A stretch of DNA of 64,000 bases from Kudoa neothunni (lineage: Eukaryota > Animalia > Cnidaria), in contig OZ199838.1 in assembly GCA_964304625.1 (NCBI GenBank), forward strand, positions 10,991,607 through 11,055,606. Direction: 5' to 3'. A program made the position numbers and the translations under genes. Below, in pieces: positions 1 to 64,000 of the stretch; position 1 is the stretch's first letter; each line of letters opens with the position of its first letter. The notes beneath the pieces were generated by a model. It was not told the origin of the DNA and searched no databases. It saw only the letters and a list, made by a program, of their open reading frames with translations.

Positions 1-766
1 TGATTGACCAAATGAATCTTGCGCTGCAGTTAAATGAAAGGATGCTCTAAAAATATATTTTTTAACTAAGAAGAGAATTAATGTTACCTTGAATCAAGCA
101 GTTTGTAGGTTGCACCCATGAACATTATTTCTGGATAATATTCAAACATCCTTCTCATTTTTTCGTCCATGAAAAAATTCTAATTACCTTATTTTGGGAA
201 GATAGAATTCTTATTCTGTAGTTGTAGTTTTTTGTAGAAAATTTACAACCAAATCAGTATCTTGTAGCTTGTTGGACAAAAATTCCTTAACATTGTGAAG
301 AGACTTCCAAGACACATTTTTTCCAGTTTCTTGATTGATTCTGGATTGCATTAATTTTTTGTTTGCACCCAGTGATATCAATTCGGCAATATATGTGTCC
401 GAAAGATCTATCTTCCGTTGGTTTGGTAAATTTGAATAGAGAGCAGCATCAACTATATGATTATGAACTAAATTGATAGATCTTACTTCTAAGCAATTTT
501 CATCATCACTTGCTCTCAATGTAATGCTGAGTGGACATTTGGTTTTCATCGATGATTTGTTCCTTTCTCCTTTGCCAACACATTTGTAGCTCAAAACAAA
601 CATAACGAATTTCATAATATATTAGTTGAGCGTTAAAAATCTTTCTTGAATCTCGTATTTTTAGATTGCAGAAATTTTCTTTTTCGTATTCTCTTATTTT
701 GGTTTGTAAACTTTCAAACGAATGAAACCTCATCCCAACAAAAAAAGGAGCGCCGTTTGTTTCCAT
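1..766 (-). pseudogene. MULE (Mutator-like) transposase / ZSWIM3-like remnant, running off the window's left edge
   Basis: ORFs 506..766 and 211..615 join across a frameshift into a FAR1/ZSWIM3-type N-terminal domain (F.SFE.L...YE...YVC...CP...HNH). After the stop at 211 the minus strand reads MDEKMRRMFEYYPEIMFMGATYKLLDSR, an intron (47-87), then ASFHLTAAQDSFGQS, matching the MULE 'PE....DATYK.......D..G.S' block. Confidence 0.75.
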
Positions 767-1633
767 TAAGTTGAATTGCGTGTGCGGCCAAACTTATCCC
801 TAAATTTATTCTCTGTATATAAATATTTGCATCCAGTATGTTTTAGGTAAATATTCTAAATTGGCGAGTTATTCATTGTAGTTTAATTAATATATCTGAG
901 AAAACCAATTTAAATAGAAACCCCAAAACTTGAAGCTTTCAAATAGGATAGCATAAAAAGTTATAACAATTGAGACTTTGAAGATAAAACTGTTGCTTAT
1001 ATACTCAATATATAATTAAAACTAGGACTAAACAGAATTTAAGATAGCTTTAATATTTCACATTAAATTTATTAGAAAAATCTTGATATAAATATTTAAC
1101 GATTAATTTTTACAAGAACTCTGTAATATCTACAACTTAGCTCAATTCGACCCATAGTATGCTGAACGCGTTTAAAAATCTCACTTAAACTACAGCGAAC
1201 GCAAAAGGCACGTGGTACGGAGGTTGAATCGTGTAAACTAGTTTTACTACAGTACAAGGCATTTCTAAAAGTTAAAAATATTCAGATGGCTATTAATTCA
1301 ATTTATAAAAACATTATTAAGTGAGTTACAAATGTATACTATCACTGGGCGCTCAAATCCATCACTAATTTTTAATAAAAAGATAACTTTATGAAATTTT
1401 ATTTTCGGGGAAATAAAAAATAGCTTTACACATTAGTGAAATCAGTTTTGTAATATCTTAATTATTCTAGGAGATATTCGTTACCGTAAGAATAGCCACT
1501 GCCTTATTATTTTATCTAATTAGCCCAATTAAAACCTTCTGAAAACAATATAAAATGAGGGAAAAAATTGTTTCAATTAACAACAAATTAAAATCAATAT
1601 ACAATAATGAATTTGGTTAATTATTTCGCTGGA

Positions 1634-2293
1634 CTAACTGTAGAAATTGTCCATGATAAGTTCATTAATCGACCAATCTTCGAACGATCCGTCAGGAAGG
1701 TATCGACGCACAATCATGGGGACAGTTTTTGCTCTAAAATAAATAATAATTTTAACTCGTAGAAATATAAGATACTTCAATTCCTTTGCAGCAATAACCA
1801 ACGGATCGGTTTCCCCTTCCAGACCGACAGTGACAGGAGCATTCATGCTAAAGAATAGAGTTGTCACAACCAATCACTGTTGGTTGGAATCATAAACGTA
1901 CCTGATTTGTAAAGCACGGGCACCAAGAATTCTAGCTCGTTCATATTTAGTCATATAAGGTGTGGTGATTCTATCGGAAATAGCTTTGGTATTTTTGTTG
2001 GTGACAACGCCGTTGAGATCGATCACTTCGATGTGTGGTTCTGGTGGAATGTGATTTTCATCTGAAAAATTTAAAAATAAGTGTATCCCAAATGACTACA
2101 AAAAGAACAATACATTCGTCATTCAGATTCTCCACATCATCAAATTCTATCTAAATTGAGAATAAAAACAAGAATTCAATAGCGACTAGCACTGTTTCAA
2201 TATCTTCTTCCTTTTCGTAATTTCTAAAAGAATCCACATTTATTATATGTCTACATAATGTAAAAATTACTCAAAATCTTGTTCGTACTCCAT
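1634..2293 (-). CDS. POLR2F: DNA-directed RNA polymerases I/II/III subunit RPABC2 (RPB6), multi-exon
   Basis: Spliced translation gives an acidic N-terminus, then [23 protein letters not shown]|[25 protein letters not shown]|[29 protein letters not shown] mini-introns; ATG at 2293. Confidence 0.96.
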
Positions 2294-2669
2294 TAAAATG
2301 CGTTTCACAAGTATCGTAAGCATTCGTCTACTATCGTTTCATGTTATTCTGCCCAAAACTAAACGTATTAACTTTTCAAATCAATTCAGCTAATTCTAAA
2401 AATGATTAATAAAATCACTTGTACATTTATCACCCATTTAAAGTCCAAAAATAATATTTCTTAAATTTCTCTAAAACAATTCTCCGTACAATTTGAAAAA
2501 ATCATCAGTTTCGTTAATTATAGTTTTACATAATTATTATCAAAAATTTATCGTATTTTAAATGTTTTTTATCGATTAGCTAGTCAAAAGTTTTAACGTT
2601 CTCCATATCACGCGCACGCATATATCAAACAGCGAGGCAGCTTTTTGTTGATTGTCACGCTGATCCACC

Positions 2670-3777
2670 ATGCAGCCTGACGATGTACTTAAAATTTTTA
2701 GTTATCAAAGTTAAAAATTTAATTTAGGTAATATGGAAACTTATTGGTGAAGGCTTCTGTTCATATAAAGCTAAAGTTGAAACTACCACACTTTGCCGTC
2801 ATGAAATGAATGCAGTGGGATTATGCAAAGCTGCCTATTGTCCGTTGGCAAACAGTAGATATGCCACCGTCAAAGAGGACAAAGGTAGATTTAATTTTTA
2901 TTGAAATAGAAAGATAATTATAATTGAAATTCATTAATTGAGGGGTGTGTTATTTGTATGTGAAAACGGTTGAACGAACTCAAACCCCTTCCAAACAATG
3001 GGAAGCCATCCAACTATCAACCGACTATATGGAGGCATTGAAACAGATTGATGAGCATTTACAATACTGGCCTGATTACATGATTCATAAGTGCAAACAA
3101 CGTTTGACTCGTTTAGTCCAGGTATTTTCTTAATTAGCGGAATTATCTATTCAATCAATTCATATAACTTATTATCGTAGTATTTGATAAGAAAAAGAAA
3201 ACTAAAGAAAAAATCAATGTAATATCCCTCTTTGATATTGTTCCTACTGATAATTTATGTAGTTCCAAGTTGGTGCATGTTAATAAGAAGGTTGAACGCA
3301 GAGAAAAGGCTAAAGAATATAAAGCTTTGGTAGCAGCTAAAATTGATAAAAATATCGAGCAGGAATTGTTGTCTCGTCTAAAAACTGGAATAGTATTTAT
3401 TCATTGTTTGTTGTTATATATATTTAAACAATACATAGTATGATGATATCTACAACTTGAATTCGAATATTCTGGAGAATATTGCAACATCTGCTGAGGC
3501 AAATTCAAAAAAATCCGCTTCATTAATCAAATCAGAGACTGCAACGTCTAAATCTTCCACACGCAAATCTGTCAACGATGGTGACATTGAATTTGTTCCT
3601 GAGAGTGATCTCGAAAGTGATATCGACATAGAAGATGTAACATTCAATTTTTGGGTGTTACAAGTTTTTTATTACATTTTTTAGTTGGATCATTTACAAC
3701 AACGCCACGTTCAACTCAATGTGGAAAAAGTGCCCAAATCTTCACAGCTTGTCAAAAATACTATAAGAAAAAAATAA
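2670..3777 (+). CDS. MAK16: Protein MAK16 homolog (60S ribosome biogenesis), multi-exon
   Basis: MQPDD|[16 protein letters not shown]...[31 protein letters not shown], then LYVKTVER...[12 protein letters not shown]|YLI, then [35 protein letters not shown], then [17 protein letters not shown]. Confidence 0.95.
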
Positions 3778-3865
3778 TTAAACATTTGAGTGTAGTTTGT
3801 TTAGGTTTTTGTAGATTTTTTTGTGTAATTTATGTTTATACTTTGCGCGCGCATAACACGACATC

Positions 3866-4764
3866 ATGGAGTTTGTGTGTGGTTATAACCAGTCGGATGT
3901 TTCTCAAAAAACAAAAGCTGATTTCAACCCATATTCAATGAATGGGGGGTAATTATAAAAAATATTAGCACGCCTATTACTCAAAATAGATCAGTTATTG
4001 GAATCGCCGGAGAAGATTTCAGTATAATTGCGGCTGATACTAGGATGAGTGAAGGATACATTATTCACACAAGAGATTGTAATAAAATCTATCCTATCAA
4101 TGACAAAATAATGGTTGGATGTTGTGGTTTTCATGGTGATGTGCTAGCTTTTATGAAAAATATCACAGCACGTCTAACTGTATGTGCCGTTTTTGATTTC
4201 TTCTATTGTGTGGTGATTTTTAAATTCCCAATGTAGCAATACGAACTTGAATACAACAAAAAGCTATCGTGTGAAGCAGCAGTGCAAATGTTGTCGGTGA
4301 ATTTGTATTACAGACGATTCTTCCCATTCTACGTCTACAATATTGTCGCTGGCATTGATTCTCAGGGTACAATAGATTTGATTAGTGTGAATGTTTGTGA
4401 TTTATGCGATTGGTGGTGGTAGGTCGTGGAGCAATATACAGCTATGATCCAGTAGGTTCCTATGAGAGAGAGTCATATAGAGCGTGTGGATCGGCAGCCG
4501 CTCTACTACAACCTTTTCTAGATAATATTGTATTTTTTGTAAGTTTTAGAAATGATTTGTTTGATCTTAATTAAGGTTGGAAAGAAAAACCATTCGAACA
4601 AAGATCCCAACCATAAACTCACTTTAGATGATGCCATCCAAATTGTTACCAATGCTTTCAATTCAGCTACCGAAAGAGATATCTACACTGGGGATAATTT
4701 GCGAATCTCCATCATCACTTCTAACGGTGTGGAAACGAGAATTACCAGTCTGAGACATGATTAA
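3866..4764 (+). CDS. PSMB1: 20S proteasome subunit beta type-1 (beta6/PRE7), multi-exon
   Basis: FNPYSMNGG|[70 protein letters not shown]. Confidence 0.96.
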
Positions 4765-5118
4765 TAATAGTTGTTTTGCTGATGTTACTGTTACAATCGA
4801 AACTTTGATTTGTCACAAATATGTTGTTGTTTAGTAATGAATAGGAACAGGTTTTGTGTTCTCTTCTTATTTTATTGAAATCTATTCTATCTGCTATTAT
4901 GAGTGTTAACAATACAAATTAACCCTTGAATGCCTGGATACCTGGATATAGCCAACCAGCGCTTATTATAATAATAACTTTTACAAAATATTTTATTTAT
5001 TTCCCTACGTGTATTTTATAGTATAATGGTGTTTTTAAAAATAATTAAATAATGGAGTTTTACGCTTAAAATAAATAAAAGATACACACACATACATGAG
5101 CATACCCACCATATAAAT

Positions 5119-6012
5119 CAGCGCTTCCCGATTCAGTGTAGGTTCCGCATCCCTTCCCAAAAAGGAGATTTAAAAATTAATTTGTTTTTCGGCGAAGGAA
5201 ATATTTTTAAAAAATTACATTAAAATTAAAAAAGCCATCTAATTCAAGAAAACAAATGCAAATTAAATATATACAACTGATAATAAATTGAATGTTTTGA
5301 CTTTTTCAAGTCTTTCTTGGACATTAATTGGGTAATATCAAGGCTCTTTATCAGTTAAAGATATACATAAATCATAATTTGTGAATGAACTAGATATATT
5401 AATATTTTAATGCAAAATATCAGATAAGAACAATGGGGCTTGCGAAAAATTTTGGATTTTGTAGTTTTTTGTTATAATTGTCAATATAAAAATTAAATAA
5501 AGGAAATAAACTAATTACCCAATATCAAATGTAAAATTTTAGTTTATACAATTTTTGAGTGCAAATAAATCTAATTTTAGGTATGACAATCTAAAATAAT
5601 TCAATAAACAAAATAAAAAATTTAATCTTTATGCTAATTAAAATTTATTTATTACTTGAATTATAGTTTACTTGAAAACAAAAACTAATTTTTTAATAAT
5701 GCAACCCATTTTTAAGCACTTATACGTCGTTTATCATTTTTATTTCATTTACTAATAACTATAAAATAGAAGATTAAAAAAAATGATTCTCAGTAAAATT
5801 CATTAAATGATTATCTGTTTATCCGACTTATTTCAATTTCAATTTCGATTGGCACGAATCGTATATAATATATTTTGGAGAGAGATTCTGATCATTTATA
5901 ATTTTTACATTATGTACAAAGCATGTTTGGACATAAAATGTATTCGTTGACTCAAGGTTTGAGTCTTGGGCCCCTAATAAATACCTTCCGGATCCCCAAT
6001 CGGGAAGCCCTG
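5119..6012. mobile_element. Non-autonomous hAT element (MITE-like)
   Basis: 15-bp terminal inverted repeats CAGCGCTTCCCGATT / AATCGGGAAGCCCTG with 8-bp flanks ATATAAAT / GTATAAAT (1 mismatch). Confidence 0.8.
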
Positions 6013-6700
6013 GTATAAATAATGTTTAGCTAGTTAAAATATATAAAAAAGCTTTTCTACAGTAAAATAAAAACTATAAATATACTTTGAAGAAAGGGAT
6101 TTTGGCTAATGTTTACAAAAGAACGGTAGATAATCTCTTAATCTTCGTGCGGCCGCCGGGATTAAAACGCACGTTATACGATTAATTCGAGAATTTGTTA
6201 TTGACATTTCTTAATAGATTAAGTTATACATATTCCAGTAAAATACATTTAATTATAAGTGTTTATGAAAATTAATAAATTATAAAGTAAGTTTAAAAAA
6301 TGATTTGTGACGTTGGATTAATCCGGATCACCGGAATAAAACCCATTGAGGTGCTTTCGCTATGACAATTTTCATTTTAGTTTTTAAATATAATATAAAC
6401 ATTTTTTTAAATTTTTTGTGTTTTGTTGAAATATTTTACTTAAATCAATGAACAATTTTTTAATCGTTAGTCTGAATATAATGCCTGCGAAAAAACTGAG
6501 ACAATTTCTATATCCAAGAATTAAAAAATATTTTCTTTAAGAAATTTTTTAGCAAAATGACAATGATTTTTAGTTTGTAAAATTTTCCTGAATGTCCTTT
6601 TTTCAGATTTAAGCAGATAAATAGGTTTTATCTCTAAAACCTCAACCAATAAAAGAAAAATTGTCTCAAAGTAATTTTTGTCGTCATCATTATAAGTTAA

Positions 6701-8803
6701 CCTTTACGGGACGAAGAGGGGTCAATTCTGACTCCAATTTTAGTATTGTAATTTTTTTACTGTTAAAGGATTTGTATATTTCTTTCATACTTCACAAATT
6801 ACTAATAAATGAAATAACGCTTAAATTTCATATTTCAACAATTTTTTTATTCTACAATTAATATTGATTTTTGGAGGGCATATTTTTTATATACCTAGAA
6901 AAAGGGTTATTTTAGATTCTATTGTTAAGTTATAGATATACTTTAGTCCATATGCATAGTCACGTGTTTCGGTAGTTTATAAAATGAGCGTTTATGGTGA
7001 CATTAACATCTATTTCTAATTAAATAAAATATTGAAACTTTATATATTAATTTTATTACTTTATAATTAATCGTTAACATCAATTTTATCGTAAGTTTGT
7101 ATCTCTTGACGATTATTATCGACACGGTAAAGAGATTATCGCTGGATTAAAAACTCAAATTTGAATCATTCTTTATTATTTAAGTAAACAATAGTAATAC
7201 ATGGCAGATTTATTTTTTATAATATAGGACCATTTAACGATATCTAACGAATATTCTGATGATTTGTTGAGCGATTGCACCGATAAGGAAGAATTTGACA
7301 TCGATCTCGAATTTGAAGGAACATACATTATCTGATGCATCTTATTGTGACGATACGGTTGAAAAAAGTGCTTCTTTATCTGAATCCGAAATCGAGGAAG
7401 AAAATTCTCTTGAAGAATTTACAAAATTTTGCAATTCGAAGAGTGGTTTTGAATGGAGTTTTGGGGAGAGATCTAGGGGAAAAGAACAAAAGTCACAACA
7501 ATGATTTACACAAAGCGGGACTTATAGGAGATTCGAATAACGTTCAAACTATTCTCGAACAGTCCTCATTATTTTTTTCAGTCATTGTCTTAGAGAAAAT
7601 ATTATATTACACAAACATATTGTTTGTCTAATCCCAAATTAAATGATAAAAGTAACGTAACTATGAAGGAACTAAAAGCCTCCTTTGATGTTTTGATAAC
7701 ATCTGGTCGCTGCAATGGGGTTAGTCTATCATTAAGAATCTTTGGGATTTAAATCCAATCTTCAAACAACGTTTTTACTCCGTGGCAATTTTTAGAGACA
7801 GATTCACCCATACATATATATATATATATATATATATAGTCATTAGTTTTGACGATCGATCAACAAGAACACTAAGAATTCAAGAGAATGGAAATAATTT
7901 CGAGACAAAGCAGGGAATATTTGATGTAGTGAATTCTTTTCAGCAAAATTATTCACCTGGTACTTACATAACGGTTGGTGAGAGAATGATTTAATTTCGT
8001 GAACGATGCCCCTTCTGCGTATATATGGAACAGAGGTCCGATCGGTTCAGAATGACTGTTGGCAACAATTATTCCCCGATTAGTTATGAGTTATAACTCA
8101 TAAAATAATTTTTTATTTTAAATGCTTTTTTAAGCAACAATAATTTAACCGATAATTTATTATTATCCAATAAATTTTTATAATTTTCTATGATGTGAAA
8201 CCTTAATGGATTAATGGTTTACAATGATCATCATTGATTTATTTCATATATCGGCACATTACCCAGTTCATTTTAACGATATTTTCGTATGGTCGGCTTC
8301 ATAATAATATTTATACATTATTTTTATTTTTTCGAACAAGTGTTTTAGTTTGCTTTTAATGAATTAACTAATGAATAAAAAATATCGCGCCAATAACTAC
8401 CCAATATTCATTTACTGGATTCACCGGAAATTATATGGTAAGAGCGCTTTTCGAGTGGTGGGCTCGATCCTCATTTTTTGACAACAAAGGATTCTCTATT
8501 TCTTTGCTCTTTCCCTGTAGTTTTAGAAACGTATTACAATATGTTATGAGCCAATGGACAATGATTTCTTATACTTCGAATCCTGTACATATAGACTTTT
8601 TATTAAAAGGATTCGTTCAATTTTTCTATGAATTTAAAAATAATTCTGACGATTTAATCGATTATTATGAAACTATAAAGCATATTAATTACATAATTGG
8701 GGATTTTTAAAAAACTTTTTGTTAAGAAACAAAAAAATGCTGCGGTCGAAATTGACCCCACTTAGGAACATACGTCTTTTTTTTGAGCCCCGTCCCGTAA
8801 GGG
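6701..8803 (+). mobile_element. Decayed piggyBac element with transposase pseudogene fragments
   Basis: Ends TTAA|CCTTTACGGGACG and CGTCCCGTAAGGG|TTAA. Subterminal inverted repeats GGGGTCAATTCTGAC / GTCGAAATTGACCCC. Internal SFQQNYSPGTYITVGERMI*FRERCPFCVYM resembles piggyBac 'Y.PG..LTVDE....FRGRCPF..Y'. Confidence 0.88.
7813..7838. repeat. (TA)n microsatellite inside the piggyBac transposase remnant
   Basis: Direct run of TA dinucleotides. Confidence 0.9.
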
Positions 8804-10190
8804 TTAAGTGAAATATTCTCAAACAGTAAGTCTGTAAGCATTGTTACAGATAGTAAGTATTATTTGTAAATGAAGATTTAGATTTATCAAATAGAAACCC
8901 ATTTTTATAAAATTAAAATAGTATTATTGAACTCTCAAGAGATAAACCGCCAGTTTCGTCATAAGACAAAAACAACCTGTTTTCGGAAGAGCAATTCCTA
9001 GTAAGCAAGAAAAACATTTCGAAATCTTAGGATGTGAATAAATTATCTTGAGCTAATTTATTATGATTTGATGTTCTCTTGTCCATCTAAAGAGCGCTGA
9101 GCATCCTAGAGGGTCTACATTAACAGTTATTGATATTTCTATAACGAGATAAAAAATTTCCTTTGTGTTATTAATAGCCAAATAAATTGCAGTACGACAA
9201 AAATATAACATTTTAAGGGCTATGGAAACATTACATTATTTATCAATTTAGAAGCTATAGCGTTGCTTGAATCATACGCTCCCCAGTAAATGTACATTAG
9301 TAATTTTGGATATTTCACTTTGCATTATCGATATTACTCAGAATTATGACAAAAATAATTATATTTATAAATTAAAAATTGCTAAAGAAGGATTTAAAAA
9401 TAATTTTTAACCACTGAATTCATTACCATAAAATAAGAAAATTTGTTGTCCTGGATTCCTTTTATAATAGTTTAACTTATTAGCGAAAAATCATTTATTA
9501 GGAAAATGATGTTGAAATTTTTATAAACACGTTGGTTTAGGAGTAATTTCCTCCCGTTGCAATAGCTACTGCCTGATTTAAATATTGTAAAGATAGGAAA
9601 TAAATTAAGTTACACGAGTTTGAATACATCATGTGGAAGCGCGAGCTTCCAGAATAATGTCAGACTTATACAAAAACACACAAAATAATTTGACTTTAAT
9701 CTTATTATTGACAGAAAATGATATAATACAATTTTGATCGTGTTTTAAACTATGATTAAGAAATTATTCATTCAAATATGGAAGACAATCAATAAAATAA
9801 ACAATATAAACATGTAAAAAAAGATATTCTCAATCGTTACCTAATTCTATAATTTAATAGGAAAAATATTAATATTAATAATATGAAGTTAGTTATCTAA
9901 TAGAGATAATAATTGCAGAGAAATTGACTCCCATGGTAACAACATGTGCCGAAGGTGGGGATTACACGGATCCGCGGTAATAGCCAGTGCGTACTTTAAT
10001 AACATCTTTGAAAGGGAAGGGGTTGACGACTAAGTAAATTACCTACGAAAGGGATCAACTAAAAAAATTGTAGACCTCTGATTTAATTTGTTTTAATCTT
10101 ATTATACAATGAACTATTGATTTATTTTTTTATGTGCATTTGATAATCCATCTTCGTCTCAATTCTATTATTCTGATTGTTGGTCATAAA

Positions 10191-11681
10191 ATGAAACTAT
10201 TGTTTTTCAGGATATTTGTTTTGCTATATTTTCAAAATATTTTGCCAGGCAAATAAACATTTTCAACCAGTTTTGATAATCTATTAGATCCTATATTACC
10301 TTCGTATGAAAGAGATGAGGGTGATTGGCCTGTCGATGTACAAAAAAGTATGGACACTGTCATCGATCGATGGTTCATTGACATCCAAGATGCTAAATGC
10401 AAACCTCTCGAATACCGAGGCATCAAAGGAAACTATAACAATTTCGCCTCAAAAGGACTATGTGAACTGCATGGTATTTTTATAAAGTAATGAACATTTT
10501 TGACCATTTCTTGTAGGAACGTTGACAAAAAAAGAAAAACTTCAGGGGTGCAAAAAACCCCAGCATCCAGGGCACTGCGTAAAAAACACAAAAATAAAAC
10601 AACAGTTCTATTTTGATCAAACAACCGCCCAATGTGTAAAGTTTGAATATAATGGATGTGGAGGGAGCTTCAATCGTTACGACAGTATAGAAGAATGCAA
10701 ATTATATTGTTTGAGTACATAAATATGAATATTTCTATAAAATTAAATCATATTTTGTAGATAAAAGGAATGGTGGGCTCACAAATGCTGATGATACGAA
10801 AATAAAAACAGTTGATGACAAAGGAGTTTACGAAGTACCAAATATATTGGACTGCGAGCTCAGACCTGATGTTAAAGACAAAGACCCAAGCACAGCAATT
10901 ATTGCTGACATTAAGAAAAATAAGTGTGCTTTTGCAGCAGTCTCATTGGACTCAAATACAAGAGGGATCTTTGGTTCGTTTGGTGAATGTGTCAAAATAT
11001 GTCTTCGTATATTTATTATTTATAGCAATGTCTTATATATTATAGCTAACCCAAGTACAGCTGTGGAGAATGGTGGTACTGTAACTCAGTATAACAAGAG
11101 AGTAGCTGCATGCGACATTGGTCCATCTCAAGTTGGTATAAGTAACTCAGATAGCCCACAAAGTGACGATGTTGTGTTCCGATACTACTATGACTCTCAA
11201 AATGAAGTGTGTAAGCGCATGGAAACAGGAGTAAATAAACAGGGACCCGACTTCAGTCCATCGAAAAATAATTTTCCCACTATGGAAATGTGCCATAGTT
11301 ATTGTGGAGCAGGTACAGATGTTAATTCCTGTTAAAAATTAAATTATGAAGAATTTTCATAGTTATATTATGCTTAAAAACTATTTTGAATTCGCAATAA
11401 ATTTAGCTAAGTATATAAAGAAAATTGTGGTCGAAGAAACTTGTGTTCAAGAAAAAGCGGGACAATGGATAGCCAACGATATATTTAAAGTCAAAAGATA
11501 TTACTTTAAAAAAGACCAAAATTTATGTCAAGCGTTTTATTACAAGGGATATGATGGGAACTCGAACAATTTTAAATCGAGTGCCGAATGCATAGCGGTC
11601 TGCGATGGTCACTACAAGGAAGAGGAGAAAGCTACCATTAATGAGACTCCAGAAGATGCACAAGCATCATTAACCCTCTAA
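10191..11681 (+). CDS. Secreted multi-domain Kunitz/BPTI protein (about 5 domains, mostly atypical)
   Basis: Hydrophobic leader MKLLFFRIFVLLYFQNILP. Kunitz motifs: RWF...C..LEY.G.KGN.NNF.S...C; FYFD.....C..F.Y.GCGGS.NRY.S.EEC...C; RYYYDS....C...NNF.T.E.C...C; RYYF.....C..F.Y.G.DGNSNNF.S..EC...C. The 3' end is approximate. Confidence 0.88.
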
Positions 11682-11875
11682 CGATTTTGGGTTGTATTAC
11701 GGCCCAAACAATATTTGAAATAGTTATAACTTTTTTTCTTGTTATTAGCACACGCCTAAACTCGAGCTATACCTGTAGAATAATTTGAAATTTCATGTTT
11801 GTAATTTGTGGGGAAAAATGGGCATATGGCAGGATTAAAACTTGTTTGGGATGAAATACCCCAAAATCCTTAGAG

Positions 11876-12410
11876 CAAGGGTTGAGAACTTTTCCGATGA
11901 GAGAGCCACAAAGGCCACGTATTTTTTAAACACTAACTCCATGAGAGTCATACAACATGTTTAAAACTAAAAATAGAAGTATATGTGCGCGTTTTTTATA
12001 ATTCCAACGCTTTAAAATAAAAAAATCATTAAATTCTTTTTAACGGCATTGTTACACTATTACTAATTGATGAAAGATATTTCCCACCATCAGTGCGACT
12101 TATGGTTTTGCATATGACTTTGTAATGTGGCCGATACGCGGTAAGATTAAAATTCATGCAGGCGTTGAGACTTCAACCAGTTAAACATGACTGTAGTTCG
12201 GTCTTCATGTCTTTTAGATGAAGAGAGACTGCTCACATTCATACGTAGAGCCAAACATTGTCAATTATGGCATTAATCACAAGCTGCAGTGTGTGATATA
12301 GTAGGTAACCGATTTTCCGCAGAGAAAGTTTCGCATATTCGCGCAGAAGTTTAACGAAACACTTTTTTAAATTGGAAATTTGTCTGCGAGCAATAGATTC
12401 CCGACCCCTG
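11876..12410 (-). mobile_element. Internally deleted hAT (Buster/Charlie-type) element
   Basis: TIRs CAAGGGTTGAGAA / TTCCCGACCCCTG with 8-bp TSD CCTTAGAG / CTTTAGAG. The minus strand keeps LTMFGSTYECEQS, a hAT C-terminal dimerisation motif. Confidence 0.85.
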
Positions 12411-13114
12411 CTTTAGAGGGTTAAGGGAGAAAAAGTTATATGTTATTCAATTTTACTTTGAGGTCGAATCGACCCCAATATCGTTAGAAGGTTAATGTTT
12501 GTTACTTAAATTACATCCAAAGTGCGATATCAAAACACTTTTACTGTGTACGCGCACGCAAAAAATTGCGTAAAAATGAATACGTCATTAGTTTTTGCAA
12601 ATTTTTCCCCGGCCTGAAGGAACTACATAAAAATGGTTACCTATTGTGACACAGAATACACATAGGAAGTATTATTTATGCAAAATAGTGTCCATTCGAA
12701 CTTTATAACAAAATAAATGCTTCATGAATTATCATATAAAATATTTAATAACTTTCTGCTATATTTTTAATTTAAAAAATATAAATTCCCAAAAAAGGGC
12801 TAGCGGTTTGAACACCCGCAATGACAAGTCAAGATTTGGAAGTTGCATTTGAACGCTGCAATATATCACACATGGATATATAACTGACTAGTGAAGATAC
12901 GACTTAATTTTAGAAAAACTGCTATGGAACTATTACCAAATAGTTATAGGTAAGAACGTAATTTGTTGTATTCAATCAAATAAAATTCAGGAATTAATAG
13001 GATTTAATATAGATACTTATTCTATGATAAATGCGATTTTTTATCAGTAAAAAAATAACAAACAATCTAATGACATAAAAAATAAAATATTGCCTTACTA
13101 ATAAAGAAATATAT

Positions 13115-16307
<3,193 letters not shown>

Positions 16308-17265
16308 TTTTAATTTTGGAGTAAGCGGCTCTCATTGCGCATGCGAGGTTAGCATGATGATCCATTTATTTGATTATATGAGGTAGACTTTCAAATTAGT
16401 CTCGAAGTTAACACAATTATTTTTTATCAAATCATTATTATTCAATAAAAAAATACAAAATATTGCTATTTTGTTGAGATATTAGTATTTTACAAATATA
16501 CTAATAACGTATTAGAATTTCAGATTGTGTAATTTTTTGAGTGGTATAAAATTAGAATATACATCTATAATGTATACAGTATCTATGTTATGTTACTGCT
16601 TATTATATTTTGAGAATAAGCTTTTCAACGGAAAACATTAAACATTCTATCTCTATGGAGTGTTATTAAGATGTTTCGTGTTAATGATGATTCCATCCGT
16701 TTATAAATTTCTCACAAACTGAGGTGAGATTTATACGAAATACCCAAATTTGGTAATTTTAGAGATATTCTAACATTTTTAATGAATTAATTTTAAATTT
16801 GGAATGATAGAAACTTTTTCAAATCTTAATTGGTCGTATTAACAAATATTTCGTAAATTTAGGTTAAAAAATTGTTGTACACGCGTTTGTTTATCATTAT
16901 GATTGGTTTTTGAACAAACAAAGTTGGGATAATCGATAGCACGAATTACATCAATGTATCCTCAAACAATTGACTCGGCGATATTTATAAGTATCACGTA
17001 AACGTCAGTCGCCAGTGGATGCTATGGGGATCATGTGGAAATAATTTAAAAGGCAGAGGCTATTTTCAAGATAGATTTTTATTTAAATCTGTGCGCGGCT
17101 ACGCGATATCAAATATTTAATCTGGCAACTCTTACTTACAAGTTGTATAAAGATTTAATTTTTTGGAATATGTGATATTTAATTATTTGTGGTTCTAATA
17201 AGCGAAGCAATGAGCCGAAAATAATCCAATAGAGTCAAAACTAGTGACACCTAAATATTATATAT

Positions 17266-19792
17266 CAGGGGTCGGCAACCAACGGCCCGTCATGAATTGA
17301 CTATTGACTAGCATAAAAATTTTTCTTCAGTGTCTAAAATAAGTAAATAGTTTATACGTTTTCATTTAGATCGTTTTCTACATGTTAATATTTTGTCGAT
17401 ATAAACATTTCAGCTGACCAACATTCATTTTCATTAAGTCAAAATACTGAAATAAATGTGACGATCAAAATAACGTTAAAATTACTTTTTAAACAATATA
17501 AAATATTTTTAAAAATACATATAGGTATATCTTATTATTTGATATCACAATAAATAGTATTCCCATGAGTTAAGTAAGAGTTGGTTTCACCGTAAATGAA
17601 AAGTATTAGTTTATAATAGTTTTTACTTGACATAATTTTATAATTAAAATGACTTTTAAAATTTCTAATCTATATATTTATATTAAGAAAAATGGTGCAG
17701 GGATACAACGCACTTTTGTTGGACAAACCTTTTAGGTGCGTAGTACCCCCGCAGTACACAGTATCTATGCTCGGCGGATAATAATGGCGTGCGGTCGTAC
17801 TTTGTATTTAAAAATTACATTTTCTCTCGTATATTAATGATAACTCGTAGGTATTCAGACAAAGTTGAATGTTAAACAAAAAACAACAAATATCGAATAA
17901 ATACATTATAATCATTCGAAAATTAGTAGATTTGTTTTAAATAGGTGGCTATTTTATCATTCTTTTACGAACCGTATCTTATTTTACGGATGGCAAAGTT
18001 CAATTTTGTTTTATTTTCTAACGCAGCTAAGTCATGAGCAAAAATATTTACTCTTAATTTATTTAAATATTCAATGGTTTCATTAATGGAACAAAACGTG
18101 CCAGTTTTTTCATAATTTTTATCAGAAAACGATTCATTCATTGCGTCGACTTCATTATTTATTGAGTTAACGTATTTATCTTCAGGACCTCTAAATGAAG
18201 TAATTTCTTCTATATTAATCCGACTTTCAGTTTGGTTTTTCTAAGGATTTGCTTCCAATCAAAAGGATAATGCCTCCTAATCCATAATTATTAACAAGAA
18301 TGATTTTTTAAAACAGTTTTTGATTGTTTATTCATTCATTAATTTCCATACTTCCTTCATTGTGTACATATTTTCAAGTAAATCTGCAGAATCATTATTT
18401 AAGTTGTTATCAAAAATACTAATGGAATTAACTTGCACTTTATTTATCAAAAAATTCGTCAGATGATTTTTGTCAATTTATTAAAAAAAGTTAATAATTC
18501 TTTCATCTGATTGTTGCAATACACTGATTGTTTCATGTGGAGGAAAACAGAGTTGAATATTTTAAAAATTTAGCGTGGGATGAGCTGAGAAATTTTTGCC
18601 AAATCATATGATTCTTCTCTTACATTGATAAATTTCAGCTTTTATACCATTGAACGTTTTGAAAAATTAAAGTTCCCTGTTAGTGTAATAGGGAAGTGGG
18701 AGATCTTTTATTTAACGGAAGCACCAAGGTTTTTCACGATGGCGAATTATTAGTAAGAGTTTTTTTCTAACATCGAGTTGATCGCAACGATTGTTATTTT
18801 CTCTTTGGATTTTGTAGAACCCCCCAAGTTTTTTTCTATTTCAAATGCATAACCATACATTAAATTTTACACAGAGATAAAAATTTTAATGATATTTTAC
18901 GTTTTCTTCGCTGGTAAAATAGTCCAGTTTCATCCAAATAAAAGATATCTTTTGGATCATAATTTCCGACCAACCCTAACAGTAGATCATTCCAAGGGGA
19001 AACTAATTTAAGAACAACACTCCTGGATTCATCTACGAATTTGTTATTTATAGTCCAGCCCTTGAAGAAAATTCTTTAAACCAACCTCTACCAACCTTAG
19101 CAATTGTGTTTTAACTTCATATGAATAATCGTAGACCTTTTCAATTATATCATCCAGAGAGAGTTCGATATTACGCGATCTCTTTAGCTCAATCCACTCT
19201 AACCCTAGAATCTAAATGTTGAAATTATTTTTTCTTAAGGTTTCCTTGCTGTGATGTAGATCCTCGGTATTAAATTCTTCCAGAATATTGTTCTTTTTTA
19301 ATATTATGCTGTTTAAGGAAGATTTCGATTTTAATTCAAATTTCTCTGTTGTTTTAGCTTCTGGGCCACTGAATTTTGTTATATCATCATAATAGTTTAT
19401 TATTTTAACTTATCATCTAACTATCGATATTATCTCAGATTTCTTAACCGCGTAACAACCATGTCGTTGGATTTAGTTGTGGGATTTATAGAGAGCAATA
19501 TCCATGAAGTGCGCAGTAAGCAGGTAATCAAATTTTCTCAGACTCTAAGTCCTATTTTCAAAAATAATTTCGCTTGGTTAATCATTTTTAAGTTTTTATT
19601 ATTATAAATAACAACATTGTGTATTTTTATTAGAAAACATTTCCATAATATCATAAAGTGCGTACTACCCCTGCATTACTGTATTTGAATTAAGAATAAT
19701 TTAACACTTTTGGAAATTATTTTTAATACAGTCCGTATCAAAATTACGGTATGTTTGTTTTGCCCAACACTCAAAAAAGTTGCCGACCCAAG
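17266..19792. mobile_element. hAT MITE interrupted by a nested pogo/Tigger element
   Basis: TIRs CAGGGGTCGGCAAC / GTTGCCGACCCAAG with TSD TTATATAT / TTATATAC. Segments 17266-17690 and 19682-19792 align colinearly with the uninterrupted copy at 44501-45040. Confidence 0.85.
17690..19681 (-). mobile_element. Decayed pogo/Tigger (CENP-B/DDE_1) transposon
   Basis: Ends resemble GTGCAGGGATACAACGCAC and GTGCGTACTACCCCTGCATTACTG|TA. Minus-strand remnants LEWIELKRSRNIELS, GRGWF and NFSAHPTL...IQLCFPPHETISVLQQSDERII match 'DN.SAHP....LPPNTTS.LQP.DQGII'. Confidence 0.8.
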
Positions 19793-20820
19793 TTATATAC
19801 CATACAAATAGCCACTTTCCAATATATATCATCATAAATTTTCCGGAAATTATAAAATTTGTCAAATGTTAATCAAATTAGAAAAAATAAAGTATTTTTT
19901 TAAATATCCAGAACTTGCGCGATAATTAAGTTTTAAGTTAATCCCTTACAATCTAGCTGAAATAATCGGAGTCTTTCATATAAATGACTAACAATATAAT
20001 TATATTTTTTCATTATTTTAAAATAATCCGGCAATTTTGTAATATTTTATTTTTATTTCATTGCAACTGTTTATATGTGAAAGTTAACAAATATATTATA
20101 AATTAAACGTATTGATTATTACGCATAAAATAAAATTCTTATAAGGTATTTAAAATAACGAATTCTGATTCAGTCTTAGCAAAATACATAATTTCAGGGG
20201 TAAATTGAGAGCACGGAGGTTAGGAAATCAATATATGGGAAATAGGGTCACGAAATATCCCGCATGATCCTGGGAGAGTAAATGCATTGTTTACATATTC
20301 AACCGAATTTAGAGTTGAGTTTTAATATAATATTTCAACTCAAGTAATTTTAAATCATAATCAGATAACATGTTTATTGTTTTTCACTTTACCAAATTTT
20401 GGTGATATATTCACGTACTCGAATAAGCGCTTCATTATTTAGACATTTCATATTTTCTTTATCATCGCTTATTTTAAAACTTTCAAAAATTAAATTCATT
20501 TTTTCGCAATATTCTTTTTATTTTGGAACCTAAAGTCATTGTCAACATGGAGTCTAAGTAAAAACCTTGAAGTAATTCGATATTAATTGTATTGAAATAA
20601 CTTATAGTGACATTTTATAATTGTTAGCACCTCAATTGAGGTAAAGTGACTCAGATTGACGTTATTTAAAAATAAAATTTTTGAATATATTAAAAATAGT
20701 CACTATAAATAACTCTATAAATTAATTATCTCTAAATTTATTCATTGACGGTAAAGCGTGAGTGGTATTTGCATTATCAAAAAAATATGAATTTTTCTAT
20801 TTTTTTACATTATTATAATA

Positions 20821-21715
20821 CAGTAGGTGACCGTTAATTCGTAATTATTTCTAAATGCCCCAAAAAAGAATTCACAAATCCATAATGCTTCAAGAGAAAT
20901 ATGATATAATTACATATAATGATAGTTTACCACCTTTAAATAGAAAGACGGAAACTATTGAACATTTCAAAATTGGTTATATTTCAACTTTAAATGGCAT
21001 TTTGGAAAAAGGCTCAAATTAAACAGGCATTTGAAAGTCAATTGCATCTAGCTAAACGAAGATCGATATGGAAAGGAAAAGATAAAGACGCTGATCAACG
21101 TGTGTATGTGTGGTTCGTTTGGATGAGGTAAGAAAATATCGAATTATCGTCCATCGAAATAATTAACAAAAGAAATGAGATCGATTCTTCCGAAAATGAT
21201 TTCAAAAATGTTAGCTATGGATAGTTTCGTGGCTTTAAAAATAGGTTCAACTAAAAAGATCAATTTCCATGTCGAAGCTAGCACGGTACCCATAAGAATC
21301 ATGACAGATTAGAACACTCAACTTCTTAAAATTCATGAAAATTATAAGGAGGATCAAATACAATTTGTCGACAGGGCCGCGTTGTTCTATCAATTAACGC
21401 CTCTTAAGTGATTCCTAAACATGGTTACTTTAATTTCCAATAAATTATTTTTCCGTGCATTAAATGGAACCCAAAAGTTCTTAATATTATTTCCATTATA
21501 ACAATTATTTTTTGTGCGCCAAAAGAGCGCCTTATTATTTTTTAGTTTTGATCTAAATTATGAATATTCTTAAATCAATGAATCAATAAAAGTCAGGTTT
21601 TCATTGTAGTTTTATCACGCGCGCACACCAAAGCTATTACGAATTAAAGTCAGTGACGTCTAATTCGTAATTTTCCTGGGACCCGAAGGGATTGCGAGTT
21701 AGTGGTCACCGGCTG
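20821..21715 (+). mobile_element. Internally deleted pogo/Tigger element
   Basis: Inverted ends TA|CAGTAGGTGACCGTTAATTCGTAAT and ATTGCGAGTTAGTGGTCACCGGCTG|TA. Internal CENP-B HTH remnant DQRVYVWFVWMR...SYG*FRGFKNRF. Confidence 0.8.
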
Positions 21716-21855
21716 TAGCGGGAACGGCTATTTTGCAGTATACGTGACGAACTTCGGTACAAAAAGATAACGCCCAGGAAAAATCGGACACAATATTGAA
21801 TTGAATATAAAACCATTATATATTTACACAGAGTGCTCAATTACTTATTTTTATA

Positions 21856-22950
21856 GTAGCGGGAACTTCCCAGCGTTACTTGTGAAGGATTTCGCATAGA
21901 TACGTTTCATAATAACATTAAAAAAATATATTGAAGTTTAAAATTAACCCATAGATACAAAATAACTAAAAATTTTTAAATGACATATTTTCAACGATTT
22001 GGATTACCGTAATTTAAAATTATGATCATTTCTGTGAAGTAAAGCACCAATCCCCGCATTCCTTTAAAAATTTCGTGGCCCGGCACCAACGCTAAATAAT
22101 TTATTGTCAGAGTCGTATTTTTTTGCATCCCCGAATTATTCAAATCCCGTAAATATTTTATCCTAAATATTAGTTTTAGCCCGGCTCGGTAACTGTGGTG
22201 CACCACTAACTTTTTAATATATAAAAAAATAGAAAAATCAATAGATATAGAGGAAAACGTATGAAAATTAATTGATTTTGTTAAATTAGCATCGCTCGGC
22301 CAGGCATAAATAATTTATATGATTAGATGAAACCAGAGTACAACCGTCTGCATTGAATTTAATCACTGAAAGTTTAACATAGTGGACGATTTCAATGAAA
22401 TCTAAGGACATGGTTCTTGTATTATAAAGCTTCAATCTGTCTGATTATAGAATTCCTTATCAAATCGTTATTAATGATGCAATCATAGACTTTTTCCCAT
22501 ATTTTAAATCATTAATAGGACTTTTAAAATGTGTTTATCAAGTCAACTACGTTAAAACCCCATAAATAAGGAGTGTATTTACACAAACACCCAAATAGAA
22601 ACGCCAACTTTATATATAAAAGATAGACGGAATCGCTTAATTGACATTTAATAAAGCATATAAGGGAGAATGTTAACTTCAACCGACTTCACCATGACAT
22701 AAGCGTGTTAATCCTACTGTTGAACTCAAGTAATCCGATAAACAAACTTTGAATCGACAATGTCGCCATTTTCTAAACACTTTTGGGAACATTTGGAACT
22801 GTAAAAACGATTTAAAGATTTGTTGAAACATTGTGAATCTTAACAAATTTCATAAATGTCTCTCTATAAGGAAATAATTTTGACGCACATGCGTAGTTGC
22901 TGACTCGCACAAACAGACACTTCAGCTTTATTAATATAGTAGATAATAGA
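21856..22950 (-). mobile_element. Possible non-autonomous Helitron-like remnants
   Basis: The minus strand at 22950 begins ATCTATTATCTACTATATTAATAAAGCTGAAGTGTCTGTTTG, resembling invertebrate Helitron 5' ends. Similar ends occur near 22625 and 22230, and a GC-rich putative 3' end lies near 21856. Pattern recognition only. Confidence 0.4.
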
Positions 22951-24014
22951 TTATATTAAATATCTCGTAGATATTTATGAAAAAACTTAAGATTTTTTAT
23001 TTGGTGGAGATAATGTTTGCGTTACTTTTAAAGTCGCCCAAATATTTGCAACGGCTTATTTCCAGTTCTGTTTTCATACTAATAATCAAACAATTCTTTT
23101 TAAATGCTTCAAGCACTCGGGACTATATTCAGTTAACAAAACAATTTTATCCTAAATAAAATGTTTGTATCAACCATATAATAGAATTATCGATATAAAT
23201 CTTTAAAAGAAAAATATTAATACTTGTTCGTAATTATATTTTAACATAGAAATTTATCGGTAATTTAATTTTCAAACAGATTGTGATGTTTAACGACTTG
23301 TAACATCTTTTTTTAAATCAAAAAAAATTTATTTGAATACCTCTGATAAAACAAAGAAGCTATTCTACTTGAGGGTTAAAGAATTCATCCACAGTAATAT
23401 TTTAAATCATTATATTCAAACAAGTTGGCTTATTTCCTTAGAGAATAACACCTAACGTGTTTATTCACCAAGTATTAAATAGAGATATAATTCTAAAATA
23501 AGTGTTTAAAGTATTTTAATTTAAAATTGATAAAGACAGCGTCTTATTCTTCAAGAAACGCTGGAGGCTTACAATATTGATCTCAAAAAAATTTGAGCTA
23601 TCAAAAACTAGATAACTCTTCAAACTAAAGTTTTTAATAAGTGTAAAAGTTTTCTACCACTTCATTATTGTCTTTCACATGCGTTTCGTGGTTAATTATT
23701 TGTAATGAAGTTAGCTATATTTTTAAAGTATCCGCTCATTCCATTCGTAATATTGGTGATTTAAGTTATTTTTAAATTTTTTTCTAAAAAATAAAGATTA
23801 GAATTGTCTTTTTATTTTCTAGGTTTTGGGTAATACACTGAACTAGGTTATAATGAGACGAGGATAATAAATCTACAAAATGACACCAGTGAATTTATAT
23901 AGACGAGTTTTAAAATAATTAACTATATTCTATTTTTCCGAGAATTAACTCTCCTCACGGTCATCATTCATAAAAAATATTACTAAACGAAAATAGTCGA
24001 GGCATTATATACGT

Positions 24015-26843
24015 CAGTGGTGTGCACAACTTCTTGGGATGCGAACCACATTGGCACATTACAGAAGCTTGGAGGGACGCATTGTTGACTACGCGTTTTT
24101 TTGAGAACTTAAAATACCTGTTAATGGCTGATCTGACATTTTTTGTGCAATAAAAAAGTTAGTATATAAATAAATTTAATAATAAATTTAAACAGATTGT
24201 TTTTTGAATGAAAGTATTTTGTGACCGGCATACTATTGTAAGTTACGATTGAAATAATATAATAGGCCTTATACTTAATGAATTTTAATTTTAATTGAAG
24301 TTACGAAAAGTTAATATACTCAGTAAGTACACATGAAATATTTAAAAAATAGCTCTGATAGAATTTTTCATAGTTATTTTAAACGTGACATTCAATATAA
24401 CATATTTTAAAAAGAGACTCAAGTTATAGATATGATTATAATCAAGTTAATCAAAATTAATTGCATTTACGATCTTTCAGATTACACCGAATTTTTTTGT
24501 GACTTGAATATCACCAACGAATAGGGGTAATTTTCTTAAAATTTATTACGAAATGTTTCAGTTCTAAAATATGACTGAAAACATGAAATTATAAAAATCA
24601 TAATATTTGGTAGGTATTAATGTAATGTTTTTTTAAAGTTTTGCAAAACGATTATTTAGAGTAAAAACTCTCTTCCTAACAAAAATTATAATTTTTTACG
24701 TGGAATTATTTCTTCTAATTCCAATTAATTATATCAATGGATAAAAAAATATTTATCTGCAGATTTCAACTCCTAATTAACTGGAATTGTTTTTTTATAA
24801 CTTTCAAGTTATTTAAGAGCGTTTATTCTTCATTGTTATCATTGATCTTCTCATTGAATTCCCCATGTTTCGTTTGTTGATGTCGCTTCAAGTTATATTC
24901 CATTAATATAGCGACTGATTCAAGACAACGCAAACACACCAATTTTTTCATTTAATGTGTGGAAAAATATTTTGGAGACCAGTCATCACTAAAATTACCG
25001 TCTTCATCAATAAATGTACACTTTGGGGAGGGACACTCAAGTTTAGTTGTGCAAAAACTTGTCGTCAACAAACGACGATTAATAAGGTAAGTTTGAGCGC
25101 ATTATCACTCGATAAAATTAAGAAGAAAAGAAAAAACTATTTCTACATTAAGCTGATAAATATTGATACACCTCTATTATAAACATTTATGTTTAAAAAT
25201 CTAAGGATATCTCGACAATTATACAAATTACATAGACTTTATAATTTTTTCAATGTAGAAACAAATAATTTTTTCGTTAGTAAATCGTTTGTAATGATTG
25301 GTATGAGAATGATTCTTATAGTGTTAGATTTCTAATTAGATATAAGTATTGTCAGCTCATGGTTTTTTAATATTTAGTTGTTTTTAAATTCTTGTTGTTG
25401 TAAATTAACTCTCACATACCAGTTTTCCCCGAAATTTATTATCTGCTACTTTGTTTTAAGCGTGTACTAGACCTTACCTTGATCACTATTACATAAGATA
25501 AATAATAGGTGGAGTGTAAGCCAACGTTGTCAACCATGTCCGATTGTTTGACCTTTGTTCCTCGAAAGATTGAATAATCGCTAAACAATATTTCAAAAAT
25601 GAGAAGCTATTGCAAATTCACAAAAAAGTGGAAATTAATCGTAGTCGATTTCATTTACAAGAAATCTATGAAGAGATAATTTTATACTTAGAACAATGTT
25701 TTATTTAAATTAAAATATCTGCAGTAAAAGTTCACCAAATGCAAGGAACAATTATGAATTTTAATAATTAATTATTGAAACCCACGTAGTACTGAAATTG
25801 AGACTAACATGAAAATACCAAAAATTTAATGAAAATAAACACATTTTTAAATAATATGCTCAAGTTAAGAATAGAATTTCGGATTGTTTTCATATTTAAT
25901 AACGATAAGACAAAGTTTAATCAGGACCAATTGACCATTTTGGAACTATCGCGAAGAACCTTATGTGTGTTGGAACGATTGAATGTAAAAAAAAGACTCT
26001 GATGTTGTTTGATATCTAATGCTAAGCTAGCATTAAAATGTTTGTTATCAATTCTCAAAAAGTTTGAATTTTAATGACGGCCGGAATAAACTTAAATTTA
26101 ACAAAATATTATCTACTTGCCCAATTTTTCTTAATTTAATAAATGAATGATCGTGCATAAAAATAAAACCTCACCTAGATATAGTTGTTAAGTTTCATTC
26201 AAAAAGTGGACGAAGGGTTGTAATAAAACTAATCAAAATTAAAGGAATTGATCAGACTCAACAAGAAAATTTGATTAATTAAATCATTAATAATCGCCTT
26301 TTGAGCATTGTTTGTGGGAAAAATAGTTTTCATTTCATTGGAAAATATATCATATCTTAATTGTAACTAACTCTGATTAAAACTTTTCCATAGAGAGCAT
26401 TTTCTTTTTCTGAGATTGTCAAAATTATCAGAATCATAGAATGTTGTGTTTACATTAGATGATCTTATTCGAATGAGCGAATTTTTCAGCACATCGACCG
26501 AGTAATGTCAAAACTTTGAAGCTTCCGAGTAAATTATAAATTTACATAATATTTGTACATATAATTAAATATCAGTTCGGTGTTGACAAAAAACTCTGAT
26601 TTTTCCGATATTGTCTGGCAAAAATTTTACCAAATGTCCGATTTGGGTTGGTAACGCCCGCTGCAAGCGTAGGTAAAATTTCAGATCAAATAACTAAATC
26701 GAGTAAATTTAATTTTTATAAATCCGCAATATTTATCAAAAAGTTATTTTTTAATTTGTTATTAGATTGTGAAAATGCGTACATTCTCGCGTAATTTTTC
26801 AGGTTTGTAAACCCGTCCACGGGCCGCACCTTGCCCATCACTG
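24015..26843. mobile_element. Decayed full-length-sized hAT element
   Basis: TIRs CAGTGGTGTGCA / TGCCCATCACTG with 8-bp TSD ATATACGT / ATATATGT. About 2.8 kb long; no intact ORF. Confidence 0.75.
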
Positions 26844-27064
26844 ATATATGTTACTTTAGTCAAAGAACCGAGAGCAGAACTTAATTATTATGAAATTGAT
26901 TCCAAATTTTTTCTATCCAATTTAACTAGGATGCCTTATTTTACGAACAATGTTATTGCATTCATTTAGGTAATGAATAAGCTAATAGGTATGAATACAT
27001 TTTCTGGTCTACAATTACGCAGAATAGATTCATTACATCTAATCCGTAGATACATCGAATAGCC

Positions 27065-27078
27065 TGGAAAATTTTCCA
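27065..27078. promoter_or_regulatory. Perfect 14-bp palindrome TGGAAAATTTTCCA upstream of surface-protein copy 1, followed by TATAAAA at about 27126
   Basis: Identical at 31224-31237 upstream of copy 2, although the surrounding promoter has many substitutions. Confidence 0.5.
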
Positions 27079-27259
27079 ATGCTTTTTACAATATCATTAC
27101 GAAACAAATGTTCTACATATCGTTGTATAAAATGAACTTTTGTAAATGAGAAATAATACCTACCATACTCATCATTCCAGACATCGTCGCTTATTGATGA
27201 TTAATATTTTTTTGTGCTCAATAACACCGAAAAAGATTAATAACGAAGAATCATAAAAT

Positions 27260-29897
27260 ATGAGGCTAATAAGTTTTATTTTATTTTCGACAATACTCAC
27301 AAAAAGTAAAATTAGGAATATTTTTCATTAAATATTACCATTTAGTATGTTGTCACAAGTATTTCATTGAACAAATTGAACGACCAGCAGAAGAACCACA
27401 AACAACTGAAACTCAAGAACCGCAATCTACTGTTAATCAATCAGTTTCACAGTCAAATACCCTGTCGACGTTGATGAAATCCGGTGATCAAGCTAGTTCC
27501 GATTCTGAGGATAGTTCTGTTAGTAGTTCCGACTCTAGTACTGGTAGTTCTGATGGTGACACCGAGCTTGCTGCTGATGCTATTGAAGATAATGCTGACA
27601 CTGAGGAGTCTAATGAAGATAAAGATGATGATGATGACAGCGACGTTTCACCTCCTACCAGCGACTCAACTAATGCGGACGAAACTACTACCACCGAGGC
27701 TCCTCCTGAAACTACAATAAACCCAAGTGATATACCTATAAATGATCAAATAATCTCCAAATACATGGATAAAATCACAATACATTTAAAGGGGGACGAA
27801 AACGAGAAATGCAAAATAGAACATTTGTTCAGAAATGGAGACAGATCCAAATTTAATGAAACTATGTGTATAATAGGTGAAACCCAAACTGTAGCCGTAT
27901 GTGAACCTCAATGTAATCAGACGGTTGTGATTAATGTCAATAGTGGACGATTTATGCATTATTTCAGGGTTACCGAAGGAAGGAACATTAATATATTAGC
28001 GATTCCGGCAGGTAAATCATAATACTTAGATTTTTGAGATTATTATTTAATAGATATGCCCAGACTTCCTGAAACTAACGTAACTCTGAGCGAAGAAAAA
28101 GCGCAATTCGGAGTTAACAATTTCTGTACAGATAATTTCAGATGCCGAGTAAAAAGCACAAGATATGATAGAACTTTAGTCAAAGTAGAAAATAACAGCT
28201 GTGAACTACACAACATTACTATACCAATTCGTTACTCAATGTCCAGCGCCTATTATTCATACTGCGGTGCAAATCAAGCTAAAATCATGTTTTATGCCAA
28301 CAAGTCTTTCTACAATAAAGATAACAAATACCAATATGTTCCTTTTACTGTTACTCAATCAGCCAGTCAAAAAGCTAATTTCCCATTAACAATGGAGAAT
28401 CCCTATATGAACAATGAAATTTGCAATTTCCAAATAAAGGATGGAACTAATGTTGGTTATAAAGATAAATGTAGTCAAACTGGAAGCGCAGATTCAGATA
28501 AATGTTACAAATACTGTGGTGGGGCTACCACTTTGGTCTGGGATGGCAAAAATGATGATGTTAATGATTATACTGTCAAAATTGCTACTAGACATGGGGA
28601 AGAAAATTACAAAATTAAAAGTATATGCAATTCAGATATGATAAAATTTATTGTTTTATAGAAGACAAAAATACTGTAGAGCTGTCCGATATCACAGCAA
28701 CTTCAGCAAGTTATCAAGCTACTAATACCGAGGAGTCTAAAAAATGTTTCCCTTCATTAGTCCACGCGAAAATTCCTGGTATTGCAATGAGCAATATATG
28801 TGGTGAAGGTAGAAACTTAACTTGTCCAGAAGCATGTGCCACGAAGACACAATTAAATCTTTTAACCCCAAACACGGCATACATACTTGAGATGGTAATT
28901 GGCACATCGAAATCTGATGAAAACAAAAATGTTGTTAACAAATTTCTCGCCACAGGTATAAATATAAGATACTATAAATACTTAATATGATTAGCACCAA
29001 TAAAATTCAGCGAAACAAAAGTATTGTTTTTCGGTGATACAATGATTATGACCCCAGGAGCAGTGAGTGCATATGAGTCGTATCTCCCGAAAATGAAATG
29101 TTATGTGAGATACATGAAACCCAGAAAACCAAGAAGAACAATAGCCACCTGTTCTGATGGAAAACCATGTTGGGGTCTGTGCTCTCAAAGATTTGAAGTA
29201 GTAAATTTGCCGGTTAATGTAACATTAAGTATCGAGTTGGTTCATGCTGGCCACGTTGATTATCCAGTTTATCAAGTGTCACAATTAATAAGTGAATAAA
29301 TATTGATGCGACAACATTAACTCTGATATTTTAATCTTAGAACCCAATGATACTAAAGCAAAACCGGAAATAACTTTTGATATTGTTGAAAAGAAATTAA
29401 CTATCATACCAGACAAAACTCAACCAGGAAATTTATGTGATGTGGTTATTTACGCAGTCAATCCTGAAAACCCCCAAGATAGATTTTTGTTTGAGAAGAT
29501 AGGAAAACCAACCGATGAAGATATTGATTGTGCAAACTCAGTTGTATTTGACAATATAGATATAAAATACAGCTATCAGTTGTTATCTGGCGATGGACAA
29601 TCTGCAGCAATTATTGACGAGATTGAAGTCGGAAGTAAATTATTGTTATTTATTTATTGTTATATAATTTTATATAGAACAAGGATCTGGGTAATCATAA
29701 TTATTATATATATTATGAATTTGAACAATTTATTTTCATTTAGTGGTTGGATGAAGAAGAACTGGTGGATGTAATTTTCATATGAAGATATAGTATAATA
29801 TTTCATAATTAATTTATTTAGTATTTTCGCAGTGTTGGGTGCTTTGGGTGTGGTTATTGGTGCAGTGGCCTTTGTGGCGAATAAATCCAGTGACTGA
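27260..29897 (+). CDS. Uncharacterised single-pass (type I) surface glycoprotein, copy 1: signal peptide, Ser/Asp/Thr-rich region, about six Cys-containing ~98-aa modules, TM helix, 5-aa tail
   Basis: Nine-exon model: 27260-27305, 27346-28011, 28054-28620, 28662-28955, 28995-29291, 29341-29634, 29678-29690, 29744-29770, 29822-29897 (2280 nt, 759 aa, all GT-AG, frame-consistent). Begins MRLISFILFSTILTKICCH and ends WWIIFAVLGALGVVIGAVAFVANKSSD*. Confidence 0.88.
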
Positions 29898-31420
29898 AAC
29901 TCCTTCTTCTTATGAAACGATAGATACTATTAGTCTTTTTATAAAATTATTCCTTTTTTTGATGTGTCTATCTGTTTTTAAATCGTTAGAATTAAATTAA
30001 TTTTTGTTTAATGTGAATCAAAGACTGTTATATAAACGATTTTTAAAAATACTAGAGCAAAGCTAAAAATTTTTCTGCTTCTCAAACTAACATATTTTAA
30101 AAATCAATTAAATAATTTTATAAAAAATGCGATCAAAAAAAATATTTGTGTCAACTATAGAAAATATTCTTATTTTAGTTAATTTAAAAAACTAAAGGGT
30201 CTATTAATGTAACTTATTAATATCCTTTGATCAAAAAATGGTACATACGAGAGGTTTTCTTTTCAATAAGTAAGAAGTAGGTTATTCGTCGTAACTGTAG
30301 CAATTATGGAAGGAAATTTGATAGGATTTTTTGAACAACTTGTTTCTTTTATCAGTAAAGGCGTTTAAATAGAAAAAAATCCAAAATGATAGAAAATATT
30401 GGGAATTTGATAATATACATCAAAATATGAAATAGATTGCTCAACTAAATTAATGGAAAATTGTTGAAGCTATTGGAAAAGTTCCAAAAACGCCATGGAA
30501 CACGAATCATTCATTGGCCATTAACATCAATTTCAATATATAGTAGGTAAGAGAGTCAGATATCAACAATCTAAATAATATAAATTTTAATTTATAAAAG
30601 ATAAACCAACTTGATTATGGGAAAATTCTGGTGACATACCCAAGTTGAGCACAGCCTAGACATGTAATCGTGCTTACATTTCGATAGAGTTTGAACAACT
30701 CCCGATCACGTATTTTTCCTTATACTAAAAAATTGTTTTTATGTGTGATTCTACATACGTCTTAAGACGGTAAATAAATCTACAAGCTAAAAGTGTGTCG
30801 GATATATTTTGTTTATTATGAAAGCACCTTTAACCGATTTCACATAATTCGCTCGAGAATATCAAAAATGCACGAAAAAACTAAATAAGAAAATTTTAAC
30901 TTCAAGTTAACTTGATGATTTTATTAATCTGTTATAATTACCCTGATTTTTATTTTATAGCTTTATTAAAGTACGTTTAAAATAAATACGCTGAAAAGAA
31001 GAGAAATTATAAGATAATAAACTAAACCCATTTTTATTTCAATAATTTTAAGTTAACTAAAATATCCGAATTTTTTATAAATTTTCTGCCGTATTATTAC
31101 ATCCAAGTTGCAGCTAGCAATATTACAACTATTAACGTACGATTTTATCTTCGTAATGTACTCAGCAGCATTCTTTATTCAAATAGATTCATGAATTCTA
31201 ATCCGTAGATACATTAAATAGCCTGGAAAATTTTCCAACGCATATTAAAATATCAAATTGAAATAATTATTCTATATATTGCTGTATAAAATGAACTTTT
31301 TTAAATGGGAAATAATGTCTGCCATACTCACCATTTTAGACATCGTCGCTTATTGACGATTACTATTTTTTTCTTTTCAATAACTACGACATCAGATTAA
31401 TAACGAAGAATTAATAAAAT

Positions 31421-34060
31421 ATGAGGCTAATAAGTTTTATTTTATTTTTGACAATACTCACAACAAGTAAAATTAGGAATAATTATCATGAAATATTCCC
31501 ATTTAGTATGCGGTCATAAGTATTTCATTGAACAAATTGAACGACCTGCAGAGGAGCTCAAAACACTTGAAACTCAAGGAGCGCAACCCAATGATGGACA
31601 ACCAGTTTCACAATCAAATATCTCACCGATATTGATGAAATCGGATGTTTCCACCAGTCTCGATCCTGATCCTGCGAGTCCTGTTGGTAGTTCTGACCCT
31701 AGTACTAGTAGTTCAAGTGATGACCCAGGTTCTGAGACTGGATCTACTGAATCTAAAGCTGATGCTGAGGTTGCTGATGAAGATGAAGATGCTGGTGACA
31801 GCGACGTTTTACCTCCTATCAGCGCCCCAACTGAAGATACCGAAACTGCTACCACCGAGGCTCCTCCTGAAACTACAATAAACCCAAGTGATATACCTAT
31901 AAATGATCAAATAATCTCCAAATACATGGATAAAATCACAATACATTTAAAGGGGGACGAAAACGAGAAATGCAAAATAGAACATTTGTTCAGAAATGGA
32001 GACAGATCCAAATTTAATGAAACTATGTGTATAATAGGTGAAACCCAAACTGTAGCCGTATGTGAACCTCAATGTAATCAGACGGTTGTGATTAATGTCA
32101 ATAGTGGACGATTTATGCATTATTTCAGAGTTACTGAAGGAAGAAACATTAAGATATTAGCAATTCCGGCAGGTAAATCATAATACTTATATTTTTGAGA
32201 TTATTATTTAATAGATATGCCCAGACTTCCTGAAACTAACGTAACTCTGAGTGAAGAAGAAGCGCAATTCGGAGTTAACAATTTCTGTACAGATAATTTC
32301 AGATGCCGAGTAAAAAGCACAAGATATGATAGAACTTTAGTCAAAGTAGAAAATAACAGCTGTGAACTACACAACATTACTATACCAATTCGTTACTCAA
32401 TGTCCAGCGCCTATTATTCATACTGCGGTGCAAATCAAGCTAAAATCATGTTTTATGCCAACAAGTCTTTCTACAGTAAAGATAACAAATACCAATATGT
32501 TCCTTTTACTGTTACACAATCAACTAGTCAAAAAGCTAATTTCCCATTAGAAGTGCATAATCCTTACATGAACAATGAAATTTGCAATTTCCAAATCGCT
32601 AGTAGTGGTGGTAGTAGTGATTTTAAAGATAAATGTACTCAGGCAGGAATTGCTGCAAGTGATAAATGTTATAAATACTGTGGTGGGGCTACTACTCTTG
32701 AATTGACAGGAGAAAGCGGAGATGTAAGTAGTTATACTGTCCAAATCGCTACTAGACATGGTGAAAAGAAATACAAAATTAAAAGTATACACCTACTCAA
32801 CTAATCAAATTTATTGTTTTATAGAAGACAAAAATACTGTAGAGTTATCCGATATCACAGCAACTTCAGCAAGTTATCAAGCTACTAATACCGAGGAGTC
32901 TAAAAAATGTTTCCCTTCATTAGTCCACGCGAAAATTCCTGGTATTGCAATGAGCAATATATGTGGTGAAGGTAGAAACTTAACTTGTCCAGAAGCATGT
33001 GCCACGAAGACACAATTAAATCTTTTAACCCCAAACACGGCATACATACTTGAGATGGTAATTGGCACATCGAAATCTGATGAAAACAAAAATGTTGTTA
33101 ACAAATTTCTCGCCACAGGTATAAATATAAGATACTATAAATACTTAATATGATTAGCACCAATAAAATTCAGCGAAACAAAAGTATTGTTTTTCGGTGA
33201 TACAATGATTATGACCCCAGGAGCAGTGAGTGCATATGAGTCGTATCTCCCGAAAATGAAATGTTATGTGAGATACATGAAACCCAGAAAACCAAGAAGA
33301 ACAATAGCCACCTGTTCTGATGGAAAACCATGTTGGGGTCTGTGCTCTCAAAGATTTGAAGTAGTAAATTTGCCGGTTAATGTAACATTAAGTATCGAGT
33401 TGGTTCATGCTGGCCACGTTGATTATCCAGTTTATCAAGTGTCACAATTAATAAGTGAATAAATATTGATGCGACAACATTAACTCTGATATTTTAATCT
33501 TAGAACCCAATGATACTAAAGCAAAACCGGAAATAACTTTTGATATTGTTGAAAAGAAATTAACTATCATACCAGACAAAACTCAACCAGGAAATTTATG
33601 TGATGTGGTTATTTACGCAGTCAATCCTGAAAACCCCCAAGATAGATTTTTGTTTGAGAAGATAGGAAAACCAACCGATGAAGATATTGATTGTGCAAAC
33701 TCAGTTGTATTTGACAATATAGATATAAAATACAGCTATCAGTTGTTATCTGGCGATGGACAATCTGCAGCAATTATTGACGAGATTGAAGTCGGAAGTA
33801 AATTATTGTTATTTATTTATTGTTATATAATTTTATATAGAACAAGGATCTGGGTAATCATAATTATTATATATATTATGAATTTGAACAATTTATTTTC
33901 ATTTAGTGGTTGGATGAAGAAGAACTGGTGGATGTAATTTTCATATGAAGATATAGTATAATATTTCATAATTAATTTATTTAGTATTTTCGCAGTATTG
34001 GGTGCTTTGGGTGTGGTTATTGGTGCAGTGGCCTTTGTGGCGAATAAATCCAGTGACTGA
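31421..34060 (+). CDS. Uncharacterised single-pass surface glycoprotein, copy 2 (tandem paralog)
   Basis: Same exon structure offset by about 4.16 kb. Near-identical to copy 1 except the acidic N-terminal region and module 3. Confidence 0.88.
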
Positions 34061-34360
34061 AACTCCTTCTATCTACTAAGGAAAACATAATTTTACTTCT
34101 TATGAAACGATAAATACTATTAGCTTTTTTTAAAAAGTTATTCATGTTTGTCGATAAGTGATGTCTATTATTTTTTAAAGATTTTGAATTAAACTTATTT
34201 TTTGATTATGTTATTCAATGACTGTTATATAAACGATTTTTAAAGATACTGGAGCAGTGATTCACAATCGGGGTTCAATGAGATAGTGCCGAGGGTTGGA
34301 CGGACGAGGAAAATTTTGATTTTCCGTTCTGCACACCCTGTTGGCGAAATTTGAGTAGTA

Positions 34361-34481
34361 CCGCGTTTCCACGAAATTAAGACCCGGTCTTGTATTAATT
34401 TCACGTTAGAAATTGGTATTAGGTCTTATATTTAATACATCATGCAAATTAGCACTAGGTCTTATTTTCGAGTAAACACGG
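34361..34481. mobile_element. Tc1/pogo-type MITE nested in the hAT 5' region
   Basis: TA|CCGCGTTTCCACGAAATTAAGACC ... GGTCTTATTTTCGAGTAAACACGG|TA, i.e. 24-bp imperfect TIRs with TA duplication. Confidence 0.8.
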
Positions 34482-34744
34482 TACCACGGGGAGCTACTTA
34501 TTTCGATGAGATACAAAGATTTCCCTTAAAATAAAAATTTATTTAGATAAATACACTTTTTTACTATATTCTACAACATCCATAATCAAAAAGTGACCGT
34601 ATATGATTATTTATTTCCCCTCCTCCGTAATGAATATACAATGTGCACCAAGTTTGCTGAGGTGTCATTTTCTAGTCCAATCAGATCGATCAGCTGCGAC
34701 TTGTTGTCTTTGATTTATATTGCTAATTATTATAAATATGCTGA

Positions 34745-36560
34745 AGATGACGAGAAAGTGATCAGACAACTATGCTGAATATGGTTTCACCGTAGCAACT
34801 CCTGTCGACGAAAGTCAGCATGCCCCGTATATGGTCTGTAATGCTGTGCTAAGTAATTTTAGACTCGCCCCTGCAAAACTACGTGAACGTTTTATGAAAC
34901 TTCATGCAAATGGCCAATATGAAAATGCAACAATTGCAGATTTTAGAGCTAAAAAGATCAAATTTGATCAACAGAAATCATTATCTGATCTGGGCTTTGT
35001 GTCAACTGATAAACAAATTTTGCAAGCATCCTACGAAATATCATATTTGATTGGAAAACAAAATAAGCCTCATACAATTGACGAATCATTAGTTAAGCTA
35101 GCTGCGATGAAAATGGCAAATATCCTTATAGGTAAGACTGCCGAACCTAAATTTTCCCAAGTTTCTCTCTCCAATAATACTGTGCGATGCAGAATGATAG
35201 ATATGAGCAATGATATACTGTCGCAAATATTGGAACATCTGATTTCAAACCCACTAAAATTTAGCCTCCAACTTGACGAAACTACGGGTATTGTTGATGT
35301 GTGCCAGCTTTCTATATTTGTGAGATATTTCTACCAACATCCCATACAAGGAGAAATCTTATTCTGTAAACTCTTCAAGAAGACGACAAGAGTATCTGAT
35401 ATAAAAAAAATGGTTGGTGACTTTTTCCAAGAACATCAACTTACGTGGGATATGGTGTCTGCTATATGTACTGATGGTGCTCCTGCCATGCTTGGAAAAA
35501 ACTCTGGTTTTGGGTCTTTAATGAAAGCTGATGCTCCGCATATAATTATAACACACTGTATTCTTCATAGACATGCGTTAGTCATGAAAACCTTTCCTCC
35601 GAAACTCAAATTTGTATTGAATGTTGTTGTTGAATGGGTGAATTACGTGCGAAAAAGTGCATTAAATCATACAATTTTTAAGGATTTATGCAATGAGTTG
35701 GGGTCGGATTTTGAAACACTTTTATACCATTCGAATGTTCGATGGCTGTCTAAAGGAAAGGTATTAAATCGTGTTTTCGCATTACGCGAAGAACTTGCCA
35801 TATCTCTAAGGGAACAAAGGTATCAACATGTCCATCATTTTTCGGATGCAAAATTTGTTATTACATTGGCGTATATGGCTGATATCTTCAATACCCTGTA
35901 CCAACTCAATCTTCAAATGCGAGGAGACGGAATAAATATAATCGAAGCTGGAGAAGAGATTCTAGGATTTCTTAAAAAATTAGTTCTATGGATACGTAGG
36001 GTACAAAATGGGAACTTTACTAATTTTCCCTTGCTGAATGATTGCATTAGTACTTTTGAAGATATCGGTGGGTTTACAGATGTTTCTTTACTCGATAACG
36101 TGAGAGGCTCAATTGTTTTACATTTGAGTGAGCTAAAAACATCCCTTGAAGGATATTTTCCAACAGAAATATCCTATCCAACATGGGTAAGACAACCATT
36201 TCTGTTTTCAGTATCATCAACTGGTGTAAATGAATATATTTGGATGAATGATTAGTTTACAACCAAACAAACTGCAACAACAATTATTCAGTACTTCAAC
36301 ATTATCCAATTTTTGGTGTAATCTAACAACAGATTACCATTGATTGCAAATACTGCCCTTAACCTAATCATCCCATTTGTATCAACATATCTATGCGAAC
36401 AATCATTCTCGGCTTTATTGGATATTAAACCAAAAAAACGAAACAGGCTTGAATGTGGCGATGACATGAGAATGGCGTTAGACAAATTCGTACCTAGAAT
36501 TTCAAAAATAATTAATGAAAAAACAGAAGCAAATTCCACATTAGTTTTTATTTATATATC
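34745..36560 (+). pseudogene. hAT transposase (ZBED5/ZBED8/FAM200/SCAND3-like), disrupted
   Basis: Motifs FSLQLDETT, CTDGAPAM, HCILHRHAL, VRWLSKGKVL and PFVSTYLCEQSFS. Upstream MTRK*SDNYAEYGF has a nonsense codon, the BED-finger Cys/His residues are eroded, and there is a frameshift near 36240. Confidence 0.92.
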
Positions 36561-38689
36561 TGTTTTTATTTGCTGTAATGCGAAAATCATACATAACTTT
36601 CCAAATTTTAATATTGTATTTTATTTTATAGGGGTTATAGAGATTTAAAATTGTTAACAAACATGAAGAAAGCAAAATTTGATTATTTGATTAAACAAAA
36701 ATTGTAATCTCAAATCTAATTTCACCATGAAATTTTATATTTAAATTAGATATTGTGATATACATACAATAGTATTATTAAAAAATAGTAAATAATTGTA
36801 TGTCTAATAAAAAAATATGGACAATATTTTCTGATCTTTCGTTTAACGAAGCTTCGGCAAGAAAATTTTAATATATTAAATCATGGCCCGTGGTGAACGA
36901 CTTGCAATAATATAAATATCTATCTCAATATAGATTCATGAATCAATTTTTGTTAAATTCGAATTTTAGATATGGGAAAACCATTCTGTCCATCTGGAAT
37001 AAAACTACTGTTTAATCAAATTTTTTGTTCTGTGATAAATATTTTAAAACTTATCATTTTGAATCGATCCGGAGTTTATTTTTTTTATATTAACAAAAAA
37101 CTTTTTTAATTAATCTTTAATACACGCTTGTTTATATGCATTTAAAAAATTCGTCTCATCACCTATAAATGATACATTTTTGAAACTTTAGATAATTATG
37201 GCGCGTAAAAATGTATTTATTACTGTTAAATTAATTGGACTGGTGACTTTATAAAATGACGGAAAAACATGGTATCATAACAAGGAGGGGTTCGATAGAG
37301 ATTTCGTAAGATCTCTATGGGTTCGATGAGGTATGAAACGTTGGGAACCACTGTATTAAAGCGATACTCAAACTAAAGTTTTTCATCTTCTTCTCAAATT
37401 AGTTTACTTTAAAATTAATTAAAAAATTTTATAAAAACTGTGACTGCAAACAATACGCTTGTATCAATCAAAGAAAACATTCGATTTGTTGTTAATTTAA
37501 CTGGTCAATGCATTTATTGGTAAAATTTATTAAATATTATTTTTTAGAACGTGGTAAATATGAGAGAGTTTCTCCACAAGAAACAAGCAGTAGGTTATTC
37601 GCGATAGCTGTAACAGTTATGGACGGAAAATTTAATAGATTTTTTGCACTATTTGTTTTTTTATCAGTAAAGGCGTTCAAATAGAAAATGAAGTTTAAAG
37701 TTTAAGGAATATTAGGAAGTTGAAATAATTTGGGATAAAATAGTCAAAAAAATTAATGGAAAACTACTGTAGTTGGAAAAACTTCAATAATGTTATGGCA
37801 CGAGAATCATTCACTGCTCATTAACACCAAACTCTAATAAAAAAGGGGATATGACCGTCATATAGTAAAAATCTCAATAATATATAACACATAATATAAC
37901 TTTAATGTATAAAATAAAGTCCAGTTTGATTAGAAGCGCATTCTGGTGATAAACACAATTGAACGTAATCTAGATACATGTATCCGCGTTTACAGTTCGA
38001 TTGAGCTTTATCGACTGCAGAGCTTATACTTTTTGTTATATTTACTAAAAACCGATTTAAAGCCTGATTTTTATATACGTTTTTATATTGGATAAAATTA
38101 AACTACCAGTTGAATATGTATCGGATATTCGTTTTAATTTATGAATGTGTAGTTGGTAACCGATTTCGCTTAATTCGCTCGAGAATCACATGAGGCTACA
38201 CAAAATCTAGTTGGGCAGATTATTATTTTAAATAACTTGAATATTTTATTAATTTTTTTTGTACCGATTTTTATTTTATCTTATTATAAATGATTTAAAA
38301 TAAATAAATTTAAAAGAAGGGAGATTTTATGGTAATATTCTAAACTCACTTTATTTTGATAATTTTTTTATTTGAGCTAAGTAAAATATTTATGGCGTTT
38401 ATATAAACCTTCTGCTTGATTATTACATCTAAGTTACACCTATCAATATCATACCTGTTTACGTAGGTTTTATATTTTTACAATGTATTCAGTAGCATCT
38501 TTTGTCAAATATATTCAGTAATTTTTTAATCAGTCAGTTAACGCTTCATCTTCAAACTATGCCAATATTATAATACTTCCTTTTTTTCAATTTTTATCAT
38601 CTATGTAACTTCATGTTTCATATCGATAATATTTGTATTTTTATTAAAAAAAAGATTTATTCAAAAAGTTTATTAATTTTATGTCTCAT

Positions 38690-40484
38690 AGACTTCTGCG
38701 CTATCTTATATAATACAGCGCGTTAAGTATTTCCAGGAAAAGTTAGATTTGACTCCGCTCCACAAAATGAATAAATTATGTTATCGTCTTTCTCCCAATT
38801 GGTGTCTGCAATTAATGATTACTGATATCCAACTTAAATAGTTTCACTACATTTATAATATTTTGGGGAAGAAAAATCATCTATACGTAGCTTAGTTGGA
38901 TCACAAAATTAGAGGGCATTATCCAGAGTCCGAAAATATTTTTTATTCATGGCAAACCTTTTGAATTTCCCACACACTAAAATAATCGTTTTATTGAACT
39001 AATATTAAACTGAATAATTAGGGATATTTCCAAAGCATCTAGACTTACCATGGAACCGAATGATTAAACAACTGAGTTTTTCTCCCAGCATAGATAAAAT
39101 CACATATTGGAATAAATAATCACCTTTTAGATTTTTTATTTAAATAAGAACATTTGATCTTAATTATACGAAATTTTGTTACAAAATTTCTAAAAAAATA
39201 TATATAAATTAAAACGTCTTTGTATTGATACTACAATACAATCTCGCTGATTCTATAAGCATAACATGGTGAATAATTCTTCAAACACAATTATATCGAC
39301 ATTAGGGTTCTGTCTTAATTTTTTGTCTAGAGAATCCCAATAAAAATTTATCCTTTATATTGAATTATTGTTCGCTGAGATTTAAGATTCAATACACATG
39401 TTATTCCACGAACCCCTGAATCCACGAGAGTCAATTCAGGCTTGTGTAAATAATGTCAAATTAATATATAATATACTAGCGCAAAAGTCTCGCAAAGGTC
39501 ATTTGAAGTTCAAAGTAAATTCAGAGTATTTAGATAAATAGTACAAAGATTACCCAATTAACGGATGATTTATTTAATCAATTGGACGTATGAACCTTAT
39601 TTAATATTGTTAAAAACTAATAAACACCACCGAGCATTTAAAATTTCCTCTTTAGAGCCCCTAAATATCGATTTTCTTCGTGTTGTTTGCAGTAATCTCC
39701 AAATAATACCATATGAAATAGACTAATCTTGTTAAACATCAACAAATGAATTTAATATTAATGCTTGGCTACATAACCTAATATTACCTTCTTTATTAGA
39801 ACTAATTCAATTACTAAATTACTTTTCAATAATTTTAAAGTAAAATAAACACTTTGATACATATAAAATAAACTTTTTATAACTTTAACGAAATGATCTA
39901 TATGTCTGCATACATTCTGAAATCATACCACTCATATCAAGTGAAAATGTTTTTAGTCATTTTGCAGGATGAAAACCTTTTATGATTTTTTACGTATTTT
40001 TCCGTGTTAAAATAAAATTTTATCTCTCCATATGTGTGCTCTAATGGAGCGATATATCTTTCTGTAGAGAATGAAAAATGCATACACACACACGCGGATT
40101 ACCGGTTTGCGTTATATAGTAGGACAGAGACCCAAAAATCGTTGATGAATGTACTTTTAAAAATTACTCTGAAAAATTATAAACTCAAGATGGATTTGAA
40201 TTTGAATTAAGACAAAATTATGATTCCATTTTGGTGTAATTTTCTATCTTAAAAATATTAAAAAGGGGGTGAACGAGTTTTTTCGGTTGAACATGACGAT
40301 TTTCAATTACCTAAAACATTATTTAAGTGACACTTTTTGGATTTTTGGATATCGAAGTAGAAACGATGAAAAAATTTTTTCCAGTTATCCTGGAGACATC
40401 AGCTTATCATATCTAGAACCAGTCGATGAAATAATAGCTAAATCACAAAAACTAACGAACCGCCTCAATTATGAGACTATTTAA
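38690..40484 (+). pseudogene. Possible decayed multi-exon gene of unknown product
   Basis: Several moderately GC-richer blocks bounded by AG/GT read as protein-like text with stops (DFCAILYNTAR*VFPGKVRF; PLNIDFLRVVCSNLQIIPYEID*; VCSNGAIYLSVENEKC). No family recognised. Confidence 0.25.
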
Positions 40485-41084
40485 CAAAAAATAATTCTAC
40501 TTATGCCTCAAAGTACGCTTAAAGTTAGAAGAAGAATTATTTAATATACAAGTGGAATGTAAGAAACAAATAAAAATAACATATATTCTCTAAAAGAAAT
40601 CATTACAATAATAATAAAAAAATAATTAAATTTTAGATATAAATATGTGTTTCATAAAGCGCGTATTACCACCTATCATTGTTGGATAATTCGCACTTTT
40701 TCTCCAGCCCCAAGGGATTACGTATACCCCGTCACCCATTGTATACTAAACCCAGCCACAGGAATCAGTTTCCTGTTTCACATTCACATTCATATAATAC
40801 AAATTCATTATTTTTTTATCTTTTTAATAACTGCTTTACAGAAAAAAATTTTTTAATCCGGACCTCGAAGCTTACGAAAACCGAAAATTTTTCCCCCAGT
40901 TAAAAACTTTGACGACCCCTGCCCTGATTCAGATCACTCACGGACCCCAGGCTAGGAACCGCTTACCTAGAGCGTAAAAAAATTGAAGCTGAAAAATTAT
41001 CTCATGGTTTCCTTTTAAAGCAGGGAAGAAATGAAAACAACGAAGTCTAAAACGATACAAAATCTCTACACATAAATGAATAGG

Positions 41085-42011
41085 TCAACGAGTTCGTTTA
41101 GCGGTCATCTTTTTGAAATCATCTCTATCCAACTTTACAGTGCCATTAGATCCTCGATGGATAAATAAGGGGTTCGATTGATCTACCCACCAACCTCCAT
41201 TTCTAAAAAAAATTTAATCCTGCATGACACCAAACGAAAATATGAAAATATACGGGACATTTTTGACGAATTTTTGCTTGAATCGTGTACCTTTGGATTG
41301 ATCTGCTTTTTTAAAAGTAACCAAAGATGTACCAGCCTATTAAATGTTAATTAATATCAATAAATTATCAAGATGTGAAATCGCTAAATACGCTATCTTC
41401 TCCGACACCTAATATCAATCGTTTCTGTTGTTCCTTTCTTAGTTCCATTAGTTTGGGATATGGAATCGAGGTTTTCTTTTTCTAAATGTTGGCTCAAAAG
41501 TTATTCGAGCTTTAGTTATCTCTTACGGGAGCTCCCAGTTTTTCCGCCCATTCCTGTGAATAAATACCTTTCAACGGCTTCGATCTCTTCATACAACTGA
41601 TTGCTACAATATTTATCAGATTTATCAACTAAAAATGTTGGATACCTAGTTTTTCCACATCCACTTTAAATTTTTTCACATCAAATGGCTCATCTTGGCT
41701 AATACACGGTTTCAACTATAAAAAACAATCATATAATTGCCAAATTTACTTTTCAATAGAAGACGTGATGACTTCTTTTCTAGGTTTTGTTTTTCCCTAA
41801 TAACAATTATTAATATGTCCAAGCGAAAGATTAAAGAATTTATTTACTGCTTGATTTTGTGGTTTTCTATTACTTTGCATAAAGCAAACAACTACAGGTT
41901 TTTGCGCATCAGCGTTCTTATTCACTTTTTTAGCTATAGGATTATAAGTCTATAAATCCAGTTTATCGTCTGCACTAGAAAATACTTGGAAACTGATCCA
42001 TGATTAAGCAT
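41085..42011 (-). CDS. C1orf131: C1orf131/Faf1-like (DUF4602) SSU processome assembly factor; not in the ORF track
   Basis: Spliced translation: QKPVVVCFMQ...QDEPFDVKKFKVDVEKL|AISCMKRSKPLKGIYSQEWAEKLGAP|KKKTSIPYPKLMELRKEQQKR...RGSNGTVKLDRDDFKKM. This matches the family pattern 'F.L.K...EV..FG...A..LGAKP.K...NYK.L...G..KNGTL.LS..DI.K'. The start codon is uncertain (42011 or 41880). Confidence 0.8.
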
Positions 42012-42037
42012 GCCTTGCGTACGCAATATAAAACAAA

Positions 42038-42945
42038 TGAAGCGCCACCTAGACATTTCGCCTCGCTCTTTATGGTATACGTTGACAATACTGACAAATA
42101 ACAAATTTTCACTTAGTGATGTAGTCATTGTGGACAACAATGATGTTTTTAGACGAAAATCACTGGCTCAAATCATGCAAAATATGAAATCGCACAGCGA
42201 ACGCAGCATGACTGTCGATGATTCGTTTGATTTGACACCCACATTCATTGCTGTCAGAGATCCAAATACTGCAAAACAAATCGTTAAATGGATCACTTTG
42301 GGGAATTTTCTCCATAAAACTTCGGTTCTATCGTCCTTAGCAACTTTTGTTGTGCCACGTTTAGTTCCGGAAAATTTCAGGAATGTGGTCGTTCTTTTTT
42401 TTGGTTTCAGTGCTATTTTGTCGGCCATATTCTACAATTCGTCTTGGATGTTTGACCCCTGTTCACAATATCAGGTATTTTTGTCTTCTTTATTTATATT
42501 ATGTGAAAATGAGAATTATAATTTTAAATTGCATCTGAAAATTTTAATTTGTTTCAATTTAAAATACAATATCATAAAAATTAACTTACGTAATGTTACA
42601 TTAATTATATTACATTACATTTTGTAGAATATTTCAAATTGAGTATTATTTTTTTAATTTTCAACATGAGCCGTAAAAAAATAAATTTTTTACTTGATAT
42701 AATAATTTGGTTAGGTGGAAAAACGAGCTGAAGTTCTGTCTATGCTGAAACTTCCCAGAAATAAAGCTAGAAATTTTAATGGCGTCTATTCGGTGGTACT
42801 TGTACGCAGAGATGACTATTATAGACGATTGCTTCACAATTTCACCATGTTCTGTACAGCAACTAAATTGTGCCTTGTGTTTTCCGATTTCTTGAAAATG
42901 ATTGTTACGGAGGTGGCCACTATAGTTCAACAGCAACTAGCCTAA
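42038..42945 (+). CDS. TMEM11: Transmembrane protein 11, mitochondrial (PMI family)
   Basis: KWITLGNFLHKTSVLS, YNSSWMFDPCSQYQ|VE, VVLVRRDDYYRRLLHN. Intron 42475-42714 and a probable in-frame 42-nt intron near 42076. Start is 42038 or 42010. Confidence 0.92.
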
Positions 42946-44500
42946 ATGTCAATATCCAACGTATTCTTATCATTTCCTATTTTAGTTTTGTATTGTTCTA
43001 TGTGAATTTTTTTAATGTCAATCCAGCGCGTCATTTTGCTATTTCTTAAGTTAGTCAACAAATTTTTTAGTCAATCATTAGACTTAAGTGACGAGTGTTT
43101 TTAATGAGGAATTTTTGTCGATAATAAATTACTTATTCAAAGTTTAGCGAAGAATTCTTGGATTTTAATAGTAGTGAAGTAGATCTTTTAAAAGTTATTG
43201 CGACGATGGAAACTCGTTATCTTTGCAGTAAAACAAAGTTTACAATACAACTAAGAAACTTAGAATTTAATTTAATTTAAATCAACTGAATTAAACATAA
43301 TATTATTGTTACGTCAGCGAGGTAGAACCCCTGGCGCAACCTATTAAACTAAGAAGTTAGGCTGATAAGGTCGACTCCATGAACCCTGCAGATTTAACAT
43401 AATGAAGAAAAATGTAGACATTCGCCTTGTGTTTCTGTAACAGTGTGGAGATATAATCCAGAAAATATGCTCATCTCCGAGACAAAAAATTATAACTTGG
43501 CCTCAACTAATTTCAAGAACGTTCGTTCTGAGGAACCAAAGATTCTTATTCTTAATACATTCCTCTCTTATTCATACCAAACTATAATTACTCTTAAATC
43601 TCCCATTATAATATGCATGCATTCTAACCACAATTCGTTTTATGGAATAAGAACGCAGAAGTAGTTGACATATTCGGAACCTAAAATCGCGATATCCCAA
43701 GTAGGAATTCAATAATCAAACACCCATACACCGTACAGAGATATAAATTATAATTTTTTCTAAATAACGCTGTATTTTGATCCATTCGTGTTTTGTATGT
43801 CGTTTAGGACACACCAAAAATTGTTTGAAATTTTTAAATGTTGAAATTATTTTCTAACAACAATACATTTGAAGTTTGTAAATTAGAGTTATGATAATAA
43901 TATTTATATTTTATAGTAAATAAATAATTTCACTATCCATATATCATTGAATTTTTGCATTCGATGTTACCGATTCTCAATACCACGAATATTTTTTCTA
44001 TTACATTAATATCTAAATCAGTTAAATATATGTGTGGAGAAAATTTAGTTATACAAATAACATAAAAGTATTGAAGATTAAAATATTTTAGATGCATCAG
44101 TCTCAAGTAATTGCGAAATCATTTTCAAAGTATAATCAATCACACATGAGACGCTTTTAATTCAAAAAAAACGTTCTATTATAATGATTAAAATAGAATT
44201 AATCTTCTAATAATTAAATTAATCATAAAATAGGTTAAGTAAAGTTAAAAAAATATTGCAATATTTAAAATCCGCGAACCTGAATGTTATAATATTATAA
44301 TGTCGAGATTCTTACTTTAATTGATAATAAACGATTCCTAAATAAGAGTATCAATATCAAGAATTACCTATTTACAAATAATCAAATCCCTTATTGTTGC
44401 CATTATTATTCATATCAATTTAAAATTTAATACACCTAGCAACAAAAATGTTAATCTTATTCAATACTTTTTTATTTGTTATTAATTCTACACTCGAAAC

Positions 44501-45040
44501 CAGGGGTCGGCAACCTGCGGCCCGTCAGCTATTTATATTTGTCCGCCATGCAAATTGACACAAATTTTTCTTAGAAACTAAAGTACCTAAATACGTTTTA
44601 ATTTGTATCTAAATCGTTTTTCCAAGTGTTAACATGTTGTCGCTATAACTTTTTAACCAATTAAATTCATTTTCAGTAAATCAGAAACCTGGAAAAACAT
44701 GACTGCTAAAATAACGTTAAAATTATTTCTATAAAAGTATAAAATATTTAAAAAAAGACATATAGGTACATTTCACGTTATTTGATATCTTCGATAAATC
44801 GTTATTCCATAATTTAAGCACGAGTTGGTTACTCTTTAAAGGAAAATTATTGGTATATAATACTTTTGATTAGTTATACCTTTGTAGTTTAAGTGACTGT
44901 TATTAATTCGAAATTATATATTTCAACTCAAAATTTGAATTTAGATTATTTTACTATTTTTCAAATCGATTCCAATACGGTCGTATTGGAGTTAGTGCAT
45001 GTCTGTTAGGTCCGTCAACCAAAAAGGTTACCGACCCTTG
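44501..45040. mobile_element. hAT MITE, uninterrupted relative of the 17266 element
   Basis: TIRs CAGGGGTCGGCAACC / GGTTACCGACCCTTG. The interior aligns with 17266-17690 plus 19682-19792. Confidence 0.85.
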
Positions 45041-45175
45041 TTCTGAACCCAATGTTTCTCATTTAACCCTTCGATGTCTGGTCGTGGACATAGTGTCCAT
45101 TGATGATTTTCTTAAAATATGATATCCTTTTAAAGTCTCCGAATATTCATATTTCTTGTATTTTATTTTAATGGA

Positions 45176-45715
45176 AGGTTAAAATGTAGAACAGTGGCCG
45201 TAATCCAAATCAGGACCACGGTAAAAATCGAACCTGTTGATTATTTTAATTTTTTGTATTTATCATTTTTTCACCATCAGTAGGTTTTTTTCGGCACTGT
45301 ATTTGTTAACGATAATAATTGCTGTAATCTATCATAAATAACTGCTAGTCTCTCGCAGCTATTTCCACAGGCCGTACCATTTAATCGATCTAGTAAAGTA
45401 TGCTTTATTTATGCTAAAATTTGAGTGTGACAACTATGATTTTTTATCGATTGTCATATTTCATCATTAGCGATTGCCTATTATTAATTCTATCTATAAC
45501 AATAAGAAATTCATATTTTCTGCGAGCATTAGGTGTTAAATTGTATCAGGTCCATAACGTTAATATCAAAAATAATTTATTATAATTAATCCATTCATTC
45601 CTACCATTAAATGTTCAACACATTTCATGCTAAATCATAAAAAATTCGGGATTAATCTACGAACTAATTATAATCTTAAATCGGAAAATATGGCCATTAT
45701 TCTGCATTTTAACCC
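45176..45715. mobile_element. Unclassified MITE inside the piggyBac remnant
   Basis: 23-bp imperfect inverted ends GGTTAAAATGTAGAACAGTGGCC / GGCCATTATTCTGCATTTTAACC. Confidence 0.65.
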
Positions 45716-46618
45716 AATGCAATTCTCATCCGTATATTAAATTTTAGCTAATTTTTAAAGTTTAAGATATATAAATCGTTGATTTAAAAATAGTTTCGTG
45801 CATGCCTGGAGGTGGACACGCTGTTTAGCAAAATGTGTTTTAAATTTACTGTTTTAATAAAAGTTTTATAATATTGATATTTTACGTACCGATTCCGAGA
45901 GGATTATTTTATATTTCCAATTCAAAATTGTTAGGTTAAATTAATTATAGTTGCACAAATTCTAAAAGGAATGTTCACTTCCAAGCGTTTAGGAGGACGA
46001 CACTCCAGTATATCTCCATAGTTTTCTAGGTAATACATTATAAATTCCATAACAATGAGGTTTTAATAAATTGAATTAGTAATGAAACTTTATTTTAAAT
46101 TTTTATTCTTATTTGAGCATAATTATCATTTTTTATGTTTATTCAATTGAGACAAGATATGTCTACAAATAATCGTGGACAGTGCGATTATCTAGTCAAA
46201 TCACAGAGTTATCTTGGTTTTTCATATTTCTCAGAAGTTTCTAATATATTCTCAAACTTTTCCGATACGCCTGTGCTATTCTCCATTAATCTGGAATATC
46301 CTACACCATTTTTTGGATAAAACAGGGTTTTCGTAAGAGGTCATCAGTCTAACAAATAATGGCGAGGTTCTAATGTTTATTTCATCAAAAGATTCTGATA
46401 TAGGTTGATCCTAAAATATTGAAGAAATAGACACAATATTGATAGACCTATTAACAACGAGGACGATAACTCTGATTTTGACAGCGATATAGAAATCGAG
46501 GACTCATCAAACGTCATTCCTGCGGGGAGCACAATGACAAGTAATATTCACAACCAACTGGAATCGAAAGGCGAACAAAATTCTAGAAATATATTTGATA
46601 TAAACTAAGGTTTTACGT

Positions 46619-46720
46619 CAGTGATTCCCCATCGGGATTCACCGAACCCTTAAGGTTCAATGAGCTGGTTGAGGGAGGTTCGACGGACGTGGAAATTTAT
46701 TATTGTTCATTCTGCACAAA
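46619..46720 (+). mobile_element. Left-end fragment of the same hAT family as 34255
   Basis: CAGTGATTCCCCATCGGG...GGTTCAATGAG...GACGGACGTGGAAATTT...TTCTGCACA aligns to 34255-34335. Confidence 0.75.
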
Positions 46721-47752
46721 GTTTTTAACAGATCCAAGAGTACGTAAGGAAGTTCCCAGTTTAATTTAACTACAAAGATTACAACAAAGATTAGAAAGTA
46801 TTTACAAAAATTAACTTTTCTTATTCAAATTATTTATTTTTTAAACTGACAAATTAATGAAAAGTTTTTTCTGTGAAAACCATTCCAACTTTTCACAATA
46901 CATGTAAGTATATAATTAATTTTAAATGTACATTTATTAGTTCACACATCAACAATTCGTCCATTCATTGATAAATATTTATTATTTATAATATTTAAAA
47001 TATTGATTATTTTGCCTGAAAATGTATTTTTTATCTGAAAACTTCATAGAGTAATCATAAAAAGACATGAGGGAAAAAAGTTATTATCCTAAAAAGGAGA
47101 GGTTGGACAAGATCGAAAATGTTGAGATTTACTGTACTAGAACTAGAACTAGACGCTGGATAATAGCTATATTATACAACATAACAGGCGCGACTGCACA
47201 CAATGCATTTCAATTGCATGGGATTAGGATCCTCAATTTCTTAGTTAATACAAACTTCAGTAAAAAAGGTAATTCCTCAAAAAACCGTCAATGGAACTTT
47301 TAGAGAAATTTAAAACAAACATACAAAACAGCAATGAAAAGATAAACGATGGGCCTAGAGAATGCAGTCATAGTGATGTTTCTAACATATTTCCCAATAA
47401 ACAATGATGCATAAACTTCAGTACGTGCGATCAATCCACTTGTGATGAACGAAAAATAAAGTTAATAAAATGTAAAACATGTTTTAATAAATAATTCATT
47501 GTTCATTTATATATTTCAATGTTTTTTAGGGTGGACACAATGTCCTCCTCCAGGCAGGTACGTATGTTTTTTCCTGTGTATCGGAGGGTTAATTCTAAAA
47601 CCATATGAGATTTTGTTAAAAGTATTAAATTCAGAGGCTGAACATCTCTCGGAAAAAATGATGCGAGTAAATAACAACAGTAAAATCACAATACAAATGG
47701 GATAATTAAAACAACGAGCATAGGCTCTCGAAATTATCGCTAGATCATTGAA

Positions 47753-49630
47753 CTATAGGTCATTGAAATGAAGTTGTTTCGTAATTTTTGCATCCTGGAG
47801 GTTATCATCCTGGTTATTTCTTTTCAGAATGAGATGTTTATTAGAATCGCAGTGAGTGAAATAGCCGTAAGGATCATTCATTGATATGGCGTGGGGGAGA
47901 GGAAGCTCGTTTGAAGAACACCAGCTCTGGAAACAGTTGACAGCCTCCTCAAACAAACACTCCATAGTCGCACTATTGAATCCGTCACACATCGATCTAA
48001 ATTCATATAAATTATACGACAATTCTACTCAATCAGAAAAAATTGACGCATACCCAAAGTAAACTCTGAGAATTTTGTCGGAAAATTCTTTAGGAATCAT
48101 ATTACTTACACATTGAGCGCGAAGTTTTGCAAACTGACCATTCTTTGTGTGAAATACAATCGAATTGACAGGATTGGACACACTCAAACCACTGGAAATG
48201 TCTATAATCTCCACATGAAGCAGACTAGGATTGAGAGCGTTTCTTGTGTCGAATCTGAGTATCTCCTGTAATACTTTTGTCTTGAAGTCAGCATTTGATT
48301 GTTTCCCCATAGTAGTTGTTTGATCAAGTGTCACTTGTCCGCACAATTTAAGAATTTTCCGATTGATTATAGAAGTCAAAATATGCTTTGACTTTTCCAA
48401 AAGTGAATCGTTGGAATAGAGTATCTGATAGAAAATATGATCTGTCAATTTTAGAAACAAGGATGGATTGTTCAATGCTTCACTTAACTTAAAATAATGA
48501 TCAGCTGACTTGAGTGCTTCAACTACCATCAGTTCGACTGGTCTTACAGTCTTGTGTTGGTATACTTTTCGATGAAGTCTCCATCTTGAATAAAAAAGTT
48601 CATTCACATTAAGAAATTCTTTATCTCTGGGGCTTATGTGAATGCCATCGAGAGTGGTTTGTAGCAGTTGACAATTTTGAAAGTAGCGTGTATAATCAAA
48701 ATTGCATTTGAGACCGACGTAATGGCAATCTCGCATCATATAATCAAACTTATCGCAATCAATTCCAGTGAATTTGTTGGACACAATTTGAAAAAGAAAC
48801 CATTTTTTAATCCTGAAATTAGGATCATCCCTTAGTGTACAATAGGGTATTGAATTGTCTTCATCACTTTGTCCATTTTCACTAAGGAATGAAATATGTT
48901 CAGCTCCATCACTTTGACTAAGCGATGAGTGTAATTTATCAGCCGGCGTCTCTAATGACGTCATGTACGTTATATTAGAGGGAGATTGTGGATTGTAAAG
49001 AGGGTATTCATCTTGAACAAAATTATCATGATTATCATGAGTGTGTCGATGGGGAATTTTCAGGAGGTTGTGAGGGGTTGCTCCAAGAATCAGTTGTTTA
49101 ATTAGTTTTAGGTCGTTCTCATCCAGCCCCGCAATTTTCATCTGCATGCGTACCTGAGAATTATTTTCGATTAGGTGGTCGATCATTCTACATGACATTT
49201 CCTCATGAGTCCAACGATCGATGTTATTGTCGCTGATTTTTTCAAACATATGTGAAAACGGTCCATGACCAATATCATGTAGTAGACCGGCCAATTCGAC
49301 ACATATGATATCCTTGTTGGTGATCAGTTCACAGGTAAGCTTTGTTTTCAGTTCCAACCCAAGAGGGGATTGGTTTAATCGTTCTTGTAATGTGCGTAGG
49401 AACTCTCGGCACAAATATGCTGTCCCAATCGAGTGCTCAAATCGAGTATGCACTGCGGATGGATAAACAAAGTTGGTAACACCAAGCTGTTTAATATTGC
49501 GTAATCGCTGGAATTGTTCAGTGTCAACAATACTTTTGATTAGCGGTGAAAATGAGATGTTACCATAGAGAACATCATTTACAGCAAGTCTTCTTGACAT
49601 ATAACTGTTGTCGATGCAACCAAGAGACAT
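47753..49630 (-). CDS. SAMHD1: Deoxynucleoside triphosphate triphosphohydrolase SAMHD1-like (HD domain, no SAM domain), two exons
   Basis: Intact motifs FQRLRNIKQLG, HTRFEHSIG, GLLHDIGHGPFSHMFE, HEEMS, IDCDKFDYMMRD and LHRKVYQHK. A 57-nt intron (GTATGC...TTTAG, about 47997-48053) joins ORF 48029..49630 to ORF 47753..48022, whose FQSWC matches FVQWC. Confidence 0.93.
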
Positions 49631-50181
49631 TAAAGCTAATTGGGTTAGTATTGGGCCAACTTGGCGGAGGTATTAGTAGCTAATCACTTTTGTATTATCT
49701 TCACCAATAATATTTATCAGTTTCAAGCCGATCAACTTTTAACACAAAATAATGCCAAAAGTTTTTTAAATTTTGTACTTTTCACTGCTAATTTGTAGCA
49801 GTGGAAAAAATACTCTTAGTTGTTAGAAAACCGAACATTATCGAACAAATCATTAAACAGAGAATAACGTTCGTATTCTATCGTAAACAATATTTCTCGT
49901 TCGGCTGCACAATCGAACTCTTTTTACCACTATAATGTAGCTATTTCAGCAAAATAAAACGTTCGGCGTATCAACAATAATTACAAATTACAAATTAATT
50001 ACAATTCATACCGTGCAACTTTGTGAGATACAATATAAAAAATAAATTTATCGAATTTTGCGCAAAGTGTTGACGATTTTAAATTAAGTTCTTGCGGTCC
50101 CTTAATATTGTTTCGTATTGAAGTCGAGTTAGGAAGTTGTTAATATAACACCGCACGTAGAAGTAGTTCACACTTTCCATT

Positions 50182-53100
50182 ATGGACCTCATAAGAAATT
50201 CAACACTAATGTTTGGCACACCACTTGCCTCGCTAGCCTTCAGCGAATCTATCAAATTGTCGATAATTTTCATCTACGCTATCCGCTGTCTTCTTTACAT
50301 TAATTCGAATATGGGTGGATACGAAAGATATTAGTAAGTGCAACTACAAACACACCCTTCTGTTAATCTATTTCTCTACTGATCGTTTACTACCACTCAT
50401 TGTTGTTTATTTTTAGTAATAAAGGATCGCGTACTTCATACTTTATTGATTATTTGATGTTCCTGCTGGTGCCTCTTATATCGTTGTCATCGATATGTGA
50501 CGATTTTGCAATTGTGGTTTCAGCTACGGTGGCTATAGTTTTGTCGTCTCTCCAGAAAGCTCATACGTCTCGTCAAAAACTCTGTCTCATACTTGAAAGT
50601 GAGGCAGATTATAAGCTTAGTGTTCCGGCGGTGAAACCGTTAGTCACCTTGTTTATAATGTGTCTAATCATGTTTGGGGAACCATCCAAATATAATGACT
50701 TGATTAATTACATTGTTTCAAGCTGTCTAACGACATATATTTTATTCGGGATAGTGTTTTCAAAGAGTAATTGTAATTTTTGAGATTCCCGCTGAATTTT
50801 TTGAGTGTAGAAGGCGATTGTAACTCGATGAATTGGACAAAATATGCGTTTAAAAAATTATCCATTCTACCAATTGTCATCTGTTTAATGTCATTCGATA
50901 ACTTCTTCTCGCCAATCTACCCCATAATATTCCACGCTTTGGTCTTTATGGTAGAAATGTTGATGAAATCAGTGTTGATTTTGAATTTTTGTTTCTAGCC
51001 AGTCATTAAAAGATACATACGAAAGCTTTCTCTGAGAAATATCCTGTTTATTTGCTTGATCACGATGTGTGTATTGGTCGCAACTCTTTCTGATAACCAC
51101 AAACATTCAAAAACAGCATTACAAATACGAACTATATGCCACTGTAATCTGTTGGTTATCATTCTTGGGACATTTTTCATTAAATGTCTAGAAAAAAAGT
51201 AAGTTTTAATTTGGTCATATGATATAAATTAGGTTATATTCAATTCTGGACAGTACGGTGGGCAAATAATAATACGTAATCCCCTTCGGGGTCACAAAAG
51301 AATTACGTACTCAAAATTGCAACCGATAATGCGCAATCTTAGGCGCACGCGATTATTTTTTCTTTGTATTTTCGTTGTTATTCAGCGTGAGTTAGAGAAC
51401 TTCGATTTAAATTAAGATAATTAAAAATATATTCTTAAGATTATTTTATTGAAAAATAATATGTCATTCTTGTTTAAATAATAATTAAACCAATATTTTT
51501 CATAATATGCGTAAACAATTTAAAAATTATTACAGAATAATTGGTTTATTTATTGAATTTGTTGTCTAACTATTAACTGATGTGTAAATTTTGTTCATTA
51601 TTTTATTGAATAAAATAAGGAAGTGGTTATTAGCACGGTAAATACTATTTAGGTGCTACTAATTAAATATAGCAGATTCTAAAAATTAAATCTGTAGACA
51701 GCTTGTGAATAGGGGATGATGAGATTTAAAATAGTCATTACGGCAACGTACATGCCGTTTAGGATTAGAATTTACTGTGCCAATAGCCTCCACCATAAAA
51801 TATTATATTTGTTAAATCAATCGTTTAGGTTTTTAATGAGCTCTTTTGTATTTTGCTTAAGTAAAAATTGTAACAATACAAAAAATATTAAAAATTGTTC
51901 TATTAATCACTGTTATTGAATATTATTAAATTTTTGTTTAGTCATAAAAGAATTTAAAAATTTAATTGATTTTTTTAAGTTTAAAATTTCCTCAGTGTCC
52001 GCTTTGAGAACCAGCAAATTTTAACCACTATTAGCCAAGATGTGATTTCGTGGGATCACACGTAAAAAATTTTCTCCCAATCTAATGATACATGAATATA
52101 TTAAATGATGAACCTAAAATCTATGTGATTAATATTATACTTGATAGAGCAGGGCTTTCCAATTGAAAGTCAAACGATTCACATTGGATGAGTATGATCA
52201 ATATGCAGGATATTTCCAAAATTATTCCACACATTTTCAGTTCGTTACTTAGATGCAAGCCAAGCATTAGTTTGGAATTATTTTTCTGATTTTAGACAGA
52301 TGCTTTGGCGAATAATTACAATTTGAATTATTAAGTACAAACCATTCCTTATAAATACAGTAGGCAACCGATTTCGCACAATCCCTTTTAGAATATGGAA
52401 AAAATGTGTAAAATCGATTTCTACCAATTTTGTACACTTTTCCACTCATGCACATAATAATAAATATCCCGTTTGGGGATCGTAAAATAAAAAATTGGCG
52501 TACTTTTTATCTACGGAATACAAATAAATTTCTATTATATGAAAGAAAGAAAAAAAGCGACTCTTAGTGTTTATTGTTGAAAAAATCAGTTATTTGGGAT
52601 TGTGTCATATTTTGAACCAATATATTGTGTATATCACTTTCCAGTTGCAATAATATTCGAAAACGACTAAATCTTCTTTAAGTATGGAAAAAATCTGCTC
52701 ATATTTCGGATAATGCCATTTAGAGTTACTGTATTTAATGTATTAAAATGTTTTAAAAGAGTTATCTTTTTATTTTTTATTGGGAAAATTTCAATATATT
52801 TTATAGTTTATTATTTTTACGTTTTTAACTTGTTTGTGTTTATATTTTTCATTTTTCTGGGAGTAATGATACATTGATCAACAAGTTTCCGACAAAGGGG
52901 TGCAAAATCGACAAGGCACATGATTTTACATATATTTTGCATAATTTACAGTCCATTATGTAAACCGAAATTACCGTTAAGTTGAATATATTTGTTTATA
53001 TAAACATTTATAATTATAATTAAGTAACTTTACAAAAAGTGCGTAAAATGAGTTGGCAATTGTGTTCTTTTTCTTTTTTAATCCAAATAGATAAGCGAAA

Positions 53101-54216
53101 TAATAAGAATTTTCCTGCATATCAATAAGTTGTTAGAAGTAAGTTTTAAGTAATAATTTTTTTAAAATATTTAAATTAGAAATTAGTTCAAAAAAGTTAT
53201 GTATAGAATGAGTTCATTAAAAATAAGTGTAAGAATTAAAAGTTAAACAATTTATCTATATTGAAACATTATAAAACTTCCCTATAGAATTTAAAAATCT
53301 ATATTTAATCCTTAAGTTACCTTTGTTTGGCTTCCGAAATTTAATGCGAAATTTACGTACCGTACATGAGGGATGGAAATATTCATACATGCCTCATGGA
53401 TCGTAGATCATAGATGGGTGCAAACTTAAAAAGCCTAATTTTAAGTTGAGAAGTGCTTCCATAGACACAACCTTCTTTTATTGTGCCGATTGTTACACTT
53501 AGATTTACACGTATATTTACTTAGAACCATGTCGTATGCTGTGAAAAGGACTTGCTATTGGTTGTATGCATTCGTTTTGCCGACGACATTTTTTTGTTTT
53601 CGATACACTACATTCGGGCATGCTTCACTTATGGACTACCCAGAAATGGTTATTTGGACCACTCATGTATTTTTTGACGTCAATTTTACAAATGAATCAT
53701 TACTAACGTCTACCCTTATCTAGTATATAAGCAATATGTTATTCTACAATGCTCTGATTCTACAACAGGTCTACATACTCTACTTCAACTCATGTTATAA
53801 TAGAGGTATTATATGTATGAGGTATTCATTACAAATTCATTGTCCCGTGTAGAAGTTCAGTCAACTATAATTGTAATCCCGTTTTTCGAGCATTTTATGT
53901 TTTTGACCAAAATCACCACAAAACACAAAATTGCCATGATTTTGGCATGTACAATATATAGAATGATGTGTGATGATATATATGCTAATCTTGTACCCTT
54001 GGATACATCTATTTTGGCCTATGCCATATGTACATTTATGTATTCTTGCTTCAAATTTTTTTTATTAAATTTTGTTATGAGTTGACTTCTTGTTTATTTC
54101 ATTTGCGTTATACAAATCCGAAAATTGTTTTTCTTGGACGCGATGTTCCTACCGCAGCCAAACTCAAACTATCAATAGATTCATTTAAGGTTGGGGGTTT
54201 GCTCGCGCATCTCTAA
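50182..54216 (+). CDS. Uncharacterised multi-pass membrane protein, multi-exon, with one ~2.2-kb intron
   Basis: Frame-consistent chain of hydrophobic exons from MDLIRNSTLMFGTPLASLAF...YERY|YNKGSRTSYFIDYLMFLLVPLI to about 51252, resuming at about 53446 (EKCFHRHNLLLLC...CYWLYAFVLPTTFF). Family not recognised; it could be two genes. Confidence 0.55.
51256..53362. mobile_element. Possible decayed TA-flanked Tc1/pogo-type insertion
   Basis: Weak inverted ends TA|CGGTGGGCAAAT and ATTTACGTACCG|TA. The left-end sequence CCCCTTCGGGGTCACAAAAGAATTACG resembles the inverse of the Tigger end at about 21670-21690. Confidence 0.4.
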
Positions 54217-54240
54217 GCATAATTAACAGCACTATTCAGG

Positions 54241-55356
54241 ATGGAAAACGACGTACTCAAATTGGGTTAGTGCATCCCTAATCGGTTTTATTGTTTATCA
54301 ATTTTCTTAGACTTAAAGAATATCAATTCCATCGAAAATTTTAATATCCTAAGGTGCATTAATTCATTTTGAGAGTGATTAGTTCACAATGTTATAGTAA
54401 ATACACCGAAGAAGAACTTAAAGAAATATTGAACCAGATATGGACTAATAAGGGTATTTTTATGACTTTTCATACAGTTAATAGCTATTTTACATCTTTA
54501 GTTTCACATATACATTATGTGCGAGAGAGGAATAGAGTTTTGAAAATACTACGAAAGAGTATGGCGCAAGAAAGTATATGAATATGACTTGATGTAATAA
54601 TTTATGATTGTTATAGGATCTTCTTATGAGGATAAAGTAGTTTCTGGGGATATCACACGTTATCAACTTAAACGAATAATCTTTTAAAATTTAGAAACGA
54701 AAATTAGAAGAAGAGAAACAAAATAGCCTAAGTAGTCTTAAAGAGATCTTAAATGTATTTTTATTGCTGGTTGTTTTGGTGATAATTTTTGTGCACGTAG
54801 AAAATGAAAACAAAATTCAAAGACGACCTCGTTAAAGAGTTAGAACAAGAGAAAAAAAATGTCGACAACGAAATCGATTCCATGACCGTCTCTAGTGATA
54901 TCAAACATTCATCCGATAAACTCATGCCCGTCACTAGGAAATTACGCAAAAGAGGCGCTGGAAACAATAATGGTTTGTTGGTTATGGGATTATTTTATTA
55001 GTTTCACGTAACATATGTAGGAAACGATTCCAATAACAATGTGTTAATGGCTTTTTTCCTATAATCCATTCTCGTTCGGATCTGCTCAGTCGATGAACAA
55101 TTATCCGGATATCTCATTTCTACCGCCTATGACACCCCAGGTGAAATCAAACGAAAAAATGGAAGTATGTTTATTTTTTATGTGTTTATTATTATTACTA
55201 CTTCGTAAGAACTTGTATTTAATAAACTCTCCAGTGCCGAAATTAACATTGACCTTGAGAAGTTGACGAGAATTCGCGCTAACGCTGTGTATGTTCTTTT
55301 TCTCGAATATTACTTCATAATAGTTTTCATATTAGACTTCTAAAAAGAAGAAGTAG
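54241..55356 (+). CDS. SUDS3: Sin3-HDAC complex subunit SDS3/BRMS1 family protein, multi-exon
   Basis: Coiled-coil exons, then KTKFKDDLVKELEQEKKNVDNEIDSMTVS...MPVTRKLRKR, matching SDS3 '[25 protein letters not shown]...PIMTRKLRRR'. Confidence 0.78.
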
Positions 55357-57089
55357 TAAGCTATAAACCATTCTCCCAACGACAATATTTTTGTAGAATA
55401 ATGCTATGTTTATTTGGGGTTTTGTTGTCTCCTTTTTTTCAAAAAAAATTATATTTGAAATTTTCGCTTGGGTGAAATTGTGATATTGGATTAATATTAA
55501 CTCTTAATGTTAAATACAGAGATATTCCAGTCCACAGACTTTCTTGTAATAACTGTCTACTAAGTCAAGTTGTAAACTTTCTGAATATACTAATATGCAG
55601 TGTATTATTAATTAATTAATTAATTAGGTGTCGTGTAATTTTTGCATATGCCTAGTTCAGCGCTGAAAATAATGCAAAAGAGAGAAATTATTTTTTAAAT
55701 TCCTCCTAAAATAAATCAATGATTTGTTTTATTTAGAGCGACTATTATGAAATATTAGTTATGTACAATTGAAAGACATTTATATTTAAAATAAACATTA
55801 AATTACATATTTTAATTCAGAAAATATTCCCTTAGCCTACAGAGAATAAAGCAGAATATGCTGGCATGATAAACTTTAATCCTAAACGGCCTGTTCGTTT
55901 TCAAAGATAGGGAATTATTATTCCCACCGACTCTTATTTAGAAGCTGTGTACAGGTTTAATTTTGTAGAATCTGCTGTATTTAATTACCGCAACAATAAC
56001 CACATCCCATTAAGAATTTACAGTCAATTATAACATACCACTTTTTGTATTTTTATTTAACACTATCGAAAATTGTTCAGCTTTCGATAGCAGTGGGTGA
56101 AGGGAGTTTTAAATTGATAATTGTTTTTATAAATGAGTAAACATTAAACTAAAGTATATATAGGCAATGAGATGAAAACCTCAACGTTTTATCTCCAAAT
56201 TTTTATTTATGCATTTTGAAGATGAGTTTTGTTTTAATCACGTAACAGTGTATTATAATGGCGAAGAAAGTTTAATTAAATAACTACTCCTACGAAATAA
56301 CAAATGTAGCAATCTATTTGACTTTCGAATGTTTACCGTAAAAAATCAACAAATTCTAAACGAATATGAGACTTGAATATATTTTGTAAGTGATATCGTA
56401 ATTTTTAAACAATTCACCAGCATTTCAAACACCTGCAAAGATCAGCATATACAAGAAAATATATTGTCGCACATGCGTACTCCGGTGACATAGGAAAATA
56501 CAAACGATTTTACATATATAGAAAACAAATCCAATTATCACATGTGTTTTAATTACGTTTTGTAACTATTGAAAATAATTTATTTTGGTGAATATATAAT
56601 TTTTAATATAAATAATCTCTGCTGAAGATGTTTATAAAAACGAAAAATGCGGGTTTTGAATAAATTATGTAATATATTTTTAATTAAACTAATAAATCTG
56701 CTGGGGAAAATATAAACTAAATATAGAAATAATCATCCCAAAATTAAAATCTTATTATCACATAAAATCAATCACGAGATAAATTTGATATATTAAAAAC
56801 ATAAAACACGATCGGACGGTTGCATGATAATTTGCGCAATAAGGACAACGGAAACAAAAATTAGTGGTTGTTATTTAAATACGTAATAAATGTATATTTC
56901 TCCAATAAAATTCAAAACAATAATTTCGAAAAATTAGTTATTCCCATGCGCCATAAAATCGCATATTCCTTCTACTAATTTTCTTATTTATTGTACAACA
57001 ATTATATGATTCTTTAATAAAATACCTCACAAATGTATTTATTGGACAAATAGTCACTTTAAATAGTGGTTTTAAGTAATATAAGGATT

Positions 57090-58590
57090 CTCACATCATG
57101 GCGTTTAGCGATGTTATTCTTCGTTGATTCAGCTTACAATTGACCCGATCAAAAATATCTCTGAACTGAAATCTAACCATCTTCTTAGGTAACATATATT
57201 ATTTTAAATATGAATGATAAATAATAATCCAATTCTAGTTATTAAGTTTTAAGGATGATAGATTTAACAGAATTTTCATATCCACCCTAAATTGTGGAGC
57301 TTATCCCTCATCCCACATGAAGGAAGAGTCCGACCGTATAATTAACTTTTCTATTATTTCAAATTATATTAATATAGGAATAATAAACATTTTCAGTACC
57401 TATCAATACTCGTGTGCAATAGCGGCATTTTTATCCATAAATGCTAGCTCTGAACTCTGAATAAATTTCTTCCAATTTTAAAAATATAATTTAATAAAAA
57501 AAGTATGTATAGATAAATTTCTACATAAATTACAATTTTTAAAGTCGTATAATTCATTAATTTCGGCCCCATCACTTCAATACAATGAAACAACAAAATT
57601 ATAATTTTTTTATATGAAATATTACATTGTATTTTAAATAATAAAAAGGACAACGTTAAATGTACAAATATCCTTCCACTCTTAACTAATTGTCTCATTG
57701 AATTCCCATAAAAATATTACCTTTATAGTTAAGCCAAAATATTTTGTTAGTTGTCAAAATTTAGTTGAAATTTTGAGGAAGGAATACAAATTTATGAATT
57801 CATATCCTAAACGATATAACTAGTCTACGTAAGTGGAAATATTTATTTTATATGCGCGAAAAACAATTTTTATTAAAATGCTAATACTAACCAGAGAAAA
57901 GAAATATACAAAAATATAATAAGGATAAATATTAATAAAAAACTAAATAAAATAAAGGTTGATTGATGTTAATTCAAAATTACAAGATTTCTAAACAGCT
58001 AGACTACTAAAGCATATTTTTATTTGAAGTGAAATAAAGCGTTTATTTCTTAATCTTCTTATCTACCTTTGACTACATGATCGTTGTTATAAAGCCATTA
58101 GAACACAATTAGTAGATTTTTAGCAAAACATCAAAATCTCGGTTGTTGTTTTATATGCGGTAGGTAAACTCAAAAATTACCAAATTCCATTTTATTACAT
58201 CAATGATAATTCGTATATACAATGACCGATAGCAAGAAAGTTGTATTCTATCGGATAATCGGAAAATATGGCTGCAACAAAATTAGTAGGCAGGTGGTAG
58301 GTACAAATAAAGCGAAATCAGGCCTCGGGAAGGTTCGCAGGAATCAAAACTTACAATAAATGGTCTTAAAACTGATCAGACTTGTGTGAGGTTGCGCTAT
58401 CAGCTTAGGTTATTAGTAAACTCGGTGAATATTCCATCTGATTTTGTAGTTGCGTAAAATACGCAATCGTAAGCTCTTCAGTAGGTCTCAACACATCGTA
58501 AAACATTGTGGTTAAGACGTAATTTGTCGTGAATCAAATTCTAGTTCTGTTACCCTGGTAGTTGATTTTAAAGACATTTTTTCAAAATAG
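57090..58590 (-). other. Probable spliced gene or pseudogene of unknown product, divergent from DENND4
   Basis: Clear minus-strand intron GTAAGT...CTAAT...TTGCAG (about 58273-58355) flanked by frame-compatible coding-like text (KLIAQPHTSLISFKTIY|SIFSDYPIEYNFLAIGHCIYELSL). Further small AG/GT-bounded blocks run to about 57090, but frames are broken. Confidence 0.4.
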
Positions 58591-58681
58591 TCTGTTGGAT
58601 AATCGTTACAATTTAAAAACCCCACCTGACTGATATTTATTTTTGGTGGTGAATGTTGTTGTCATCAACCCATCATATAAA

Positions 58682-61600
58682 ATGGATATTCTTGCATCTG
58701 ATAACAATTTACAACAGCCCAAAATGTATTTAGACGAAGATGGCAACGCGAATATTCTTTCTAACACAGTAGCTGATTCGATGGCAGATTCGCTGTTGTT
58801 ATTAGGCTTGGATATGGATACAATTGGGTTGAAGTCGTCACTTGATGTTGATGATCAACTGGCATCACCACAACCACATCATCGAGAGGAATTTGACTAG
58901 TTTGAAACCGCTTGTCGATATAAAAGTTATAAAAACAAATGAGCAGCCTCCTCAAGGAGGATACCAAATGTTATCGAGATCGTATATGGGTTCCGACATA
59001 TTTGGCAAATCTATATTTTTTCGTAAAGCAATAAATTCGGTTGTTTGTTTTCGTACGGGGGTAGATCAACTACCGATAACTGATATCAAGTGAGTGTAGA
59101 GATTTATAATTGAGTTTAGTTTTCGTTGTAGACTTGTGAGTTACAACGAATCTGCACCGCCCGGTTATACGGTGATTGTTCAGACCGACAGTGGAAGCGA
59201 TGCTTGTTAAATCATGGTCATATCGGCGAAGGTTCTCTGTATTTTGGCGTATAAACGTGCGGCATATGCGCCCAAATTTGCTATTGTTGATTTGTGTATT
59301 GTGAGAGTGGACAATCGAGAATCGTTTCCGCATACTTATTTCAAAGTCGAACCAAAAATATCAGCCGGTCTTGCGGTAATTATGAATCTATATTTGTACT
59401 CATTGTAACTTTTTGAATAGTTGTTGTCTCCCTCATTTCAATTTCTTTTCAAACGAACTCGTATTCATTCTCCATACTATCTTATAGAGCAGGTAGGTTT
59501 GATATTTATTTTGGCGCAACAGATAACTTACCTTCTCAACAATAAATTAACAAAGATTATAATTTTTACTAATTTTTAATACAAATAAGTTAGTATAATT
59601 GTAACTACATTTAAATATGTGTTTAGAGGTGCTTAGCTATTACCCCCACACCGTACATGTCCAAGAACCTTCCTGATATTAGTACACTGTCTAAATTTTG
59701 TTTGCCTGATGGCATTATTTTCGACGTGGCAACGATGGGTTCAGTTCCAACTGTGGAGCTGTTTACAACCTCATTAACAGATCCTATCGGCAATAAAGTA
59801 TCATATTATTTGTCTTAAAATTGAATGTTACGATAAATTTATAAGGTTTACGCCACTTGCTATATTTTTTACGAGATTTTGGAAGAAGGCGATATACCTG
59901 AAGTACTGAAGACCGTGTTTGATAAGGCTCGAGAAACCCAAGCTAGTAAACATACTTGATATTGATTTTAATTTAATTTTTTCTTGCAGATAATACGTCC
60001 ACAGTAGTGTACACTACTAAATGTTGTGTTTGTTGTCGAAAGAACCTAATTTCAAGTTGAACCACCCACTTTTTGTCCACTCTTCATCGATTCACTTTGT
60101 CATCTTCGCAACAAATACCTATTGAGAGGTTTTTATATGAGTGTGAGATGAATATTAACCTACTTATCTTCACCAATAGGTTTAATTGTGTATTTTATGA
60201 AGTTCATCAAAAAACCCCACAATATCGCGCCCTCGAGTGATCTGCAACGTAGGCTACTACACAAATAATAATTTAAATTTTTCAAAAATTAGTTCGGATT
60301 TATAAACTGTAATACAATAAATAATTGTTTTAGTTTGCATTGACTCCGTGTGAAGTATTGCACAATCCTTTCGATGGATTAATACCTAAAAAGTGATTCT
60401 ACCTAAATTTTCTATAGTTCAACGAGAAAACATATTAAATTTGAATTTTTTCTTTAGTGGAGCTTCTTTCCTGCTTATGCTGTCGTTATTTGAAGTTGAA
60501 GAGTTGATTGATTTAATGGTGTGTGTGTTGTTGGAAAGAAAAAGTGTTGGTTCACTGTCACAAAGTTAATAGAATAATGCCCATTGTTGAATGTCTGTCC
60601 ATGGTTGATTGATTGAGTTGATTAATGGCATCGATTAATAGCGCTATTTTTAGATTATCTATCCATTCGAATGGCAATGCCCTTACGTGCCATTTTGTCC
60701 GTTGGATTTGGCAGATGTTATCTCGGCACCTATGCCATTTATCGCGGGGATATCTACTGAATACTTTGATCATAATATCCCCGGGGATGACATTACTTGT
60801 ATTGATCTATCTAACGACCACATCAGATTGTAATATATTTAATAGCTCATGACATATTTCATACGTTTGTTTTAGTGGAAATGAAAATGGTCATACAAAT
60901 ACCTGGTGTAAGAATTGCCTTTAATTAATAGTTATTAGCTTTTTTTATTGGTGTAACTTAGGTTTTCGAAGTTCTTCGAGAAAACCTTTATTTTCTTAAA
61001 CAACTAATTACTGCAGGTATTATTCTCATTTTTAAAGCAATATTATATATGTAAATTCTGTAACAGAATATGAGAAAAATGAAAACTTTATTGAAACGAT
61101 GGATATTAAAACTAAAGTTAATTTTCTATAGATTTTTTCATACAAAGCTATTTGCTTATTGTTTTTTAATTATTAGATGGTATGGGAATTGAATATTCAA
61201 TATGAATTTATCAAATTTATTTGTACTGTTATGTCAAATTATCGGTGATATTTTTCAGAAATTGAATCGGCTTGAATTTTCTGTAGAAAATATTTAAGAG
61301 TTAGCACTATGAGCGGCAAATCGCCGGAATGGTGTCAACAATATCTTTGATGTGAAAGGTGTTTTTTCGTGTTGTCTATGCCCCGTTTTTTAATATTCGC
61401 TAAAATGTTTAGGGTTCATCCACTCAAAAAATATAGGCGATCGTCATTTCTTCCAACAGATCAACAAAAACTCAAGTAATGTTTTTTAATCAATTCAATC
61501 TAACAAAGTTTTGTTTAGTATTTTAGCCATTTTATTACTCAATGCTACAAACATTACAAATGCGAACTAGGAATGACTTCCATTGATAGCATTGTGTTCT

Positions 61601-63286
61601 TGAACGATTTTATCGATAATGTGAGTGTTTGGTTATTGAAACATTATTTAATTGTCTTTTTTGTATGTTATATTTATATTATATAGATGCATAAATCCCA
61701 CATTGAACAAACGATGGTTGCACAGCAAAATAAATCTGTTGTAATTACTCTTGTTTTGAGGTTACCGGTTATTGTGACCCATGGAGTTTAATTTTATTCT
61801 AGCAAAATGAGTGTGCGTCACACTAATATTTTTCACAATATTAATATTTGGACGTATAAACTTATTTTTTTAAATATATTAAATCTAATTATTTTTACGT
61901 AAGCGAAATAATGTTGACACGATAATAATATATTCATAGGGTGGCAGTAGTGCGGAAGCATGTTAATCTTTGTATATACAACAGTAATAAGTTGAGTGAT
62001 GATTTCGCGTGAATTATCGGGAATGACAGAGTCTGTATACGTAAGCTCGCATGTCTATATATATTGGCACATGTGCGAAAAATTAATAAGTATTAAAATT
62101 AACTTGTTTACATATAGAAATATTATACAGTTCCACAAATAGTGCTACGACTTTCGATAATTAATTGCTTATATTTTTGTTGGTTGATAGATGCTTCTTT
62201 AAGTTAAATTACATTATATATTCGAGTTTATTTCCACGCGTGTGATTCAAGGGATTAAAAATCTGTAAAAATCGTAGTAAATTTGTATTTTCTTAAATTT
62301 TAGATAATTAAAATGATAGATTTAGTGTTACATTTTTCTTCCTATTTTAGTATTGATGAAATTTTGTTAATATTATTTCCTGCCAAGTCATAAAAATTAT
62401 TGCATTAATTGATTCTTAAATGAGAGAATAACAATATTTTAATCCTATAAAGTCATAAATAATATTCATTAACTACTTTTAATTTATGTTTTCCCTAACT
62501 ATTATTTTCATGTGATGAATGAATATTATTCAATAATTATTTCGAAATTATATAATGAATATTAAGCTTATTTTATAGCTTTTTAAATTTTTTGATTAAT
62601 GTGAGACATTTCATTTAATTGGAGAACATATCTACTTCGCATGGTTTCAAGTTTTAATAATTTAATCAGTTTTTATATTTTCCATATTCTTAGAGGAAAT
62701 TTTAAGGTAATAAAAATAGTTAACCTTTCATTGTGTTTTTAATACGAGAAAATTAATATTTATTTTTCATAATTTAAAATAGATTGATCTATTTGTTTAA
62801 ATATGAATGAATTCGATTGATGCAAAATATATTCTGCAATTATCCATGCCAAGTTAATGGACATAATCGGATAACTTCAAATTTTTTTTGATCTAACATC
62901 TGCTTGATTTTAATTAAAATTTTAGAGACGAACAGTCTGTCGTATTGTACCCAGAGATTTCTTTTTTTAAATATGATTATGGCTATTCATTTACGTATGC
63001 CAACCTATTTATATTGTCTTCATCTTGTTATCTATTTTTAACATAGGTATGGTTCCTATTTTCCAAAATTAGTGAAAAATATTTAAAAATGGAGGAGAAC
63101 ATTCTGCTAGAATTAAACCCTTCTGAATTCAGATCAAATAACAACGCCATGCACCATAAAAGTGGAGAGTCTAAAATCAACTATTTCAAATATGAACCTG
63201 AAAACACATTTCTACAGCTACCGTTAAAGACGCAATACTTGCAGTTGGTTGTCAGAAACGGTATGGAAAGAGAAAAAAGTTATCAA
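58682..63286 (+). CDS. DENND4: DENN domain protein 4 (Crag-like Rab GEF: MABP + uDENN/cDENN/dDENN); frameshifted as assembled and probably continuing past the window
   Basis: MABP repeats (PLVDIKVI, LPITDIK, FAIVDLCIV), then KFCLPDG, KVYATCYIFYE, LLERKVLVH, and IYPFEWQCPYVPFCPLDLADVISAPMPFIAGI. Assigning the exon at 63089-63286 is tentative. Confidence 0.88.
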
Positions 63287-64000
63287 GTAAGAGTCTGTTT
63301 ATTTATTCAATGAAACTTTTCGTTCCTAATTTTGATTTGATTTGATTTTAATTTTAAATTAAATTATTTTTTTAATTCATGAATATTTTTATAACATTAT
63401 TCAGAGGTATTCATTTTAATAGAGGAAACTTTAAAAAAACTTCACAAATTGTTCTTAAGATTGATAAATAAAGTGTTTTAAACGTGATGTGTCGTATTAT
63501 TAAATGTTTGTCTTCAATTTCCATTTGAGGGAGGGTGTGTTTTTGATGTTAACATTAGAAGTATAAAAGGACCCTCACTTTAAAATATTAATTAGGTTAA
63601 CTAATTTGTAACTGGTTTTCAGTCATAATTTATAGTTGTGACATAATTTTCTGATTCCAACTTTCTTATTTATTTACACTCATTATGTTACTATTGGACC
63701 TTTTATTTAAAATTACAACAATTAATCCCATTTGGTTTTAAATTTTAACTGAACTAGCTGATTATTGTAATTGTAAGTATATTTAATAAAATTATTACAA
63801 AGATTACGTTATAATAATTTAATTCAATTATTTATCTTAAGACGTATTTTTGACACAGATTCAGATGTTTGATACTTTTTTTGAGTGGAAAGATTGTTTA
63901 TGCCTAAAACTTTTATATTATGGAAATTATATTTTGGTATTTGAAACATACAGGCCATTTCTTATCATCAATCTTATGATAATTTTTTTGCGTTGTGTAT

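What the first reader, a model, noticed from the sequence alone, without database searches (positions are those of the whole stretch)
27260..34060. Tandem surface-protein genes are a mosaic of identical constant blocks and hypervariable patches: candidate variant surface antigen system under gene conversion
Seen in sequence: the two copies read as identical over about 28690-29830 vs 32850-33995, including five introns, and near-identical over about 27690-28350. Three regions differ strongly: the acidic N-terminal tract (about 27390-27690), module 3 plus its intron (about 28350-28660), and the promoter, 3'UTR and spacer. Module 3 reads LTMEN..IKDGTNVGYKDKCSQTGSADS..VWDGKNDDVNDY vs LEVHN..IASSGGSSDFKDKCTQAGIAAS..ELTGESGDVSSY, with every Cys kept. 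Identical introns inside diverged flanks do not fit a single recent duplication. Inference: an old duplication is being homogenised by gene conversion while exposed patches diversify, as expected for a host-interacting or allorecognition surface protein.
Basis: partly seen in the sequence, partly recalled or inferred. Interest (0 to 1): 0.85.

Follow-up and report, generated by a model that had tools for sequence, protein, structure and literature searches.

The report
Conversion-resistant module in Kudoa surface proteins
Two neighbouring genes for a membrane-anchored surface protein of a tuna-muscle parasite (almost certainly Kudoa neothunni) are old duplicates that keep overwriting each other's DNA except in one middle module, and the same module stays different in five other gene clusters, which marks it as the likeliest host-facing part of a protein family not yet described in print.

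Summary
Observation confirmed. Genes A (27260-29897) and B (31421-34060) encode 759/760-aa type I membrane proteins: signal peptide, acidic tract, six Cys-stapled FN3-like modules, TM helix, 5-residue tail. They are identical over 1149 bp (five introns) but 77% identical in module 3 (dS 0.56) and 74% in the acidic tract. The duplication is old: its 4.16-kb unit includes a two-copy spacer now 71% identical, split by a decayed hAT transposon. Gene conversion is therefore well supported. The genome matches Kudoa neothunni; the pair belongs to a 17-copy subfamily of a much larger family. New here: module 3 is the divergence peak in all six informative clusters, including a subfamily only about 25% identical. 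Synonymous sites diverge too and site tests find no omega>1, so module 3 is an old island that escapes conversion, not a fast-mutating patch. Simulation explains the acidic tract neutrally; module 3 only partly (p about 0.01-0.04). No expression-site switching, allorecognition or expression was shown; reads and RNA were unavailable. The scan has already noted this family and its conversion mosaics on other DNA of this genome.

The parts
27023..31181 (+). Tandem duplication unit 1 (4159 bp): upstream region, gene A, 3' flank and spacer
   Evidence: self-BLAST; junction
27023..27259 (+). Upstream region of A, 84% identical to 31182-31420
27260..29897 (+). Gene A, 9 exons (27260-27305, 27346-28011, 28054-28620, 28662-28955, 28995-29291, 29341-29634, 29678-29690, 29744-29770, 29822-29897), 759 aa, open frame; exon sizes conserved in 10 intact paralogues. 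Model inferred, no RNA
27260..27355 (+). Putative signal peptide (exon 1 and start of exon 2)
   Evidence: sequence; hydrophobic N-terminus, (weak in A, clearer in B/L004); no predictor run
27346..27687 (+). Acidic Ser/Thr/Asp-rich tract; 74% identical to B (31507-31848); dN/dS about 1 across the family; indel-rich
27688..28354 (+). Converted tract 1 (modules 1 and 2, intron 2): 9 differences from B 31849-32515
28335..28620 (+). Module 3 of A: FN3/Ig-like beta sandwich with C-x15-C-x10-C-x3-C; the divergence island; variable A-B, C-C', C'-E and E-F loops
   Evidence: AF2 pLDDT 88.6, fold search, entropy, dS 0.56 vs B
28621..28684 (+). Intron 3 (70% identical to B) and first bases of exon 4: right edge of the island
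28662..28955 (+). Module 4, most canonical FN3-like module; homologues score fn3 at E 7e-5 to 2e-3, below Pfam's cut-off
28685..29905 (+). Converted tract 2 (modules 4-6, introns 4-8, TM exon): 1149 bp identical, one substitution, 71 bp identical vs B 32848-34068
29822..29897 (+). Transmembrane helix and 5-residue cytoplasmic tail without a tyrosine motif
30050..30057 (+). Empty transposon target site in unit 1 (8 bp, central TA)
30060..31197 (.). Spacer of unit 1; exactly one other copy in the genome (37370-38523), 71% identical: dates the duplication
31182..38523 (+). Tandem duplication unit 2, interrupted by the transposon
31421..34060 (+). Gene B, 9 exons (31421-31466, 31507-32172, 32215-32784, 32825-33118, 33158-33454, 33504-33797, 33841-33853, 33907-33933, 33985-34060), 760 aa, open frame
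32496..32784 (+). Module 3 of B: 27 of 95 aligned residues differ from A plus one inserted codon; Cys kept
34255..37353 (+). Buster/ZBED5-type hAT DNA transposon (3099 bp, imperfect 13-bp terminal inverted repeats, 8-bp target duplication decayed at 3 positions); transposase frame 34831-36255 ends early, rest in another frame; nearest genomic copies 85-89% identical
37370..38523 (.). Spacer of unit 2

Best explanation
A and B arose by an old head-to-tail duplication of a 4.16-kb unit (shown). Germ-line gene conversion between the neighbours has since repeatedly overwritten modules 1-2 and modules 4-6/TM together with their short introns (shown as a pattern; conversion inferred). The acidic tract, promoter and flanks drifted beyond the identity that conversion needs (inferred; reproduced without selection). 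Module 3, with the start of module 4, is kept different because copies that become identical there lose their value: selection removes conversion tracts that cover it, helped by the barrier that accumulated mismatches create (inferred; the Teshima-Innan 'peak of divergence' model). The proteins are single-pass surface proteins of six Cys-stapled FN3-like modules; the variable A-B, C-C' and E-F loops of module 3 would sit at the end facing module 4, so the module 3/4 elbow is the likeliest site contacting a host molecule (fish antibody, receptor or cell-surface ligand, or a molecule of the invertebrate host). The family thus works as a standing, heritable repertoire of binding or antigenic variants on a shared scaffold, not as a programmed switch.
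For: Spacer two-copy and 71% identical, with an old hAT in one unit vs dS 0-0.06 in five modules. Same peak in L004/L006 (100% for 1362 bp, then module 3 80%), C1:11.86 Mb and C3:4.47-4.52 Mb clusters and in a subfamily about 25% identical: L043/L044 dS 0.60 in module 3 vs at most 0.08 elsewhere, L041/L045/L048 likewise. Between clusters module 3 is not more diverged than module 4 (pS 0.49 vs 0.53, pN 0.23 vs 0.22), yet neutral simulation puts islands on module 3 44% and module 4 54% of the time and gives a clean module-3-only pattern in 7 of 4677 runs; 4 of 4 clusters gives p about 0.04, 6 of 6 about 0.007 if the split carries over. Module-3 tree rejects the module-5-to-TM topology (AU p=4.6e-4); intragenic recombination test p=2e-4; a cross-chromosome patch L003 shares with L007/L008 (93-95% vs 63-65% to A/B). 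The only close pair homogenised across module 3 involves a broken copy (L007/L009, 204 bp identical). Fold.
Against: No site-level positive selection in module 3 (p=0.08). The simulation is simple, its parameters are guesses, and neutral islands at module 3 do occur. In the C3 cluster 2 of 10 pairs peak at module 4. L048/L049 are identical across module 3. No expression, localisation or binding data; loop geometry rests on FN3 topology from general knowledge, not on a joined module 3-4 model. Assembly is from about 7x HiFi (PMC12239612) and reads could not be checked.
Confidence: 0.6

Rival explanations
1. Purely mechanical island: conversion is real, but module 3 escapes only because its loops are weakly constrained and indel-prone, so it crosses the divergence threshold first and then cannot be converted; no selection for difference.
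For: Neutral simulation does create islands at modules 3 or 4 and readily frees the acidic tract and flanks; no omega>1; module 3 has the highest between-cluster mismatch among modules (0.301 vs 0.286 for module 4).
Against: Module 4 should be the peak about as often; observed cluster-level peak is module 3 in 6 of 6; A/B differ in module 3 by only one in-frame indel; clean A/B-like pattern 7 of 4677 runs.
Confidence: 0.27
2. Programmed antigenic variation: silent genes and pseudogenes donate module-3 cassettes to an expressed locus during infection, or one member is expressed at a time.
For: 7 of 17 close copies are broken or partial and exchange tracts with intact ones; module 3 shows recombination; stage-wise antigen change is reported for myxozoans, mechanism unknown (PMC8481699).
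Against: In cassette systems the variable part is what gets copied; here it is the part not copied, and its synonymous sites are old. Ten copies are full-length with own upstream regions; clusters are interstitial on three chromosomes; no flanking cassette repeats seen.
Confidence: 0.06
3. Self/non-self recognition between parasite cells, an Alr-like allorecognition system inherited from free-living cnidarians.
For: Cnidarian origin; single-pass proteins with mostly one module per exon, tandem clusters, pseudogenes, as for Hydractinia Alr (PMC9546547).
Against: No sequence match to any free-living cnidarian protein among 1.84 billion representatives; no V/I-set Ig pattern; different Cys pattern; 5-residue tail with no ITAM/ITIM; variation is between paralogues in a middle module, allelic polymorphism untested.
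Confidence: 0.04
4. Assembly artefact: identical blocks are collapsed or cross-corrected, or two haplotypes are stitched in tandem.
For: Low (about 7x) coverage, diploid parasite, haplotypic duplication had to be purged (PMC12239612); reads not checked.
Against: Blocks are at most 1.2 kb, far shorter than HiFi reads (general knowledge), with unique anchors on both sides; isolated substitutions lie inside the tracts; spacers differ by 29% whereas the paper finds diversity low; an old transposon sits in one unit only; tracts cover different parts of the gene in different clusters.
Confidence: 0.03

Closest known systems
Peak of divergence under interlocus gene conversion (Teshima and Innan model; red/green opsin exon 5, RHCE/RHD, protocadherins; review PMC3924837)
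   Same: Old duplicates, introns homogenised, narrow island of synonymous and amino-acid divergence at one functional region; pseudogenes as exchange partners as in MHC and plant R genes.
   Different: Here the island recurs at the homologous module in six clusters and two subfamilies about 25% identical; function of the island unknown.
Hydractinia Alr family (PMC9546547)
   Same: Cnidarian single-pass proteins, clustered, domain-per-exon tendency, FN3-like fold with extra Cys, pseudogenes.
   Different: Alr has V/I-set Ig domains plus one FN3-like domain and often ITAM/ITIM tails; this has six FN3-like modules, a 5-residue tail, no detectable homology.
Taeniid EG95/45W oncosphere antigens (PMC2671473)
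   Same: Metazoan parasite surface or secreted FN3 proteins in gene families with variable sequences.
   Different: EG95 is GPI-anchored with one FN3 domain and has positively selected sites; here six Cys-rich modules, TM anchor, no significant omega>1; unrelated lineage.
Sphaerospora molnari VSP-, RIFIN/STEVOR-, ETRAMP-like families (10.64898/2026.02.11.705288)
   Same: Lineage-specific expanded myxozoan membrane proteins proposed as variant antigens.
   Different: VSP needs over 10% Cys and more than 5 CXC/CXXC; these have about 3% Cys and 0-1 CXXC; different myxozoan lineage and fold.
Class I/II cytokine receptor ectodomains and viral decoys (IL-9Ralpha 7ox5, poxvirus IFN-gamma-binding protein 3bes)
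   Same: Disulfide-bearing FN3 sandwiches; top fold matches (Z 7.2-7.3, rmsd 2.2-2.6, 75-80 residues); ligand site at an inter-domain elbow is the analogy.
   Different: Z-scores tie with unrelated glycosidase domains; no WSxWS or CxW; no signalling tail.

Membership tests
Concerted evolution with a divergence island | Duplication much older than the identical tracts | tested here: met
   Spacer distance 0.36-0.37, decayed transposon target site, vs dS 0 in modules 5-6
Concerted evolution with a divergence island | Non-coding and synonymous sites homogenised in tracts, with significant clustering | tested here: met
   Five identical introns; permutation p<5e-4; Fisher p=5.5e-14
Concerted evolution with a divergence island | Island maintained by selection rather than by a mechanical barrier | tested here: inconclusive
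   6 of 6 clusters peak at module 3, simulation p about 0.01-0.04; M2a/M1a p=0.08
FN3-like domain proteins | Seven-strand FN3/Ig-like sandwich | tested here: met
   Module 3 model pLDDT 88.6, matches FN3 domains Z 6.2-7.3; generic, Ig-like alternatives tie
Pfam fn3 (PF00041) | Gathering score 25 bits | tested here: not met
   A exons no hit; module-4 homologues 13.6-23.3 bits
Hydractinia Alr | V-set/I-set Ig domains plus one FN3-like ECS | tested here: not met
   Six FN3-like modules with C-x15/18-C-x5/10-C-x3-C; no Alr hit
Hydractinia Alr | Cytoplasmic tail, often with ITAM/ITIM | tested here: not met
   5-residue tail, no YxxL/I; three Alr tails are also under 14 aa, so weak on its own
Hydractinia Alr | High allelic polymorphism and allele-specific homophilic binding | not testable with these tools
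   One assembly, no reads
Diplomonad-type VSP | Over 10% Cys and more than 5 CXC/CXXC motifs | tested here: not met
   3.0-3.3% Cys, 0-1 CXXC (criteria)
Class I cytokine receptor | CxW and WSxWS motifs, box1 tail | tested here: not met
   None in 10 intact proteins; criteria from general knowledge
Programmed antigenic variation (VSG/vlsE/msp2 type) | Single expression site receiving variable cassettes; mutually exclusive expression | not testable with these tools
   No RNA or reads; anatomy argues against (variable part is the uncopied part)
Taeniid EG95/45W | One or two FN3 domains, GPI anchor, sequence homology | tested here: not met
   Six modules, TM helix followed by charged tail; no hit

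The most novel reading that the evidence does not exclude
The Cys-FN3 family is the main host-facing coat of Kudoa and related myxozoans, and module 3 (with the module 3/4 elbow) is a dedicated specificity module whose variants have been protected from gene conversion by selection since before the subfamilies split: an independently evolved, cnidarian-parasite receptor or variant-antigen repertoire on an FN3 scaffold, possibly expressed a few members at a time.
Probability: 0.25. Interest if true: 0.8.

Novelty: new variant of a known kind. Interest (0 to 1): 0.5.

Why it matters
Myxozoan surface antigens and the basis of their reported antigen changes are unknown at the molecular level (PMC8481699; 10.64898/2026.02.11.705288), and no paper I found describes this family in Kudoa. 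A divergence island that recurs at one module across clusters and subfamilies points to a 95-residue, well-modelled domain as the place to look for host binding or antibody pressure, and to the homogenised modules 5-6 as cluster-wide diagnostic or antibody targets. The evolutionary process itself is textbook.

Tried and rejected
Pfam on A exons: nothing. PDB sequence searches: nothing. Two-module AF2 model was poor (pLDDT 49). Foldseek gave no E<0.001 match. Profile-profile comparison among the six modules gave at most 3% probability, though HMM searches cross-match modules 3 and 4 weakly. The abalone hit P0123 (21 short stretches) was treated as a repeat-driven match and not pursued. Site-model positive selection not significant in any module (own implementation, 7-10 sequences, low power). 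First two simulation grids were off-scale (nothing or everything converted). Rejected: single recent duplication with fast evolution of module 3 (synonymous sites and intron 3 diverge too); dispersed-repeat origin of the spacer (two copies only); cytokine-decoy reading of the top fold hits (generic Z). Broken paralogues were only described, not mended.
Full report
Source. The window lies on contig C1 of a 40.26-Mb, four-contig assembly with about 30% GC and 39-53-nt introns. A SAMHD1-like gene in the window has cnidarians among its best named matches. Kudoa neothunni, a myxozoan of yellowfin tuna, was assembled to 40.2 Mb, three chromosomes plus a mitochondrion, GC 30.41%, median intron 49 bp, from about 7x HiFi reads (PMC12239612). 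The identification is by these matching figures, not by a direct sequence match; I reached it before consulting the scan's notes, which agree.

The observation. Self-comparison finds one 3.08-kb repeat, 27023-30059 vs 31182-34256, 90.9% identical overall. Divergence is strongly uneven: 1149 identical bases (28685-29833), 9 differences over 27688-28354, but 74% identity in the acidic tract, 77% in module 3 and 70% in intron 3. Both genes splice through eight GT-AG introns to open frames of 759 and 760 aa. The model is supported by the same exon sizes in ten intact paralogues but not by RNA.

The protein. Signal-like N-terminus, acidic Ser/Thr tract, six modules of about 95-100 aa, one TM helix, five-residue tail, 7-11 N-glycosylation sequons, about 3% Cys. 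Modules 1, 3, 4 and 5 share C-x15/18-C-x5/10-C-x3-C. Module 4 resembles FN3 by language-model features and its homologues reach fn3 at E 7e-5 to 2e-3, under the Pfam cut-off. Module 3 folded alone from a 29-row alignment gives pLDDT 88.6 and matches FN3/Ig-like sandwiches generically (best Z 7.3, rmsd 2.6, 75 residues). Variation among paralogues is concentrated in loops (mean entropy 1.20 vs 0.55 bits in strands; A-B differences 19 of 52 loop vs 8 of 43 strand positions), chiefly A-B, C-C', C'-E and E-F. In FN3 topology (general knowledge) A-B, C-C' and E-F lie at the C-terminal pole, facing module 4, whose B-C and F-G loops are also variable. That the variable surface is the module 3/4 elbow is an inference; the joined model was left out because the spliced sequence has no reference.

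Age of the duplication. The spacer after A (30060-31197) has exactly one other copy in the genome, 37370-38523, 71.4% identical, distance 0.36-0.37. Between B and that copy sits a 3099-bp hAT element of the ZBED5/FAM200 type with imperfect terminal repeats, an 8-bp target duplication decayed at three positions, an empty site at 30050 in unit 1, and nearest kin 85-89% identical. So the unit is 4159 bp, head-to-tail, and older than an already old insertion. Against that, A-B dS is 0.06, 0.03, 0.03, 0 and 0 in modules 1, 2, 4, 5, 6, but 0.56 in module 3 and 0.32 in the acidic tract. A single recent duplication cannot give this, and neither can two alleles of a low-diversity diploid. Conversion (or equivalent repeated unequal exchange) is the remaining explanation.

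The family. Seventeen close copies lie in clusters on all three chromosomes; ten are intact, L003, L009, L010, L014 carry frameshifts, L005 a late stop with a non-canonical donor, L016 and L017 are partial in the loci held. A profile of exon 3 finds 85 matches in the genome. Outside it, only six proteins of 1.84 billion match: one 66% identical from an ENA metagenome, four from two sequencing runs, one of which also holds the best SAMHD1 match; the sixth is a repeat-like abalone protein. The family therefore looks myxozoan-restricted, though the runs' organisms are not named.

The recurring island. Fifteen of 91 pairs carry tracts never reached in 2000 permutations. L004/L006 are identical for 1362 bp from the upstream region through module 2, 80% in module 3, 89% in module 4, then identical; L007/L008 and the C3 cluster peak at module 3 as well. 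In a second subfamily only 24-28% identical to A in exon 3, L043/L044 differ by 0-8% over about 3.3 kb but 23-32% in the module-3 homologue (dS 0.60), and L041/L045/L048 peak there too. Between clusters, module 3 is not special at synonymous sites (pS 0.49 vs 0.39-0.53) and equals module 4 in amino-acid divergence. The module-3 tree is star-like and incongruent with the 3' tree, shows internal recombination, and L003 on C2 carries a patch from the L007/L008 type on C1. No module shows significant omega>1. Module 3 is thus a reservoir of old variants that escapes overwriting, with some short-patch shuffling.

Selection or mechanics? In a neutral simulation using between-cluster site rates and divergence-limited conversion, the acidic tract and flanks escape routinely, so they need no selection. 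Islands in the modules fell on module 3 in 223 and module 4 in 274 of 506 cases, and the clean A/B pattern arose in 7 of 4677 runs. Four of four clusters peaking at module 3 has p about 0.04; six of six about 0.007 if the second subfamily behaves alike. The one close pair homogenised over most of module 3 includes a broken copy (L007/L009). This favours, but does not prove, selection against conversion, the signature described for opsins and RH genes (PMC3924837).

Comparison and verdict. It works like MHC, R-gene or opsin clusters: shared scaffold kept uniform, specificity region kept distinct. It fails membership tests for Alr, VSP, cytokine receptors and EG95. No paper found describes the family. 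The scan has already reported the family and its conversion mosaics elsewhere in this genome, including a pair differing in one exon; what this locus adds is an independent date for the duplication and the demonstration that the island sits on the homologous module across clusters and subfamilies. Programmed switching and allorecognition remain unsupported. Reads and RNA were unavailable, and further genome fetching was closed. Interest 0.5; new variant of a known kind.

Noticed in passing
window 34255-37353: Buster/ZBED5-type hAT transposon with decayed target duplication and a transposase frame that ends early; about ten related copies of 83-89% identity elsewhere in the genome.
   Followed up: yes
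window 42010-42627 (+) and 48029-49630 (-); L051: TMEM11-like (Mito_morph_reg) and intron-poor SAMHD1-like genes are convergent neighbours here and also on a contig from run SRR31175926 (54% identical SAMHD1): conserved gene order with a related organism that also carries this surface family.
   Followed up: partly
L048 and L049 (C2:8.18 and 8.197 Mb): Two family members 100% identical over the 3.5 kb held, 15.6 kb apart: a very recent segmental duplication or a false duplication in the assembly.
   Followed up: no
L003 (C2:2.90 Mb), aligned to window 28270-28410: Broken dispersed copy closest to A/B overall but carrying a patch 93-98% identical to L007/L008 on another chromosome: ectopic exchange.
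   Followed up: yes
L043/L044 (C3:8.14-8.16 Mb) and L040-L050: Second subfamily in which the same six-module block is preceded by further modules; second, more distant exon-3-like matches lie 2.7-3.8 kb upstream of several of them, consistent with longer multi-cassette genes.
   Followed up: partly
window 29678-29690 and 29744-29770: Two micro-exons (13 and 27 nt) before the TM exon, lengths fixed in all 15 paralogues aligned; ordinary GT-AG splicing gives an open frame. Earlier notes report nested introns at this position in another subfamily; not tested here.
   Followed up: partly
window 10847-11335: Open frame with a weak Kunitz domain match (E 0.0012, below cut-off).
   Followed up: no
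window 17266-17679 vs 44501-44923; 51660-51782 vs 55862-55987: A 72%-identical direct repeat of about 420 bp and a 75% inverted repeat of about 125 bp, probably old mobile-element fragments.
   Followed up: no
C1:11856048-11856587 and 11863509-11863892 (edge of L008/L028): Distant family members interleaved within the C1:11.86-Mb cluster of close paralogues.
   Followed up: no
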